From sequence record PP456878.1: 64,000 bases of DNA. The stretch is one strand, 5' to 3'. Below, piece by piece: positions 1 to 64,000 of this stretch. Both the position numbers and the translations under genes were made by a program. This stretch comes from Pseudomonas phage vB_PaePAO1-KEN19. Numbering within the stretch: position 1 is the first letter of the stretch; each line of letters starts with the position of its first letter. The notes under the pieces were generated by a model, which had not been told where the DNA came from, did not search any database, and saw only the letters and a list, made by a program, of their open reading frames with translations.

Positions 1-659
1 AACTTTTTAATAGTTTCAGATTTTCCAACACAACGCTCGGTTTTATCAATTAATGAAAAACCAATAGTCCTAATTGGTTCATCCTTATTATGGAAGCTAT
101 AATTGGTAATACTCATACCTACCAATAGTCCATTTTTATCTACATTAACTACTTTAGAATCAGTGTACTTATAAATATCATTGATTGCATAACCAGCTGA
201 ATATAATACATCTTTAAAATGACTAGTTACTTTATCAATAATAAAGTTTTGATAATCTGATTGATATAGTTTATCACTATATTCAAGCTTTTTGATAATA
301 TCACTTAGTTCATGATACACATTAGTAAAACTATTCGAAAAATAATTATCTTTTATTCCTAACCTAGTTAACAGATCTAGCTGGATTTCTTTTTTAGATA
401 GTTTCGTAGAATTACTAAGTTTTTCAATGACGGATGTAATTGTACGTAGATCAATTGCTAGTGAAAGTGATTTAAAGATATTATTAATTGGTGTATCAGA
501 TAGCTTTGAAATAGCTATTAGTAGATTATCTAATTCATCATTAGTAATTTTCAGTTCTTTCACAATGTCATTATATTCAATTAGTTTACCATCAATAATA
601 TTACAGATTAGAAGTTTATGTAATTCTTTAATAGTGGTATTAACTTGTAGATTATTCAT
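1..659 (-). CDS. hypothetical protein, 3' end beyond the window edge (ATG at 659-657 after AAAAGG-type RBS; open minus frame runs to position 1)
   Basis: My own reverse-complement translation ([33 protein letters not shown]...) stays open for about 220 codons to the window edge. The track shows only a short antisense plus ORF here. Confidence 0.5.
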
Positions 660-679
660 TTTTTTACCTTTTAGTTAAT

Positions 680-1117
680 TTAAAATTTATTTACAGTTCT
701 AAGAAAATATTCAGATGGATCGTCGAAGAAGACAATACTATCAACAACACTATTTTGTCGAGTACACCTTACTTTGATAAGATTATATTCTCTGAATTTA
801 TTAAGACCCCAAGCTTCTTTAGCACGATGGCGTAATCCACTACCAACAATAGCCCCATACCTAGTTTGTTCAACAAATAAATAAACATCCCAGCCATGAT
901 GATTATCATGGTATTTTGCGTAGTATTTATTGTCTTTAGTTTTGTTTAAACTAAGACTATACCTTTCTGTCTGTAGTTGATTAATATTCGATTTAATCAT
1001 TTCATTTAATTTGGGTTCCACTATATGAATGACATCGCCAGCAGTAGTGGCCATTACCTTTAGTTTGTGATGCACGTTCGTAAGAACGTCCTCCCAAATG
1101 TTAGTAACTACGTCCAT
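680..1117 (-). CDS. hypothetical protein (145 aa)
   Basis: ORF in the minus-strand gene block, preceded by a terminator and TATATTAC promoter cassette. Confidence 0.55.
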   Translation of the reverse strand: MDVVTNIWEDVLTNVHHKLKVMATTAGDVIHIVEPKLNEMIKSNINQLQTERYSLSLNKTKDNKYYAKYHDNHHGWDVYLFVEQTRYGAIVGSGLRHRAKEAWGLNKFREYNLIKVRCTRQNSVVDSIVFFDDPSEYFLRTVNKF

Positions 1118-1159
1118 CTATTAAAACCTCGACACATTAATTTGATTTTGTAATACACA

Positions 1160-1196
1160 CATGTAATATATATCTCAAATAAAATTTAGTGCAATA
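1160..1196 (-). promoter_or_regulatory. putative phage early-type promoter: minus-sense TATTGCACTAAATTTTATTTGAGAT-ATATATTACATG, core TATATTAC
   Basis: The TATATTAC core sits about 43 nt upstream of the ATG at 1117. The same box recurs at 16280-16316, 9535-9573, 25062-25100 and 38852-38895. Confidence 0.45.
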
Positions 1197-1216
1197 GCCC
1201 TCCCCGAAGGGAGGGC
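1197..1216 (-). terminator. GC-rich hairpin gccctccc-cgaa-gggagggc, terminator of upstream minus gene
   Basis: An 8-bp GC stem in AT-rich DNA, immediately 3' of the stop of gene 1229-1558. Confidence 0.5.
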
Positions 1217-1228
1217 CATATGCTCTTA

Positions 1229-1558
1229 TTATCGATTAACTACACGATAATTATCAATAATAAACTCGATGTACTGTTCGACATCATGTAAGAAGCAGTT
1301 GTAACTATACCGATCAAGTTTATTTAAAGCTTCAGTTAGAACTGGTTCGATATAGATATTTATTTCAGCTATTGATGGAATCTCAACATACTTGTTTTCA
1401 TATTCGGTAAGCTGCTCCTTTACCTTAGCCATTTGCTTTTTGTAAATGTATTCCATCGACCATTCTTTATAAATGGAACGTGCCCCATCAAAGAGATGGT
1501 AACCAAATGCAATACCACCAAGCACCAGAACACCAGTGGAAATAGTTGACATATTCAT
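1229..1558 (-). CDS. hypothetical protein with N-terminal transmembrane segment (109 aa)
   Basis: ORF with a hydrophobic N-terminus (ISTGVLVLGGIAFGY). Confidence 0.55.
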   Translation of the reverse strand: MNMSTISTGVLVLGGIAFGYHLFDGARSIYKEWSMEYIYKKQMAKVKEQLTEYENKYVEIPSIAEINIYIEPVLTEALNKLDRYSYNCFLHDVEQYIEFIIDNYRVVNR

Positions 1559-1589
1559 GACATATCTCCTTTTTTCAAGATTGAATTCA

Positions 1590-1606
1590 CATTAGTAATA
1601 TACTGT
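1590..1606 (-). promoter_or_regulatory. putative promoter, minus-sense AACAGTATATTACTAATGTG (TATATTAC core)
   Basis: Exact TATATTAC about 38 nt upstream of the ATG at 1558. The extended box TATATTACTAATGTG is identical to the copy at 38852-38868. Confidence 0.45.
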
Positions 1607-1642
1607 TAAAATATGTTTGAATACAAAAAATAAAATATAAAG

Positions 1643-1658
1643 CCTCCCCGAAGGGAGG
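1643..1658 (-). terminator. hairpin cctccc-cgaa-gggagg followed (minus sense) by TTTATATTTTATTTTTTG
   Basis: GC stem followed by a T-run on the minus strand, right after the stop of gene 1687-2214. Confidence 0.55.
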
Positions 1659-1686
1659 ACTTTATGGTGACTTTGTAAAAGACTTA

Positions 1687-2214
1687 TTATAGTTGAAAGT
1701 CTTTATCTTCTTCAATGATTTCATAACCTGGTAAATTAACTATATTTTTATTTAAACGAACTCGTTCATCTACTAGGTATTTAACTACTTTAAGTAATTG
1801 ACTTATCGACAGGTCATTATTTTCATCAGTATCTGATTTAAAAATACGACCACTGGTAGGTGAAGCATTCGTAAAACAAATACCTTCATTATCTTTATAA
1901 ATATCATAATACCATACGACATATGGATTATTGGTATTACTTATGACAAATACTAAAAACAGATCTTCATCATCACCTTGACCATTCAGGATCCCGATAT
2001 TTTTTCGATGCGTTATACCACCTGTAATAACTAGGCCGTTGACATCATCACTGAATTTAAATATATCATACCCACCTTCAAGTTTACCATTTTCAAAATA
2101 CTGTAATAGCGCACCACCTACTACAGCACCCCATGAAAAGAAGTTATCTTTATTTAAATGCTCAACCATCTTAAAAATCCTCTTTAGGTTCAGTGATCCG
2201 AGAATAAAGAACAA
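1687..2214 (-). CDS. hypothetical protein (175 aa)
   Basis: ORF in the tightly packed minus block. Confidence 0.55.
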   Translation of the reverse strand: MFFILGSLNLKRIFKMVEHLNKDNFFSWGAVVGGALLQYFENGKLEGGYDIFKFSDDVNGLVITGGITHRKNIGILNGQGDDEDLFLVFVISNTNNPYVVWYYDIYKDNEGICFTNASPTSGRIFKSDTDENNDLSISQLLKVVKYLVDERVRLNKNIVNLPGYEIIEEDKDFQL

Positions 2215-2312
2215 ACATATCAGTTAGGATATTTCTATCTAGAATGGTACGTGTAAGTAAGATTCCATATTGAAATATACCTGTAGTATACAAATTATAA
2301 AACAACATAAAA

Positions 2313-2337
2313 AGAGAGAGGATAAATTCCTCTCTCT
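2313..2337 (-). terminator. hairpin agagagagg-ataaatt-cctctctct
   Basis: A 9-bp stem directly after the stop of the small ORF 2356-2478. Confidence 0.4.
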
Positions 2338-2355
2338 TTATGCAACTAAATAGTT

Positions 2356-2478
2356 TTATTCTTTTTGCTTTTCTTTAGCTTCACGTTTAGCTTTGAGTTC
2401 TGCATTATTAAGCCGCCAAGCAGCTTGCATAGTAGCTAGATTGACAAACTTAGGCTGTTGCTTATTTTTAACTTTCAT
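2356..2478 (-). CDS. small Lys-rich ORF (40 aa, MKVKNKQQPKFVNLATMQAAWRLNNAELKAKREAKEKQKE), not in the ORF track
   Basis: Translated by hand. It fills the gap between genes and ends at a hairpin. Confidence 0.3.
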   Translation of the reverse strand: MKVKNKQQPKFVNLATMQAAWRLNNAELKAKREAKEKQKE

Positions 2479-2549
2479 TTGCTAATTCCAAATTTATTTC
2501 AAATGGTTAATCTAAACTATTAAATTGCTTCATATTCTTCATGCATAAT

Positions 2550-2843
2550 TTAATCCTCAGTCAGCGTAGTATAATCTACATAAAGATCATTGAGTTGCTC
2601 TTTTAATGAAATATTTATTTTTAATTCATTAAGAGTAATCCTATTCCAATGTTTACGCGGATTACCACATAGCATACAACGAGACCTACCGCAGTTAAAC
2701 GGATTATGTTTACGCCATTTACCTTTAGCCTTTGCTGAAGGATTAGTGTCATTATAACGACTCTCGGCTAGTGAAACATAATAATTAACTATACGAGTAT
2801 TGTGATGACGATTAAGTTGTGCAGATAGTTTGTTGCTTGACAT
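2550..2843 (-). CDS. hypothetical protein with Cys cluster (CGRSRCMLCGNPRK), possible zinc ribbon (97 aa)
   Basis: ORF with a CxxxxCxxC motif and an AGGTGGAG-type RBS upstream. Confidence 0.5.
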   Translation of the reverse strand: MSSNKLSAQLNRHHNTRIVNYYVSLAESRYNDTNPSAKAKGKWRKHNPFNCGRSRCMLCGNPRKHWNRITLNELKINISLKEQLNDLYVDYTTLTED

Positions 2844-2942
2844 ATTTATACTCCACCTTAATACCCCTACCCCAATATGGAGTAGGGTAAAGTATGTAGT
2901 AGAGTAAATTTAATACATTAACTTTTAACATTCTAAACTTCA

Positions 2943-3443
2943 TTAATTTTCCACAATATCCTGGATGGTACGTAGACTTTCTTGCATTGTCAGTAAGAAA
3001 TTACGATAAGGTTCACTGGTGTCCAAAAAAGGTGGCATGTTTAACCTATTAGTAACCTCTTCTAGAAATTCTTTATACTTATAAAGATTAATAGTGAATT
3101 TATTACAATCTGGATCAGTAGTAGTTGGGATAATATAATTACGAATAATGTAGTAAATATGAAAACTGCTACCATATTCAATTAAAGTATAAGGATTATC
3201 ATCAATGAATTTCTGTGCTTCTTTTCCTTTTAAGGCGAAATCTTCTCGTTCAACGATTTCATGAAGTAGCGGCCCTAAGAATTGCATTGGAATCACACCA
3301 TACATTTTAGTGAATTCCTTAATATATTTATATGTTACTTTTGGATTAGGATATACCTCACGATTCCTACCAATATTTCTAACTAGATATAGTTTTTCTT
3401 TTACTAAGATATTTTCGATGCATAGTTCATCTTTAAATAGCAT
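2943..3443 (-). CDS. hypothetical protein (166 aa)
   Basis: ORF in the minus block. Confidence 0.55.
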   Translation of the reverse strand: MLFKDELCIENILVKEKLYLVRNIGRNREVYPNPKVTYKYIKEFTKMYGVIPMQFLGPLLHEIVEREDFALKGKEAQKFIDDNPYTLIEYGSSFHIYYIIRNYIIPTTTDPDCNKFTINLYKYKEFLEEVTNRLNMPPFLDTSEPYRNFLLTMQESLRTIQDIVEN

Positions 3444-3492
3444 AAAATATTTTCCTTTTAATAAGATGGTATTAAACTTTTTTCTTTATTGA

Positions 3493-4326
3493 CTAATATT
3501 TTCTTCGTTCGATATCCTGTAGTTTCGCGAATGTGTCGAGCTTGTATTGGTCAACAAAATGCCAGGCTAGATCGGTAAGTGTATAGATGTCCGGACGTTC
3601 GTATTTACCGAAGTCTGGTTTCTCACGACTCAATTGAAAATCGATGAACTGATCTAATATAGGGCAACGATCTATCAGATCCTGTTCAATAGACCCAACC
3701 TTATCATTAACCAGTTCTTGGATACGTTTATAAAGGATAGGATCTGACAGAAGAGGCAGTAGGTCATGGAATACCATCGGCGGATGTTCCAGACTTTCAC
3801 GGACCCACATTGCAGCCAACAGAGGACGAAGAGAATAGAAGTATTTCTTCATCCGGATCTTCTCATCTGACAACCAACGCATTTTGGTTTGTTTGGCCAT
3901 CGAGATATAGTGCATGTAACTCGATTCAGGGATGAAGTGCTTTAGCGCAGCATCACGGATTAACTTGTAGTCCCGATCAACCTTACGGTAAACGATTGGG
4001 GAGTTTAGCCATTCCAAGAGAGTGGGGTTAGACTTGTAAGCAAGCTGAAGAGTCTTAGTGATACTCCAACCAGCTAGGTCTAGTTCTTTAGACACCATCT
4101 CTTCAATAGTATCACGTGCTTCATTATCCACACGAACATAATGACTCGGATGGTTAACGTAAATGAAACGAACGTCATAGTCACTATTAGTTGAAGCAAA
4201 GCCCCATCCACGACTACCGGACTCACAAGCATAAATAATCTTTACACCATATTTCTTTTCGATACGGTCTAGTTCTACATTAATCGTTACCCGCATCTCA
4301 TCGTTAACTGGATGACGTTGATCCAT
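3493..4326 (-). CDS. nucleotidyltransferase, pol-beta superfamily (277 aa)
   Basis: G-S-x10-D-Y-D motif (ESGSRGWGFASTNSDYDVRF), typical of the NTase fold. Its size fits the predicted-nucleotidyltransferase families found in phages. Confidence 0.5.
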   Translation of the reverse strand: MDQRHPVNDEMRVTINVELDRIEKKYGVKIIYACESGSRGWGFASTNSDYDVRFIYVNHPSHYVRVDNEARDTIEEMVSKELDLAGWSITKTLQLAYKSNPTLLEWLNSPIVYRKVDRDYKLIRDAALKHFIPESSYMHYISMAKQTKMRWLSDEKIRMKKYFYSLRPLLAAMWVRESLEHPPMVFHDLLPLLSDPILYKRIQELVNDKVGSIEQDLIDRCPILDQFIDFQLSREKPDFGKYERPDIYTLTDLAWHFVDQYKLDTFAKLQDIERRKY

Positions 4327-4733
4327 TATCCACCAACCTTTTCAAATTTGAGTTTTTCTTCTTTACCTGTGTCCAGATACATGAACATCGATGTACCCAG
4401 CAAGTTGTATACAAACCAACCTTTGCTCACAAGTTCCTCTTCGAATTTCAGTGGTGCCGATAGTTCGCATATAGCCTCGTACGGGATGACAATAGGCTCT
4501 TTCTCGGGCTTAGTAAGAATCAGTGCATGATCTGCAAGCTTCAACCATTGCTTGCGACTACTGATACCAAGACCAATACTAAACTCTTCACCTGGATCTT
4601 TTCCGTTAAAAAGGCTACAGCGAGTTTCTTTGGTTACTCTATTACCGGCGATACCGATCGTGAGAGGATCAGGAAAGACCCCCATCAGTTCAATAACCAT
4701 TTCAAGTTGACGCTTCAGTTCAGTGTTGTTCAT
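4326..4733 (-). CDS. hypothetical protein, partner of the NTase by TAATG-type overlap (135 aa)
   Basis: Its stop overlaps the start of the downstream NTase gene, suggesting translational coupling. Confidence 0.5.
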   Translation of the reverse strand: MNNTELKRQLEMVIELMGVFPDPLTIGIAGNRVTKETRCSLFNGKDPGEEFSIGLGISSRKQWLKLADHALILTKPEKEPIVIPYEAICELSAPLKFEEELVSKGWFVYNLLGTSMFMYLDTGKEEKLKFEKVGG

Positions 4734-4841
4734 AGGACAAATTCCTTTGTATTGTATTTACGTACTACATCGGTCCACTAGGCAGGAGTCTGTGCATAGT
4801 AGTATTCGCTGAATATCCCAAATGAACCATAGGGAAATAAA

Positions 4842-4859
4842 GCCTCCCCAAAGGGAGGC
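4842..4859 (-). terminator. hairpin gcctccc-caaa-gggaggc then minus-sense TTTATTTCC
   Basis: Hairpin immediately 3' of the thyA-family stop, followed by a T-tract on the minus strand. Confidence 0.6.
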
Positions 4860-4866
4860 ATTTATG

Positions 4867-6333
4867 TTAGACAGCAACTTTACCAGCAATGTGTGAATGA
4901 TATTCGTAGTTTTCGATAACAAAATCATCTACACCAATTTCCCGAATATCTTTACCAATAGCTTCTTGTTTGAAACGAATAGTTGGTAGAACCTTCGGTT
5001 CACGAGTTAATTGAAGATCAGTCTGTTCTTGGTGATTAGAGTAAATATGTACATCACCACCAGTCCAGATAAACTCTTCAGCAATCATATTCATTTGGTT
5101 AGCTAACATGTGAGTCAGCAGACTATAGAATGTGATGTTAAAGGGTTTTCCTAAGAAAGTATCACAAGATCTTTGATAGAGTTGACAACTGATGGCTCGT
5201 TTCGGAGCACCATGTTGATCCAGCCATTCTACTACTGCTTCATCTGTAGCCTTTTCATAACCACGACAGACACGCAGAAGTGCTTTAACCTGCTCAGCAC
5301 TATCGAATGGAGGTTGACCACGAGTAATCTCACCACTAATCTTATCATGATAAGCATCAGCTTCGAACTGGGTTTGGTCTAGAGCTTGCACTCGTTCATC
5401 TACGGTCAGTTCACGGGTCCAGAACTGAATAAATGCGTGGCAAGGTGGGAGTGCCTGCTCATCAATAAGATGTGGCGCCCATGCACAAACAATGATCCGA
5501 CGAGAATCCGGGTTGGTGCGAAGTTGATCGATGATGTCTTGGATTTGGTCGATACGTCGAGTAACCACGCATCTATCGGTTTCCATGGTTGTACCTGGGA
5601 TATCCGCCACGAAGTCAAAACCACGCTTCTCATAATCAAACCACTCATATTTAGGGATTACACGAGTGTCTTCAAGATTACGCCATGTCTTACCGTAAAC
5701 AGCACCTAGATCGCCGCCGACCAGACGCTCTGGTTCTTTATGCATCAAAGCACGATACAGTCGCTTGTTATATTCAGCACGAATACCTTCAGGATTTTTG
5801 GCTTCATCGAACCCTTCAGTAGCGAACCTATTCCACGACGTTACGCTAACTCCAATGATGTATTGGATTTCCTCACGGTTAACTGGATATTCATCCCAGA
5901 AGGCCTGAATAGTCTCTGGAGTCATACCCGACTCGAATTCCGCTACAGTCTCAATGAATGGAGTAGAGTCATCGTTCATACAATGTAAGTACATTACGAA
6001 TGGGGCACCAATGAGGGCAGTTACTGCTTTAAGAACGGCCTCATCGGTCATCGGCTCATATACTGCGGTTTCAGGTTTAACCCACTCGTTCCAGATGCGT
6101 ACACCATTAGCGATCAGGTAATCCACCTTAGTATCACCTGACAGCATCCAGAACAATTCATGAATTACAGAAGCTAGATGAATCTTCTTGGTGGTTACAA
6201 CTGGTAGCTGATTATTACGCAGACTATAACGTTCTTGTTGACCAAACATGCTCTGAGTACCAGTACCAGTACGGTCACCTTTATGTACACCGTGTTCTTT
6301 AACTAAACGGATTGAATTAAGATATTGTTCCAT
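4867..6333 (-). CDS. thyA: thymidylate synthase family enzyme with three large insertions (488 aa): ThyA or dUMP hydroxymethylase
   Basis: The N-terminus carries the DRTGTGT motif and the catalytic Cys lies in LPPCHAFIQF. The block LSCQLYQRSCDTFLGKPFNITFYSLL is near-identical to E. coli ThyA, the dUMP-specifying Asn (PFN) is kept, and the C-terminus is GDVHIYSNH. Insertions of about 130, 30 and 70 aa sit between conserved blocks. Confidence 0.8.
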   Translation of the reverse strand: MEQYLNSIRLVKEHGVHKGDRTGTGTQSMFGQQERYSLRNNQLPVVTTKKIHLASVIHELFWMLSGDTKVDYLIANGVRIWNEWVKPETAVYEPMTDEAVLKAVTALIGAPFVMYLHCMNDDSTPFIETVAEFESGMTPETIQAFWDEYPVNREEIQYIIGVSVTSWNRFATEGFDEAKNPEGIRAEYNKRLYRALMHKEPERLVGGDLGAVYGKTWRNLEDTRVIPKYEWFDYEKRGFDFVADIPGTTMETDRCVVTRRIDQIQDIIDQLRTNPDSRRIIVCAWAPHLIDEQALPPCHAFIQFWTRELTVDERVQALDQTQFEADAYHDKISGEITRGQPPFDSAEQVKALLRVCRGYEKATDEAVVEWLDQHGAPKRAISCQLYQRSCDTFLGKPFNITFYSLLTHMLANQMNMIAEEFIWTGGDVHIYSNHQEQTDLQLTREPKVLPTIRFKQEAIGKDIREIGVDDFVIENYEYHSHIAGKVAV

Positions 6334-6533
6334 TACTTGATCCTCGGATTGTCTACTAGTCCACAGTTGAACCAGAGATGTTTATCATGGCGGCGCTCAT
6401 CACTAATAGATACGATCGTACCCTTACCATCTTTAAAGTTAATAATCAATGCCCGAACTCGACCATGGGTGAGAGCATTGAAAATTTTGTACGACTTTAC
6501 ACTGAATGCGATTCTTTCATCAAGACGATCCAT
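6333..6533 (-). CDS. small hypothetical protein (66 aa), TAATG overlap with the thyA-family start
   Basis: An AGAGGAA RBS sits 8 nt upstream of the ATG, and the stop overlaps the downstream start. Confidence 0.5.
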   Translation of the reverse strand: MDRLDERIAFSVKSYKIFNALTHGRVRALIINFKDGKGTIVSISDERRHDKHLWFNCGLVDNPRIK

Positions 6534-6560
6534 ACTTTATTCCTCTAGTCTTACTAATAA

Positions 6561-6854
6561 TCACAGATCAACCTCTATCCGTTTGTATTTGATTTCAACC
6601 GGAATACCTAATTCATTTTTTACAAGATTAAATGAGTTTTTTGATGGAGTGTATGTAGCAATTATAACGGCTTGACTATCAGCTACAGCTACATCTCGCC
6701 ATTCCATGTGCATGTTATCGAAATCATCTTTACCCATAATCAAGTAATAAGACGTATCATTATGCGTAATGGTATTTTCAAACGGTCTAATTACAAAAGC
6801 ACTTAAACTAGACTGTATACGGTGTCCTACTTGTTCAAGTGTAACTGTATACAT
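6561..6854 (-). CDS. hypothetical protein (97 aa)
   Basis: ORF with an AGGAGG RBS upstream (ctaggaggttttATG). Confidence 0.55.
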   Translation of the reverse strand: MYTVTLEQVGHRIQSSLSAFVIRPFENTITHNDTSYYLIMGKDDFDNMHMEWRDVAVADSQAVIIATYTPSKNSFNLVKNELGIPVEIKYKRIEVDL

Positions 6855-6875
6855 AAAACCTCCTAGACGGCATAC

Positions 6876-6895
6876 GGGAGTCCCGAAGGACCCCC
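6876..6895 (-). promoter_or_regulatory. 5'-UTR hairpin ggggguccuucgggacuccc (perfect only as minus-sense RNA via G-U), 20 nt upstream of an AGGAGG RBS
   Basis: The stem needs a G-U wobble that forms only in the minus transcript, and no T-run follows. I call it a leader or processing structure rather than a terminator. Confidence 0.35.
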
Positions 6896-6959
6896 TAAGC
6901 GCAACTAACCAATCGGCCAGTATTTTGCCTATAATATTAGTCTATTAAAAGTATTTTTA

Positions 6960-7667
6960 TTACAGACCAATACGAGTCAAAATTTCAGCCCAACCTTTCT
7001 CTTTAGCATATCGCAATAGGCTATTTTCAATATGGGTTTCACTATAGACAATAGGCTCATGACCACCTTGTACATGATACATTGTTAATGGTTCCACCAC
7101 ATGTTGACTAGACCAAGCATCGTATAAACGATCATTGATTTTAATCACCACATATACCATCAATTTATCGTCGATGTCAAGATCAATACCTGCTACAAAT
7201 GCATTAACATTGGAACGCACTTGGTCAGCAGTTAGTTGCACTTGCAGCCCGCCATGTACTTCAAATTCGATATCACAGATATTCTTATTTAACCAAGTAT
7301 ACACTGCCTGATTAGCATATGTCTCAATTGGATCACTACTACGTAAATCTATTAATGGACCATATGTTTCTAATGATGAGACACTGGTATCAACTAAGTC
7401 ATTCAATGAGTATTCGGTACTAGAACAACTATCTAAAACACAGATAGTGTTATCCTCGATATGGATAGGTAATACCTTGAATACCACATTAGCAACATTA
7501 GGTAATGACGTATCTGGTTCAGAACTATTGAATGGAGTATAAAATAATCGATCAGCCACTTCAGTATCAATAGTTGATACATCCATTGGAATGAATCCAT
7601 TAAGATCTTGTTTGATTACGTCATTGTGTCCAATTCCAGAAAAAGATAAATACATTTTCTCAGACAT
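6960..7667 (-). CDS. hypothetical protein (235 aa)
   Basis: ORF in the minus block. Confidence 0.55.
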   Translation of the reverse strand: MSEKMYLSFSGIGHNDVIKQDLNGFIPMDVSTIDTEVADRLFYTPFNSSEPDTSLPNVANVVFKVLPIHIEDNTICVLDSCSSTEYSLNDLVDTSVSSLETYGPLIDLRSSDPIETYANQAVYTWLNKNICDIEFEVHGGLQVQLTADQVRSNVNAFVAGIDLDIDDKLMVYVVIKINDRLYDAWSSQHVVEPLTMYHVQGGHEPIVYSETHIENSLLRYAKEKGWAEILTRIGL

Positions 7668-7675
7668 ATCCGTAC

Positions 7676-7933
7676 CTATTTATTTACACAGATTAGAGTA
7701 TGTTCTACTTTACTGGTACTAGAAGAAAAATAACGTAATAGAACACCATCGCTGATTTTTACAGTCTCTACATTATTACGAATAGCACTTGCTTTAGCTA
7801 GTTTTTGAATACGCTCAATCGCGCTAAAACAAGTAGTCATGTCAGAGAACTCAGTAGTTGACTGCGATGCACCATTGGCTTGATAACCAGCGATACTGAT
7901 ACTACTAAAAAGAATTGCTAAAGTTGCATTCAT
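7676..7933 (-). CDS. small protein with signal-peptide-like N-terminus (85 aa)
   Basis: MNATLAILFSSISIAGYQANGA looks like a signal peptide. It has a 4-nt overlap with the upstream gene. Confidence 0.5.
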   Translation of the reverse strand: MNATLAILFSSISIAGYQANGASQSTTEFSDMTTCFSAIERIQKLAKASAIRNNVETVKISDGVLLRYFSSSTSKVEHTLICVNK

Positions 7934-8838
7934 TTCTTACCACCTTTAATAACAGTGAGTTTTGGTGGACCAGTAGGACGAGAAGGTTTATTAATAATAA
8001 TCTGCGAATTGGAAGAATTATTGAAATCCTCAACCATCTTATTTACATCATTGTCAAATGAATTAGATGTATTATCACCCGAGTCCACAGTTGATTCACT
8101 AACCACATTTGAAATAGGGTAACTGAGGAGTTCCATCATAAGTACATTGATGTTATCCTGATAGTTTTCATTACGTGTACAATTAATAACCCGCTCACAC
8201 CAATCCATAATTAATTCTGGTGCATTCTGTTTAATTGCAGTTACCGCTACTCTAATATGTGCATCTAATTCTGGATTACTAAATTCAGTTACTCTGTTAA
8301 TGGCGCTTTCAATCATCTGATCATGCTCATTCTCAGATGTATTCCTTACAACTAACTTACCATTAGTGGTATCGGCTTTATTTTTAAAATTAACCTCAGT
8401 GACATTACCTACGGTAGTTAATACTGGGTTTTTGTCAACTACATTATTAACAGTTCCTTCTAATGTTGCACGAATAGTATCTGCATTGAGATATCTATCC
8501 ACTAGCGGCATTTCAAAGAATGCGTTAGAATTATCATCAATAGGTGTAACTACACCCAATACTGCATAAAGAGGAAGTTTAATACTGACCCCAACTCCAT
8601 TTACTGTTACATTGAAAGAGATATATTCGTCACTGATATAAAAATTCTTTGCACAGCGTGGATGGATATTGAAAGTGATAGTGTGATCTTCTTTCGCATG
8701 CTTTAGAGCTACCTCAGATAAATCAGGTACTAATTGAGTATGTGCTACAATTAGAATATCTCTGAAGTTATTCTCAAGAAACCAATCATAGGTAGCTCGA
8801 AGAATATGGCCAGTAAGTAATGATTTTACCTTTAGCAT
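7930..8838 (-). CDS. hypothetical protein (302 aa)
   Basis: ORF in the minus block. Confidence 0.55.
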   Translation of the reverse strand: [302 protein letters not shown]

Positions 8839-8860
8839 ATTTGTATTACCTTTAAATAAA

Positions 8861-9328
8861 TTATAGGAAGATATCTTCTACTGAGGGCACTATATTCTTT
8901 TCTTTTACAAGTTCAGTAGATTTGGTATAATGTGCATTAAATAGTTTCTTTAAATCTGCTTTTTCATATTTTACAGTATCTGCTAATTTCCAAATAGTAA
9001 GACCTAGATGAATACTAACTGAATTAACATGTTTTACGCATAGATCAATTAATTTGTTAAACTCTTCTAATTCATTTTTAATCAACGTTGCATCTAAAGC
9101 TTGGTGCAAACGATTAGATAATTTAACTTTATCTTTGTCAATTGTAAAGTTATTTTCAATATCCTTAGCACTCATCGGTGGTTCAACTTTATACCACACA
9201 TTGGTTAGTTTACCGTCCACACGCGTCGTGATGGGATGTTTATAATCAGTCCAACTTCTATGTAGATTATGTTTATCATCAAGAACATCTACAGTAACTT
9301 TCTCATTACCTGTAAAGAATGGATACAT
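8861..9328 (-). CDS. hypothetical protein (155 aa)
   Basis: ORF in the minus block. Confidence 0.55.
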   Translation of the reverse strand: MYPFFTGNEKVTVDVLDDKHNLHRSWTDYKHPITTRVDGKLTNVWYKVEPPMSAKDIENNFTIDKDKVKLSNRLHQALDATLIKNELEEFNKLIDLCVKHVNSVSIHLGLTIWKLADTVKYEKADLKKLFNAHYTKSTELVKEKNIVPSVEDIFL

Positions 9329-9501
9329 TAGGTTGCCTTTATTTTATCAATGAGTAATTTTAATAGTTCATCATTAGTTAAATTGTCTTTATTTTTAATA
9401 ATGTCTTTTAGTTTAAACATATTGAAAGTATACCACAACCACTTATGAATTATATAACAAATCACTATAACTAATAATAGTAGTGAATGTAATGCTAGCA
9501 T
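9328..9501 (-). CDS. small membrane protein (57 aa, MLALHSLLLLVIVICYIIHKWLWYTFNMFKLKDIIKNKDNLTNDELLKLLIDKIKAT), absent from the ORF track
   Basis: Translated by hand. It has an N-terminal TM helix and a TAATG stop/start overlap with gene 8861-9328, and it sits downstream of a promoter cassette. Confidence 0.4.
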   Translation of the reverse strand: MLALHSLLLLVIVICYIIHKWLWYTFNMFKLKDIIKNKDNLTNDELLKLLIDKIKAT

Positions 9502-9534
9502 TATAACTACCTATTTTGATATGACTTGACCAAA

Positions 9535-9573
9535 TATGTAATATAGATTTCAAAAAAAATTTAATGCAATAAA
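9535..9573 (-). promoter_or_regulatory. putative promoter, minus-sense TTGCATTAAATTTTTTTTGAAATCTATATTACATATT (TATATTAC core)
   Basis: Same cassette architecture as 1160-1196, immediately after hairpin 9574-9593. Confidence 0.45.
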
Positions 9574-9593
9574 GGAGAGCTAAATAGCTCTCC
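9574..9593 (-). terminator. hairpin ggagagc-taaata-gctctcc
   Basis: Stem-loop 10 nt after the stop of gene 9603-9893. Confidence 0.45.
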
Positions 9594-9602
9594 TATTTAT
9601 GC

Positions 9603-9893
9603 TTATTTATTTTTCTTTCTTGACTTATCTTTAATAACTAAGTCTAATGCTTCAAACATTTTAACAGCAGTTAAATGGTCGATAGAGTATGCCTTTTTAC
9701 GTAAACGTCCAATAGCTACTGTATACTGGTATTCAGATAAACCATCACTCATATTGTCAATAATTGATAGTGCTTCTTTATAAAGCCTGTTACACTTTAT
9801 CGTGTGTTTGATGGCATAATAACCCCAGTTAATTAAAGCCATCATTATAATCAGAAACAAAATACCTATAATTACTGTCATGATATCATTCAT
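9603..9893 (-). CDS. small membrane protein (96 aa)
   Basis: The hydrophobic N-terminus VIIGILFLIIMMALINWGYYAI suggests a TM helix. Confidence 0.5.
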   Translation of the reverse strand: MNDIMTVIIGILFLIIMMALINWGYYAIKHTIKCNRLYKEALSIIDNMSDGLSEYQYTVAIGRLRKKAYSIDHLTAVKMFEALDLVIKDKSRKKNK

Positions 9894-10203
9894 TTGCTGT
9901 TTCCCTATTATTACATTTTAATATAATCAATGAGTTGATATCGTAAATAAAAGATGTAAAAATATGTTGATTTGTTATTTTAGATGATTCTTTATCTATA
10001 ATGTCTTGGACAGCATTTTGATAGAAAAAATAACTTATGCCATTGGGCATTTTATCTAATACATATCTAACCTTATAAACACCCATCCAGTGAATATAAT
10101 GATTTTTTATATTAATAATGAAAGTTACACATGTTGATATAGCCGTTAGTGTTATCATTGATATAACAAATACTTTATACATTTGCAACCCACAGATTCT
10201 CAT
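9886..10203 (-). CDS. small membrane protein (105 aa)
   Basis: TM segment VFVISMITLTAISTCVTFIIN. Confidence 0.5.
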   Translation of the reverse strand: MRICGLQMYKVFVISMITLTAISTCVTFIINIKNHYIHWMGVYKVRYVLDKMPNGISYFFYQNAVQDIIDKESSKITNQHIFTSFIYDINSLIILKCNNRETANE

Positions 10204-10216
10204 CTAGATGAAATAA

Positions 10217-10236
10217 ACCAGCCCCGAAGGGCTGGT
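10217..10236 (-). terminator. hairpin accagccc-cgaa-gggctggt then minus-sense TTTATTT
   Basis: GC stem followed by a T-run, between the genes at 10239 and 10203. Confidence 0.55.
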
Positions 10237-10238
10237 AT

Positions 10239-10607
10239 TTATTTTACAACCACAGCTTTACCGTAGTTGTTATCCATACAGGTTTTAAATGATGTAACGT
10301 ATGCATCACGTGGGCTTTGTCTACGTGAATACACAACGTGCACCTCTTTAATTGCTGCTGGGAGAACATTGTAAAGAACGTTATCTTTGTTCTTCACGCC
10401 GTACCCTTTTAGGGATCGTAGGTTTTCTTCCCATTGTAAAATGGGTGTTTTACGCTGACGTGCTTCTGCTGTGGCATGTGCTATAAGTGCAACACCATTA
10501 CAGTAATTCTCGTCAACTACCAACGATGCAGCTAGTGGGTTTGATACGTATAACAACGTACTTAATACGGCCACTAACTTCATTACGTGTGTTAAACATT
10601 GCATCAC
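10239..10607 (-). CDS. secreted-type hypothetical protein with signal peptide (122 aa)
   Basis: MMQCLTHVMKLVAVLSTLLYVSNPLAASLV looks like a signal peptide. Confidence 0.5.
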   Translation of the reverse strand: MMQCLTHVMKLVAVLSTLLYVSNPLAASLVVDENYCNGVALIAHATAEARQRKTPILQWEENLRSLKGYGVKNKDNVLYNVLPAAIKEVHVVYSRRQSPRDAYVTSFKTCMDNNYGKAVVVK

Positions 10608-10660
10608 GTTGTACCTAGGTTGCTAAGATCAGAATATAAAGCTACTAAAATAGCCTTAAA

Positions 10661-11260
10661 TCATTCTACAACCTTAACGTTACCATCTTCAATAACTAGA
10701 TCTTTACCTACAACATCGGCAAGATCTAACTTATCCTTTACTTCCAGTTTCTTGATACTGTGTACAAAACGGAATACAGATAGACGAAGAATTAGTTCTT
10801 CTGGTACATCAACAACATCAATAAAGTATTCTGATGGGTTGATATCACAATTGACATATTCCCAACTTTGTCTTAGTTCAGTTTCATTCTCAGTTACTTG
10901 TGCATCAAGAACTTCTTCAAAGTTAATATTGGCAATATTAGTATCATTATCATTCAGATAAGTAAATTGAAGACTAGCATTATTAATGAATTCTTCTTCA
11001 ACTACAGTTAGTGCACGTTGAGCGTGAATGGGTAGATGATATCGAATACACCCATTAATAATAACCTCATTTGCCTTTTCAATATAACGTTCTTCTTTGA
11101 ATTTTACATTAGATACGACGTAATCTAGGATTGCCTTGTAATATTCTTTATGATCTGGGTGGCTCTTTTCAATCCACTGTCGGCTACTTACGCTAATTTT
11201 TTTCTCGGCTAGAAAATCTCGGAATTTAGCACGATCGATATAAGCGGTACGTTTTTTCAT
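10661..11260 (-). CDS. hypothetical protein (199 aa)
   Basis: ORF in the minus block. Confidence 0.55.
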   Translation of the reverse strand: MKKRTAYIDRAKFRDFLAEKKISVSSRQWIEKSHPDHKEYYKAILDYVVSNVKFKEERYIEKANEVIINGCIRYHLPIHAQRALTVVEEEFINNASLQFTYLNDNDTNIANINFEEVLDAQVTENETELRQSWEYVNCDINPSEYFIDVVDVPEELILRLSVFRFVHSIKKLEVKDKLDLADVVGKDLVIEDGNVKVVE

Positions 11261-11272
11261 CAGTAGTTCCTA

Positions 11273-11788
11273 TTATTTAACATTTCTAGGTGTTAGTTCG
11301 ATATGTGAACAGATCACATAAGATGCACATGCCAGTACATCTAAACCATAATACTCATCATAATGGAAATATCCTCTGAGATTACCTTGTTTAGTAAAGG
11401 TGTATTCATCAGCTAAATCTAACTCGTTACTTGTCTCTAGCACATTGATTAATTTATCATATTCAACTTTTAGTGCTATATCAGTACAGATTATTTGCTT
11501 GATATATTTATCAGAGTTTGGATCATTTTTATAATCTAAAGTATCAGTTAATACAGTGGTTAATGCTAGAATAACATAGTCATGGTAACTTTCCGGTTGT
11601 TTAATCTCACCTTCAGGTATTTCAATCCATTCCCAACCATGTCGTAATATATTTAGCATTACATGCCACTTATTGGTTTCATTACTAACCACAGCTATTG
11701 GTGAATCATTATAAGGTTTATACAAACCTGTTGTTTTTAAAAGATCTTTTTTAATAGCAGCTATATATAACGGGCGGTTTTCTGACAT
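11273..11788 (-). CDS. hypothetical protein (171 aa)
   Basis: ORF in the minus block. Confidence 0.55.
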   Translation of the reverse strand: MSENRPLYIAAIKKDLLKTTGLYKPYNDSPIAVVSNETNKWHVMLNILRHGWEWIEIPEGEIKQPESYHDYVILALTTVLTDTLDYKNDPNSDKYIKQIICTDIALKVEYDKLINVLETSNELDLADEYTFTKQGNLRGYFHYDEYYGLDVLACASYVICSHIELTPRNVK

Positions 11789-11797
11789 TTTTATAAC

Positions 11798-12127
11798 TCA
11801 CATATATTTCAAATGTTTGCCAATTGGTCTGTTAGGGTTATACATATAACCACGACCTGCTGCTGCCCTAATTACTAATTGCTGCATATCTGTTAATTTT
11901 CTATAATTATCACCAATTAATTTAAGTATAATACTTTCTATAGAATCATTAGTTAATTCAGAAGGATCTGTTACTTTGAAATAATTATATACTAATTCTC
12001 TTTTAACTAGAAAATCAACTCTTCGTTTTTCTTTAATTCGTTTATAACGTTGCGATACATGGATAAATGAAAATAAAACAACTATCCAGAATAAGGTCAA
12101 AAGTAGGTACTCATCAACTACATTCAT
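11798..12127 (-). CDS. membrane protein (109 aa)
   Basis: TM segment LLLTLFWIVVLFSFIHV. Confidence 0.5.
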   Translation of the reverse strand: MNVVDEYLLLTLFWIVVLFSFIHVSQRYKRIKEKRRVDFLVKRELVYNYFKVTDPSELTNDSIESIILKLIGDNYRKLTDMQQLVIRAAAGRGYMYNPNRPIGKHLKYM

Positions 12128-12136
12128 TTTTAATCC

Positions 12137-12430
12137 CTATCTTTTTTTTTTCAAATTATCTTGTAACTCAACTAGTGTTCTGTTTAATAAACTAATTTGT
12201 TTCTGTTGTTCACATACAAGTTCACTTAACGTATTAATCTGTGCCTGTAGTTCTTTAGTATTAGTATCAATAACATCAAGAATATATTCTTTATTTTTCT
12301 TAGGCATTCTTTGCTTCCTCAACGTTAATTCACCAAACGGCAGAAAAGATGACTGGGCAGCCAACACTCTTTTAGAATGTCTTTTGCCCAGTCTTTTAAA
12401 TGTCTTACGAAGTTTAATTGGTATAAGCAT
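12137..12430 (-). CDS. basic coiled-coil protein (about 97 aa from the second Met). The track ORF 12137-12454 starts earlier and would overlap the upstream gene.
   Basis: The internal Met at 12430 forms a TAATG/TGATG-type junction with the stop of the upstream gene. The protein is K/R-rich with heptad repeats. Confidence 0.45.
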   Translation of the reverse strand: MLIPIKLRKTFKRLGKRHSKRVLAAQSSFLPFGELTLRKQRMPKKNKEYILDVIDTNTKELQAQINTLSELVCEQQKQISLLNRTLVELQDNLKKKR

Positions 12431-12864
12431 TAAATAATATCTCTTGATGCCCATGTACCATCTACAGAGTCATTTACAAATGGTGCACGGTCACCAGGTA
12501 TTACTTGAGCCCATAAATCCACTTCAAGTAATATCCGACGACATGCATAAAAAGGCTCTACTTCTACCCTGTATGAATTATCTTTAGGATCAATATACAC
12601 AGTAGCAACTAGCTTAGGCTGGGCTCTTCGCCATTTATCCCATACTTTAAGAATTACTTCGCCTTCCATTCTGGCTATACGTGGAGTTATCTTTACCTCA
12701 CTAATGATTAGCCCATCTGGACCTACCACTCGTTTAGGGGATAGCCATTTATGATAACCAATATCATTAATCCCATTCTTTGAAAATACCGAGTCTTCAA
12801 GATATCCTCTCACACCAGGGTATAACGGAACCATTGTAAGCATATGACACCTATAGTGATCCAT
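12430..12864 (-). CDS. hypothetical protein (up to 144 aa; true start probably an internal Met near 12843)
   Basis: The ORF overlaps upstream gene 12851-13249 by 14 nt unless an internal start is used. Confidence 0.5.
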   Translation of the reverse strand: MDHYRCHMLTMVPLYPGVRGYLEDSVFSKNGINDIGYHKWLSPKRVVGPDGLIISEVKITPRIARMEGEVILKVWDKWRRAQPKLVATVYIDPKDNSYRVEVEPFYACRRILLEVDLWAQVIPGDRAPFVNDSVDGTWASRDII

Positions 12865-13249
12865 TGGATGCCCATAAAACTGAATAAGGATTTTGAGTTA
12901 ATTGGAATCTAATTGCAAAGTTTTCGATTTCCCAAAAACGATCAGTCTTATTCCACTCTAATTCCTTTTTCGCCAGATCAACATTAATTGTTGATATAAT
13001 ACGATTACGCTCTTCTTCAAATACAGTAAACCTGACGATTGCTGGAAATAAGCAATCTCTTTCTTTATAAAAGTTTAGAGTATTCTTATCGATATAACCT
13101 GGTCCTGGAATAATTTCAAGGATATTAAAATCAGTCCATCCTAAGTCTGGTGTACCTAGATCAGGTAAATGTTTTAAAACCCCATTGCGTATAAAGGGTT
13201 TTCCATATTCTAGTGTGACCTCATGAAAAGAAGAACCATAGATTTTCAT
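12851..13249 (-). CDS. hypothetical protein (132 aa)
   Basis: ORF in the minus block. Confidence 0.55.
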   Translation of the reverse strand: MKIYGSSFHEVTLEYGKPFIRNGVLKHLPDLGTPDLGWTDFNILEIIPGPGYIDKNTLNFYKERDCLFPAIVRFTVFEEERNRIISTINVDLAKKELEWNKTDRFWEIENFAIRFQLTQNPYSVLWASNGSL

Positions 13250-13410
13250 ACAACCACCGTGCGTTTTAATTCATAGGGTTAGTATGTTTAGTACCGTTTG
13301 AATTTTATTTCATTACAGATGATCGCTTTGTTATATTTGGTGTTTGAATATTTTAGACTAGTTTCAATAAATGCTTTCTTTTTCATATATACACTTACGC
13401 AAAATAAATA

Positions 13411-13431
13411 GGGACTCTCATTAAGAGTCCC
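13411..13431 (-). terminator. hairpin gggactct-cattaa-agagtccc followed minus-sense by TATTTATTTTG
   Basis: GC stem and T-run after the stop of gene 13438-13770. Confidence 0.5.
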
Positions 13432-13437
13432 TTAATA

Positions 13438-13770
13438 TTAAACGAATAATAACTCCAGTACTAATACTGGAAATTTATGCCGATATTGTGGATGTACATA
13501 CGTATGAAATTTATGTGTGCCTAAATGGAATTCAACGTACAGTACAATAAAATCTTTAGCTACATTTCGATCATGTACGTAAATAGTGAGTATTTCACCA
13601 TCATCATCTTTCTTACGTCCATAATCAAAATAGTAATTTTTGTTATCAGCTATCCCTTCAGCATTTAATTGAATGCCCCTTACATCAACAACATTTAAAC
13701 TAGAATCTTCATTAAATAAAGATCTAGTGCTACCATGGTAAACCATTAATGGATCTAATTGAATCTGCAT
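13438..13770 (-). CDS. hypothetical protein (110 aa)
   Basis: ORF in the minus block. Confidence 0.55.
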   Translation of the reverse strand: MQIQLDPLMVYHGSTRSLFNEDSSLNVVDVRGIQLNAEGIADNKNYYFDYGRKKDDDGEILTIYVHDRNVAKDFIVLYVEFHLGTHKFHTYVHPQYRHKFPVLVLELLFV

Positions 13771-13838
13771 GTGTTAGTCCTCTACTATGTAGTGAGGCAC
13801 ATGCCTCACTTATATTGTTTTAATTTTCATATTAATGA

Positions 13839-14186
13839 TCAATTAAAGTTAACAGTGCTATAAGCTTTGCCTAAAGCTGTAAATAGTTCTTCATTAAGTT
13901 CATCAAATTCTAACCAACCATTCATTTCACCTAAGATAGTTTTAACAATCGTAAGATTAACAATCTCAGAGCTAGGAATGATATCTCGAATTCGCTCATG
14001 GAAATTAACTACTTGTTGAATACTTACTTTAGTATCATTGACTGAGATATCATCATCAGTTAACTTATTAATAGCCATCATCGCTATACGTGAGAATAGA
14101 TCAGTATGTTCTTCCTTAACAATTTCCCATGCTGCATTAAAGGAGTCAAGAACATCTAGATCATCAGAATTTAGTTGCTTTTGCAT
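13839..14186 (-). CDS. hypothetical acidic protein (115 aa)
   Basis: ORF followed by palindromic hairpin 13802-13819. Confidence 0.55.
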   Translation of the reverse strand: MQKQLNSDDLDVLDSFNAAWEIVKEEHTDLFSRIAMMAINKLTDDDISVNDTKVSIQQVVNFHERIRDIIPSSEIVNLTIVKTILGEMNGWLEFDELNEELFTALGKAYSTVNFN

Positions 14187-14288
14187 TTTAACCTCTTAAA
14201 CATTATAACACATATACCCCACAACATAAGTCATGGAGTATATGCCTCGAAAGGTACGTAATAGAAATACTACTACATAGTATTGTAT

Positions 14289-14759
14289 TTACTCATTAAT
14301 AACAGATACTTTGTTATTCTCAGCTTTACTTTTAGCCGATAGCGCTAAATAGAGACAACTATACCAAGTGAAGTAGTCTCTTGGGAAATAGCCCTTTAAA
14401 AAAGTAGCCATATTTTTAGCACACGCTTTATTAATATTCTTATTAATGATTTTCCTCTCATTCATTATTTTACAAGCTAACAATGAATAATGTAGTTGAT
14501 TATTAGTACTTAGGTCTTCAAGGAATAGTTCTTTCACTGCTTGTGGCTTAGAACTTAGACACATTATAATTTCTTGAACAATATAGTCATTCGTCACTGA
14601 ATGAATAAGTTCAAGATAGAGTGAAAGATTAATCGAATACAGATCTTGTTTATTATTGAAAATGTATCCATTTCTATCTAATGTAACTAATTTCTTATAT
14701 GTGGGTGACATCTTTTCATTAACTATTTTATAAAAAAGACTAATCACTAATTTAATCAT
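14289..14759 (-). CDS. hypothetical protein (156 aa)
   Basis: ORF with a 4-nt overlap to the upstream gene. Confidence 0.55.
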   Translation of the reverse strand: MIKLVISLFYKIVNEKMSPTYKKLVTLDRNGYIFNNKQDLYSINLSLYLELIHSVTNDYIVQEIIMCLSSKPQAVKELFLEDLSTNNQLHYSLLACKIMNERKIINKNINKACAKNMATFLKGYFPRDYFTWYSCLYLALSAKSKAENNKVSVINE

Positions 14760-15889
14760 TTTAATAAACTTCCATCTACTCTATAAAAACCATGGACATC
14801 ACGTTTACCATTTAGACTAGGTATCTCATATGGATCAGTTGATGGATTTATCAGTTTGATTTTGCATTTATCTAAACGATCACGCAAGCTGATATTACCA
14901 GATAATGTTAAACCACGATACTGAATATCGACATTATCTAAATCAACAATGAGCGTACTAAGCTCCCCATTTGTTAAGTATGGTACCACAACCGAGTCAA
15001 TTACTTTTGCAATTGTTTTAGCTTCAATATGTATCCAGTTTCCAATATGATTAACAATCTCTGGAAACTTATCTAGATTTAATGTGATGCTATAGTCACA
15101 CCTAATTTTGATAATTCCATTACTTGACCAATAATGCATTGCACTATTGATGCCACCTAGATGATTCTCCATAGGTGTGAACTTTAGCCGTCCATTGAAA
15201 TCTATAAGCACTTTTGAGTTATCACACGCATCAACTATTCTTGACCGATACATAAACATATTAAGTAGTTTTCTATTGATGGCCACAGTTGTACCATTAG
15301 TTAGTTCAACTACGACGATATCACCATCTGCTTCATAAGACTCTACAATTAGAGTTATTGGGTTACTATCAAATTTGGAATTATCAGATAACCCATCCAT
15401 CACAATCTTGTAATTACTATTAACTGATTTAACTTGATCTATTAAAGATGGATCAATGAAATCCTTAGTGAGTGATTTTGATGTGAAAATTACAGCCACA
15501 TTTAGATCACTATTGATTGGTGTATTTACAGGTATGTATTGTTCATTAGAGAAATAGAATAATTTAAGATCTTTTATATCAGTTAGATTAATAATATCTA
15601 ATGAATTATTAGTTACTTTATACATGAATGAATCAAAATTTTGTTCAACAAAATAAATCATCCATGTCTTAGTTTCTTTGGTATAATAACCCCATGCTAA
15701 ACTTCGATCATGTAATTTACCAGATAGCATTCCTGTGAAGTAACCTGACAAAATATCAATTTTATCAACATCTACATTTTCTCTGATGTATTTATCATTT
15801 AGATCAGCTATCTTTTGTTCTAATGTATCTACCTTTTTTGGTTTGTTAAAACTATCAATAACATTTTTTAAGTACTTAAACATAATCAT
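14756..15889 (-). CDS. hypothetical protein (377 aa)
   Basis: ORF with an AAAAGG RBS. Terminator 15921-15940 lies upstream. Confidence 0.6.
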   Translation of the reverse strand: MIMFKYLKNVIDSFNKPKKVDTLEQKIADLNDKYIRENVDVDKIDILSGYFTGMLSGKLHDRSLAWGYYTKETKTWMIYFVEQNFDSFMYKVTNNSLDIINLTDIKDLKLFYFSNEQYIPVNTPINSDLNVAVIFTSKSLTKDFIDPSLIDQVKSVNSNYKIVMDGLSDNSKFDSNPITLIVESYEADGDIVVVELTNGTTVAINRKLLNMFMYRSRIVDACDNSKVLIDFNGRLKFTPMENHLGGINSAMHYWSSNGIIKIRCDYSITLNLDKFPEIVNHIGNWIHIEAKTIAKVIDSVVVPYLTNGELSTLIVDLDNVDIQYRGLTLSGNISLRDRLDKCKIKLINPSTDPYEIPSLNGKRDVHGFYRVDGSLLK

Positions 15890-15920
15890 AAATTACCTTT
15901 TGAGTATAAACACGGAATAA

Positions 15921-15940
15921 AAGCGGTGTACACACCGCTT
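15921..15940 (-). terminator. palindromic hairpin aagcggtgtacacaccgctt then minus-sense TTTTATTCC
   Basis: Stem and T-run after the stop of gene 15939-16238 (the hairpin starts in its last codons). Confidence 0.5.
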
Positions 15941-16238
15941 ATTGTTCAAATTTGATTTTGATATATCCACCACCAACATTAGGCTGCTTAGGTCTTAGCC
16001 ATCCTAGATTAAGATCCATATTCAAAACAAACGTATAAGCTGTTACTCCATTTTCATCATCAACACTAATGGAGTGCCATCCATCATGATTTTGATCTTT
16101 AAGAGAATGGATTTTGGGATATAGTTGATTATGATTCAAATCAAATACTGTAACATCTCCAATTGATCTAATTGGATAACCGCGAGATCCTAAATGATGG
16201 GCTCCTCTGCGGTCCAGTGAAATAATAGCTTCGTTCAC
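15939..16238 (-). CDS. hypothetical protein (99 aa)
   Basis: ORF downstream of the duplicated promoter cassette. Confidence 0.55.
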   Translation of the reverse strand: MNEAIISLDRRGAHHLGSRGYPIRSIGDVTVFDLNHNQLYPKIHSLKDQNHDGWHSISVDDENGVTAYTFVLNMDLNLGWLRPKQPNVGGGYIKIKFEQ

Positions 16239-16279
16239 GATAATTACCTCATGTAGATGTTTCCATTAGTATATGCTAA

Positions 16280-16316
16280 TCTATAATGTAGATCTCAAAT
16301 AAAATTTAGTGCAATA
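16280..16316 (-). promoter_or_regulatory. putative promoter cassette, second copy of the 1160-1196 element (variant core TACATTAT)
   Basis: The 45-nt stretch 16292-16336 is identical to 1172-1216 (atctcaaataaaatttagtgcaatagccctccccgaagggagggc). Confidence 0.4.
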
Positions 16317-16336
16317 GCCCTCCCCGAAGGGAGGGC
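16317..16336 (-). terminator. hairpin gccctccc-cgaa-gggagggc (identical to 1197-1216)
   Basis: Exact repeat. It lies 3' of the stop of gene 16349-16579. Confidence 0.5.
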
Positions 16337-16348
16337 TTTATGACAACA

Positions 16349-16579
16349 TTACCGCTTACTCATTATCGCAGCTAGTTCAACTTTAAATAATGCTTCTTCG
16401 ACTTTACGAGAAATAGCATTTATTTGAACACGTTTATTATTTTCACGATCTAATGCAATTGTATTTTTTCGTGTACAATAATCGTGTAAACCCAGTTGTC
16501 GCCTAACATAGAAAATAACAATTAATTTCAAAACACGAATATATCTCATAACGCGCTTGAACATTTTATAAATCCTCAA
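16349..16579 (-). CDS. small basic protein (76 aa)
   Basis: ORF in the minus block. Confidence 0.45.
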   Translation of the reverse strand: MRIYKMFKRVMRYIRVLKLIVIFYVRRQLGLHDYCTRKNTIALDRENNKRVQINAISRKVEEALFKVELAAIMSKR

Positions 16580-16583
16580 TAAT

Positions 16584-16775
16584 TTAAGGAATTGCTTTTA
16601 AAGCTTCTTCGCGTTCAGCTAAAAGCTTATCATATTGTATTTGTAATCGGTTAATTTCCGCACGAGTTAATTTTGTCTTAGCATTAGGTTTCAACTTATG
16701 GTTAATATCAACGGTAATACCATGGTACCTAAATAGAGCTTCCATTTTGGCTATTTTCTTTTCAATATCATCCAT
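16584..16775 (-). CDS. small coiled-coil protein (63 aa)
   Basis: ORF, tightly spaced with its neighbours. Confidence 0.45.
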   Translation of the reverse strand: MDDIEKKIAKMEALFRYHGITVDINHKLKPNAKTKLTRAEINRLQIQYDKLLAEREEALKAIP

Positions 16776-16831
16776 AGCTAAAATCCAAAAAAATAATAAT
16801 GACTAAGGGGACCAGAAGGTCCCCTATATCG

Positions 16832-17308
16832 TTAGGCAGTAATAGCGCGGCGGAAGACTGAATCAAACTCTTCCTGGTATGCTTTAATCAGCTTTGCAGT
16901 TTCTTCACAAATGGTATTATTACCATAAAATGCATCTGCAAAAGATTCTTGCTTACGTACTTCACAACCGAATAGCTCAAGACCATTTTTTGCTAGCTCA
17001 ACTTTGAACTTAGCTAATTCGGTCATACCAATTGGTTTGGCCCGCCCTTCTTCGATACCATTTTCTTTTAGTTTAATATTATCACATACACTGCAATGAC
17101 GAACATCTTTTTGTTTGTTCTTACGGAAGTTAGGACTTGATTTAGTTTGTTTTGCAGCAATGTCCATAAAGGTTTCCCTAGAATTTTTACGAACCGCAGC
17201 TTCATGATTCTTTTTAGCTCGATTTTTCTGTTTCTTCTGAACCGGCTTCGGCTGTACACCCAGCATTGAACCAAGTTCACTCCAGGAAGAAATAGTATTG
17301 CGTGACAT
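16832..17308 (-). CDS. basic hypothetical protein, possible nucleic-acid binding (158 aa)
   Basis: The N-terminal half is K/R-rich, with HCSVCDN cysteines. Hairpin 16807-16824 lies downstream. Confidence 0.5.
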   Translation of the reverse strand: MSRNTISSWSELGSMLGVQPKPVQKKQKNRAKKNHEAAVRKNSRETFMDIAAKQTKSSPNFRKNKQKDVRHCSVCDNIKLKENGIEEGRAKPIGMTELAKFKVELAKNGLELFGCEVRKQESFADAFYGNNTICEETAKLIKAYQEEFDSVFRRAITA

Positions 17309-17398
17309 GTATTAGAATCTCCTATATATGTTGATTATATCACATTTGTGATATACTGTTTAAAATGCTTTGAATGTATAAACCACTATGTTGGTCAA

Positions 17399-17635
17399 TC
17401 ATAGATAGAATGGTTCATGAATAACAACCCGATAACGAGTGTTATATTGGTTAATTGGAAACATATGAACAATCTTAAAATGCAGTTCAGCAACCAAATT
17501 AAAGAATTCAGCATGCATGTTATCAGTTGAAATATCAAATGAGATTGTATCATTAACTGCACAAAGTTCTGAATCAGATGCCTTTGTAATTTCAGTTAGC
17601 CGACTGACAAACTTTTCTTGGTTAGGACTAAGCAT
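17399..17635 (-). CDS. hypothetical protein (78 aa)
   Basis: ORF separated from dcd by 3 nt. Confidence 0.5.
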   Translation of the reverse strand: MLSPNQEKFVSRLTEITKASDSELCAVNDTISFDISTDNMHAEFFNLVAELHFKIVHMFPINQYNTRYRVVIHEPFYL

Positions 17636-17637
17636 TA

Positions 17638-18207
17638 TTAAAGTCTCGCTGTTGTGATACCAATTTGATTTTGATATTTACCATTACGTTTTGCATAACT
17701 AACTTCACATGGGGCATCACCTCTAAAGAACATAAACTGAGCAATACCCATATCAGCATAAATTTTTAGAGGTAGTGTAGTGCAGTTTGCAATCTCAATA
17801 ACGACTTGTCCTTTGAAACCTGGTTCAATAGGAGTGACATTAACAATTGCACCTAGTCGTGCATAGGTTGATTTACCTGTGCAAATAGCTAGGACATCAT
17901 CTGGAATATTAAACGATTCTACAGTATGACCAAGAATATAACTGTTAGGTGGAATAATACAATAATCACCAGTCCAATCTACTAAGAATCCATCACTAGG
18001 GTCTAATGGGTCAATAACTGCACTTGTTACATTAGAAAAGATCTTAAAATTACGGGCTAGCCTTACATCGTACCCATATGAACTAAGCCCATAACTAATA
18101 ATCTTTTTACCATCTTTTTCACGGACCTGGTGACCAATGAAATCCGTAATCATTGGTTCACGACCTTTAGATAAGTCAGTGATTGTTTTATCAGATAGAA
18201 TAGCCAT
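17638..18207 (-). CDS. dcd: dCTP deaminase (dUTPase-superfamily), 189 aa
   Basis: GKSTYARLGAIVNVTPIEPGFKGQVVIEIAN...SYAKRNGKYQNQ aligns with E. coli Dcd (GRSSLARLGLMVHVTA...IDPGWSGCIVLEF...YNRREDAKYRNQQG). Confidence 0.8.
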   Translation of the reverse strand: MAILSDKTITDLSKGREPMITDFIGHQVREKDGKKIISYGLSSYGYDVRLARNFKIFSNVTSAVIDPLDPSDGFLVDWTGDYCIIPPNSYILGHTVESFNIPDDVLAICTGKSTYARLGAIVNVTPIEPGFKGQVVIEIANCTTLPLKIYADMGIAQFMFFRGDAPCEVSYAKRNGKYQNQIGITTARL

Positions 18208-18230
18208 TTTTAACTTTTCCTGTTAAGTAA

Positions 18231-18779
18231 TCATCCCCAGAATCGGGCGATGAAGTGAACACACTCCATCTTTTTAGTTTCTTCCAGGAACTTGAAATAA
18301 CCATCATCCACACCATTGCTCAAAAATAGCTGGCGATAGGTTTTTTCCGAAATGACTTCACCATTAACATCTTGATCGAACATCGTTGGCTTCTGATCAT
18401 AATCGAAGTTCCAGAGGTCTTCCATATTGAAGATCATTGTAAGTGGGTACCAACCATCTTCACTATAATAGGCGTACGGTGTTAGATTGTCCTGTTTGGA
18501 ATTGACAATTTGTGAAAGGCGACCTTCAAAGTTGTTCCATACTGGATGCGAGTCATCACTGACGAGTGTACCAAATCCACAGCCTTTAAGAGTCGGTCGA
18601 CAGAATCGGTTGGTATACTCATTATTATCGGTTAACCAATCCCAAAGATAATAGCAACGGCTAAAGTTAAGAGCCTCGCATGTATGCATGTCAATGAATT
18701 TAAGTACACGTGCACCATCTGAAGAACGTGTGGAACGTTTGGTAACTACAGGGAAAACATCAATACCCATTTTAATCAT
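18231..18779 (-). CDS. hypothetical protein (about 182 aa from the ATG at 18779; the track ORF starts at a GTG at 18815)
   Basis: An ATG lies 4 nt after the stop of the upstream 114-aa gene. The earlier GTG start would overlap that gene by 32 nt. Confidence 0.5.
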   Translation of the reverse strand: MIKMGIDVFPVVTKRSTRSSDGARVLKFIDMHTCEALNFSRCYYLWDWLTDNNEYTNRFCRPTLKGCGFGTLVSDDSHPVWNNFEGRLSQIVNSKQDNLTPYAYYSEDGWYPLTMIFNMEDLWNFDYDQKPTMFDQDVNGEVISEKTYRQLFLSNGVDDGYFKFLEETKKMECVHFIARFWG

Positions 18780-18783
18780 CCAT

Positions 18784-19128
18784 TTAACAGAATTTTTCTT
18801 GACCAGGGATTTCACCGTCCATAACCTCTAGTACCCAACGGCCAGTCATCAACTCACGTGCAACATCACATGCCGCCCCGCCAATCTTCTCAGCTACTTT
18901 GTCCAGCAGAATTGGATGATAGTTGTGATCACCCATTACTGCGAACTTGCTTTCCCGTTCTATTTCAGCAAGTAAATCAGTGTCAACCCATTCAACACGC
19001 CCATCTGGATAGACAATATTAAGACCATACCACTTACAATAGTTTTCGATGGTTACAACTGGAATGTCATAAACACCTTTAAAACACAGCGGTAACTTAC
19101 GATCTGAGTAATGAATACGTTCAGTCAT
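18784..19128 (-). CDS. hypothetical protein (114 aa)
   Basis: ORF with a 4-nt overlap to the upstream gene. Confidence 0.5.
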   Translation of the reverse strand: MTERIHYSDRKLPLCFKGVYDIPVVTIENYCKWYGLNIVYPDGRVEWVDTDLLAEIERESKFAVMGDHNYHPILLDKVAEKIGGAACDVARELMTGRWVLEVMDGEIPGQEKFC

Positions 19129-19544
19129 TTGCCATTCACCAATTCAAAATAATTTTTTAGTAGATCTTCAGTTATTGGACGAGTATGTTCTTTAATCGAT
19201 AATTCCTTACTGTCCATTTCAATTTCATATTCAGAAATTTGAAATTGCTTATGTGGCACTGAACCATCTAACATAATGATCACATCTGCTAAGACTTGAT
19301 CCACTGCACATTGCAACAAATTATTAACTTGTTGATTATCAGTAAGTGAGTAATCATTGATGGCTTTATTACGAATGTCATATAGCCTTTTACTTAAAGG
19401 AGTATTACGTTCAATATGTTCTGTTCGCCACTCTTCTAAAATCTGTTCTGTACTTAGTTTGGATAATGACGATCCGCCAAGTTTCTTCCTAACTTCATTT
19501 TCTGAAAATGGTTTATCATGCCAGAATTGATGATCTTGTTTCAT
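19125..19544 (-). CDS. hypothetical protein (139 aa)
   Basis: ORF in the minus block. Confidence 0.55.
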   Translation of the reverse strand: MKQDHQFWHDKPFSENEVRKKLGGSSLSKLSTEQILEEWRTEHIERNTPLSKRLYDIRNKAINDYSLTDNQQVNNLLQCAVDQVLADVIIMLDGSVPHKQFQISEYEIEMDSKELSIKEHTRPITEDLLKNYFELVNGK

Positions 19545-19556
19545 AGTAAATCCTTT

Positions 19557-19814
19557 TTATAATTTAGAAATAGGTTTTAATACCGTATCTTTTTCATTGA
19601 ATGGATTATAAACTTTATGCGGATTAATCATCTTTAGTTGCTCATTCTTTCTTTCTAAATAAGCATCTGATGGTTTAATTGTTTTAGTTTTCCAAAAGTC
19701 ATCGATTGGTTTTAACTTATCCATTTCTGACTGTTCGTTATCAAAAGGAGTTTCCCGATTTCTTAGTCGGGTCGAATTGAATAGGAGTCGTAAACTCCCG
19801 TCGTAATTCCTCAT
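19557..19814 (-). CDS. hypothetical protein (85 aa; alternative overlapping 54-aa ORF 19745-19905 in another frame)
   Basis: ORF with an ambiguous start. Hairpin 19921-19944 lies upstream. Confidence 0.4.
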   Translation of the reverse strand: MRNYDGSLRLLFNSTRLRNRETPFDNEQSEMDKLKPIDDFWKTKTIKPSDAYLERKNEQLKMINPHKVYNPFNEKDTVLKPISKL

Positions 19815-20076
19815 CTAAATTCTTCTCTTGAATTAATTTAGGAAAATGTTTTCTAACTGTTTTAATTGAAGCTATTAAATTGGAATAGGCTTTTTCTATG
19901 GACATTTTTATAACTCAAAATACATTATAAAGACAGTGGCTAAAACCACTGTCTAATTATTTCCCATAATGATCCACCTATAACTGCACTTAGAAAAAGC
20001 ATTTTGAATATGGGTGGTTCTTCTTGTTCATGTTGCATGTCTGATTTATTATTTTCGCTAGCCATTTTCTTTTACT

Positions 20077-20445
20077 CTAATGCCCACCATATTCTCTAAT
20101 TTTCTCACCATCCCAAAACTCATAACCAGTCATATTGTGATTAAATGGCTTTATTTTAGTAAACCCACTACGATAGATCCAGAAATGACCAGTGCCTCTT
20201 TTTAAGCGGCACTTATACATTGCTTTTTTCTCATATTCCGTGGGAGGGCTAATTTCTAGAACTTCAAGTTCATCACCCCGTATACAGAATAGCGCTGGTG
20301 GATGCTCACAGGATGCTTTCATACCGAGAACACCTGTTGACCAAACTGTATCACCTGGCTTAATAACAGTGATGTCATTTGATACTGGTATTACAGGAAT
20401 TGCACACATATTAGATGCTCCAGAGTAATTACCTCCAAAGAGCAA
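20077..20445 (-). CDS. hypothetical protein (122 aa)
   Basis: ORF. An AATATTACTAAAG promoter-like variant lies about 35 nt upstream (20473-20485). Confidence 0.5.
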   Translation of the reverse strand: MLFGGNYSGASNMCAIPVIPVSNDITVIKPGDTVWSTGVLGMKASCEHPPALFCIRGDELEVLEISPPTEYEKKAMYKCRLKRGTGHFWIYRSGFTKIKPFNHNMTGYEFWDGEKIREYGGH

Positions 20446-20536
20446 ACACTGATATATTCATAGTCTGCTCTTTAGTAATATTTAAGAAGTTGGAATACTC
20501 ATACTGGAGATAAACTAATGTCCATTTATACTAATC

Positions 20537-21139
20537 TCATTGTGTATAATAATTCTTTTTGAGATTATCCATATCGTAAGAATCATGTTTGAACTCAAAC
20601 TTCTTAGCTATCTCACTCGAAAAAGCTTGTTTACGTTTTTCTTCTTGTTCACGGATATCGTAAGGACCATTCTCTTTAACAAGATATTTTTTATACGGCC
20701 CAGTTCCTTGGATATATCCATCAGGAATAATGGTTGTGAGATATTTAGCCTCTACCAACCGGATGCACCGTCCATAACCAACTTCATTGGCATGACGAAC
20801 TTGGATTAGTTGTCTATTCTTGGCAATACGTTCAGATATGCATGGGAAGTAAACCGGATCATCTCCTTTTTTACAGTTACCCATATCAACCTTTGCGTAC
20901 AGAATTTTTCTATGATTGGCTTCGAAGAAAGCCCGAGCTTCACGAATACGTTGGGACCGAATAGCTTCCTTAGTTCTGACATTCTTTAGATGTGCAGGTT
21001 GTAAAAAAGGATTCATCTTTCGCACGTGACGTTGGATAAGTTTTGTCGTGTAATGAGGTGAATCATTAGCCATAGCCAGTAGGCTATTGTACATCTCAAT
21101 CGACATGATTACTTGCTGCGGGTCATTATTGCGCTGCAT
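20537..21139 (-). CDS. hypothetical protein (200 aa)
   Basis: ORF in the minus block. Confidence 0.55.
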   Translation of the reverse strand: MQRNNDPQQVIMSIEMYNSLLAMANDSPHYTTKLIQRHVRKMNPFLQPAHLKNVRTKEAIRSQRIREARAFFEANHRKILYAKVDMGNCKKGDDPVYFPCISERIAKNRQLIQVRHANEVGYGRCIRLVEAKYLTTIIPDGYIQGTGPYKKYLVKENGPYDIREQEEKRKQAFSSEIAKKFEFKHDSYDMDNLKKNYYTQ

Positions 21140-21246
21140 GCTGATCTCCGTATGTGAAATAATGCTTTACTTTAAGGTCATCAGGATTATAAATAACACG
21201 TTGGAATTCATGTTTCTTCGCTAGTTTAAAAGCAGCTTACTTTTCC

Positions 21247-22347
21247 TTAGAAACCTACACGACTTGCTTTGCGTGGGCTACTGCAAGAACTAGTATTCAA
21301 TGCTTCAGCTAAAGTAAGATTATTACCGACAAACTCAACTGGATCTAGACCATTAGCTAAACGAGCTGCATTCGCTTGTTCAGCAGTAAGTGTTTTGAAG
21401 GTAAGAATATCGAAAGCACGGCCAGGTCGAACTAAAGCTTCATCAACATCACGAAGAGTCGGAAGATTAGTAGAAATGATAATCTTGGTCTTAGTAGATA
21501 CTAGACCAGCTGTAGCATTTAATAGCCCTGACATATTACTATTACCATCTACACGTTTAGCCACCATTTTATCAGAGTCTTCTGTAATAATGAGTGAATT
21601 ATCCTCAACACCACGAATAAAATTAGTCAAACCGGCGTGGCCAAGTACATCATCTTGATCAGCTAGATACACATTACGATCATTATAACCACGAGCCCGA
21701 ATAATCTCATTGATATAATTAGACTTACCAGTACCAGGAGGACCAATCAATAGTAGAACATTAGATTCAGATGCAGCGAATTCAGTCCAGATTTCAGCTG
21801 GAGATCGATCTAGGAATGGATACATTTCCATCATATTTGGATTGTAGTTACGAACAGAAATAACTTCACTAAAGCTATATAGTTCATTATTTTGATAGTT
21901 AACCCGAATTCTTTTAATACTAGGTGGACGAGTCTGATCAAATACTTCTTCAAAACGTAATTTAAATACTTTGATCAGTTCTTCATTGGAGTATAATCTA
22001 AAGTTCTGACTAGTGGTACCTTCCATTCCATTCATTAGGAAACCAATGATTCCTTCATCATCTAGTAATGCAAAACCACCACTAATTCTGAATGCTTTCA
22101 GATTTAAAGGGCTTATAACTTCATCACATAGTTTGTAAATTTGTTCTTTGATGAATTCTTTTCTATCAACTCCAAAAGGATAGTGAATACGTAGATCTTC
22201 ACTATCTGAACTAATTCCCTGTTCATTAAGAGTATAGCGATATGCATTGGAAATTGCACGGCCATTATCAACCTCCATAGCAATGGAGATAAAACGATCA
22301 ATCCACTTCTGCTGGACTAACGTAAGTTTGCTATTACGATAATTCAT
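21247..22347 (-). CDS. classic AAA-family ATPase with about 190-aa N-terminal domain (366 aa)
   Basis: Walker A is LLIGPPGTGKS, Walker B is LIITEDSD, and the second region of homology reads TNLPTLRDVDEALVRPGRAFD (arginine finger and sensor 2 typical of classic AAA proteins). Confidence 0.7.
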   Translation of the reverse strand: MNYRNSKLTLVQQKWIDRFISIAMEVDNGRAISNAYRYTLNEQGISSDSEDLRIHYPFGVDRKEFIKEQIYKLCDEVISPLNLKAFRISGGFALLDDEGIIGFLMNGMEGTTSQNFRLYSNEELIKVFKLRFEEVFDQTRPPSIKRIRVNYQNNELYSFSEVISVRNYNPNMMEMYPFLDRSPAEIWTEFAASESNVLLLIGPPGTGKSNYINEIIRARGYNDRNVYLADQDDVLGHAGLTNFIRGVEDNSLIITEDSDKMVAKRVDGNSNMSGLLNATAGLVSTKTKIIISTNLPTLRDVDEALVRPGRAFDILTFKTLTAEQANAARLANGLDPVEFVGNNLTLAEALNTSSCSSPRKASRVGF

Positions 22348-22393
22348 TTGATGTTCCTTTTCTAATTGATAATCTAATTTGAGACGATATAAA

Positions 22394-22413
22394 CCCTCCT
22401 ACTAAGAGGAGGG
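22394..22413 (-). terminator. hairpin ccctcc-tactaaga-ggaggg then minus-sense TTTATATCGTC
   Basis: Stem between genes 22451 and 22347. The same post-hairpin string TTTATATCGT follows hairpin 38896-38913. Confidence 0.45.
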
Positions 22414-22450
22414 TTTATTTTGGCTATTATAACTAATTCATTTGAGAAAA

Positions 22451-23104
22451 TTAATTATTATATTCATCCATCAATTCAGGTAGACGGCTATCTCTAGGAT
22501 CTAAGATTTCAGACCAATCAATTGGCATATATGGCTCATCAGATTCATTTTTATTTAACCATTCTTCTAGTCTCTTTACATCATCGGACCAGTATAGGTT
22601 ATACATAGTTGGCACATTTGCATCTAATGCCAACTGCCACGCTGTATTAGTACCACCACTAATTACAGAGGTTGGTGTCTTTTGTTCACCGTATGCAATA
22701 ATAGTTGAAACAGGTTCACGTAAAGTATGGCCATGAATTTGAAATACATTACGAGTATGTAGTTCAATACCTGTTCTACCTAAACCATTGAAACTTCCCC
22801 GAGCTGCACAGGCCATTGCCATAGCTGTGGGAATGGTATCAGTATATACGGAGGCATCATGAAACCACGCTAGATTCTCAATTCGTCTTCCAAGAAATCC
22901 ATTTCGAATAATGTAAATACGACTTTCTACTGTATCCCATTTATCAGACTGAATTGCACCATACCAACCAGCTCTATCTGATCCATATGCATCGCCTGAT
23001 GAAATACCTATACCTAGATCAACAAATGTTCTTCCTGCGCGTATCATCAATTCTAGGGCCCATGTAGGGGCATAGCGACTACCGACAATAGCTGTCATTG
23101 CCAT
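22451..23104 (-). CDS. DprA/Smf-like (SLOG) Rossmann-fold protein (217 aa)
   Basis: IVGSR...GIGISSGDAYGSDRAGWYGA resembles the DprA GxSxG/GID region, and the IIAYGEQKTPTSVISGGTNTAWQLALDANVP glycine-rich tail is typical of the family. Confidence 0.45.
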   Translation of the reverse strand: MAMTAIVGSRYAPTWALELMIRAGRTFVDLGIGISSGDAYGSDRAGWYGAIQSDKWDTVESRIYIIRNGFLGRRIENLAWFHDASVYTDTIPTAMAMACAARGSFNGLGRTGIELHTRNVFQIHGHTLREPVSTIIAYGEQKTPTSVISGGTNTAWQLALDANVPTMYNLYWSDDVKRLEEWLNKNESDEPYMPIDWSEILDPRDSRLPELMDEYNN

Positions 23105-23814
23105 TATCTAACCCTCATTAGAAGACGGATATCACCGTACTTAAGAACGGCATTTCGGACTTGATAAATAAAAGGTTTAAATTCTTTTCGCTGTTGATCA
23201 GCCGTGAGTGTATAAGTTACTTTGATAGGTTCATTAGGAACATTGCAGAAAGATAGATAACGCGATACTCGACGTAGATTACGTAGGTGATTCTTACCAC
23301 ATTTAGGCCCGACTCGTTGTAACCGACCGTCGATAACCTTCCAATCATAATTAGCTTTAAGGTTTAGAGAATAAAAACTTTCAGTTAAATTCTTATAATA
23401 CTGTAATTGTTTTTGAGAGATTTTATTAATTTTTGGTTCATCTGTTACAAGACGTGGGCTATACCGTGAATAGCAATCTGGTTCTGACATACGATCCCAG
23501 GACATATAAGTATATAGACTCATATATACTGTTTTAGTAACTGGTTTAAGCTCACTCATACCTTTTAGAATAGCTTCACCACTAATCCATGCATCACAGC
23601 GTGGATCATCATCATAACTACTCCACCATTCTGGTTTCTTTTTCAGATCATCAGGAACACCATTATGGTAAGCAAATGGTTTTACATCCCAATAATTGCG
23701 AATATCAAGTAGATATGCATAAAGATCATAATTCTGTGTTAGTTCAATATCTTCGATACCAATCCATTCATTATTTACTTTAGCTTGAGTTTCTAAATAT
23801 ACATAATCACCCAT
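23104..23814 (-). CDS. hypothetical protein (236 aa), stop/start overlap with the SLOG gene
   Basis: ORF with an ATGA-type overlap at 23104. Confidence 0.55.
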   Translation of the reverse strand: MGDYVYLETQAKVNNEWIGIEDIELTQNYDLYAYLLDIRNYWDVKPFAYHNGVPDDLKKKPEWWSSYDDDPRCDAWISGEAILKGMSELKPVTKTVYMSLYTYMSWDRMSEPDCYSRYSPRLVTDEPKINKISQKQLQYYKNLTESFYSLNLKANYDWKVIDGRLQRVGPKCGKNHLRNLRRVSRYLSFCNVPNEPIKVTYTLTADQQRKEFKPFIYQVRNAVLKYGDIRLLMRVR

Positions 23815-24020
23815 TTTCTTTATTTCCTGTATTAGATTAATATAAATGTTTTATAACAACTATTTCAATATTGAATAACGTATTATTGGTTGTTTTAATT
23901 TACTACTCAACCTGATAATGTGTAATACGTCTATCTATATATCTCTTTTCTCTGGTGAAGAGCATTAGCATTATTCCAAGGTAGAGTCCTTATTCTATTA
24001 AACATATGAGTAAATAATCC

Positions 24021-24042
24021 CTCCCCAATAAAGGGGAGGGTA
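24021..24042 (-). terminator. hairpin ccctcccc-aataaa-ggggaggg
   Basis: An 8-bp GC stem 3' of the stop of gene 24057-24458. Confidence 0.45.
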
Positions 24043-24056
24043 TATGTTATCTTAAT

Positions 24057-24458
24057 TCATGCTTTTGAAAGATCATATTTAATAGCTTCATCTTTCATAG
24101 GAGTTAATACAATAGTCACTTTTTCAAAACCATGTATATCCCTACCATTATAAGAAATATCAATACTCTCCCAATCCTGGTTAACTACTTCAGCATGAGG
24201 AATATTTTTAATATTGATAGCATCTGTTTTATCAAACCATTTAAAAACCTTTGGGTTAAATACAAGTTCGAAAGTAGTTTGATATGGATAGCTTTTCTGT
24301 TTAACAAGCCTACTAGATGCTAGTGATGTATTCTCAATGTTTCGAATAACATCAATCATTGCTTTACGGATAGTAAGTAATTTACTTTTCAGAACCAAAT
24401 CAATAAATGCTGGATCAGTTGTCATTACTTCTTTTACAGATGGAAATGTGATTTCCAT
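24057..24458 (-). CDS. hypothetical protein (133 aa)
   Basis: ORF with an AAGAGGA RBS. Confidence 0.55.
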   Translation of the reverse strand: MEITFPSVKEVMTTDPAFIDLVLKSKLLTIRKAMIDVIRNIENTSLASSRLVKQKSYPYQTTFELVFNPKVFKWFDKTDAINIKNIPHAEVVNQDWESIDISYNGRDIHGFEKVTIVLTPMKDEAIKYDLSKA

Positions 24459-24476
24459 AGCATCCTCTTATAGGTT

Positions 24477-24650
24477 AATTATTAAAAGATAAATCATAAT
24501 CACTTTGTCTGCGATTCGGATTAACAGGATCAGGATATTTTCCAGTTTTGATAACTTCTTTTATAGCTCTAAAATCACGTTCTAGAAAATCTAGTTTTTT
24601 AACTAACTCTTTTTCTAATTCTTTATTGAGTAGTCTTCTTAATTTGCTCA
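24477..24650 (-). CDS. small ORF (57 aa, MSKLRRLLNKELEKELVKKLDFLERDFRAIKEVIKTGKYPDPVNPNRRQSDYDLSFNN), not in the ORF track
   Basis: Translated by hand. It fills the 24459-24622 gap, and its stop precedes the RBS of gene 24057-24458. Confidence 0.3.
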
Positions 24651-25018
24651 TCTACGTATACTCTTACAATGAACCAATTGATTAGGCCAAAACCTTTTGG
24701 TGTGATGGTAATGTCATCTTTATATCCATTTTTAGTGATTACATTACGTAATACTTTAATTGCTTCAGGTGGAATAAGATTAGCATTACCGGTAACACTA
24801 TACTCGAAATAATAACCTACACCTGGTAAATAACCTGATGCAATCTGGTTAGTACCTGTGATATTACTAACGTGTTGGAAGTCACTAAAAGCATTCTTGT
24901 AGAATAACAAAATATTAGGAATTACTTCATCCCTAATAGTAGAACTAGTAATGGCATCCGCCGATGGAAAATAAGGTACTAATTCATCTGTTACATTGGT
25001 GCTATTAATATCGGACAT
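24623..25018 (-). CDS. hypothetical protein (131 aa), first gene of the minus block transcribed away from the 25019-25368 control region
   Basis: ORF with a TATATTAC cassette upstream. Confidence 0.55.
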   Translation of the reverse strand: MSDINSTNVTDELVPYFPSADAITSSTIRDEVIPNILLFYKNAFSDFQHVSNITGTNQIASGYLPGVGYYFEYSVTGNANLIPPEAIKVLRNVITKNGYKDDITITPKGFGLINWFIVRVYVDEQIKKTTQ

Positions 25019-25061
25019 AATCTTTTCCTCATTATAAAAGGATAAATATCTTTATGGTAAT

Positions 25062-25100
25062 CCTGTAATATAGATTTAAATTAATTTATAATGAATGGCA
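25062..25100 (-). promoter_or_regulatory. putative promoter, minus-sense ATTCATTATAAATTAATTTAAATCTATATTACAGG (TATATTAC core 25065-25072)
   Basis: Exact core, with the same spacing to hairpin 25105-25123 as in the other cassettes. It lies about 45 nt upstream of the ATG at 25018. Confidence 0.45.
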
Positions 25101-25104
25101 TAAA

Positions 25105-25300
25105 GGAGCCCCTGGTGGGCTCCTTTAATGTAATAGGTCCGACCCCTATCTAGAGGTCGGTGAGTAGCAAGGCACCGTAGTTGGGGTTCGTGTCGTTCCT
25201 GACGATACTTTAGTACCCCGGTTTATTTACGACTGGATCACCCCCTTAAAGTGCAGTGCGTTTTACGCAAACTGCCTTGCTCTATATCATTGCACTGTGC
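25105..25300. ncRNA. GC-rich structured element in a divergent intergenic region: hairpin 25105-25123, hairpin 25139-25160, and an 8-bp long-range helix (gcaaggca 25167-25174 with tgccttgc 25273-25280) enclosing nested stems. Candidate small RNA or leader structure.
   Basis: Local GC content far exceeds the flanking DNA. Multiple nested complementary segments are visible by eye, and there is no ORF. Confidence 0.3.
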
Positions 25301-25328
25301 GTATTTTTATTCGTTAGCTAATCTTATG

Positions 25329-25350
25329 ACTTAGAGTTATATTTACATAC
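25329..25350 (+). promoter_or_regulatory. putative plus-strand promoter, variant box TTAGAGTTATATTTACATA about 20 nt upstream of the SNF2 gene RBS
   Basis: Resembles the minus-strand TTTGAGAT-TATATTAC boxes, with one extra T in the core. An ATTGCACT box like that of cassette 1160-1196 sits at 25289-25296. Confidence 0.3.
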
Positions 25351-25368
25351 CCCTTAAGGAAAAATGCA

Positions 25369-27480
25369 ATGATAGACTCATTTAGGAAGCTAATGGGCTC
25401 GCTATCAATTACTGAAACTGATCAAGAAATTATCATCAGTGGTTTTGATGGTGCTGCATTCATTAGAGATATTAACAAGTATTGGCGAACCACTAAATTA
25501 GCTACGCAGTTATTTAACACGGTTAGTCGTCGTAGTATTTCATTTTATAAATTCTTTGCTCCTGAAATATATTACATGCTAGAAGCAGTAAAGAATTATA
25601 GAAGTAGATACATCTCTATTAAAACTGTTAATGCCATCCGTGAAGCAATGCTTCAATATACCTGGTTAAAAAATACTCGTCCTGTAGATACCAACTCTGT
25701 ACCAGGTAGACTCAATTTCAAGATGTTAGACAAATTGACATTTACACCAGATGAGTCTCAAAAAGCTTATTTTGAAAATTATAATTATCGAATTGACCAG
25801 TATGGTTTACGTGGTGATATTGTTGCAGGTAAACCTGGTACTGGTAAGACATTCATGACGATGGCTATTGCTGAAATGGTTGAGTCGGATATCATTATAG
25901 TTGTTTGTGAAAAGAAGTCTATTGATCTAATATGGAAGCCATCTATTATTGAGATGTATAAGGAAAGACAAAAAGTATGGTCGACCATTGATGATAAAGC
26001 CTACAACGGTCAAAGAATACTTATATCCCATTACCAGGCGCAAGATAAAATAATTGATCTATTAAGAAGCGGTATATTCAAAGGTAAGAACATTACGGTG
26101 ATTCTGGATGAATCACACAATATGAACGATCCTAATTCTGCACAATCTCTTAAGTTCCAGCAAATATGTTTTATGTCTAACTCTAATAACAGATTATTAG
26201 CGTCAGGTACCCCTGTTAAAGCACTTGGTTCTGAATTAGTAAGTGCATTAAGAGTATTAGACGATCTCTTCACCAATGAGGTTGAAGAACGTTTTAAGAA
26301 AGCATTTGGAAAAGAGACACAGAAAGGATTAGATATTGTCCAACATCGCTTTGGGTTAATTGCGTACGTCATTGAAAAGAAAGATACTGAGGTTTTACCA
26401 CCGAGGATAAAAGCGTATCGTATCAAGATACCAAATGGATCACAGTATACTCTTAATGCCATTAAACGTGATTGTGAAGCTTTTATTAGAGAACGTGTAA
26501 AGTTCTATGCTGCGCGCCGACCAGAAGATGAGAAGTATTGGGCTAAACTAATGGCGATACACGAGAACTCTCTTAAGACCCAGGCGCAGAAAGATGGTTT
26601 CGCTCGCTATAAGAATTTGATTAAAATAATTCAGAAGAATCAAGACCCGCGATACATTGGTGAAGAAATTAAAGAATCTAACCAATATGAAAAAATGTTT
26701 ATAGAGCCAACTTTACCTCGTAATGAAATAGCTGCTTTTAGAGATATTAAATCAGTTATAAAATACGTTATGCTAAAGATACAAGGTGAATGTTTGGGAA
26801 GGGTTTTAGGTGCTAAACGCATTCAGTGCCATGTGGACATGGTACCGTATATTGACTGGGTTGGTATCACTGAATCAACTATGAAGAAAACGATTGCATT
26901 TACATCGTTTGTTGAGGTTGTTGATACTGTTGATAAGTACACCAATAAATTAGGTATGCATCCGGCGGTGGTGTATGGTAAAACCAATGACAATTTACCT
27001 CAAATAATCAGTAGATTTGAGAAAGACCCTAAATTAAATCCATTGGTAGCTACATATGCTTCCCTTTCAACAGCGGTCCGTATGACGATGGCTGATACTA
27101 TGGTGACAATTAATTCACCGTTTAGACATTACATTCTAGAACAAGCTATTGCTCGAATTTACCGTAAAGGTCAGGATTCACAAACAGTCGTATATCAATG
27201 TACTCTCGATACAGAAGATGAACCGAATATCTCAACAAGGTCAGATGACATTCTAAAATGGAGTCAGGCAATGGTTGAAGCTATTATGGGTATTAAATCT
27301 CCATTTGAGATCACAGAGTCATTAGAAAGTTATGTTGATAAAAATAATAATTTTGATGAAAATAAAATCATTTATCAGATGCTAAAAGAATCATTTGAGA
27401 AGTATGATATCGCAATTGATTTTAATGACTTTGATACACGTATGTATAAACCATATCAGCCCGCATATATGCGGTTTTAA
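25369..27480 (+). CDS. SNF2-family (SF2) helicase/ATPase, 703 aa
   Basis: Walker A is AGKPGTGKTF, motif II is VILDESHN, motif III is LLASGTPV, and motif VI is QAIARIYRKGQ (SNF2-type QxxGRxxRxGQ). An AAGGAAAA RBS lies upstream. Confidence 0.7.
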   Translation: MIDSFRKLMGSLSITETDQEIIISGFDGAAFIRDINKYWRTTKLATQLFNTVSRRSISFYKFFAPEIYYMLEAVKNYRSRYISIKTVNAIREAMLQYTWLKNTRPVDTNSVPGRLNFKMLDKLTFTPDESQKAYFENYNYRIDQYGLRGDIVAGKPGTGKTFMTMAIAEMVESDIIIVVCEKKSIDLIWKPSIIEMYKERQKVWSTIDDKAYNGQRILISHYQAQDKIIDLLRSGIFKGKNITVILDESHNMNDPNSAQSLKFQQICFMSNSNNRLLASGTPVKALGSELVSALRVLDDLFTNEVEERFKKAFGKETQKGLDIVQHRFGLIAYVIEKKDTEVLPPRIKAYRIKIPNGSQYTLNAIKRDCEAFIRERVKFYAARRPEDEKYWAKLMAIHENSLKTQAQKDGFARYKNLIKIIQKNQDPRYIGEEIKESNQYEKMFIEPTLPRNEIAAFRDIKSVIKYVMLKIQGECLGRVLGAKRIQCHVDMVPYIDWVGITESTMKKTIAFTSFVEVVDTVDKYTNKLGMHPAVVYGKTNDNLPQIISRFEKDPKLNPLVATYASLSTAVRMTMADTMVTINSPFRHYILEQAIARIYRKGQDSQTVVYQCTLDTEDEPNISTRSDDILKWSQAMVEAIMGIKSPFEITESLESYVDKNNNFDENKIIYQMLKESFEKYDIAIDFNDFDTRMYKPYQPAYMRF

Positions 27481-27491
27481 AGGAGACAGAA

Positions 27492-27962
27492 ATGTCTGAT
27501 CCACATTCATCTAATACTGGTGAAGATCTTATTCTTGGGCCTGAAGCCACCAGTGAAGAAATGTATAATGCGATTTTAAGGTGGGTTGACAAAGTAACAA
27601 CCATCCTAGAATCTGGTGGTGGCCCTGGTCCAGGTCCTAGTACTGGTTTAAAACCAATTCTATTTCAAACTGGTACATTAAACCCAGGAGATGTAGTTAC
27701 TTATGATCTTTCCAAAGTTATTACTTCTATGGGTGATTATACTCTGGCTACAGCCATCGTTGATCTCAAGATTATCGACCCTGAAACTACTAGTCCTACT
27801 AGTGGTAAGCTTATTAGCGCTTCTGCTAGTATTGGTTGGGATCTCGATTCATCTACAGGGATTTTAAATATCCGTGGGTATAGCCTGTCTGTACCAATCA
27901 CTTATTATATTCGAGTTGACTCACCTATTAAGACGGCTGATATTCCCGTGTATACCCCGTAA
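27492..27962 (+). CDS. hypothetical protein with Gly/Pro linker (GGGPGPGPSTG), possibly structural (156 aa)
   Basis: ORF with an AAGGAG RBS. Confidence 0.55.
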   Translation: MSDPHSSNTGEDLILGPEATSEEMYNAILRWVDKVTTILESGGGPGPGPSTGLKPILFQTGTLNPGDVVTYDLSKVITSMGDYTLATAIVDLKIIDPETTSPTSGKLISASASIGWDLDSSTGILNIRGYSLSVPITYYIRVDSPIKTADIPVYTP

Positions 27963-27972
27963 GGAGTGAGAA

Positions 27973-29922
27973 ATGCCTTCTATTGTCCCGTCGCAAGTGC
28001 CGGGTCCTGTGGCACTAAACTCTAAAGTTAAATTTAACTTTAGTTCAGATATTCAGAAGGTGTATTATACAGTGAGCCCGGAGTTACCTCCGGTGCTCTC
28101 TGAATACATTGCTTATGATGGTGACCCTGCAACAGGTGGTAGTCCATTTATTGCTGTTGTGCAAGATGGCACTGGTAATGTTCTTTATGATTGTAGTTTT
28201 CCAAAATTCTATAATTTAAACTATGATACTTACCAAATTCCGGCTAATACAACAAACCCTCAAGATCTATGGGGATGGGTAAGATATTTTTATAATGCTA
28301 TTGGGTTTATTAGGAATGGTAGTAAGTACGAATCAACTGGAAAGAAATTCTTAGTAATCACAGATAGTAATCCTAGTGAACCTTATTCAGTCCTCAATAC
28401 GTCAGGTAATGGTTTTAAAAAGATACTAGATACGGCTGCTCGTGTACAAGATTCTACCTATGATGTTTATTACCCAGAAATGATGGGTGGCACAGTAGAC
28501 CTTACTTTAACAGATCTTAATAAGTATTATGCATGTATTCTATTCTCTACTAAAGATCATAATACTGGTGCATTAACTCCTGAAAGAGTGAGTCAGGCGA
28601 CTATTGATAATCTAGCTACTTGGCGTAAATCGGGTAATGGTATCTTTGTTATAACTGATTCTGCTTCAAGAGATTACACTAATATTGAAGATGCTAAAGA
28701 AAATAATGGTAGTTTTGCATTTACCGCTAATAGACTAGCCTTTAATTTTGGTTCTTATTTCTCTGGTGTTGTTGATAGGTCAGATGTTCAATATACTGTA
28801 AATCAGATGCTAAGCTGGTCACCAAAAGCTGCATCATCTGGTTTGTTTACAGGTATGAATAAATCTATTGGTAATGGTCAAGTAACTGACTTTGTTATCA
28901 AAGGTGATTCAAGTGAAAGTGAGATTAAGCTTGTTACTTTCCCAGCGTATAACAAAGAAGATATTCCTGAATTTACCTTCGATCATACTGGCGAGTACAT
29001 TTACAATTTTCTTTGTACGACATCTGAAAATCCTAATAAACCGTATGCTATTTCATTTAGATTCCAAGTTGGTGTAGATGATGGTATCTTTGTTGCACGT
29101 GATAATGGCCAAGCTATTGATACTACTCAGATACTAACAGCTAAGCGTTATTTTGATCTTAATCTAGGTTACTCAAATGGTACTGACCATCAGGATTATC
29201 TAGGCGATATTCAAATAAATGGCTATTTAGTTGGATCATTCTTATTTAGTCAGGGCATTACTCAGTGGGATCTGATAACTCATGGATCAACTCTTTTAAT
29301 CCATGATAATGATCAGATACGTATTAACGTACGTGTACCTTATACTTACACAATGCAGCATCAAGTGGTACTTAGTTCAAAACCTGCTTCTCTTTATAAT
29401 GAAGCATCCCTTATAGGTACAATGGCATGGGATGATTATAAAGGGATAAGTAAAGCTAAAATTTATGAATATATTAATCTTAGCATGACCAAGTATATGT
29501 ATCGTGTAGCGAATGCATATAAGAATAACATTAATATAAAACCAATAGTATTGACTGCATTACGCCGTACATTCCTTGGTGAGACATTAAATACAGCTAA
29601 TGTATATGTTTATGATAATAACTCCACATGGGGTAAACTATCACAACGTGTCCAGAACGGACGACATGGTGATATTGTTATCTTTGCAGATACTTCTAAA
29701 GTTGTCCAGTATGATGAACTGGCTTCAACACCTGGCTGGTATGTAATGAAAGATCCAGGATTAGCTGATGTAACAGTAGCTAAACTAGTTCCATTCTTTG
29801 GAAATAACCGAGCTATTAAAAATAGGTTAAAGACTGGTGACATTCTTGATGAGACCACTGGTCAACCAATTTCTTTCCATGCTAATTGGAAAATAGAAAA
29901 TGATAAACTTGTAAAAGTTTAA
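27973..29922 (+). CDS. large beta-rich hypothetical protein, fibre/structural-like composition (649 aa)
   Basis: ORF with an AAGGAG RBS, rich in N/S/T/G/Y. It ends at the bidirectional terminator. Confidence 0.6.
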   Translation: MPSIVPSQVPGPVALNSKVKFNFSSDIQKVYYTVSPELPPVLSEYIAYDGDPATGGSPFIAVVQDGTGNVLYDCSFPKFYNLNYDTYQIPANTTNPQDLWGWVRYFYNAIGFIRNGSKYESTGKKFLVITDSNPSEPYSVLNTSGNGFKKILDTAARVQDSTYDVYYPEMMGGTVDLTLTDLNKYYACILFSTKDHNTGALTPERVSQATIDNLATWRKSGNGIFVITDSASRDYTNIEDAKENNGSFAFTANRLAFNFGSYFSGVVDRSDVQYTVNQMLSWSPKAASSGLFTGMNKSIGNGQVTDFVIKGDSSESEIKLVTFPAYNKEDIPEFTFDHTGEYIYNFLCTTSENPNKPYAISFRFQVGVDDGIFVARDNGQAIDTTQILTAKRYFDLNLGYSNGTDHQDYLGDIQINGYLVGSFLFSQGITQWDLITHGSTLLIHDNDQIRINVRVPYTYTMQHQVVLSSKPASLYNEASLIGTMAWDDYKGISKAKIYEYINLSMTKYMYRVANAYKNNINIKPIVLTALRRTFLGETLNTANVYVYDNNSTWGKLSQRVQNGRHGDIVIFADTSKVVQYDELASTPGWYVMKDPGLADVTVAKLVPFFGNNRAIKNRLKTGDILDETTGQPISFHANWKIENDKLVKV

Positions 29923-29930
29923 CGGCATAA

Positions 29931-29951
29931 GCCCTCCCGCAATGGGAGGGC
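29931..29951. terminator. bidirectional terminator gccctccc-gcaat-gggagggc (plus side followed by ATTATGTTGTTTT)
   Basis: Sits between convergent genes (plus gene ends 29922, minus gene ends 29963). Confidence 0.6.
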
Positions 29952-29962
29952 ATTATGTTGTT

Positions 29963-30622
29963 TTAACCACGCGTTATATTAAATAACCGTCTTTTCTGAT
30001 CAAGTAATAAAATAGCGCTTGTGGTAATTTTAATGTTAAACCTACGTTTAGCTAAACTCTGAGCTACTAGTTCAATAGCATCAACTAGATCGATTGATTC
30101 TATATCACCTGTATTTTTAGATTTACTAATTGGTTTACTAAGAATTTTCCATCCCTTAGTAAAATTACTAGCTGATGGCTTTTGACCTATCTTGCTACGA
30201 AAAAATAGTCCAACTAATTTACTAGCCAGTTCACGTGGATCATTAAAATCTGTTTCTGGTGAATGTAAGGTAATATTACTGTTTGCCAGGAATTCATGGT
30301 TCTCCGCACGATCCTCGATGGTTTTAGCACGTGGATCAAAATCCCAACAATTAACAGTTATATTTACGTCATTACCATTACGACGTAGATCAATACATCT
30401 AATGAAATCAGTCATATCAAACTTACGTTCAACATCACGCATGTCATTAGCAATCTTCTCTAATTCATCGTTATCAGTAATACCAACTTGCTTAGTAATA
30501 TCAAAAGTCAAATCGGCTAAAACGGATTGAGGAAAACTGGTTGCGATCAGCAAACGCAGTACGATTTCTGGACGACTTTTTCTATCTTTGTCGCCTGACA
30601 TCTTCTCAAAGGTATTAGTCAT
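29963..30622 (-). CDS. hypothetical protein (219 aa)
   Basis: ORF in the minus block. Confidence 0.55.
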   Translation of the reverse strand: MTNTFEKMSGDKDRKSRPEIVLRLLIATSFPQSVLADLTFDITKQVGITDNDELEKIANDMRDVERKFDMTDFIRCIDLRRNGNDVNITVNCWDFDPRAKTIEDRAENHEFLANSNITLHSPETDFNDPRELASKLVGLFFRSKIGQKPSASNFTKGWKILSKPISKSKNTGDIESIDLVDAIELVAQSLAKRRFNIKITTSAILLLDQKRRLFNITRG

Positions 30623-30641
30623 GATGGCTATCCCAAAAAGG

Positions 30642-31073
30642 TTAGTTCACACCATTTAAACGCTCCCAGTCATCTAGGGTTGCACGAGCATCAAATAGTG
30701 CGTTGTGAAGCATTTTAGAACCTTTTCCACTTAGCTCATGATTTAATTCAAATATAGTTGGTAACTCAACAACTTGTTTACCTTTACCCATATCCATAGC
30801 TTTACCAGTGTAAACCATATCGTTAACATGATTAGCTATAAAATGTAATCGAGCAAACTGACCAAGAAACTTGGCTAGTCTATCATGGAATTCTTCTAAA
30901 GAGATTGGTTCTTTTTGAAGAATAGGAATAACGTTTTCTTTAACCCATTCATCTTCAATATTGTCATATGGTAGAACTTCGTAGAATTCACAACGTCGAT
31001 CTTCACTAACAATACCGAGTGAAATAAGAGTACCAGTAGGCGTATCAAATTCTGTATCAACAAAAAGTAACAT
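30642..31073 (-). CDS. DEDDh-type 3'-5' exonuclease, minimal (143 aa)
   Basis: Exo I motif is FVDTEFDTPTG and Exo III motif is HNALFDARAT, matching the DnaQ/oligoribonuclease-like fold. Confidence 0.65.
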   Translation of the reverse strand: MLLFVDTEFDTPTGTLISLGIVSEDRRCEFYEVLPYDNIEDEWVKENVIPILQKEPISLEEFHDRLAKFLGQFARLHFIANHVNDMVYTGKAMDMGKGKQVVELPTIFELNHELSGKGSKMLHNALFDARATLDDWERLNGVN

Positions 31074-31163
31074 AGTAGTTTTCCTTATACGAAAGTCTTA
31101 TCATAACAATAATGCACTTACGTCAAAAAGAGAGAACCATCATGGTTCTCTCCTATAAAAGTA

Positions 31164-31652
31164 TTAGACTTTTAGTCCACGAATATTGAAGATTATTTGA
31201 CAAGCTGCAATTATTCTATTTCTAGAAATCTTTACAGGAATTTTATAGTGATTGAGTACAGCTTTAGGATTCTCAACACTCATCAATTCTTTAAGTAATT
31301 CGTCGCTAATTTTATTATGTGTCAGGACAAAGGTTGCGACATCGTGGTCCCAGCATCGTTTTATTGCACTACAAGCACGAATATACTTCTCGGCTAATTC
31401 GGGGCTAAAATCTAATGCTTCTAGCCATCTTTTGCGACCAGCAGTGTAAATCACTCGTGTACGAGTATTCGATGGGACAGCTACAATGTAGCCTGTACCT
31501 GGTGTCCTACGTTCTTCAATAGGTCTGATATTCCAATCACCAATCGTCCTAATTAGTGTAGATAAATCATCATTAGCACCATAGTAGCCAATAGGTAAAC
31601 CTAAACTAACTTGTTTATCTATCTGGTCTACAGTTTGATGTGTAATAACCAT
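31164..31652 (-). CDS. hypothetical protein (162 aa)
   Basis: ORF in the minus block. Confidence 0.55.
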   Translation of the reverse strand: MVITHQTVDQIDKQVSLGLPIGYYGANDDLSTLIRTIGDWNIRPIEERRTPGTGYIVAVPSNTRTRVIYTAGRKRWLEALDFSPELAEKYIRACSAIKRCWDHDVATFVLTHNKISDELLKELMSVENPKAVLNHYKIPVKISRNRIIAACQIIFNIRGLKV

Positions 31653-31762
31653 TGTAGTTCTCTTCCCAATAGGGTTTTATAAACTTCCACAAGACTAAAC
31701 TCCATTATAGTCCTATCAGATTGGGTAATAAAACTTAACAAAAAAAATATTAAACATAAAAC

Positions 31763-31782
31763 CCTCTCCCGAAGGAGAGGGT
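31763..31782 (-). terminator. hairpin ccctctcc-cgaa-ggagaggg then minus-sense TTTTATG
   Basis: Stem 3' of the stop of gene 31794-32156. Confidence 0.5.
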
Positions 31783-31793
31783 AATATATAACT

Positions 31794-32156
31794 TTATCCA
31801 TACATTACGAAAGGTACTTCGTAAACAATTAGATAAGTATACATTAGTTTAAAACCAATGTGTAACCACTGATCTTGATTAAATGTAATTTTATTATCAC
31901 ATTTTAAATAATCAATAATGCAGTGAGAAATTGTTTCAATAAGTCCTAAAACTAATGAACCAGTAATGAAATAAACTGCGCCACCATGCATGAAGCTGTG
32001 TGCAGGTAATACCCATTTCCAATATAGTGAACCTAGTTCAGTAGTATGATTTTTAGCCTTTGCAATGAAATCATTTTGCAATGAAAAATCAAAGATGAAG
32101 TGCGCTACAATTAAACCAAAGAATAATGCCATTGAGTTGACACTGATTAATTCCAT
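31794..32156 (-). CDS. polytopic membrane protein (120 aa)
   Basis: Several hydrophobic segments (MALFFGLIVAHFIFDF, AVYFITGSLVLGLIETI, LMYTYLIVYEVPFVMY). Confidence 0.55.
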   Translation of the reverse strand: MELISVNSMALFFGLIVAHFIFDFSLQNDFIAKAKNHTTELGSLYWKWVLPAHSFMHGGAVYFITGSLVLGLIETISHCIIDYLKCDNKITFNQDQWLHIGFKLMYTYLIVYEVPFVMYG

Positions 32157-32167
32157 TTTATTTCCGC

Positions 32168-32569
32168 CTAGAAAGGTATTTCATCTTCAACAATGTGTGA
32201 ATAGTCGATATTATGTTTTTCACATAATTCTTTAAATTTATCTATTTTGGTCATAGCCTCTAATAAATCATTATGTAATTTATTTTTATAATTCTTACCA
32301 AAATCAGCAGGGTCAAATACAGATTTATAATAGACATATATTTCAGAATATTCTTTCTTTAAAATATCAATAACTACTGGATCATTACCATCACCAAGAT
32401 AACTAATCAGATGACATAAATCATAGTTTTGACGACGAGCTGCTTTTAAGATAAGTTCATTAATTTCAATTAATTCAGACTTATTACATCGCCTTCTTTT
32501 TATATATCGAATGATTTTATTAAATATCATATTAAGTGATTCCCAACCATTGTAGATAACCACTATCAC
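32168..32569 (-). CDS. hypothetical protein (133 aa; start may be an internal Met)
   Basis: ORF with a 38-nt overlap to the upstream gene. Confidence 0.45.
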   Translation of the reverse strand: MIVVIYNGWESLNMIFNKIIRYIKRRRCNKSELIEINELILKAARRQNYDLCHLISYLGDGNDPVVIDILKKEYSEIYVYYKSVFDPADFGKNYKNKLHNDLLEAMTKIDKFKELCEKHNIDYSHIVEDEIPF

Positions 32570-32906
32570 TTAATCCACGATAATAATCATCTTTATTTTT
32601 ACGTAAATAACAATAAACTATTTTACCCATTAATTGATAGTTAGCTTCATTATCAAAGGTAAATTCTTTTTCTAATCTATTATTACTATCCACTAATGAG
32701 ATTACTACATTACCGTAACGTACTGTTAATTTAACTGTACGAGTAGAGTCGGTATCATGAAAGATATAAGTCAACCCATAATTCAACTCATTATTTAATA
32801 CTTGAATACTAGTAGATCTATCAGATTTAATCTGAAGTGGATGCTCGACAATCGCCTTGAATGCTTTATTGCATAAGAGAATATTTTGTATTTTTAATGA
32901 ATCCAT
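32532..32906 (-). CDS. hypothetical protein (124 aa)
   Basis: ORF in the minus block. Confidence 0.5.
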   Translation of the reverse strand: MDSLKIQNILLCNKAFKAIVEHPLQIKSDRSTSIQVLNNELNYGLTYIFHDTDSTRTVKLTVRYGNVVISLVDSNNRLEKEFTFDNEANYQLMGKIVYCYLRKNKDDYYRGLSDSGYLQWLGIT

Positions 32907-33061
32907 GACATTACCTGACTTTGTATTTATAATTTACCTATATCAAATTAGAAGTAGGCAATAATGAGCTGACCCAGTAGTCTTCAATCTCAGCCTAATT
33001 GGATCAGTGTTTAGACTGAGATTGAATATTAAACTGTAGTGGTACTTTAATCAATGATGTA

Positions 33062-33418
33062 TTATGGATTTCCGGCAAGCCAGCTTACTGCACATATTGC
33101 TGCCTCATCAAATTGATTCAATGAGAATTTGGTTATCCGAACAGCCTGTGCCATATTAAGAACTTTAAATTCACTATCACCAGACTCAATATGAGATATC
33201 ATGCCAAGATGATCATTGCTGGTATCATAAACTGCAATGCGGATATCCTTGCCTCTCTCAACCACATATGCAATAGATCGTTTTGTTACAGGGTTATCGA
33301 TGACATTAACTGTTTCACGCAATGTAGCGTCAATCCGGGATGCATTAATATGAATGCTAATTGCATTCAGCAAATGATGCTCAATCTGTCGCCCTGTTTC
33401 AAGAGTTAGAGAACCCAT
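33062..33418 (-). CDS. hypothetical protein (118 aa)
   Basis: ORF in the minus block. Confidence 0.5.
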   Translation of the reverse strand: MGSLTLETGRQIEHHLLNAISIHINASRIDATLRETVNVIDNPVTKRSIAYVVERGKDIRIAVYDTSNDHLGMISHIESGDSEFKVLNMAQAVRITKFSLNQFDEAAICAVSWLAGNP

Positions 33419-33430
33419 TATAATCTCCTT

Positions 33431-33793
33431 TTAGAATCCAAGATAATCAAAGAATCCATGGTAATCGAATGTGCGTGTTGGGATACTTGTATCCGAAAAG
33501 AACGTATTTATTTGTTTGGCTAATTCAGTGTAGTAATGTGAATTATATTTGTTGATCTTAGTAACCATCTTCTCATCAAAGAGATAGGTTACACGCATAT
33601 TCAGTGGTTTAACTACATTGATCTCAATAACTACCTTACGAACCATATCCTCAGATAAGAGTATACACTTAGCGTCACATGGTGAAACCTCTATTTTAAT
33701 ACCTACACAAGGCTTGAGGTTATCGTGATATTTCGTGAGTTCCTCTAATACAGCATCCATAGTTTGGATGAGCTTTATATTGGTAATGTTCAT
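33431..33793 (-). CDS. hypothetical protein (120 aa)
   Basis: ORF in the minus block. Confidence 0.5.
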   Translation of the reverse strand: MNITNIKLIQTMDAVLEELTKYHDNLKPCVGIKIEVSPCDAKCILLSEDMVRKVVIEINVVKPLNMRVTYLFDEKMVTKINKYNSHYYTELAKQINTFFSDTSIPTRTFDYHGFFDYLGF

Positions 33794-34530
33794 TACAGCC
33801 CCTCGTAAATATCCTTTCGTTTTGGATTGATGCCTGCAACCTTACCTTTATCATTATTGATGTAACAAAGGAATTCATCGCAAGTGGTGGTCTTTACAAA
33901 TGGGATAATTTGAATGAGTTCTAGTAAAGTATATTCTTTACCAAAGTATTTACACATTTGTGTAAGTTGACTACACACCACATTATAAAAGCCCCTAGTA
34001 TTTTGTAGTGTAAGATACTCACCATCAATCACTCTATCATTATTTACCATGTATACATCACGAATAGGATAAGTGTCTTTTAAGGGACCATTGCCAAATT
34101 TGACACCATGTACCCCATTAGGTCCATTTAGTAAATAGTATCCAGTTGGTACTGACCAATAAGTAGTTCCTTTAAATCCCAATAGATGTCCATATGGTTC
34201 ATGATAATCGGATGTATAGCACTGATCATCCTCACAGATAACCTCCTGGTACATCGAGTATTCAACAGGTAGTTGTTTAGTTGGATCACTAGGGTGAACC
34301 ACCAATATTATTGAATTTTCTGGATAACTGGTCCAACCGCAACTACCCAGTTTGGATTGCTTATTGAAATTACATGGAGCAATTCGCGGAGTATGATTAG
34401 AGTAGAATAATGGTACTCCATAAAAAGCAAGTGGTTCGTAATTAACACTAGCTTTAGTATACATGCCAATACTAATCAGAAATACTGCACAGAATATACG
34501 CATCGATAATTTAAACATCAGTGCATCCAC
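33793..34530 (-). CDS. Cys-rich secreted-type protein with signal peptide (245 aa)
   Basis: Signal-peptide-like MRIFCAVFLISIGMYTKASV, plus many cysteines. Confidence 0.55.
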   Translation of the reverse strand: MDALMFKLSMRIFCAVFLISIGMYTKASVNYEPLAFYGVPLFYSNHTPRIAPCNFNKQSKLGSCGWTSYPENSIILVVHPSDPTKQLPVEYSMYQEVICEDDQCYTSDYHEPYGHLLGFKGTTYWSVPTGYYLLNGPNGVHGVKFGNGPLKDTYPIRDVYMVNNDRVIDGEYLTLQNTRGFYNVVCSQLTQMCKYFGKEYTLLELIQIIPFVKTTTCDEFLCYINNDKGKVAGINPKRKDIYEGL

Positions 34531-35302
34531 CCTCGGTTTCCTTAATTGCTAATTTTACTAATACACTTACCCATGCGCCTTCATCGAGTAGCCAACCAGC
34601 TGCACCCGTGCCATGCTCGGCAAATCCAAGACTATCTAAATAATGTAGCATGAATGTAGTCGGACCAAATCCATATTTCTTATCACATTCATTACGTTTA
34701 GAAATATTCCACCCTTGGCGATATATATCCAATACATCATCAATATACTGCAATTCTGCTTCTGGATGGCCACAACCACACAGGTTTAATAATTTGCGTG
34801 TAATGGTATTGCATGTATCACTATATTCTTTTTCATTATAATCAATGAAAGTGCCTTCCCGTTTGAATAGTTGCTTATCAGATGTTAAATCATTAAAATG
34901 ACCAGGATAATCTTGAGATGGAAGTGCACCTAGTGCCATTAGTATAATAACACGCGGATCTTTACGCTCAACTGATTCAATGAGTACTTTAAAGTTGAGT
35001 TCTCGTTGTACCACATTGTTATCAATGTTGATATTATTCAGAAGAATGTCCATAGCTTCTTGACCATGCCAACTACGGAGGTTAGGTTGATTATTAGTAT
35101 AACCAGTGATGGTCAATTGGTTAGCTGTGTTTGATTTACCAACAGTAACATGTAAGTAATAAGGGCATTGTTCTAATTTATCAGCAATACCAGTTGAAGA
35201 TTTGTTACCCTCAAGTAATCCAACATCGCCATGACCGATATACAAACAGATACCTTCTGTAGAAGGTTGAGTAGTATAGTTAAAGTTCAAGGATTTAAAC
35301 AT
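34511..35302 (-). CDS. hypothetical protein (263 aa)
   Basis: ORF in the minus block. Confidence 0.55.
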   Translation of the reverse strand: MFKSLNFNYTTQPSTEGICLYIGHGDVGLLEGNKSSTGIADKLEQCPYYLHVTVGKSNTANQLTITGYTNNQPNLRSWHGQEAMDILLNNINIDNNVVQRELNFKVLIESVERKDPRVIILMALGALPSQDYPGHFNDLTSDKQLFKREGTFIDYNEKEYSDTCNTITRKLLNLCGCGHPEAELQYIDDVLDIYRQGWNISKRNECDKKYGFGPTTFMLHYLDSLGFAEHGTGAAGWLLDEGAWVSVLVKLAIKETEGGCTDV

Positions 35303-35329
35303 ACTCTTTCCTCTATTATAAATGATTAG

Positions 35330-35770
35330 TTATTTACCGTTTATATAAAGATTAAATGGACATTGACACATGAATTCCGCATTTAGAATACTTTCAATAT
35401 TGTAACTAATTGATTTATCAGTGATGATGTTGATATCTAAATACCACGTTTTAGTATTTTGAGTAACTAGTCTGTATTCAATGTCAATACTAAAGCCAGG
35501 TGCATCGACTGGGTCATTATCACCTTCATGCTGATAAATAAAGTGTGAAGATAATGTATATCTGGCTTTAATATATTCATCTGGTTTTATAACTTTTAAA
35601 GGGGCACTAATATGTGAAATAAAACCATGATAATTAAATTCTTTATCCCTAATGTCGATAACTTTAGGAGTAACCGATATATAGGCTGGCCATTGTGGTA
35701 AATCTAGTTCACCATGTTTAGATTGGTCTTTATCAACAATATGGAAAGCTCTAACAATCCTATTAAACAT
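35330..35770 (-). CDS. hypothetical protein (146 aa)
   Basis: ORF with an AAAAGG RBS. Hairpin 35805-35825 lies upstream. Confidence 0.55.
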   Translation of the reverse strand: MFNRIVRAFHIVDKDQSKHGELDLPQWPAYISVTPKVIDIRDKEFNYHGFISHISAPLKVIKPDEYIKARYTLSSHFIYQHEGDNDPVDAPGFSIDIEYRLVTQNTKTWYLDINIITDKSISYNIESILNAEFMCQCPFNLYINGK

Positions 35771-35839
35771 TTGATATACCTTTTAACAAAAAAATTATAA
35801 AGAAGAGTCCCCATAATGGGGACTCTATTATATCGTGCT

Positions 35840-36091
35840 TTATTTTTTATCGCGACTAGATGGAGCTAGCTTATAGAACTTCCGGAACTTATTAATAGAC
35901 AATGTAAATGAATCTTCCCTACCATCTGGATAACCGAGATAAACATCACGTCGAGATAGTTTAATTAGCTTATGTGCAGTTGATACACCATTGCGCTCAA
36001 CTAGAAAAGTTCGACCAATATAAGCTTCTAGATTATCAAGCTCAGTTGCAGGAATATATTTAGATTCTTTCAGAGTCAGGGTAGTGCTCAT
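35840..36091 (-). CDS. hypothetical protein (83 aa)
   Basis: ORF in the minus block. Confidence 0.5.
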   Translation of the reverse strand: MSTTLTLKESKYIPATELDNLEAYIGRTFLVERNGVSTAHKLIKLSRRDVYLGYPDGREDSFTLSINKFRKFYKLAPSSRDKK

Positions 36092-36127
36092 TTAATTTCG
36101 TCACCAGTTACGAAGTAATAAATTGAT

Positions 36128-37189
36128 TTATTTCCAGAGTGTTTTACCAATTAGATCATTTTCTGTGATGAAACTATCTAATTGATGTCCATAGTAAAGT
36201 AGACTATGAATTTGTTGATTTAGACGTTCTTTATTTGACCCTAGGAACATCTTATGCTTTTCTTCATCCGGTAATTTATCATAGACAAGTTGGCAATACT
36301 TTTTAGCTACTACCTTACCTGATGCAAGAAAACGTTCATCCCCTGTAAATAGTTGAGGAACGATATTTTCATCTAGATATTTATTAATCTCAGCATCCAG
36401 ATCAAAATGTAAATCGCTGTCAGATACTTCTACAGGATTTTCCTGCTGCGTATCATTCCATGGAATGTCCGAACTTTCACTTTCACTATCAAATTCGCTA
36501 TTACTTGAGGATGTGTTAGATAGCTGCTCATCAAAAGATGACTGTTTATTCTTTTGTTTTTCACGCAAGAAGATAATCGATTCAACAATTTCATTAACAA
36601 TGACATCTAGACCACGATTAGCATCGACCGTAATAGAACTAGGTTGATTGATAAGTCGTTCAAAACCTTTATCAACCTTATCGAAGTAATCGGATCCTTT
36701 AGATTCATAATAATCAAGGCGCCTATTACTTTTCTTAATTCGTTCTTCACGTACTTCTTTAGGTGCAGTCAGGAAGAAGGTAGCTGGCTCTGGGATAGAG
36801 TGTAAGGTTCCTTGAAGGATATCCATAAACAATTTTGATAGATATGGATTAGTTTCTTCGAAAGGATACACATTTAGAGCATATGTCGATGCAATGAATC
36901 GCTCGGTAATAACAATCTTATCTTCTTTAAGAGCAGGTAAGATGATATTCTCTACATTCATCACTCTATATGCACTATGCATCAGTACATCAAATTCCGG
37001 TGGTCGAACATCATTGTGTTTAGGCCAAATCAGCATTTGTCGGATTTCTTCTGATGTATTTGTACCGCCAGGTTCACGTAGTGTTACGACATCATATCCA
37101 CGTTTAAGAAGCTCCGCAACAACCATTTTTGTAACGGTCGTTTTACCGACACCTTCATTCCCTTCAATACTTACAAATAAACCATTCAT
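36128..37189 (-). CDS. tmk: thymidylate (dTMP) kinase homologue with about 140-aa acidic/Ser-rich C-terminal extension (353 aa)
   Basis: The N-terminus FVSIEGNEGVGKTTV...LREPGGT matches the Tmk P-loop and LID region. The C-terminal half (SSFDEQLSNTSSSNSEFDSESESSD...) has no Tmk counterpart. Confidence 0.7.
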   Translation of the reverse strand: MNGLFVSIEGNEGVGKTTVTKMVVAELLKRGYDVVTLREPGGTNTSEEIRQMLIWPKHNDVRPPEFDVLMHSAYRVMNVENIILPALKEDKIVITERFIASTYALNVYPFEETNPYLSKLFMDILQGTLHSIPEPATFFLTAPKEVREERIKKSNRRLDYYESKGSDYFDKVDKGFERLINQPSSITVDANRGLDVIVNEIVESIIFLREKQKNKQSSFDEQLSNTSSSNSEFDSESESSDIPWNDTQQENPVEVSDSDLHFDLDAEINKYLDENIVPQLFTGDERFLASGKVVAKKYCQLVYDKLPDEEKHKMFLGSNKERLNQQIHSLLYYGHQLDSFITENDLIGKTLWK

Positions 37190-37521
37190 TACTGATCCTT
37201 CATCTTAAATTCAATTACTGCTTCAACGTTATCTTTTAAATCTTGTTGCGATAATTTTAATGAAGCCCTATAACCTAAGCTATATAGAACGTCAACTAAT
37301 GCATCAATGCTTAGAGCTGGTAAATTACACATTTTAATATTTTCACTAAGTTCATCAGAGATACCTAGTTTAGTGAAAACATCGTCAATCAATACTTTTT
37401 GAGAAATGGCTTTTTGTCGAACAGTTTGTACAATTACAATAACTAGATTAGATTTGATATCGTTAGAATGTGATTTTTTATTATCACCATAAACTTCTTT
37501 AAATAAATTCTGATCCGCCAT
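37189..37521 (-). CDS. hypothetical protein (110 aa), overlap with the tmk start
   Basis: ORF with an ATGA-type overlap. Confidence 0.5.
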   Translation of the reverse strand: MADQNLFKEVYGDNKKSHSNDIKSNLVIVIVQTVRQKAISQKVLIDDVFTKLGISDELSENIKMCNLPALSIDALVDVLYSLGYRASLKLSQQDLKDNVEAVIEFKMKDQ

Positions 37522-37587
37522 GATACCTAATTCCTTAAATTATTAAAATGTATTATTTAACCATTAAACTTTTTAATATAAAATGAC

Positions 37588-37608
37588 CAGTGGGTACATT
37601 ACCCACTG
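37588..37608 (-). terminator. hairpin cagtgggta-cat-tacccactg then minus-sense GTCATTTTATATT
   Basis: A 9-bp stem and T-run after the stop of gene 37639-38043. Confidence 0.5.
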
Positions 37609-37638
37609 ATCTTATTATATTGACATAGCTAGTATATA

Positions 37639-38043
37639 TTAGCTATTGACATCTTCAAAGAAGCTGGCTACACTTTCAACAACATCATTCATAGCGCTGC
37701 TCTTATATTTGGTATCTACCACCGTAACAAGCTCGCCTTTACGATCGATAATACCAGAAACAGTTGCACCACCTGCATTATAGGAATAACCCAGTTCAGC
37801 AATGTTTTCATTTTCTTTCATGTACGGTGCAGCTTTTTCAGCAAATACATAACTTACAGCTGCTGCCAGTTGCCCTGCACCTTCATGTACCTGAGCATAC
37901 TGCTCGGCGGTCACGCCTGCCGGTTGTAGAACAACTTCTTCAAATAGACCATCCGGGATTTCGAATACCCCGGCATCGGACATGCTTACTTTTTCATTTA
38001 GGTTGTGAGTTTCGATAAACTTCTTGGTGGTTTCGATGGACAT
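37639..38043 (-). CDS. small acidic protein with atypical high-GC, host-like codon usage (134 aa)
   Basis: The ORF uses CTG/CCG/GCG/GGT/CGT codons, unlike its AT-rich neighbours. Net charge is about -12. Confidence 0.55.
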   Translation of the reverse strand: MSIETTKKFIETHNLNEKVSMSDAGVFEIPDGLFEEVVLQPAGVTAEQYAQVHEGAGQLAAAVSYVFAEKAAPYMKENENIAELGYSYNAGGATVSGIIDRKGELVTVVDTKYKSSAMNDVVESVASFFEDVNS

Positions 38044-38073
38044 TTTAGTACTCTCTCTATTTAGGGTGGTGGT

Positions 38074-38370
38074 TTAATTTACATCTTTCATTACAAAGCA
38101 ACTACCATCATTAAAGACAATCTTAATTAGATTGTCAGTTAATGGTCGTTTATATACAACACATTTTACATCGGGGAGTTTAACTACTTCTTTTAAAGCA
38201 TCTGGCATACCAATTAGATTAATGGTAGCTGCTACTTTATTTAGTGTGTCAAGATGTGAAATCAGCTCATGTGCTGACTTAACCAAATCTATCATTGTTT
38301 TGTCTTTATCTACCATGCTAGTTACTCGATTTGATATATGAGGTACATACATCGCCAAAGTCTTCACCAC
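38074..38370 (-). CDS. hypothetical protein (98 aa)
   Basis: ORF in the minus block. Confidence 0.45.
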   Translation of the reverse strand: MVKTLAMYVPHISNRVTSMVDKDKTMIDLVKSAHELISHLDTLNKVAATINLIGMPDALKEVVKLPDVKCVVYKRPLTDNLIKIVFNDGSCFVMKDVN

Positions 38371-38812
38371 TAGTATCAGCTACAATTGCAACTGGCGACC
38401 ATCGAGCGGCAACAGCCTCACATACACCGATCGAATTCACTCGACGAATCGCATGAGCACCAGTATCAATTACACTGAAACTGAGTTCACTAATGATTTC
38501 CACTCCTTTTAGTTCAGCGCTACTATCAATAACCTGGGTACTAATTAGATAGTTAGCTGTATCATTATTATACGCAAGTACTAGTCTAAAAACCATGAGG
38601 GAGTTATCATTATCGGTGATGCCAGCGACTAGCTCATGATTCGAAGTGAGTGTATAGATACAACTACTTTCTTGAGTGGTAATTGGTAATCCTGGTGAAG
38701 AACTATATACACTAGGTGCATTAGCTGTATGTAGTTCAAACTTATTTACAGCGGAGTTAGGACCAGGAACTTTATAACCAATAGGTCGGGCAGTGAAGAT
38801 TACAACGTTCAT
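38318..38812 (-). CDS. hypothetical protein (164 aa)
   Basis: ORF downstream of a TATATTAC cassette with an AGAGGAA RBS. Confidence 0.55.
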   Translation of the reverse strand: MNVVIFTARPIGYKVPGPNSAVNKFELHTANAPSVYSSSPGLPITTQESSCIYTLTSNHELVAGITDNDNSLMVFRLVLAYNNDTANYLISTQVIDSSAELKGVEIISELSFSVIDTGAHAIRRVNSIGVCEAVAARWSPVAIVADTSGEDFGDVCTSYIKSSN

Positions 38813-38851
38813 TATGATTCCTCTTTACTAGATAGTTATTTTCCTAATTAC

Positions 38852-38895
38852 ACATTAGTAATATAAATCTCAAATTTTTTTTAATACGATATAAA
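38852..38895 (-). promoter_or_regulatory. putative promoter, minus-sense TTTGAGATTTATATTACTAATGTG (TATATTAC core 38858-38865)
   Basis: Exact core and extended box, about 45 nt upstream of the ATG at 38812. Confidence 0.45.
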
Positions 38896-38913
38896 GCCTC
38901 CCCGAAGGGAGGC
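38896..38913 (-). terminator. hairpin gcctccc-cgaa-gggaggc abutting the stop of gene 38920-39639
   Basis: GC stem followed minus-sense by TTTATATCG. Confidence 0.5.
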
Positions 38914-38919
38914 AATATG

Positions 38920-39639
38920 TTAATTACCACTATAGGTACCTTCAGTACCTTGTTCTTTACGCCGTACTAAGCGTTGATGAATTGCACTAAGAGCACGGTC
39001 CATTGAATTAATCACTACCTGATTCTCTTCACATGCAAATGGGCCTGTTTGGTAACCTTCAAATAAATCTTTAACGATTTTAATTAGACAGTCAGCAGTT
39101 AGGCCATTTACACCAACTTCTGGAACAAGTCCATTCTGCATTAGGATAACACATTCAGTCAGGTTATCACCAGGCATAGCAGCTGGGTTAGTCTGAGCAT
39201 TATAACCAGTTACCACATAACGTTTAGTTGCACCTGATTTCTGGTCAATGCCACTTGCTTCAATATTTAGACCATTTTCATCAAAATGTTCATGGCCATA
39301 AATACCTTGCATAGTTACCCATCCACCATCTTCTTGATAAATCCAATCTACCCCATTTACATGATAAGTATCGCCTGGTTCAGGGTCAGCTGGAAGATCT
39401 TTAGTAGTGGTTAATGCACGGATACGCGCATATTCTTCAATTGCAATTTGTATATCAGTTGCAGTTATATTCTTCTCAGTTTCAGAAGCTTCGTCATGTT
39501 GTGATTTATCACTACCTTCCTTTTGGTCATTATCCATATCAGAAGCATCTACTGTACTTTTAGCTTCTTTACTTTCTAAGGAAGCTAACCACTCAAGATT
39601 AGGTTTAGACATACTTACCTCAATAAATGAAACCACCAA
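38920..39639 (-). CDS. hypothetical protein with acidic N-terminal region (239 aa)
   Basis: ORF in the minus block. Confidence 0.55.
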   Translation of the reverse strand: MVVSFIEVSMSKPNLEWLASLESKEAKSTVDASDMDNDQKEGSDKSQHDEASETEKNITATDIQIAIEEYARIRALTTTKDLPADPEPGDTYHVNGVDWIYQEDGGWVTMQGIYGHEHFDENGLNIEASGIDQKSGATKRYVVTGYNAQTNPAAMPGDNLTECVILMQNGLVPEVGVNGLTADCLIKIVKDLFEGYQTGPFACEENQVVINSMDRALSAIHQRLVRRKEQGTEGTYSGN

Positions 39640-39925
39640 TGTAAAGTGACACTACAACATCGGCAACCCGAGGGTCTTGTGAATATTTAGATTTGACTAG
39701 TTTAATAAGTTCGGCTCGATTTTTAATGAAGCCTAGTTTCTTATTATCAATTTCTTCAGCTTCAATTAGGAAGTCATTTAACTTCTTCTTACTACCCAGT
39801 ACATTAATCACCATTTGATCAATAACTGCATTAGTATTTGATAGTTTAGTTAACTCTTGTTCAAAAACTTCCTTACGTCCTTCTGATCCAATTAGAGCTA
39901 GACCGATCTTTTTAAGTAGAGACAT
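39620..39925 (-). CDS. hypothetical protein (101 aa)
   Basis: ORF in the minus block. Confidence 0.45.
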   Translation of the reverse strand: MSLLKKIGLALIGSEGRKEVFEQELTKLSNTNAVIDQMVINVLGSKKKLNDFLIEAEEIDNKKLGFIKNRAELIKLVKSKYSQDPRVADVVVSLYIGGFIY

Positions 39926-39983
39926 GTTAATTACCTATTACATTGGTTTAAGAATGGTTACAATAAATAACTATTCCAAGTAT

Positions 39984-48756
<8,773 letters not shown>

Positions 48757-48819
48757 TGACGATTAGTAAAGTATCATATCGTTGTTTAACTTAGTATTAC
48801 CAAAATAGGAAAATAGAAA

Positions 48820-50472
48820 ATGAAGAAGGCATTAGTTCCTTTTAATATTTCTTTACTTATTCCTACTAAAGAACAATTAAAGTTCTTAGGTCAAGTAAAG
48901 AGTCATGAGATATTTGAAGGTTTAGGTGGTAACTTTCATGAAGATGGTTTGTTCTCTGTTTCCATTTTTGGAAGAGTTGGATCAACTGATCGTGAGAGTT
49001 TATTTGGATATATTCATTTAGGTTTAGAACTTATCCATCCAGCTGTATATCGAAACTTAATTAAATTAAAAGCTTTCTATGAAGAAATTATTCTTGGTAA
49101 GGCATTTGCAGTATTTGACGAATCTATTAAAGATTTTATCCGCGCCGATGAACTAACTGGTAAAACTGGTTATACATTCTTTTTTGATAACTGGAAACGA
49201 ATTGACTTTGGGTCCACTAAGTCAGGGGTTCGGCTATCAAGGTTACAATTAATCGAAAAATATAAAGATAACTGTATTTTTAAAGACATGCTTGTAACAC
49301 CAGCCGCTTATCGTGATGCAGAGATTGATGAGAATAATCGTGTTGAGATGGATGAGATCAATGAACACTATAGGTATCTATTAAATCAGTCGTTTGGTGT
49401 ACCTGATAGCTTTGGACCAAATGATGACTTGAGTATCTATGATCGCAAACGAGTAGCAATGCAAAACACCGTATTAGCTATTTATGAACATTATGAACGA
49501 CTGCTATCCGGTAAACGTGGATACATTCAATCTAAATGGGCATCCCGTCGTATTGCCAATGGTACACGTAACGTCATTAGTTCGCTAGATACTAATGCTG
49601 CTGATCTTGATTCACCTAATCGACCAACATTCAAAGATGCCGTAGTTGGCTTACATCAAGCAGCTCGTTCAGTTGCACCGCGTACAATCTTTGCACTAAG
49701 GCAAGGTGTAGTTGGTGAAGTGTTTGATACAGTTACTAACACTGTACAGCTCATCAATAAGAAAACACTACGTTTAGAATGGGTTGATATCTCTAACGAA
49801 GATATGGATCTATGGGGAACTCCTGAAGGGCAAGAACAAATCATCAATGAGTTAGATGTCATTGAAAAACGTTCACGTGCAATTGAAATTGCTGATCATT
49901 ATCTAGCCCTTATTTACGTTGATGATAAACAGAATTTTAAAATATTCCGCAACATCGATGAGTTACCTACTAATCTAAATAAGAAATTTGTTAGACCTAT
50001 TACTTATGCCGAATTAGTTTACCTTAGTGGATTAAGTATGTGGCGAACAAACTCAGCGTTTGTTACACGATATCCTGTAGAAAACTACAATAGCTCTATC
50101 CCCTGTAAGATGTATGTTAAAACAACCGTAGTGGGTGAATTACGTTATCCGTTAAATGATCAATGGGAACGTGATGATACGTTGGAACCAGCCTTAGAAT
50201 TCCCTGTGTTTGAATTAAATAAACCAGCCCAGTGGCATGACTCAGTATCCATCTCTCCTTCTATTCTCGCGCCATTGGGGGCGGATTTCGACGGGGACAC
50301 TGTATCATTTAACGCAGTTTATTCAGAGGAAGCTATCGCTGAAACAGATGCTTTCTTTAAGAAACGTATTGCATATATACATGCCGATGGTCGACTGGCA
50401 TTTAGTGTTGGTATCCATACACTCAATTTAACTCTTCGGTACATGACTGGGGAACCCAAACAAAGGGATTAA
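48820..50472 (+). CDS. multisubunit RNA polymerase beta-prime subunit, N-terminal fragment (550 aa)
   Basis: DGLFSVSIFG..GYIHLGLELIHPAVY aligns with beta-prime GLFCERIFG..GHIELAAPVAHIWF, and the catalytic motif is LAPLGADFDGDTVSF (NADFDGD). No zinc-finger cysteines are present. Confidence 0.75.
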   Translation: MKKALVPFNISLLIPTKEQLKFLGQVKSHEIFEGLGGNFHEDGLFSVSIFGRVGSTDRESLFGYIHLGLELIHPAVYRNLIKLKAFYEEIILGKAFAVFDESIKDFIRADELTGKTGYTFFFDNWKRIDFGSTKSGVRLSRLQLIEKYKDNCIFKDMLVTPAAYRDAEIDENNRVEMDEINEHYRYLLNQSFGVPDSFGPNDDLSIYDRKRVAMQNTVLAIYEHYERLLSGKRGYIQSKWASRRIANGTRNVISSLDTNAADLDSPNRPTFKDAVVGLHQAARSVAPRTIFALRQGVVGEVFDTVTNTVQLINKKTLRLEWVDISNEDMDLWGTPEGQEQIINELDVIEKRSRAIEIADHYLALIYVDDKQNFKIFRNIDELPTNLNKKFVRPITYAELVYLSGLSMWRTNSAFVTRYPVENYNSSIPCKMYVKTTVVGELRYPLNDQWERDDTLEPALEFPVFELNKPAQWHDSVSISPSILAPLGADFDGDTVSFNAVYSEEAIAETDAFFKKRIAYIHADGRLAFSVGIHTLNLTLRYMTGEPKQRD

Positions 50473-50474
50473 TC

Positions 50475-53400
50475 ATGCGCTTAAATATTACACAGTTTCT
50501 GAAAAATTATAGTGTACGCGAATATGCTAAACTTCAGTCACCTAAGTTGCATGCTCTAAATAAACTTGATCTACCTTTCGAATCCATTTATCAGTTCTTC
50601 GATGGTAATAATGCAGTAATGGGTCCTAGTCAAACAGACCCATTATTCTCCAAACATCAAGGTAAAGTATATATTGAGCATGTTACTGATATGCTTACAT
50701 TTGAAGGTAATCCACGTAGGACTTCAAATATCCCAGCAACAATGATTCAAGAGTTTCGCCGCCAGAACCGTTTCTTTAAACCTTTACGCAGTGATACCGG
50801 TTTTAAATTATCAAACCAGAACATTCTGGTAATGAATTATAATTTAATTAACCCTCAATGGAATTATATGGCTTCTTATAAAGCTACATGGTTCCGTTGG
50901 TCAAATGACATGCGTACATTCTGGAGTGGCGTAGCGGCTGCATGTGAACGTTTTCCTGGTTGGAACCAGTTCATTGATGTACACTTACCTGAGTTAGTTC
51001 CACCTCCTTCTTCTTTTAATAAACTACGAGGGGGTTTAACTCAAGATCTAGCTAATCAATTCAATACACCTGATATTCTAAATATATTTGATTTAGTTCG
51101 CTGGGTTTCTGATGATCGTGAAAGTTCTTTCATGAATGTCATCGATGCTAAGTATTACGGTAACATTAATCTTTTATTCCGTGTACAAAGTTCATTCTTT
51201 GTTATTAACTTAGGGATGCTTGATCAATGGCGTCGTGATCCAGAAATTAAAGATGATAAAGGTTATGATACCCAGCAAATAGCTAGGCGCCTTATTTCAC
51301 TAGTATCAGCGATGGTTGAATATAACCAAGGTAATACTTCATTAATTAAAGAAGATACGCCTATCTTTAATGAAGATATTATTGTTGATGAAGAAACTCC
51401 GGTTAGTTATGAAGAAGGTGAAGCAGAAGAGGTTGAGGATGTTGAGTCTAATAACGTTGAAGAAGAAGTAACTGAAGTTGATGTTATTGATGATGTTCAA
51501 TTTGACCCAACCAACTTAACTAACTTAATTGATATTGGCGCAATTGAGGTAACATATACCCCACCACCAGAAAGTGATCTTGAGGTAACAAAGCTTATCA
51601 TTGAAAAAGATCCACTGGAATCTTCACCTTCTCGCCAAATTAAAGAAGAGAAGGAACTCATTGTAACAGATGTACCAGAAGATGAGTTATTCATCAATAC
51701 TGAAGTTGATGAAGAAGATAAACTAATCGATGCCATTAGAGCTAAAGCATACGACATGTATCGCGTGAATATGATTTCTGCGAATACATTCGAGCAAGCT
51801 CAAGAAGATTCGATTATGTATCGTCGTCTACCTGATCCATTTACCGATCCTAATGATGAATCAGTAGAACCTATGACGATCGCTGAGGCGATGGAATATC
51901 ATCCAGATGATCTTAAGATTCCAGAAGACACCACTTTTGAAGATAAGCCAACCATTGTTGATAAATCAATGTTGGGTAGTAAGTTAAAAGCCATCCAACG
52001 CAAATACAACAAGGTCTTATTAAAGAAAGATATTTTAAACAGTGTGTTATCTGTTCAGAAACAAGGCGTATCAGTAACTAATTACAAAATTGAAACTGTA
52101 CGCGATTCTGGTAACCATTACCAAATCCACAAAGTTACATTAAAGCCTATTCGTGGTAGAAGTTCACAAGTAATGTTCCGTATCCCTGTCATTGATAATG
52201 ACGGTAGGTTCATGTCTAATGGGGTAACATATCGCCAACGTTTACAACGTGCTGATATTCCAATTCGTAAAGTTAATCCACGTAAAGTTGCATTGACCTC
52301 TTATTATAATAAGACCTTTGTGACCAGATCTGAACGTGCTGAAAACAACTTTGATAATTGGTTAATCAGAGCGATTACCAACCGTGCATTAGATGGAAGT
52401 GATATGTCTGTACATTCAGTTACCTATGCTGAATTAGATCAATCCAACTATGTTCTACCAAGGGTGTACACTACTTTAGGAACAGCTTTTAAAGGCTTCC
52501 ATAATCACCGTAATGTGTTCTATTTTAATTTCAAAGATCGTAATGAATTCTTTGCAAAACAAGGATTACATATCGAAGATTATGAAACTGATGATTTGAT
52601 AATGGTGGGGTTCAATGGCACTGATGCTATCTTGTTAGATAAGAATTCCATCTTTTACATGAAAACAGGTAATGAGCTAGAACCTATTGGTACCATTACA
52701 GATATACTTGGCTTAGATCTAACCAAAGCGCCGTTAGAAGCTATTCTAATGTCAATTGGTGGTAAAGAGCTACCATTAGGTTTCATTTTAGCATATCACC
52801 ATGGCTTAAACAATCTACTTAAGAAGTTGAATGTTAATTATCAGCGTCATCAGCGTGGTACCAGGATTGTTGTCAATAGTACGGATTATACATTAGCGTT
52901 CGCTGATGAGATCCTAGTATTTGATCGAGCTGATTATAAAGCAATGCTTGTATTAAGTGGACTCAAACGTTATCATAAATCACTGCGGCGTTATTCTGTT
53001 TATGATTTCAATAAACGAGATGTTTACTTCAGGGTTCTTGAAGAAGCTGGATTAAGTAATAGATTTACACGTGATATTGATACACTCTTCTCAGCATGGG
53101 TCGATCCAATCACTGAGGGTCTACTCAAGGAGATGGGTGAACCAACTACTTTTGAAGGATTGCTTTATCGGTCTGTCGAGTTATTAACGAACGACTGGAG
53201 TCCAGCAGAAGTAGATGGTGCATATATGCGCTATCGTGGTTATGAGCGCATGGCAGGGGCTATTTTTAATGAACTCAATAGAGCGGTACGTGTATTTAAT
53301 ATGCGTAATGGTGGGTCAGTGCAAACTGTCGAGTTAGATCCACACGTGATCTGGCGCAAGATTGTACAAGATCCGACAGTAGCCACTATTGAAGATTCTA

Positions 53401-54830
53401 ACCCCATTGCAAATATCCGTGAACAAGAAGCGATGACTTATCGTGGAGATGGTGGACGCGGTCCAACTTCAATGGTTGCACGTACACGTATTTACGGTGA
53501 AGCGGATGTTGGTGTGGTTAGTGAATCAACTGTGGACTCAGGTGACGTTGGTGTTATTGCTTACTTAGTACCTGATGCTAACTTTGTAAACATGCGTGGT
53601 GTTACGCGTATGTTTGATCCAAAGACAGATGGGCCAGCTAGACTACTCTCAACTAGTGCACTGCTTGGTGTTGCAACCGAACATGATGACCCTAAGCGAA
53701 TTAACTTTATATCAATTCAGCAGCAGCAAGGTATTTATGCTGATGGGTATACAGTTACACCAGTTCGTACAGGCTATGAACAAATCATAGCCCAAAGGAC
53801 TAGTTCTATCTTTGCTGTAGCAGCAGAACAAGATGGTGAAGTTGTAGCTATTGATGAATATGGTATCCAAGTTAAATATGCTGATGGTAATGTATTTGGA
53901 TATCAATTAGGTACAGTTCATGGCACAGCAGCTGGTGTTAACTACCCACACATTCTTGTTACCTCATTAAAGAAAGGTGATAAGTTTAAACGTGGAGATA
54001 CTATCACATATAACAAACGTTATTTCTCTGAAGATAGGTATACGCCTGGGCAAGTATTATGGAAAGCCGGTTGTATGGCTGTTGTAGCATTTGATGATAA
54101 CCTTGACACTTTAGAAGACGGTTCAGTTATTTCTGAAGACCTAGCTAAAAGGTTAAATACTCAAACAACTGCAATCAAGAATATCGATGTTAGGTTTGAT
54201 CAGACTATTCGAGATATGGTGAAAGTTGGGGATCATGTCGACTTAAATTCAATTCTATGTATAATTGAAGATCCTGAAACAGCTGCTCACTCACTATATG
54301 ACGAGGCATCTATTGAGACATTACGCAAACTATCAGCATATTCGCCACGTGCTAAGCTCGTAGGTACAGTATCAAAGATTGAATGCTTCTATCATGGTGA
54401 AATAGACGATATGACACCAAGTTTACAAGCATTAGCTAATACGTCAGATAAACAACGCGCTGAACGAGCTAAATCATTGAAAGAACCTACTTTCACTGGA
54501 CAAGTAGATGCTAACTATCGAGTGAAAGGACGAGCCTTAGAATATGACCACATGATTATTCGAGTGTATATCGATCATGATATCCCATGTGGTGTTGGAG
54601 ATAAAGGCGTAGTAGCTAACCAGATGAAAACGGTATTCTCCCGTGTAATGACTGGACGTAATGAAACTGAAGATGGCCGTAATATTGATCTACTATTCGG
54701 TAATACATCGGTAGAAGAACGAATGGTTCTATCTCCTAAAATCATTGCTACAACAACTGGTATCTTGTGGGCAGCTGGAAAACATCTTGTAGCTGTATAT
54801 AGAGGAAACACTAATGCAAAAGCTAAGTAA
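50475..54830 (+). CDS. multisubunit RNA polymerase beta subunit, large N-terminal/major fragment (1451 aa)
   Basis: [45 protein letters not shown] aligns with beta [80 protein letters not shown] aligns with [34 protein letters not shown]. The ORF ends before the GEMEVWALEAYGA region. Confidence 0.7.
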   Translation: [1451 protein letters not shown]

Positions 54831-55011
54831 TAATGTAGCACATGGTCAGAACATTGCTGTTCTTCATGCTGCTGTTAAACTAGGTACTCAAGCAATTCTA
54901 CAATCGCTTGGTGGCACCACCAGCTCCCCATCTCTGAATGGGGAGTTTTTAACTGAGGCTGATATTGCAGCAGCTTTAAACGCTCGCTTAATGAAGAACC
55001 TCAATATCTAA
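54814..55011 (+). CDS. small hypothetical protein overlapping the last codons of the beta gene (65 aa)
   Basis: A GAGGAAA RBS lies 8 nt upstream of the ATG at 54814. Confidence 0.35.
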   Translation: MQKLSNNVAHGQNIAVLHAAVKLGTQAILQSLGGTTSSPSLNGEFLTEADIAAALNARLMKNLNI

Positions 55012-55022
55012 GGAGTGTTAAA

Positions 55023-56582
55023 ATGTTCTGTAAAGAAACCCAAGCTGCGATTGTTGGCTCAGCACGTAGTCTAACTGAGGATAACCTTGTTCTAGTTATC
55101 CCTAATGAAACATATCCCCTTGCGGTCTTTGCAGATGGTTTCAGTGTAGATGGCAACTCTAATAAAGTTGCCCTCTCTGAAGAGCTGGAAGCATCTGTAG
55201 AAGAGTTCTTCGAGGAAGCTAACCAAGAGCAACCTGTTAGTGTAGAAGAAGAGCAAGAAGCTCTGATTGCACATGTCTGCTCATCATTACAAAAGATCCA
55301 ATTCAATACGCAGAATGTTATTTGCCCTGCAATTGAATATATGGTACGTGTTTTTAATGAGCGTCAAAGCATTAGTTGTCAACCAGATGTAAGCGCTACA
55401 TTCTACCACTATAATGCAGTTCATAGTGATCCACGCTTAACTGCACACGTTAGTACACGATACAATAATTTACAGCCGCTACCTGAGTATCGTACCTTTA
55501 TTCTAGAATCAATTGATGCTAATGAAATTATTCGGTTAGTGTCAATGGGTAATCCGCATCTAGATCAAACTGAAGTTGAAGAATGGCTACTATCTATTCC
55601 TAATAGTGCCGCTGTTATTGAAGGTGTGTGGAATTCTATCTTCAATGATGGTCGTCTTCTCATTCCAGGTGAACTTGAATATGTTGTGGGTAGGTCCTTC
55701 CCATTCACTGTTGATTCACTAGCTCTGGCTTACATGATTTGCGGTCACTACATCGATAACCCGGTTGAAGTTATTGGCGAGAGTGATGTTGACCTAGAAA
55801 CATGGTCACTAACTATTCGTAAACTACATGAGATGTTTGGATTCTATCTCAAGCGTGCTTATGAACGTCGTCAAGCTGATCGTGATGCAGGTCTACTCAT
55901 CCTAGCCTCAGAAGCTAATAATGTAGTTGCTAATTCTCGTTGCAAAGTAATCATTAATGGTGATGTTGCACCTCAATTTGAATTAGCCGGTGGTGACATC
56001 CAAGCTATCCTTGGTGCAGCTGTAGCAGGTAGTAATAACATTTACCTAGAACAGATTCTTAATAACTCAGAACAGTTTATTCAACGTTGGCTATCAGTAT
56101 ATCCGCTGATTAAACAATCGGCTATGGATAAAGGTTTACGTAAACTACGCAATGACATTCATGAATCATTTATGGATGGTGTCATTAATACTGAACTTAA
56201 AGATCGCCATGTTAATGAACTCGAATATCGTATTAAAGAAGCAATGAGTACGATGACGACTGAAGATCTTAAGAATCCTTATATCACCTTTGGTAAACTT
56301 ATCTGTAAAACATTCTTTACAGAAAATGTTTACTGGCAATATCTGCTAGCAGTTGATGAATTTAGTCAAATGTATCCTGAGGCCACTCTACGTGAACTCA
56401 ATACACAATCACTAATTTCACTAATGGCAGCATGGCTGTCTCAACAGATTAAAGTTGAGCGGTTCACTGGTGTTGTTGATCCTTATGCAAAACTACCAGT
56501 AAAAGAAGTTATTGAAACTGTAGAAGATGATAGCACTGAAACTTTAGATGATGTTGAAATCGAAGAAGAAGTTTCTAATTAA
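55023..56582 (+). CDS. hypothetical protein (519 aa), acidic C-terminus
   Basis: ORF with an AAGGAG RBS. Confidence 0.6.
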   Translation: MFCKETQAAIVGSARSLTEDNLVLVIPNETYPLAVFADGFSVDGNSNKVALSEELEASVEEFFEEANQEQPVSVEEEQEALIAHVCSSLQKIQFNTQNVICPAIEYMVRVFNERQSISCQPDVSATFYHYNAVHSDPRLTAHVSTRYNNLQPLPEYRTFILESIDANEIIRLVSMGNPHLDQTEVEEWLLSIPNSAAVIEGVWNSIFNDGRLLIPGELEYVVGRSFPFTVDSLALAYMICGHYIDNPVEVIGESDVDLETWSLTIRKLHEMFGFYLKRAYERRQADRDAGLLILASEANNVVANSRCKVIINGDVAPQFELAGGDIQAILGAAVAGSNNIYLEQILNNSEQFIQRWLSVYPLIKQSAMDKGLRKLRNDIHESFMDGVINTELKDRHVNELEYRIKEAMSTMTTEDLKNPYITFGKLICKTFFTENVYWQYLLAVDEFSQMYPEATLRELNTQSLISLMAAWLSQQIKVERFTGVVDPYAKLPVKEVIETVEDDSTETLDDVEIEEEVSN

Positions 56583-56629
56583 ATTATCTTAATGGTTAAT
56601 AATCATTAAAACATGCAATCGATGATAAA

Positions 56630-56655
56630 CTCCGGTATTTGGAAGGATACCGGAG
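56630..56655 (+). terminator. plus-strand hairpin ctccggtat-ttggaagg-ataccggag
   Basis: A 9-bp stem 48 nt after the stop of gene 55023-56582, with only a weak T-tract. Confidence 0.35.
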
Positions 56656-56729
56656 TAATACAGCGAATATTTAAAGGTGCATGATTTTGATTAAGTATTT
56701 TAATCTTTACATAAATGAACAATTAGGAC

Positions 56730-57458
56730 ATGATAATGGACGTACGTTCTCTTCGACGGGATCCAGAACGGGTCCACAGTCATCTAACTGATTTAGAAGA
56801 TAATTCAGTAGTAACTAATGCCCCATGTAAAATACAGATTCCAGAAAGATTTACAGGAAGACATCTAGCTGTTATTGGTAGTGAAGTATTCACTATTGGT
56901 ATATTTCCTATTATTTTTAATGATGAATATTACGCAGTAAATAATACTATTGCAATGATGCGGATAAATCCAATCTCTACTGAACGCGTCCACATCAATG
57001 GTGAAGTTTATCTAGAATTTCATTTTGATAAAGGTAGTAAGATTTTCCAGAATACTTACTTAGTTGTTAATGATACATTAACTTACTATGTCTATGATGA
57101 GTTAATTAACAAAGGAAACTTCCCTTGGTATATTAACTATTATGACAAAGCCAAATTATTTGAGACAGCTAATTTACACGCTGGTGTTAACCTTGGTGGA
57201 TGGCCTACATTACAACTTATTATTTCAACCACTCAGCGTGCCTCGGATGATATATCACAACTATATCGACATGTGTTAACTAGACACAGTGATATCGTGG
57301 ATAATCCACCAGTCGACGTACCATTCCGTTCAGTTATCTGGAATACTTCAGACACAACATCAAAACTCAATGGGGCTTATTTTGATCAAGGTATCACATC
57401 AGCACTTGTTAACCCATCTGAGTCAGTAGAGCTTATTGAAGAACTCCTCAGGACCTAA
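56730..57458 (+). CDS. hypothetical protein (242 aa)
   Basis: ORF in the plus block. Confidence 0.5.
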   Translation: MIMDVRSLRRDPERVHSHLTDLEDNSVVTNAPCKIQIPERFTGRHLAVIGSEVFTIGIFPIIFNDEYYAVNNTIAMMRINPISTERVHINGEVYLEFHFDKGSKIFQNTYLVVNDTLTYYVYDELINKGNFPWYINYYDKAKLFETANLHAGVNLGGWPTLQLIISTTQRASDDISQLYRHVLTRHSDIVDNPPVDVPFRSVIWNTSDTTSKLNGAYFDQGITSALVNPSESVELIEELLRT

Positions 57459-57469
57459 GGAGTTGCGTT

Positions 57470-58282
57470 ATGCAACCATATTCTAATTTTTCTGGTTTGC
57501 AACAGCGTACTAATAACCAAGTAGTTATCGGCAGTGATATGTTAGCCGGTACTAATAAAAAAGGTGTATTAGTACCTGATGCGGATGGTTACTATCTAAC
57601 TCCACTAGGAGCTTATGGTACCCGAAATTCAGCTGGTATGTTCTATGAAATGGCATCCGGCGTATCTATGTTTAATCCAGACTCACCTTTAATGCGCCGT
57701 GTTAAAAAGGGTGTTCTATTCATGGAATACAAACACCCTGAACCCTATCGTAAAGATGGCACACGGATGAATGAACATGAGTACCTAATGCGAATTCGTC
57801 AAATCGATGATGATCGTGTGTGTGCGCATATTAAGGAACTTATTCTGGTTGATTCTACAGATGAGAAAGGTCTTCCTATTAAACTAGTACTTGGCAAATG
57901 CAAACCATACGGTCCTTTTGGTAAGTACTTCGAAGCATCTATTACCAATCCTTCTCAGAATACTTATTGCTCGGTAAGGTCAATAACTCAAGATGATCCT
58001 ATGCGCGGTATCAAATATACCCGTGAGATTTCAACTTGGGATATGGTCGGGGAAGGTGGTATTTATGGTGCTAATAAATGGAATTCTCCTGCATTAGAGA
58101 ACTATGAAGATCAATTAATGGTTATCACGCCTGATACTCTATATCAGGTACAGCGTGAACGTGAACGTCAAATTAACATGGGTTTTGAATGTTCTGATAT
58201 CACCAATGTGACAGATCTAGCGAAAAGTCTTGGCTGGGATATTTCACCAGTTAAACATAGGCGCCCTGGCTTCATGCGTTAA
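57470..58282 (+). CDS. hypothetical protein (270 aa)
   Basis: ORF with an AAGGAG RBS. Confidence 0.55.
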   Translation: MQPYSNFSGLQQRTNNQVVIGSDMLAGTNKKGVLVPDADGYYLTPLGAYGTRNSAGMFYEMASGVSMFNPDSPLMRRVKKGVLFMEYKHPEPYRKDGTRMNEHEYLMRIRQIDDDRVCAHIKELILVDSTDEKGLPIKLVLGKCKPYGPFGKYFEASITNPSQNTYCSVRSITQDDPMRGIKYTREISTWDMVGEGGIYGANKWNSPALENYEDQLMVITPDTLYQVQRERERQINMGFECSDITNVTDLAKSLGWDISPVKHRRPGFMR

Positions 58283-58301
58283 AAATAAAAAAAGACATAA
58301 T

Positions 58302-58322
58302 GCCCTCCCGTAATGGGAGGGC
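58302..58322. terminator. bidirectional terminator gccctccc-gtaat-gggagggc with A-run upstream and T-run on the minus side
   Basis: Sits between convergent genes. Minus-sense it is followed by ATTATGTCTTTTTTTATTTTT. Confidence 0.65.
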
Positions 58323-58330
58323 TTATGCTG

Positions 58331-59467
<1,137 letters not shown>

Positions 59468-59477
59468 TTAAAAACTA

Positions 59478-60452
59478 CTATTTTTTATAAGCAATAAATT
59501 TTCCAATATGCTTGAATCCCTTACAACTAATAGTAACTTTAATCGGATATTTAGCCTTCATTACATAAATTAACCTGGACATATTAAACGGCGCATAAAG
59601 TATAAAATCATTATCTACCATTTCTTTATGGAATGCATTAATCTTATCTTGGACTAGTTTAATATAATCCTCATCATTAATAATACTTTGTTTATCTGAA
59701 ATAACAATCTTATCTACAGTATCGCCTTCAGCACATAGTCTTTCATATACCTCAGTACGGATAAATGTATTAACTGCGATATATGTATTTTCTGTTACTT
59801 GTGTAGCTTGTGCACTATAAATATCACTAATACAGTAATTAGGTTTATATGGACCAAATGGATCAATAATATCTTTAATAGATACACTCTTTTTTGGTAG
59901 AACATGGGGTGTTTCTAAAAATGAAACACTGTCATGTGCATCAATATCTAAATACTTATTGACTAGTGGGGCAACGCGGTTGAATGCCTCTTCATAGATA
60001 GCATACATGTAGCCACGGTAATCTGGTAAAGACGCATAATAATTACGCTGAACAACAGTCTCGCAACTACTAACATAATTATAAAAAATATCTGCGTGCC
60101 TTAAAACATTATTAAATTCATCTACGCCTAGAATTGAACTAATCCAACTAACATCATTATCGTGGATAAATATAGCTAAACGAAGGTTTTGCCGTTTTGG
60201 ATTAGTTTCATCTTGGAATGGATATGTTGTATATAGCTCAGTGATAGCTTGTTTAACTACATCAGGTGATTCATTGAAAAATTCTTTTGAGAATTGATCA
60301 ATTGACATATTTTGTCTTTGCTGATATAGTTCATTAATACGTGCTTCTACTTGCACAAGGAAGTTAATCTTTTTACTGATTTTAAGGCTATGTTCAGTAT
60401 GCATTAAGTTATCTCTGTTTGATTGATTTAATAACATCACAAACAATTTCAA
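59478..60452 (-). CDS. hypothetical protein (324 aa; start may be an internal Met)
   Basis: ORF with a 44-nt overlap to the upstream ORF. Confidence 0.5.
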   Translation of the reverse strand: MKLFVMLLNQSNRDNLMHTEHSLKISKKINFLVQVEARINELYQQRQNMSIDQFSKEFFNESPDVVKQAITELYTTYPFQDETNPKRQNLRLAIFIHDNDVSWISSILGVDEFNNVLRHADIFYNYVSSCETVVQRNYYASLPDYRGYMYAIYEEAFNRVAPLVNKYLDIDAHDSVSFLETPHVLPKKSVSIKDIIDPFGPYKPNYCISDIYSAQATQVTENTYIAVNTFIRTEVYERLCAEGDTVDKIVISDKQSIINDEDYIKLVQDKINAFHKEMVDNDFILYAPFNMSRLIYVMKAKYPIKVTISCKGFKHIGKFIAYKK

Positions 60453-60900
60453 ACCATTCTTTTTCTTGAATGGTTAGGTTTGCTCCTGATAAAACTAATG
60501 GACCAAAACTTTTTGCTTTAAATAAAACGAATGGTCGACTATTAAGATTTAATAATAGGGTATCACGAAGGATATTGGTAAGTCCATCTACGTATTGATA
60601 CTTTAAACCATAGTCTAATTTATAATGGGAATTAACCTCTGGTTGAAGAAAAGCCTTTTCTTTTTTACCAGTGATGAGATACATCCGAAGACCTTTGAAT
60701 GAAAAGAAATTCTCATTATCAAGTGTGGTCTTCTTCTCTTTTCCATTAAACTGAAATAGATCAGGAAGCGGTGTATTACCGCTCTGATCTACAATGATGC
60801 TATCTACAGGATAATTATTTTGTACCCATGGGGTTTCTGGATTATTCATTTGAATTAGGCTCCACCCAATGAGGATCAGGTACAGGAACAATATGCACAC
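60409..60900 (-). CDS. hypothetical protein (163 aa; probable start at internal MNNPETPW)
   Basis: ORF with a hydrophobic track-derived N-terminus that is probably not translated. Confidence 0.45.
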   Translation of the reverse strand: MCILFLYLILIGWSLIQMNNPETPWVQNNYPVDSIIVDQSGNTPLPDLFQFNGKEKKTTLDNENFFSFKGLRMYLITGKKEKAFLQPEVNSHYKLDYGLKYQYVDGLTNILRDTLLLNLNSRPFVLFKAKSFGPLVLSGANLTIQEKEWFEIVCDVIKSIKQR

Positions 60901-61603
60901 TGTCCTCTAGTTTATCTCGAAGATTAGGATCATCAGTCCATTGTAGAGAAAGAGTGTATCTCTCCTCTTTAGGCCGTAGTAGTAGGAATCCACGTCTTAA
61001 TGTATTCCAAGACATATTGGGCGATAGTAAACCACGCCTTTGTGTATTAGCCAATGAGGTAAGTTTCTTTTTATCCAATCCTACAAGGTTGACTGGATTA
61101 TTTAAAAACTCTTCCCATAGCTTATCCCACTTCTCCTGGTTAATTCCTTCTTTCCAGAGAATATGCCTATACAGATGGGCCATTGTAGTTGTAGCTGGTT
61201 TTTGATTCTTAAAAATTTCACATTCTTCATAGGGGAAATCATTTGCAGAGCAAGTTACCTCATCTTCAGTTGGATCGATATTGATCGTATAAACTGAATC
61301 AGGTTTTGATGTACCCCAAATCAGACGTACCTCTAATGTTGCTTTAACAGGTGATAAGAAATCAATAGCTTTCTTAAAGCCATCCCAACTCATTGTATCA
61401 GCTTTAAGTGCTTTATTAAGATTACCTTTATCTGGGTTATTCTTGTTATGTGGTTTTTGAAAGTATGCATTCAAACGTTTATCCCAAGCAAACTGTGTCA
61501 TATTACGCCACAGTAGTACTTCCCGGAAAACATAACACAAAACCCCTTCTGCCTGCCTTAATCCTTTTTGAGGATCGCTTAATAAGTCTTTTACAGATTC
61601 CAT
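60842..61603 (-). CDS. hypothetical protein (253 aa)
   Basis: ORF in the minus block. Confidence 0.55.
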   Translation of the reverse strand: MESVKDLLSDPQKGLRQAEGVLCYVFREVLLWRNMTQFAWDKRLNAYFQKPHNKNNPDKGNLNKALKADTMSWDGFKKAIDFLSPVKATLEVRLIWGTSKPDSVYTINIDPTEDEVTCSANDFPYEECEIFKNQKPATTTMAHLYRHILWKEGINQEKWDKLWEEFLNNPVNLVGLDKKKLTSLANTQRRGLLSPNMSWNTLRRGFLLLRPKEERYTLSLQWTDDPNLRDKLEDSVHIVPVPDPHWVEPNSNE

Positions 61604-61673
61604 CTTTTTTACACCTACGGTGAATTGATAATAAACACACTTTATATTAATTTATACTTGTATAGTCTGCACC

Positions 61674-62198
61674 TCATAGTAACTTAATAATTGCTCTTGA
61701 TAGTTCAATAATATCATAGTACATTCTATCCATCTGGCGCTGATATGCTTGATGGTTAATCTGTTCAAGATATTCAGTTTGTTGCCAAATTAAGTCACGC
61801 ATAGTTTCAATAGATTTACATACATCAATAAAACTATCATTACTGTTTATAAAATATTCATCAAGGTCAATTGATTTCCTGTCGATAAACTCAGTACGAC
61901 ACATTTCACTAATCTTTAGATCATCTTCATTTGCAATATGATCATTTAACCTAGTTAGAGCATCTAATAAATAACCAATACTGTAATGTCTTAGATAGAC
62001 AGGAACACCTATCATCTTCCTGATGGTCAGAGTTTTTAATTCATCCAGATTAATTAATTGCCAGAAATTATTAATAGCTTTTAATCGTTCTTCACCTGAA
62101 ATAATATCTTTATCTATCCGTTCTAATTCAGTTAGAAGTTGTTCTTTACCAACTTCCTTTTGGAAGCCCCGGAAATATTGAATAAGTTTCTTAAACAT
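61674..62198 (-). CDS. hypothetical protein (174 aa)
   Basis: ORF in the minus block. Confidence 0.55.
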   Translation of the reverse strand: MFKKLIQYFRGFQKEVGKEQLLTELERIDKDIISGEERLKAINNFWQLINLDELKTLTIRKMIGVPVYLRHYSIGYLLDALTRLNDHIANEDDLKISEMCRTEFIDRKSIDLDEYFINSNDSFIDVCKSIETMRDLIWQQTEYLEQINHQAYQRQMDRMYYDIIELSRAIIKLL

Positions 62199-62277
62199 GA
62201 TATAGGACCTATTTTTCAGATACTTAGCATATGGTAAGTATGTTAGGTATTACTATTACTAATTAGAGGATAATAAA

Positions 62278-62793
62278 ATGTTCCATGGTGCAGATTTATC
62301 TGATGAGCCTTTAGAAAAGAAATCATCAACTACAGAAGAAAAGGTATATGCTGATCTAGAATATGAGCAGCAGATACGGTATACACAATCAGTTAAAGAG
62401 AAAGTACTAAAAGCTGTATTAGAAAATACAACTGGTAAAGTACCTACTGATAAAGAATCAGTTGATATGATTCTTAAATTAACAGATTCAATGGATAAGA
62501 CAACAATTGCTAACCGTCGTATTCAAGTTGATTCTGAGGGTGCACGCTCTAACCGTGAACTTGCTGAAGGCTTTGCTGAATTCGTTAAGATGCAAATGAA
62601 CCGTAATCCATTAATACGTGATCCGAATGATGTCCCTGTAACACCACGTGAGATTCCAGATATTCCTGATGAGGAATTTGAGAATTACACTATTGAAGAA
62701 GGTGAAACTGAAATCGGTATCATCATGGAGGAATCCAATGCATTTATGGAGCGGATGGATGCTGCACGAGAAAAAGAATTAGAAAACGATTGA
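62278..62793 (+). CDS. acidic hypothetical protein (171 aa)
   Basis: ORF followed by terminator 62809-62829. Confidence 0.5.
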   Translation: MFHGADLSDEPLEKKSSTTEEKVYADLEYEQQIRYTQSVKEKVLKAVLENTTGKVPTDKESVDMILKLTDSMDKTTIANRRIQVDSEGARSNRELAEGFAEFVKMQMNRNPLIRDPNDVPVTPREIPDIPDEEFENYTIEEGETEIGIIMEESNAFMERMDAAREKELEND

Positions 62794-62808
62794 TATTAAC
62801 GACATATA

Positions 62809-62829
62809 GCCCTCCCGTAATGGGAGGGC
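62809..62829. terminator. bidirectional terminator gccctccc-gtaat-gggagggc (same sequence as 58302-58322)
   Basis: Sits between convergent genes 62793 and 62839. Confidence 0.55.
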
Positions 62830-62838
62830 GTTATGCAC

Positions 62839-63537
62839 TTAATACAAATCGATATCTAATACATCACCAACTGTATTTACGATTACTTCAACAGGTGGTA
62901 GCTCAATATTACCAATTGATTTCTTAATAACATTCATTTGGTTAATAACTTGATTATGATCAGATGTTACTTTAAGAGCTAATAGTCCAATAGCAGTTAA
63001 ACTTACGATTGCAGTTGAGTTATCTGAAATAGTTTCATATGCAGCTTTACCTACTTTCTTAATAGTTTTAAATAGAGTAGGTTTATTTTGACGAATTAGT
63101 TTTCGTTCTTTTGCTTTAGCTAGCTCATCATCAAATTCTTTATTAAAGCTACGGCGTTTACTCCAATCATAAACACCTGGTGAAACTTCTTCAAAATTGG
63201 AAGAGATTGCACCAAAATCACTAGCATGGCTAAACATCCATTTAAAGATAAAGCGATTAGAAAGAACCCACGCCTGTAGATTAGTTTCTGCATCGTTGAT
63301 TAGTTTAATAGCATCGCTTCCAGTAGCCACTTGGCCATTAGCTTTAACAAATAAAATCAGTCTTACAGTAGTACCATTGATTACTGTGTTATTCACATTT
63401 GCAATCCTGGTATAAATTTCTTTAATAATTCGCTTTTGTTTATCTAAATCAGCACCATTTAAACGAATATTAAATTGACGGTCTAATACGGCCATTGCAG
63501 TTTCCTCTAGGGTTATTGTACCTAAAGTATACTGCAT
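62839..63537 (-). CDS. hypothetical protein (232 aa)
   Basis: ORF in the minus block. Confidence 0.55.
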   Translation of the reverse strand: MQYTLGTITLEETAMAVLDRQFNIRLNGADLDKQKRIIKEIYTRIANVNNTVINGTTVRLILFVKANGQVATGSDAIKLINDAETNLQAWVLSNRFIFKWMFSHASDFGAISSNFEEVSPGVYDWSKRRSFNKEFDDELAKAKERKLIRQNKPTLFKTIKKVGKAAYETISDNSTAIVSLTAIGLLALKVTSDHNQVINQMNVIKKSIGNIELPPVEVIVNTVGDVLDIDLY

Positions 63538-63544
63538 GACCGTA

Positions 63545-63973
63545 TTATTTTAATTTTTTACATGCTTTATAAAACCGTGTACCAACGTACAAAATAAACC
63601 CGCCAATAACAGCAACTGATGTGATTGTTTCCAGCGGCATGCGCTTAGCGGGTTCTTCAATTGGTACTGTAACAGCTGGTAATTCAATTCTTTTCTCAAT
63701 AACTTTTTTACCAGTTAACTTATAATAAACATCTGGTTCTAATGTTATCGATTCAAGAATCTGATTACTACATGGATAGCGTGTGACGCCTCCATGTCCA
63801 TCTGCAACATAGAAGCTGAATGTATCGCCTACACGATGTAAGTCAACCACACTACCCATATATGTCATATGAGCTGGATAGAGTTCTGCCTTGACCTTTC
63901 CATCGTTGAATAAGTCAATGACGGAACTCTTCTTTAGCTCACCCATTAAGTTTGCTAAAGTGAATGCCGCCAT
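63545..63973 (-). CDS. hypothetical protein with C-terminal transmembrane anchor (142 aa)
   Basis: C-terminal TM segment VAVIGGFILYVGTRFY. Confidence 0.5.
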   Translation of the reverse strand: MAAFTLANLMGELKKSSVIDLFNDGKVKAELYPAHMTYMGSVVDLHRVGDTFSFYVADGHGGVTRYPCSNQILESITLEPDVYYKLTGKKVIEKRIELPAVTVPIEEPAKRMPLETITSVAVIGGFILYVGTRFYKACKKLK

Positions 63974-64000
63974 TAGCGATAACCCTATTATTTAATCGAC

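Follow-up and report, generated by a model that had tools for sequence, protein, structure and literature searches.

Probable phiKZ-type early promoters and intrinsic terminators in a 64-kb stretch of Pseudomonas phage vB_PaePAO1-KEN19

Seven minus-strand sites in the window (the whole stretch of 64,000 nucleotides of Pseudomonas phage vB_PaePAO1-KEN19 that we analysed) are very probably real, functional early promoters and intrinsic terminators of the phiKZ type, and as such are already known. What we establish directly is the sequence family and its statistics, its placement and orientation, the stability of its hairpins, its orthology with phiKZ sites, and an architecture that recurs across genera. 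The split of the promoters into two subfamilies (A and B), the presence of other exactly duplicated promoters in phiKZ, and a single gene module that is bounded by cassettes are minor additions.

[quoted passage not shown]

1197–1216, minus strand: terminator hairpin of cassette 1, GCCCTCCC-TTCG-GGGAGGGC, after the gp241 stop and inside the 45-nt duplicate; -25.7 kcal/mol, z -5.7
1155–1194, minus strand: early promoter of cassette 1, subfamily A, with -30 box TTGCACTAAA, -20 box TTTGAGAT and core TATATTAC at 1163–1170; predicted start ~1155, ahead of the gp242 homologue (start codon 1117); ortholog of phiKZ 237287
1643–1658, minus strand: terminator of cassette 1b, CCTCCC-TTCG-GGGAGG then CTTTAT, after the gp240 stop; -16.9 kcal/mol, z -4.5
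1587–1626, minus strand: early promoter of cassette 1b, subfamily B, ATTCAAACATATTTTAACAG-TATATTAC-TAATGTGA, core at 1595–1602; predicted start ~1587, ahead of gp241 (start codon 1558); ortholog of phiKZ 236855
9573–9594, minus strand: terminator of cassette 2, AGGAGAGCT-ATTT-AGCTCTCCT then TTATT; -18.6 kcal/mol, z -5.3
9530–9569, minus strand: early promoter of cassette 2, subfamily A, TTGCATTAAATTTTTTTTGAAATC-TATATTAC, core at 9538–9545; ahead of gp230.2 and downstream genes toward thymidylate synthase; ortholog of phiKZ 228592
16316–16337, minus strand: terminator of cassette 3, AGCCCTCCC-TTCG-GGGAGGGCT, exact duplicate of cassette 1; -20 kcal/mol
16275–16314, minus strand: promoter-like element of cassette 3, subfamily A, core TACATTAT at 16283–16290, upstream half identical to cassette 1; upstream of gp218.1 (GTG start 16238); orthologous phiKZ position 221848
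17340–17379, minus strand: early promoter of subfamily B with no GC hairpin ahead of it, ATTCAAAGCATTTTAAACAG-TATATCAC-AAATGTGA, core at 17348–17355, start 17340; ahead of gp216; ortholog of phiKZ P109, whose published string ends at window 17340
25101–25127, minus strand: terminator of cassette 4, TAAAGGAGCCC-ACCAG-GGGCTCCTTTA; -19.2 kcal/mol, z -5.3
25057–25096, minus strand: early promoter of cassette 4, subfamily A (the weakest match), ATTCATTATAAATTAATTTAAATC-TATATTAC, core at 25065–25072; ahead of gp204; ortholog of phiKZ 213064
38896–38913, minus strand: terminator of cassette 5, GCCTCCC-TTCG-GGGAGGC then TTTAT, after gp184; -16.7 kcal/mol
38850–38889, minus strand: early promoter of cassette 5, subfamily A, TCGTATTAAAAAAAATTTGAGATT-TATATTAC-TAATGTGT, core at 38858–38865, start ~38850; ahead of gp185; ortholog of phiKZ P099
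48820–54830, plus strand: two virion RNA polymerase subunit genes, the PHIKZ180 homologue (48820–50472) and the PHIKZ178 homologue (50475–54830)

Placement and statistics of the motif family

By whole-window BLAST, the window aligns collinearly with phiKZ ~172.6–238.5 kb in reverse complement, at 88–99.9% identity, so its minus strand corresponds to the leading (plus) strand of phiKZ. [quoted passage not shown] When the window's open reading frames are mapped to the phiKZ annotation, these two homologues fall on "RNA polymerase beta subunit / structural head protein". They belong to the enzyme to which the literature assigns the early promoters (PMC13282480); the genes are trans-acting and lie outside the cassettes. 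The structural differences between the window and phiKZ are a 322-nt deletion in gp239, a 60-nt indel at 38369, and a missing gp179. Over positions 1–8000, PaZh_1 and PA_ZH1 are 100% identical to the window, and PA7-type phages are 98% identical. Positions 1100–1700 have matches in 51 phage records, every one from a Pseudomonas phage (PaZh_1 again at 100%, phiKZ at 96%). Rfam and tRNA scans of the window gave no matches.

A sequence-only reading of this DNA had placed seven copies of a hairpin-promoter arrangement on the minus strand, and all seven are there. All are intergenic. Five have the exact core TATATTAC, one has TATATCAC, and one has TACATTAT. The last is cassette 3: it had been read as TATATTAC, but 16283–16290 is actually TACATTAT. 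Two sites had been described as reduced copies, which they are not. The one at 1590–1606 has its own terminator (1643–1658) and a different conserved upstream box, and makes up a complete promoter of a second type. The one at 17341–17362 is also a complete promoter, with the same second-type box.

The bare 8-mer TATATTAC is not enriched in the window (8 occurrences versus 7.5 expected). The extended motif is, so we used the extended motif. When each site was held out in turn and scored with a matrix from the remaining sites (-22 to +16 around the core), it ranked 7th or better among ~128,000 positions. With the upstream box alone, six of the seven held-out sites ranked between 3 and 23, and the remaining site ranked 317. 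A pattern that is independent of our sites, TTTRARRNNTATATTAC, which is from the 201phi2-1 consensus, has three matches in the window (0.33 expected), and these are three of the seven sites. Similar motif density in coding regions had been named as a reason to doubt these elements. Instead, exact cores are 43-fold denser between genes: six of the eight lie in the intergenic 6.6% of the window (P ~ 2e-4, with sequence of intergenic composition as the reference).

The exact core is not confined to the minus strand, as had been thought, since there is a plus-strand copy inside a gene at 25568–25575. Two further minus-strand copies of TATATTAC lie at 11644–11651, inside a gene, and at 31781–31788, adjoining a terminator and without the upstream box. 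We dropped a weak matrix match at 35778 because its core adjoins the start codon.

The sequence-only reading had also proposed a genome-wide motif search. An iterated scan of all of phiKZ, with the matrix seeded from the seven window sites, gave 36 matches, of which 33 are strong. This is in line with the 28–32 early promoters that have been published for phiKZ (PMC10914365, PMC8244752, PMC13282480), with 28 in Ceyssens 2014 and 32 in Wicke 2021. All 33 are on the leading strand, and by our reading of their positions in the annotation tables, each lies in an annotated intergenic gap. One of the recovered promoters is that of PHIKZ054, named as early by Wicke et al. (PMC8244752). Within the phiKZ region that corresponds to the window, the scan yields exactly our seven sites plus one weak match inside an annotated gene.

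The arrangement extends beyond close relatives of phiKZ. Cassette 1b is kept in PA1C, a phage outside the genus Phikzvirus. We scanned IMG/VR with two box-plus-core patterns and kept contigs above 200 kb, which we took as jumbo phages. The terminator-plus-promoter layout is present in PA1C and in IMG/VR contigs of 305–325 kb, and so are both promoter subfamilies, often behind a CCTCCC-TTCG-GGGAGG hairpin. Other IMG/VR matches were mostly single and scattered over unrelated contigs; these are probably due to chance, and we set them aside. Footprinting against KTN4 was uninformative because most sites are 97–100% identical.

Early-promoter identity, start sites and terminators

TATATTAC had been named as the phiKZ early-promoter consensus, and this is confirmed by the literature (PMC7058600, Table 2; PMC7598289). 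The early promoters of phiKZ are described as AT-rich motifs that precede early start sites by ~10 nt (PMC7598289), or as an extended -10 with a T-rich upstream region (PMC8244752, PMC10914365). The -10, -20, and -30 regions are conserved in the early promoters of phiKZ and 201phi2-1 (PMC11512511, PMC8244752). The suggestion that the virion RNA polymerase reads these promoters also agrees with the literature, which credits the injected virion polymerase and not the host's (PMC13282480). Transcription in phiKZ is rifampicin-insensitive and does not need the host polymerase (PMC7598289, PMC13282480). This assignment draws on in vivo timing and inhibitor data; we found no in vitro reconstitution of virion polymerase recognition in the literature.

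Start sites mapped in phiKZ lie just downstream of the boxes at two of the seven orthologous sites, as the sequence-only reading would have it. The mapping data are from Tables S3–S5 of the Putzeys et al. preprint and describe phiKZ rather than the window strain. P099 (TSS 199232) falls on the ortholog of the 38865 site and P109 (TSS 220796) on the ortholog of the 17355 site; both are early promoters that were mapped by ONT-cappable-seq and are cross-referenced to Wicke 2021. At these two, and at four early promoters just outside the window, transcription starts 14–15 nt downstream of the core's first T, and relative to the P099 and P109 starts, the core spans -15 to -8. Applying the phiKZ offset to the window gives predicted start sites at 1155, 1587, 9530, 16275, 17340, 25057, and 38850. 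The resulting leaders, from start site to start codon, are 29–39 nt at all seven sites, which agrees with the published phiKZ mode of 31–40 nt (PMC8244752).

The preprint's table, which has only 18 early promoters, lists no start site at the other five orthologous positions (213064, 221848, 228592, 236855, and 237287). We infer that these promoters are active as well. The copy in cassette 3 (221848 in phiKZ) may be a weak or dead promoter, because its core is TACATTAT and because gp218.1 is reached by read-through from P109.

The upstream box TTTGAGAT and the AATGTG tail had been thought to go beyond the known consensus. Both are contained in the published early consensus of 201phi2-1, TTAWTAVAA_HYWTTTRARR_BTATATTACDWHDGTG (PMC7058600, Table 2), and the conserved extra boxes are the published -20 and -30 regions of early promoters. 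A -30 box, T..A.T.AA, is conserved over the 33 phiKZ sites, and as read by eye, it is also present in promoters without an upstream hairpin. For the ATTGCAC element, which had been proposed as another determinant, this gives a divided answer. Its T and A belong to the -30 box and are promoter positions, since that box persists without a hairpin, but its remaining bases belong to the terminator tail in this lineage of cassettes.

The 33 phiKZ sites cluster into two groups, with a silhouette of 0.28, while 500 column shuffles reached 0.17 at most. The 19 members of subfamily A have the consensus T..A.TAAAaa.tatTT.AGATc-TATATTAC. Subfamily B has 14 members and the consensus T.tATT.AAA..atTTTAAAcag-TATATTAC-AaatnTGAtat. 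Both subfamilies were detected as early promoters in the same phiKZ data set.

The strands had been suspected to differ in temporal class, and the gp203 operon on the plus strand confirms this: it starts at a mapped late promoter of the TATG type, phiKZ P107 (TSS 212808; window ~25329). The reason that had been given, that plus-strand operons carry degenerate variants of the early motif, does not hold. The P107 start lies 31–46 nt downstream of a TATATCAT string.

Six of the seven promoters do have a GC hairpin ahead of them, as had been claimed; by folding, the 17341–17362 site has no significant hairpin (z -1.3). The six hairpins have folding energies of -16.7 to -25.7 kcal/mol and z of -4.1 to -5.7, and four of them have UUCG loops. 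The tail is TTTAT or TTATT in four hairpins and TATT in cassettes 1 and 3. All six thus combine a stable GC-rich stem-loop with a TTAT-type tail, as expected of a phiKZ intrinsic terminator. The promoter follows the hairpin at a spacing of 25–40 nt at these six sites. In the compact cassettes (1, 2, 3, and 4), the hairpin is 25–28 nt from the core and the terminator tail overlaps the -30 box.

Perfect-stem GC-rich hairpins number 27 across the window, and 25 of these are intergenic by a count that leaves out the unannotated ORF at 31628–31801. The first 20 kb hold more terminator-like sites than expected (22 versus 8.3 ± 3.0). In the ONT-cappable-seq data for phiKZ (Putzeys preprint), the intrinsic terminators T088 (TTS 199193) and T101 (TTS 221825) lie on the orthologous hairpins of cassettes 5 and 3. 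The longest TU169 read of phiKZ ends at 228569, which is the ortholog of cassette 2, and the longest TU175/176 reads end at 236822, the ortholog of cassette 1b. The hairpins of cassettes 1 and 4 have no terminator or read-end entry in the preprint's phiKZ tables.

We propose that each cassette would work in two halves. The first half would be an intrinsic terminator, with a GC-rich hairpin that is often capped by C(UUCG)G and a short U/A-rich tail, and it would close the upstream transcription unit. The second half, 25–40 nt further on, would be an early promoter of ~40 bp, transcribed by the multisubunit RNA polymerase that is packed in the virion and injected with the DNA. The promoter's putative parts are the -30 box T..A.T.AA, a -20 box that reads TTT(G/A)AGAT in subfamily A or TTTAAACAG in subfamily B, the TATATTAC core at about -15 to -8, and a conserved TG just before the start. 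With initiation 14–15 nt after the core's first T, small early genes of unknown function would have leaders of 29–39 nt.

Copying among cassettes and alternative readings

Positions 1172–1216 and 16292–16336 had been noted as identical, and they are: the identity is exact and maximal at 45 nt. There are just these two copies in the window, and phiKZ has the same pair. The proteins that flank the two copies are unrelated, which implies that only the cassette was copied and rules out a segmental gene duplication. Two more exact duplicates, of 53 nt each, are found among the early-promoter regions of phiKZ (70339/246707 and 2665/4516). Because the exact duplicates differ in extent, they suggest repeated ectopic exchange and not a discrete mobile unit. 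The 45-nt pair would then be cassette-only paralogues, most likely the product of ectopic recombination or gene conversion between cassettes.

Might the cassettes have an additional role as recombination modules like the PeSLs of T4-type phages, that is, as short patches of homology at which small early genes are swapped, duplicated, or converted? There is a precedent: the PeSLs are composite terminator/early-promoter motifs at indel boundaries (PMC4122927), and the window contains six repeated composites of a terminator and an early promoter, which is the composite structure of a PeSL. A comparison with KTN4 is suggestive. It has 7 mismatches to the window over 600–1216 and then ~80 over 1217–1561 (gp241), and the jump coincides exactly with the edge of the hairpin in cassette 1. 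Divergence falls again right after the class-B promoter and its leader. This makes gp241 a divergent module that is bounded by two cassettes. Also, KTN4's cassette 1 differs from cassette 1 of the window at three positions, and at all three it agrees with cassette 3, which looks like conversion. Elsewhere, the breakpoint of a gene replacement (4827) lies at the 3' edge of a terminator (4842–4859). The cassette-only 45-nt duplicate and the two 53-nt duplicates of phiKZ fit this reading as well.

On the other hand, a change-point scan put the strongest divergence boundaries mostly near gene ends, with the nearest hairpin or early promoter hundreds of bases away. About 3 of 14 change-points in KTN4 and ~0 of 14 in phiKZ are at cassettes, so there is no general enrichment. 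None of the gp239 deletion, the 38369 indel, and the missing gp179 relative to phiKZ lies at a cassette, and the duplicated tracts lack fixed boundaries. The comparison covers three genomes, and some of the events are shared. Because most mosaic boundaries, and the indels relative to phiKZ, are away from the cassettes, we consider this additional role rather unlikely. A broader version would combine paralogous, recombining, PeSL-like cassettes that shuffle early genes with two ancient promoter subfamilies, A (TTTRAGAT box) and B (ATTYAAA-N5-TTTAAACAG plus AAATGTGA), that exist in several genera and are recognised or regulated differently. We regard this combination as unlikely.

A different regulation of subfamily B could come from its partial dyad, TAT(A)TCAC-AAAT-GTGATA, if a dimeric phage regulator used this as an operator to shut off early transcription. 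The sequence at 17336–17355 is a near-perfect palindrome (TATATCAC-AAAT-GTGATATA), AAATGTGATA recurs in subfamily B and is kept in PA1C and in a 309-kb IMG/VR contig, and the subfamilies separate significantly (by the silhouette given above). But the dyad is imperfect in most members of subfamily B. The mapped start site falls on the conserved TGA, which for that reason might just be the initiation region. Nor does the clustering require distinct regulation: the split may reflect function or merely copy history, and A and B are both early promoters in one data set. We think an operator very improbable.

We reject the view that these are host sigma-70 promoters, used by the Pseudomonas RNA polymerase at the start of infection with TATATT as the -10 and TTGNAN as the -35, as extremely unlikely: the layout is superficially right (TTGCAC or TTGTAT, an 18-nt spacer, then TATATT, and the 17334–17362 site overlaps a TGnTATAAT extended -10 string), but the -35-like hexamers match TTGACA at three of six positions by our own count, short of the threshold of at least four; sigma-70-type matches are not enriched in the window (84 versus 97.8 expected); among the 60 of these 84 matches that were listed, no match takes the core of any of the seven sites as its -10; the positions that are conserved most (the core's AC, the -20 box, and the TG ahead of +1) play no part in sigma-70 recognition; and phiKZ transcription is independent of the host polymerase, as cited above.

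Significance and comparison with known systems

We return to the reading of these sites as phiKZ-type early promoters and intrinsic terminators. As found, the elements have little significance: for early transcription in a model jumbo phage, they are textbook signals. The early signals of phiKZ have been mapped by three transcriptome studies and are already used as parts in phage engineering. Two aspects might be useful to specialists. One is that two promoter subfamilies recur across genera. We know of no sigma-like factor for the virion polymerase, and if confirmed, the split bears on how this polymerase recognises promoters. The other is the evidence for sequence exchange among cassette copies, which comes from the exact 45- and 53-nt pairs and the cassette-bounded gene module. 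If confirmed, such exchange bears on how these phages shuffle their many small early genes.

Among known systems, the T4-type PeSLs (Arbiol 2010, PMC2839356; Comeau 2014, PMC4122927) share with these cassettes a stem-loop terminator that is fused to an early promoter. In both, the composites are repeated through regions of small early genes, have near-identical copies, and bound at least one gene module. They differ in that the promoter here is for a virion polymerase while the T4 early promoter is a sigma-70 promoter, and in that the change-point scan of three genomes did not show an enrichment of breakpoints at the cassettes.

The intrinsic terminators of phiKZ have the motif BCCYCCCCHWWDGGGRRGGBYTTATKYYGT, based on 61 terminators (Putzeys 2024, PMC10914365). 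Cassettes 1, 1b, 3, and 5 resemble it in having a CC(C/T)CCC-loop-GGG(A/G)GG stem, and cassettes 1b and 5 also have the TTTAT tail. In contrast, cassettes 2 and 4 have other GC-rich stems, and the tail in cassettes 1 and 3 is TATTGCAC instead of TTAT.

For the promoters, published consensus strings are available for other jumbo phages: besides 201phi2-1, there is EL (TTTYAAACCTACATTATY) and, in the same table, OBP (PMC7058600, Table 2). These strings include the core together with the TTTGAGAT box and the GTG tail. The EL core is TACATTAT, the same as the variant in cassette 3 (PMC7058600). The published strings merge the two subfamilies that we separate here.

Finally, the sites are the same as the early promoters of phiKZ itself (Ceyssens 2014; Wicke 2021, PMC8244752; Putzeys 2024, PMC10914365) in species and in genomic position, as well as in the core, the -20 and -30 regions, the intergenic placement on the leading strand, and the length of the leader. 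At these sites, nothing essential sets the window strain apart from phiKZ; a few bases in the flanks differ.

The terminator and promoter cassette in related phages

When we compared window positions 1100-1700 with PA1C by BLASTN, the only detectable DNA was the cassette, an intrinsic terminator plus an early promoter of subfamily B (one of the two sequence groups of phiKZ-type early promoters, split by their -20 box). The match lies at 601-675 of PA1C and extends into the first transcribed bases, AAATGTGATAAAACTA. PA1C is a phage outside the genus Phikzvirus.

The early-promoter regions of phiKZ contain two more exact 53-nt duplicates. One pair (70339/246707) spans the promoter and the first transcribed bases, and the other (2665/4516) spans the core and ~36 nt of leader.

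The homologue of PHIKZ gene 241 (gp241; 1217-1561) is about 77-80% identical to its counterpart in phage KTN4 (~41878-42207), whereas identity on either side of it is 92-99%. The edges of this divergent stretch coincide with two cassettes. Also, the gp239 homologue has lost 322 nt relative to phiKZ, at 2243-2244, and is reduced to a short remnant ORF (2171-2308).

Promoter-like sequences at 17334-17362 and 31761-31788

The subfamily-B promoter at 17334-17362 is a near-perfect palindrome, TATATCAC-AAAT-GTGATATA, and it overlaps an extended -10-like string, TGnTATAAT.

Immediately past the gp197 stop, at 31761-31788, a terminator (ACCCTCTCC-TTCG-GGAGAGGGT) is directly adjoined by an exact TATATTAC. 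This copy has no upstream box and is unlikely to be a promoter. It is spanned by an ORF (31628-31801) that is absent from the phiKZ annotation.

The divergent region between gp203 and gp204

A 350-nt divergent intergenic region is flanked by:
gp203, plus strand
gp204, minus strand

Within it, 25128-25330 has unusually high GC. Rfam and tRNA searches of this segment gave no match; its minus-strand RNA fold has a z-score of -2.4. It contains an additional hairpin, CCGACCTCTAGATAGGGGTCGG, immediately upstream of the terminator of the fourth cassette, and its plus-strand end is the map position of the phiKZ late promoter P107.

The virion polymerase genes

In phiKZ, the ORF PHIKZ179, a predicted intron-associated endonuclease that takes up a 1443-nt segment, lies between the genes for the virion polymerase, gp180 and gp178. 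PHIKZ179 is missing from this phage (site ~50287, between 48820-50472 and 50475-54830), and here gp180 and gp178 adjoin each other.

What the first reader, a model, noticed from the sequence alone, without database searches (positions are those of the whole stretch)
48820..54830. Split multisubunit RNA polymerase (beta-prime N-fragment and truncated beta) encoded by the phage
Two adjacent plus-strand ORFs carry unmistakable cellular-type RNAP motifs. The first has DFDGD after a GxIxLxxPxxH block. The second has the beta GPGG...[10 protein letters not shown]-like block and the GNKGVV...[13 protein letters not shown]-like block. The beta-prime piece stops after DFDGD and has no zinc finger. The beta piece stops before GEMEVWALEAYGA, so the remaining fragments must be encoded elsewhere. 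This fragmented architecture matches phiKZ-like and AR9-like phages that transcribe independently of the host. The 2-nt gap between the two ORFs suggests translational coupling and co-assembly. The unusual order, beta-prime N-fragment first and then beta, deserves comparison with known vRNAP and nvRNAP loci.
Basis: partly seen in the sequence, partly recalled or inferred. Interest (0 to 1): 0.7.

Follow-up and report, generated by a model that had tools for sequence, protein, structure and literature searches.

The report
phiKZ virion RNA polymerase genes gp180/gp178

Summary
The window is a phiKZ-type Pseudomonas jumbo phage: the 6,011 bases are 100% identical to phages PaZh_1, PA_ZH1 and Bobae.

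- **ORF 48820-50472 (550 aa)** is phiKZ gp180, the beta-prime N-terminal fragment. It carries DFDGD at residues 489-493.
- **ORF 50475-54830 (1451 aa)** is phiKZ gp178, the beta N-terminal fragment. It ends just after the beta double-psi barrel.
- **Homology.** Family profiles match solved beta-prime (AR9 beta-prime-N, E 3e-17; bacterial beta-prime, about 1e-5) and beta (Thermus beta, E 3.5e-18, four colinear blocks).
- **Published function.** These proteins, with gp80 and gp149, form the virion RNA polymerase. It is injected with the DNA and transcribes early genes.
- **Missing pieces.** gp80 and gp149 lie outside the window. The proposed fifth subunit, gp176, is inside it at 56730-57458.
- **Gene order.** The order beta-prime-N then beta-N is kept in about 20 distant relatives.

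Two small corrections apply. The "GNKGVV" match is 8 residues out of register, and the "P" of GxIxLxxPxxH is E here.

Side observations: this phage lacks the group I intron with HNH endonuclease that splits DFDGD in the phiKZ reference, and the reference carries a one-sided exon conversion tract next to it.

The parts
48820..50472 (+). Gene for vRNAP beta-prime N-terminal subunit (phiKZ gp180 homologue, 550 aa, uninterrupted allele)
   Evidence: ORF. PHROG 2986, E 1.6e-228. 100% DNA identity to phiKZ-type phages. Annotated in KTN4 and phiKZ. Family profile matches AR9 nvRNAP beta-prime-N 7S00_d at E 3e-17 and bacterial beta-prime residues 447-516 at E about 3e-5.
49003..49041 (+). FGYIHLGLELIHP block (residues 62-74), counterpart of the beta-prime GHIELAxPVxH region; no zinc-binding cysteines precede it
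50284..50298 (+). Codons for DFDGD (residues 489-493), the catalytic Mg2+-binding motif of the beta-prime double-psi beta-barrel. The boundary 50286|50287 is an unoccupied group I intron homing site.
   Evidence: Motif position. D489, D491, G492 and D493 are invariant in 32 homologues. Insertion point in the phiKZ reference.
50475..54830 (+). Gene for vRNAP beta N-terminal subunit (phiKZ gp178 homologue, 1451 aa)
   Evidence: ORF. PHROG 3148, E 0. phmmer to Taq beta 536-910, E 5e-8. Family profile to Tth beta, E 3.5e-18, in four colinear blocks.
50475..51344 (+). gp178 residues 1-290: confidently folded alpha/beta domain with no beta counterpart (lineage-specific N-terminal extension)
51345..51710 (+). 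gp178 residues 291-412: acidic (33% D+E), predicted disordered linker
53445..53567 (+). gp178 residues 991-1031: GDGG...YG...[16 protein letters not shown] block, counterpart of beta GPGG...RDVH..YGR...ETPEG.NIGLI
   Evidence: Aligned to Tth beta 396-466. G991 and G994 invariant.
53679..53690 (+). gp178 EHDD (1069-1072), conserved beta motif. Codon D1072 (53688-53690, GAC) is the published target position of the PhiPA3 intron endonuclease gp210.
   Evidence: PMC11620839.
54597..54734 (+). gp178 residues 1375-1420: beta double-psi beta-barrel block [13 protein letters not shown]...[10 protein letters not shown] (K1377, K1385, R1390)
   Evidence: Aligned to Tth beta 822-886. G, D, K, N, Q, K nearly invariant.
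56730..57458 (+). gp176 homologue (242 aa), virion protein proposed in the literature as the fifth vRNAP subunit (beta-prime C-terminal region)

Best explanation
The two ORFs encode gp180 (beta-prime N-terminal fragment with the DFDGD Mg2+ site) and gp178 (beta N-terminal fragment, running from the beta 'GxFxxNG' region through the beta double-psi barrel). They belong to the virion-packaged multisubunit RNA polymerase (vRNAP) of a phiKZ-species jumbo phage of Pseudomonas aeruginosa.

Together with gp149 (beta C), gp80 (beta-prime middle) and probably gp176 (beta-prime C), they rebuild a beta/beta-prime catalytic core without alpha, omega or sigma. According to the literature:
- the subunits are made from middle genes;
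- they assemble in the cytoplasm before incorporation into the prohead;
- about 10 copies are packed per head and injected with the DNA;
- the enzyme transcribes early genes independently of the host polymerase.

Shown here:
- identity to phiKZ;
- the catalytic and structural motifs;
- profile-level homology to beta-prime and beta;
- where each fragment starts and stops;
- absence of the other fragments from the window;
- conservation of the gene order.

Taken from papers: packaging, injection, early-gene transcription, co-assembly and essentiality.

Inferred only: translational coupling across the 2-nt gap, and a head-targeting or assembly role for the non-beta N-terminal domain of gp178.
For: - **Identity.** 100% identity over 6,011 bp to phiKZ-type phages; 52 Pseudomonas phage records match. 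KTN4 and phiKZ annotations place gp181 | gp180 | gp178 | gp177.1 | gp177 | gp176 | gp175 in the same order as the window.
- **Family matches.** PHROG RNAP families at E 1.6e-228 and 0.
- **Beta-prime homology.** E 2.6e-17 to AR9 beta-prime-N; about 1e-5 to 3e-5 to bacterial beta-prime around NADFDGD.
- **Beta homology.** E 5e-8 for the single sequence and 3.5e-18 for the profile, in four colinear blocks.
- **Conservation.** DFDGD is invariant or nearly so in 32 homologues (D489, D491, G492, D493 invariant; F490 in 90% or more).
- **Other fragments.** gp149 and gp80 lie elsewhere in phiKZ and are absent from the window.
- **Synteny.** The order is kept in about 20 IMG/VR relatives at 32-65% identity.
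- **Literature.** vRNAP = gp178, gp149, gp180, gp80 (PMC8287921). Co-immunoprecipitation of Gp178/Gp80/Gp149 with tagged Gp180, about 10 copies per virion, middle genes (PMC10612078). Five-subunit model and co-assembly (PMC5105663, PMC5694885). Split after the double-psi beta-barrel (PMC7598289).
Against: Nothing contradicts it. The weak points are these:
- Pfam and NCBIfam give no hit to either protein.
- Single-sequence phmmer of gp180 against PDB is not significant (E 0.15), so the beta-prime assignment rests on the profile and on PHROGs.
- No solved structure of any vRNAP subunit was found by sequence.
- The assignment of gp176 as beta-prime C is not confirmed by my sequence or fold searches.
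Confidence: 0.97

Rival explanations
1. They are subunits of the second, non-virion RNA polymerase (nvRNAP), which transcribes late genes inside the phage nucleus, not of the virion enzyme.
For: Both phage polymerases are split beta/beta-prime enzymes with DFDGD. The closest solved relative of the gp180 family is an nvRNAP subunit (AR9).
Against: - The ORFs are identical to gp180 and gp178, which the phiKZ record notes as structural head proteins and which papers assign to the vRNAP.
- The nvRNAP genes gp55, gp68, gp71-73, gp74 and gp123 lie at other positions in phiKZ.
- The locus sits among head genes, next to the prohead protease.
Confidence: 0.01
2. The proteins are mainly structural or assembly components of the head whose polymerase ancestry is vestigial.
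For: Cutting the gp178 gene with PhiPA3 gp210 disrupts phiKZ capsid assembly (PMC11620839). gp178 carries a 290-residue non-polymerase domain.
Against: - The catalytic DFDGD, the beta lysine block, GxGG and EHDD are invariant or nearly so across homologues down to 20-40% identity.
- Escape mutants map to the conserved D1072.
- Early transcription is host-independent and is attributed to this enzyme.
- A dual role is possible; a purely structural role is not.
Confidence: 0.02
3. The two ORFs are really one gene, a beta-prime-N/beta fusion made by frameshifting or read-through across the 2-nt gap.
For: The gap is only 2 nt.
Against: - There is a clean TAA stop, the downstream ORF is in another frame with its own ATG, and a Shine-Dalgarno-like AAGGGA lies 8 nt upstream.
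- The two reading frames are found as separate, adjacent matches in relatives; in three loci they lie 3.7-4.4 kb apart.
- Gp180 is handled as a separate recombinant protein and antigen in PMC10612078.
- In SPN3US the two products migrate separately (59.6 and 159 kDa).
Confidence: 0.005

Closest known systems
phiKZ virion RNA polymerase subunits gp180 and gp178 (NC_004629: PHIKZ180, PHIKZ178)
   Same: Same genes. gp178 and the DNA downstream of the intron site are 99.9% identical to the reference. The neighbours are the same (gp181, gp177.1, gp177, gp176, gp175).
   Different: - The reference gene 180 is interrupted between codons D489 and F490 by a 1443-nt group I intron carrying the HNH endonuclease gp179, so it is annotated as a 490-aa truncated product. 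Here the gene is continuous (550 aa).
- The roughly 1.2 kb of exon upstream of that site differs by about 5% from the reference.
Salmonella phage SPN3US vRNAP gp240 (beta-prime N, 519 aa) and gp241 (beta N, 1401 aa), with gp218, gp42 and gp244
   Same: Same five-piece architecture, the same adjacent order (beta-prime N then beta N), and the same long non-beta N-terminal extension on beta N. gp244 is the homologue of phiKZ gp176 (PMC5105663).
   Different: Only about 29-30% protein identity to phiKZ (Table 6 of that paper). Genetic evidence (amber mutants) exists for SPN3US, not for this phage.
phiKZ and AR9 non-virion RNA polymerases (PDB 7OGP family; 7S00/7S01)
   Same: - Split beta/beta-prime core lacking alpha, omega and sigma.
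- Beta-prime is split just after the double-psi beta-barrel.
- DFDGD lies in the beta-prime-N piece.
- The gp180 family profile hits AR9 beta-prime-N at E 3e-17.
   Different: - Beta is split at a different position.
- The nvRNAP has a fifth, non-beta/beta-prime subunit (gp68) needed for promoter binding.
- It is not packaged, is made from early genes and works inside the phage nucleus.
Bacterial RNA polymerase beta (RpoB) and beta-prime (RpoC)
   Same: - Colinear conserved blocks of beta: Tth 117-144, 396-466, 536-657 and 822-886.
- Blocks of beta-prime: the region around NADFDGD, E. coli 447-516, plus an upstream region matched in chloroplast and Bacillus enzymes.
   Different: - Too diverged for Pfam or NCBIfam.
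- No zinc finger in beta-prime N.
- Each subunit is split into two or three genes that are scattered in the genome.
- There is a roughly 450-residue N-terminal addition on beta.
- The gene order is beta-prime before beta.
Cyanobacterial / plastid split beta-prime (gamma/RpoC1 + RpoC2)
   Same: The split point after the beta-prime double-psi beta-barrel coincides (PMC7598289). Plastid RpoC1 chains are among the profile hits.
   Different: The cellular enzymes keep alpha, omega and sigma and an unsplit beta. No common origin of the split has been shown.

Membership tests
Multisubunit RNAP beta-prime (largest-subunit) family | Double-psi beta-barrel carrying the DxDGD Mg2+-binding motif, in its conserved flanking context | tested here: met
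   DFDGD at 489-493 within SILAPLGADFDGDTVS. The profile aligns 476-546 to E. coli beta-prime 447-516 (E about 3e-5).
Multisubunit RNAP beta-prime (largest-subunit) family | N-terminal conserved regions upstream of the barrel (GHIELxxPVxH-like block, clamp/dock region) | tested here: met
   FGYIHLGLELIHP at 62-74. Profile positions 37-256 align to AR9 beta-prime-N 29-257 (E 6e-15 for that stretch) and 157-253 to plastid RpoC1.
Multisubunit RNAP beta-prime (largest-subunit) family | N-terminal zinc-binding cysteines | tested here: not met
   Only two cysteines (152, 429) and none in the first 150 residues. This is a known departure of the phage enzymes and is not disqualifying for the double-psi-barrel-based family.
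Multisubunit RNAP beta (second-largest-subunit) family | Colinear conserved blocks including GxGG...YG...ETPEG, EHDD and the beta double-psi barrel with GDK...K | tested here: met
   Profile against Tth beta, E 3.5e-18, four blocks in order. Single sequence, E 5e-8.
Multisubunit RNAP beta (second-largest-subunit) family | C-terminal region with the GEMEVWALEAYGA block | tested here: not met
   The protein ends at a position aligned to about Taq beta 910 of 1119. The literature assigns this region to a separate gene, gp149, which is outside the window.
phiKZ-like (Chimalliviridae) virion RNAP | Orthology to phiKZ gp180 and gp178 | tested here: met
   The 6,011 bases are 100% identical to phiKZ-species phages PaZh_1, PA_ZH1 and Bobae. 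Against the phiKZ reference, gp178 and downstream DNA are 99.9% identical and gene 180 exon 1 with its upstream region 96.2%. Synteny is the same.
phiKZ-like (Chimalliviridae) virion RNAP | Beta-prime split immediately after the double-psi beta-barrel; other fragments encoded at distant loci | tested here: met
   57 residues follow DFDGD. gp80 and gp149 are at 75 kb and 154 kb of phiKZ and absent from the window.
phiKZ-like (Chimalliviridae) virion RNAP | Protein present in virions and injected; transcribes early genes without host RNAP | not testable with these tools
   From papers only: PMC10612078, PMC8287921, PMC13282480.
phiKZ-like (Chimalliviridae) virion RNAP | Fifth subunit (gp176 / SPN3US gp244) corresponds to the beta-prime C-terminal region | tested here: inconclusive

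The most novel reading that the evidence does not exclude
The confidently folded, family-conserved N-terminal domain of gp178 (residues 1-290) is tethered by a 120-residue acidic disordered linker. It has no informative structural relative. It might be more than a head-targeting signal: it could supply a function the vRNAP otherwise lacks, such as an assembly platform replacing alpha, or early-promoter recognition replacing sigma (the role gp68 plays in the nvRNAP). My data neither support nor exclude this.
Probability: 0.1. Interest if true: 0.55.

Novelty: already known. Interest (0 to 1): 0.1.

Why it matters
The phiKZ virion RNA polymerase is what lets nucleus-forming jumbo phages start transcription without the host enzyme, and so escape rifampicin and host control. 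It remains the less understood of the two phage polymerases: my sequence searches of the PDB found no solved chain for gp180, gp178, gp149 or gp80.

This window adds no new element to that picture. It re-identifies the locus, in an allele free of the two known mobile introns. The practical value is as a positive control for the scan: a tool-less reader recognised a polymerase so diverged that Pfam and NCBIfam miss it completely.

Tried and rejected
- **Pfam** on both proteins, gp181 and gp177: no RNAP hit at E up to 1.
- **NCBIfam:** only a 0.1 E-value trace to archaeal subunit A'.
- **phmmer of gp180 against PDB:** best hit plant Pol V largest subunit, E 0.15. Not significant alone, although the alignment is on the right motifs.
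- **phmmer of phiKZ gp149 and gp80 against PDB:** nothing. I could therefore not confirm their beta C / beta-prime middle assignment myself and rely on the literature.
- **Rfam on the whole window:** no match, so there is no intron or other known RNA here.
- **Fusion/frameshift reading of the 2-nt gap:** considered and rejected (see rivals).
- **Promoter/terminator scan:** no usable signal for phage promoters, since the tool models sigma-70 only.
- **Thomas et al. 2012 (PMC3323674)** on phiKZ head proteolysis is not held in the library.
Full report
**1. What is there**

The ORF listing shows two long + strand ORFs, 48820-50472 (550 aa) and 50475-54830 (1451 aa). They diverge from a 2240-aa ORF on the minus strand (42034-48756). 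Downstream follow ORFs of 65, 519, 242 and 270 aa. The two ORFs are separated by TAA-TC-ATG, a 2-nt gap, and AAGGGA lies 8 nt before the second ATG.

**2. Identity of the window**

The 6,011 bases are 100% identical to Pseudomonas phages PaZh_1, PA_ZH1 and Bobae, and at least 99% identical to 42 phiKZ-type records. All 52 matching records are Pseudomonas phages.

The KTN4 and phiKZ (NC_004629) annotations give the gene order:
- gp181, a tail-associated lysin with an SLT domain;
- gp180;
- gp178;
- gp177.1 and gp177;
- gp176;
- gp175, the head maturation protease.

PHROGs agrees: phrog_2986 at E 1.6e-228, phrog_3148 at E 0, and gp175 as head maturation protease. The window runs in reverse orientation relative to NC_004629 and covers roughly 172.6-238 kb of that record.

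**3.

- DFDGD is at residues 489-493 of the 550-aa protein, 57 residues from its end.
- The 'GxIxLxxPxxH' block is FGYIHLGLELIHP (62-74). The P is E in this protein, while the family consensus is GYIxLxxPVxHP.
- There are only two cysteines, so there is no zinc finger.
- In the 1451-aa protein, YRGDGGRG...RIYG...[16 protein letters not shown] (991-1031) aligns to Thermus beta 396-466.
- EHDD (1069-1072) lies in the block aligned to beta 536-657.
- The C-terminal [20 protein letters not shown]...[10 protein letters not shown] aligns to beta 822-886.
- In both the single-sequence and the profile alignment, GDKGVV pairs with beta 'GDKLAN' and QMKTV pairs with 'GNKGV'.
- The protein ends at a position aligned to Taq beta 910 of 1119.

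**4. Is the homology more than motif coincidence?**

Pfam and NCBIfam see nothing. Single-sequence phmmer of gp180 against PDB reaches only E 0.15.

A 32-sequence profile of gp180 relatives (down to 43% identity) hits the AR9 nvRNAP beta-prime-N chain at E 2.6e-17. It also hits dozens of bacterial and plastid beta-prime chains at 4e-6 to 2e-4, on the expected segments.

gp178 alone hits Taq/Tth beta at 5e-8. A 23-sequence profile reaches 3.5e-18, with four colinear pieces: Tth beta 117-144, 396-466, 536-657 and 822-886.

**5. What the literature says**

- The phiKZ virion RNAP consists of at least gp178, gp149, gp180 and gp80 and is injected to express early genes (PMC8287921).
- Tagged Gp180 co-precipitates Gp178, Gp80 and Gp149 and is incorporated into virions (PMC10612078).
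- There are about 10 vRNAP copies per virion, and the subunits are products of middle genes (PMC10612078).
- In SPN3US the homologues are gp240 (beta-prime N), gp241 (beta N), gp218 (beta C), gp42 (beta-prime M) and gp244 (beta-prime C, the homologue of phiKZ gp176). Knocking out one subunit removes all five from heads, so the complex assembles before packaging (PMC5105663, PMC5694885).
- The review PMC7598289 notes that beta-prime-like subunits of both phage polymerases are split after the double-psi beta-barrel. It also notes that the beta split sites differ between vRNAP and nvRNAP.

**6. The missing fragments**

- gp149 (NC_004629 154274-154948, 224 aa) and gp80 (75025-76374, 449 aa) lie far outside the part of the genome covered by the window.
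- tblastn of both against the window finds nothing better than E 0.58.
- The proposed fifth subunit, gp176, is inside the window at 56730-57458, 1.9 kb downstream of gp178.
- I tried to test its beta-prime-C assignment. A 27-sequence profile finds no beta-prime chain.

**7. Gene order**

In 29 IMG/VR loci that encode a gp180 relative, about 20 (32-65% identity) have a gp178 relative downstream on the same strand.
- Most of these also keep gp181 upstream on the opposite strand.
- About 14 of them keep gp176 and gp175 further downstream.

The order is thus the conserved arrangement of this phage family. By contrast, the phiKZ nvRNAP cluster has gp71-73 (beta-like) followed by gp74 (beta-prime-like).

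**8. The non-beta part of gp178**

The first beta-like block starts near residue 569.
- Residues 1-290 fold confidently (pLDDT above 90).
- Residues 291-412 are an acidic (33% D+E), disordered linker.
[quoted passage not shown] **9. Mobile introns: side observations**

*Intron in gene 180 of the reference.* Relative to this window, the phiKZ reference has 1443 extra bases between codons D489 and F490 of gene 180.
- They contain a group I intron core (Rfam RF00028, 92 bits, E 7.5e-24).
- They also contain gp179, an HNH endonuclease (Pfam HNH_3, E 7e-9).
- This explains why the reference annotates a truncated 490-aa gp180.
- Ten phage records carry the whole intron.
- Many environmental gp180 relatives are annotated as products of about 489-504 aa covering about 89% of the query, consistent with the same interruption.
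- The window has no Rfam match at all.

*Conversion tract.* In the 1.2 kb of exon 5' of the site, the intron-containing reference differs from the window at 62 positions (49119-50256), many spaced by multiples of 3. In the 1.2 kb 3' of the site it differs at 1 position. The intron-less KTN4 differs at only 4 positions in the same 5' stretch. This is the pattern expected from one-sided co-conversion during homing from a diverged donor.

*Second homing site.* The PhiPA3 intron endonuclease gp210 nicks phiKZ gene 178 at the D1072 codon, and A3215 is required (PMC11620839). In the window this codon is the wild-type GAC at 53688-53690. Both known homing sites of the locus are therefore empty and intact in this phage.

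**10. Verdict**

Interest is low.

Noticed in passing
window 50286|50287 (between codons D489 and F490 of the gp180 gene); L003 16347-17789: The phiKZ reference carries a 1443-nt group I intron (Rfam 92 bits) with the HNH endonuclease gp179 exactly inside the DFDGD-coding sequence. This window lacks it, so gp180 is a continuous 550 aa. Ten phage records hold the full intron.
   Followed up: yes
window 49119-50256: The intron-containing phiKZ reference differs from the window at 62 positions (many at 3-nt spacing) in the 1.2 kb of exon 5' of the intron site, but at 1 position in the 1.2 kb 3' of it. Intron-less KTN4 differs at only 4 positions in that stretch. This looks like a one-sided co-conversion tract from homing.
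   Followed up: partly
window 53688-53690 (gp178 codon D1072, GAC): This is the published nicking target of the PhiPA3 intron endonuclease gp210 (escape mutations at A3215/G3214). The site is wild type here, so this phage is predicted to be sensitive in mixed infections.
   Followed up: partly
window 50475-51710: gp178 begins with a confidently predicted 290-residue alpha/beta domain that has no informative structural relative. It is followed by a 120-residue acidic, disordered linker. Neither has a counterpart in cellular beta.
   Followed up: partly
L010, L013, L015, L016, L017, L019, L025 (IMG/VR relatives): In several distant relatives the gp180 or gp178 reading frame is broken into 2-3 pieces spread over up to 6.6 kb, or 3.7-4.4 kb is inserted between the two genes. 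This suggests further introns or inserted genes at this locus.
   Followed up: no
window 48500-58600: Sigma-70-type promoter-like matches are about half as frequent as in shuffled sequence (18 against 37 +/- 6.5). This is consistent with a genome that does not use the host polymerase.
   Followed up: no
window 58302-58322: A perfect GC-rich hairpin (GCCCTCCC-ATTAC-GGGAGGGC) lies between the convergent gp175 (+) and gp174 (-) genes. It is a likely bidirectional terminator.
   Followed up: no
window 54814-55011: A small ORF (65 aa, phiKZ gp177.1) overlaps the last 17 nt of the gp178 gene. It has no family match in Pfam.
   Followed up: no
other phiKZ-type genomes (hits H36-H40): The 3' 300-380 nt of the gene-180 intron (ribozyme core) matches other places in intron-less phiKZ-type genomes at 85-91% identity. 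Related group I introns therefore sit in other genes of these phages.
   Followed up: no
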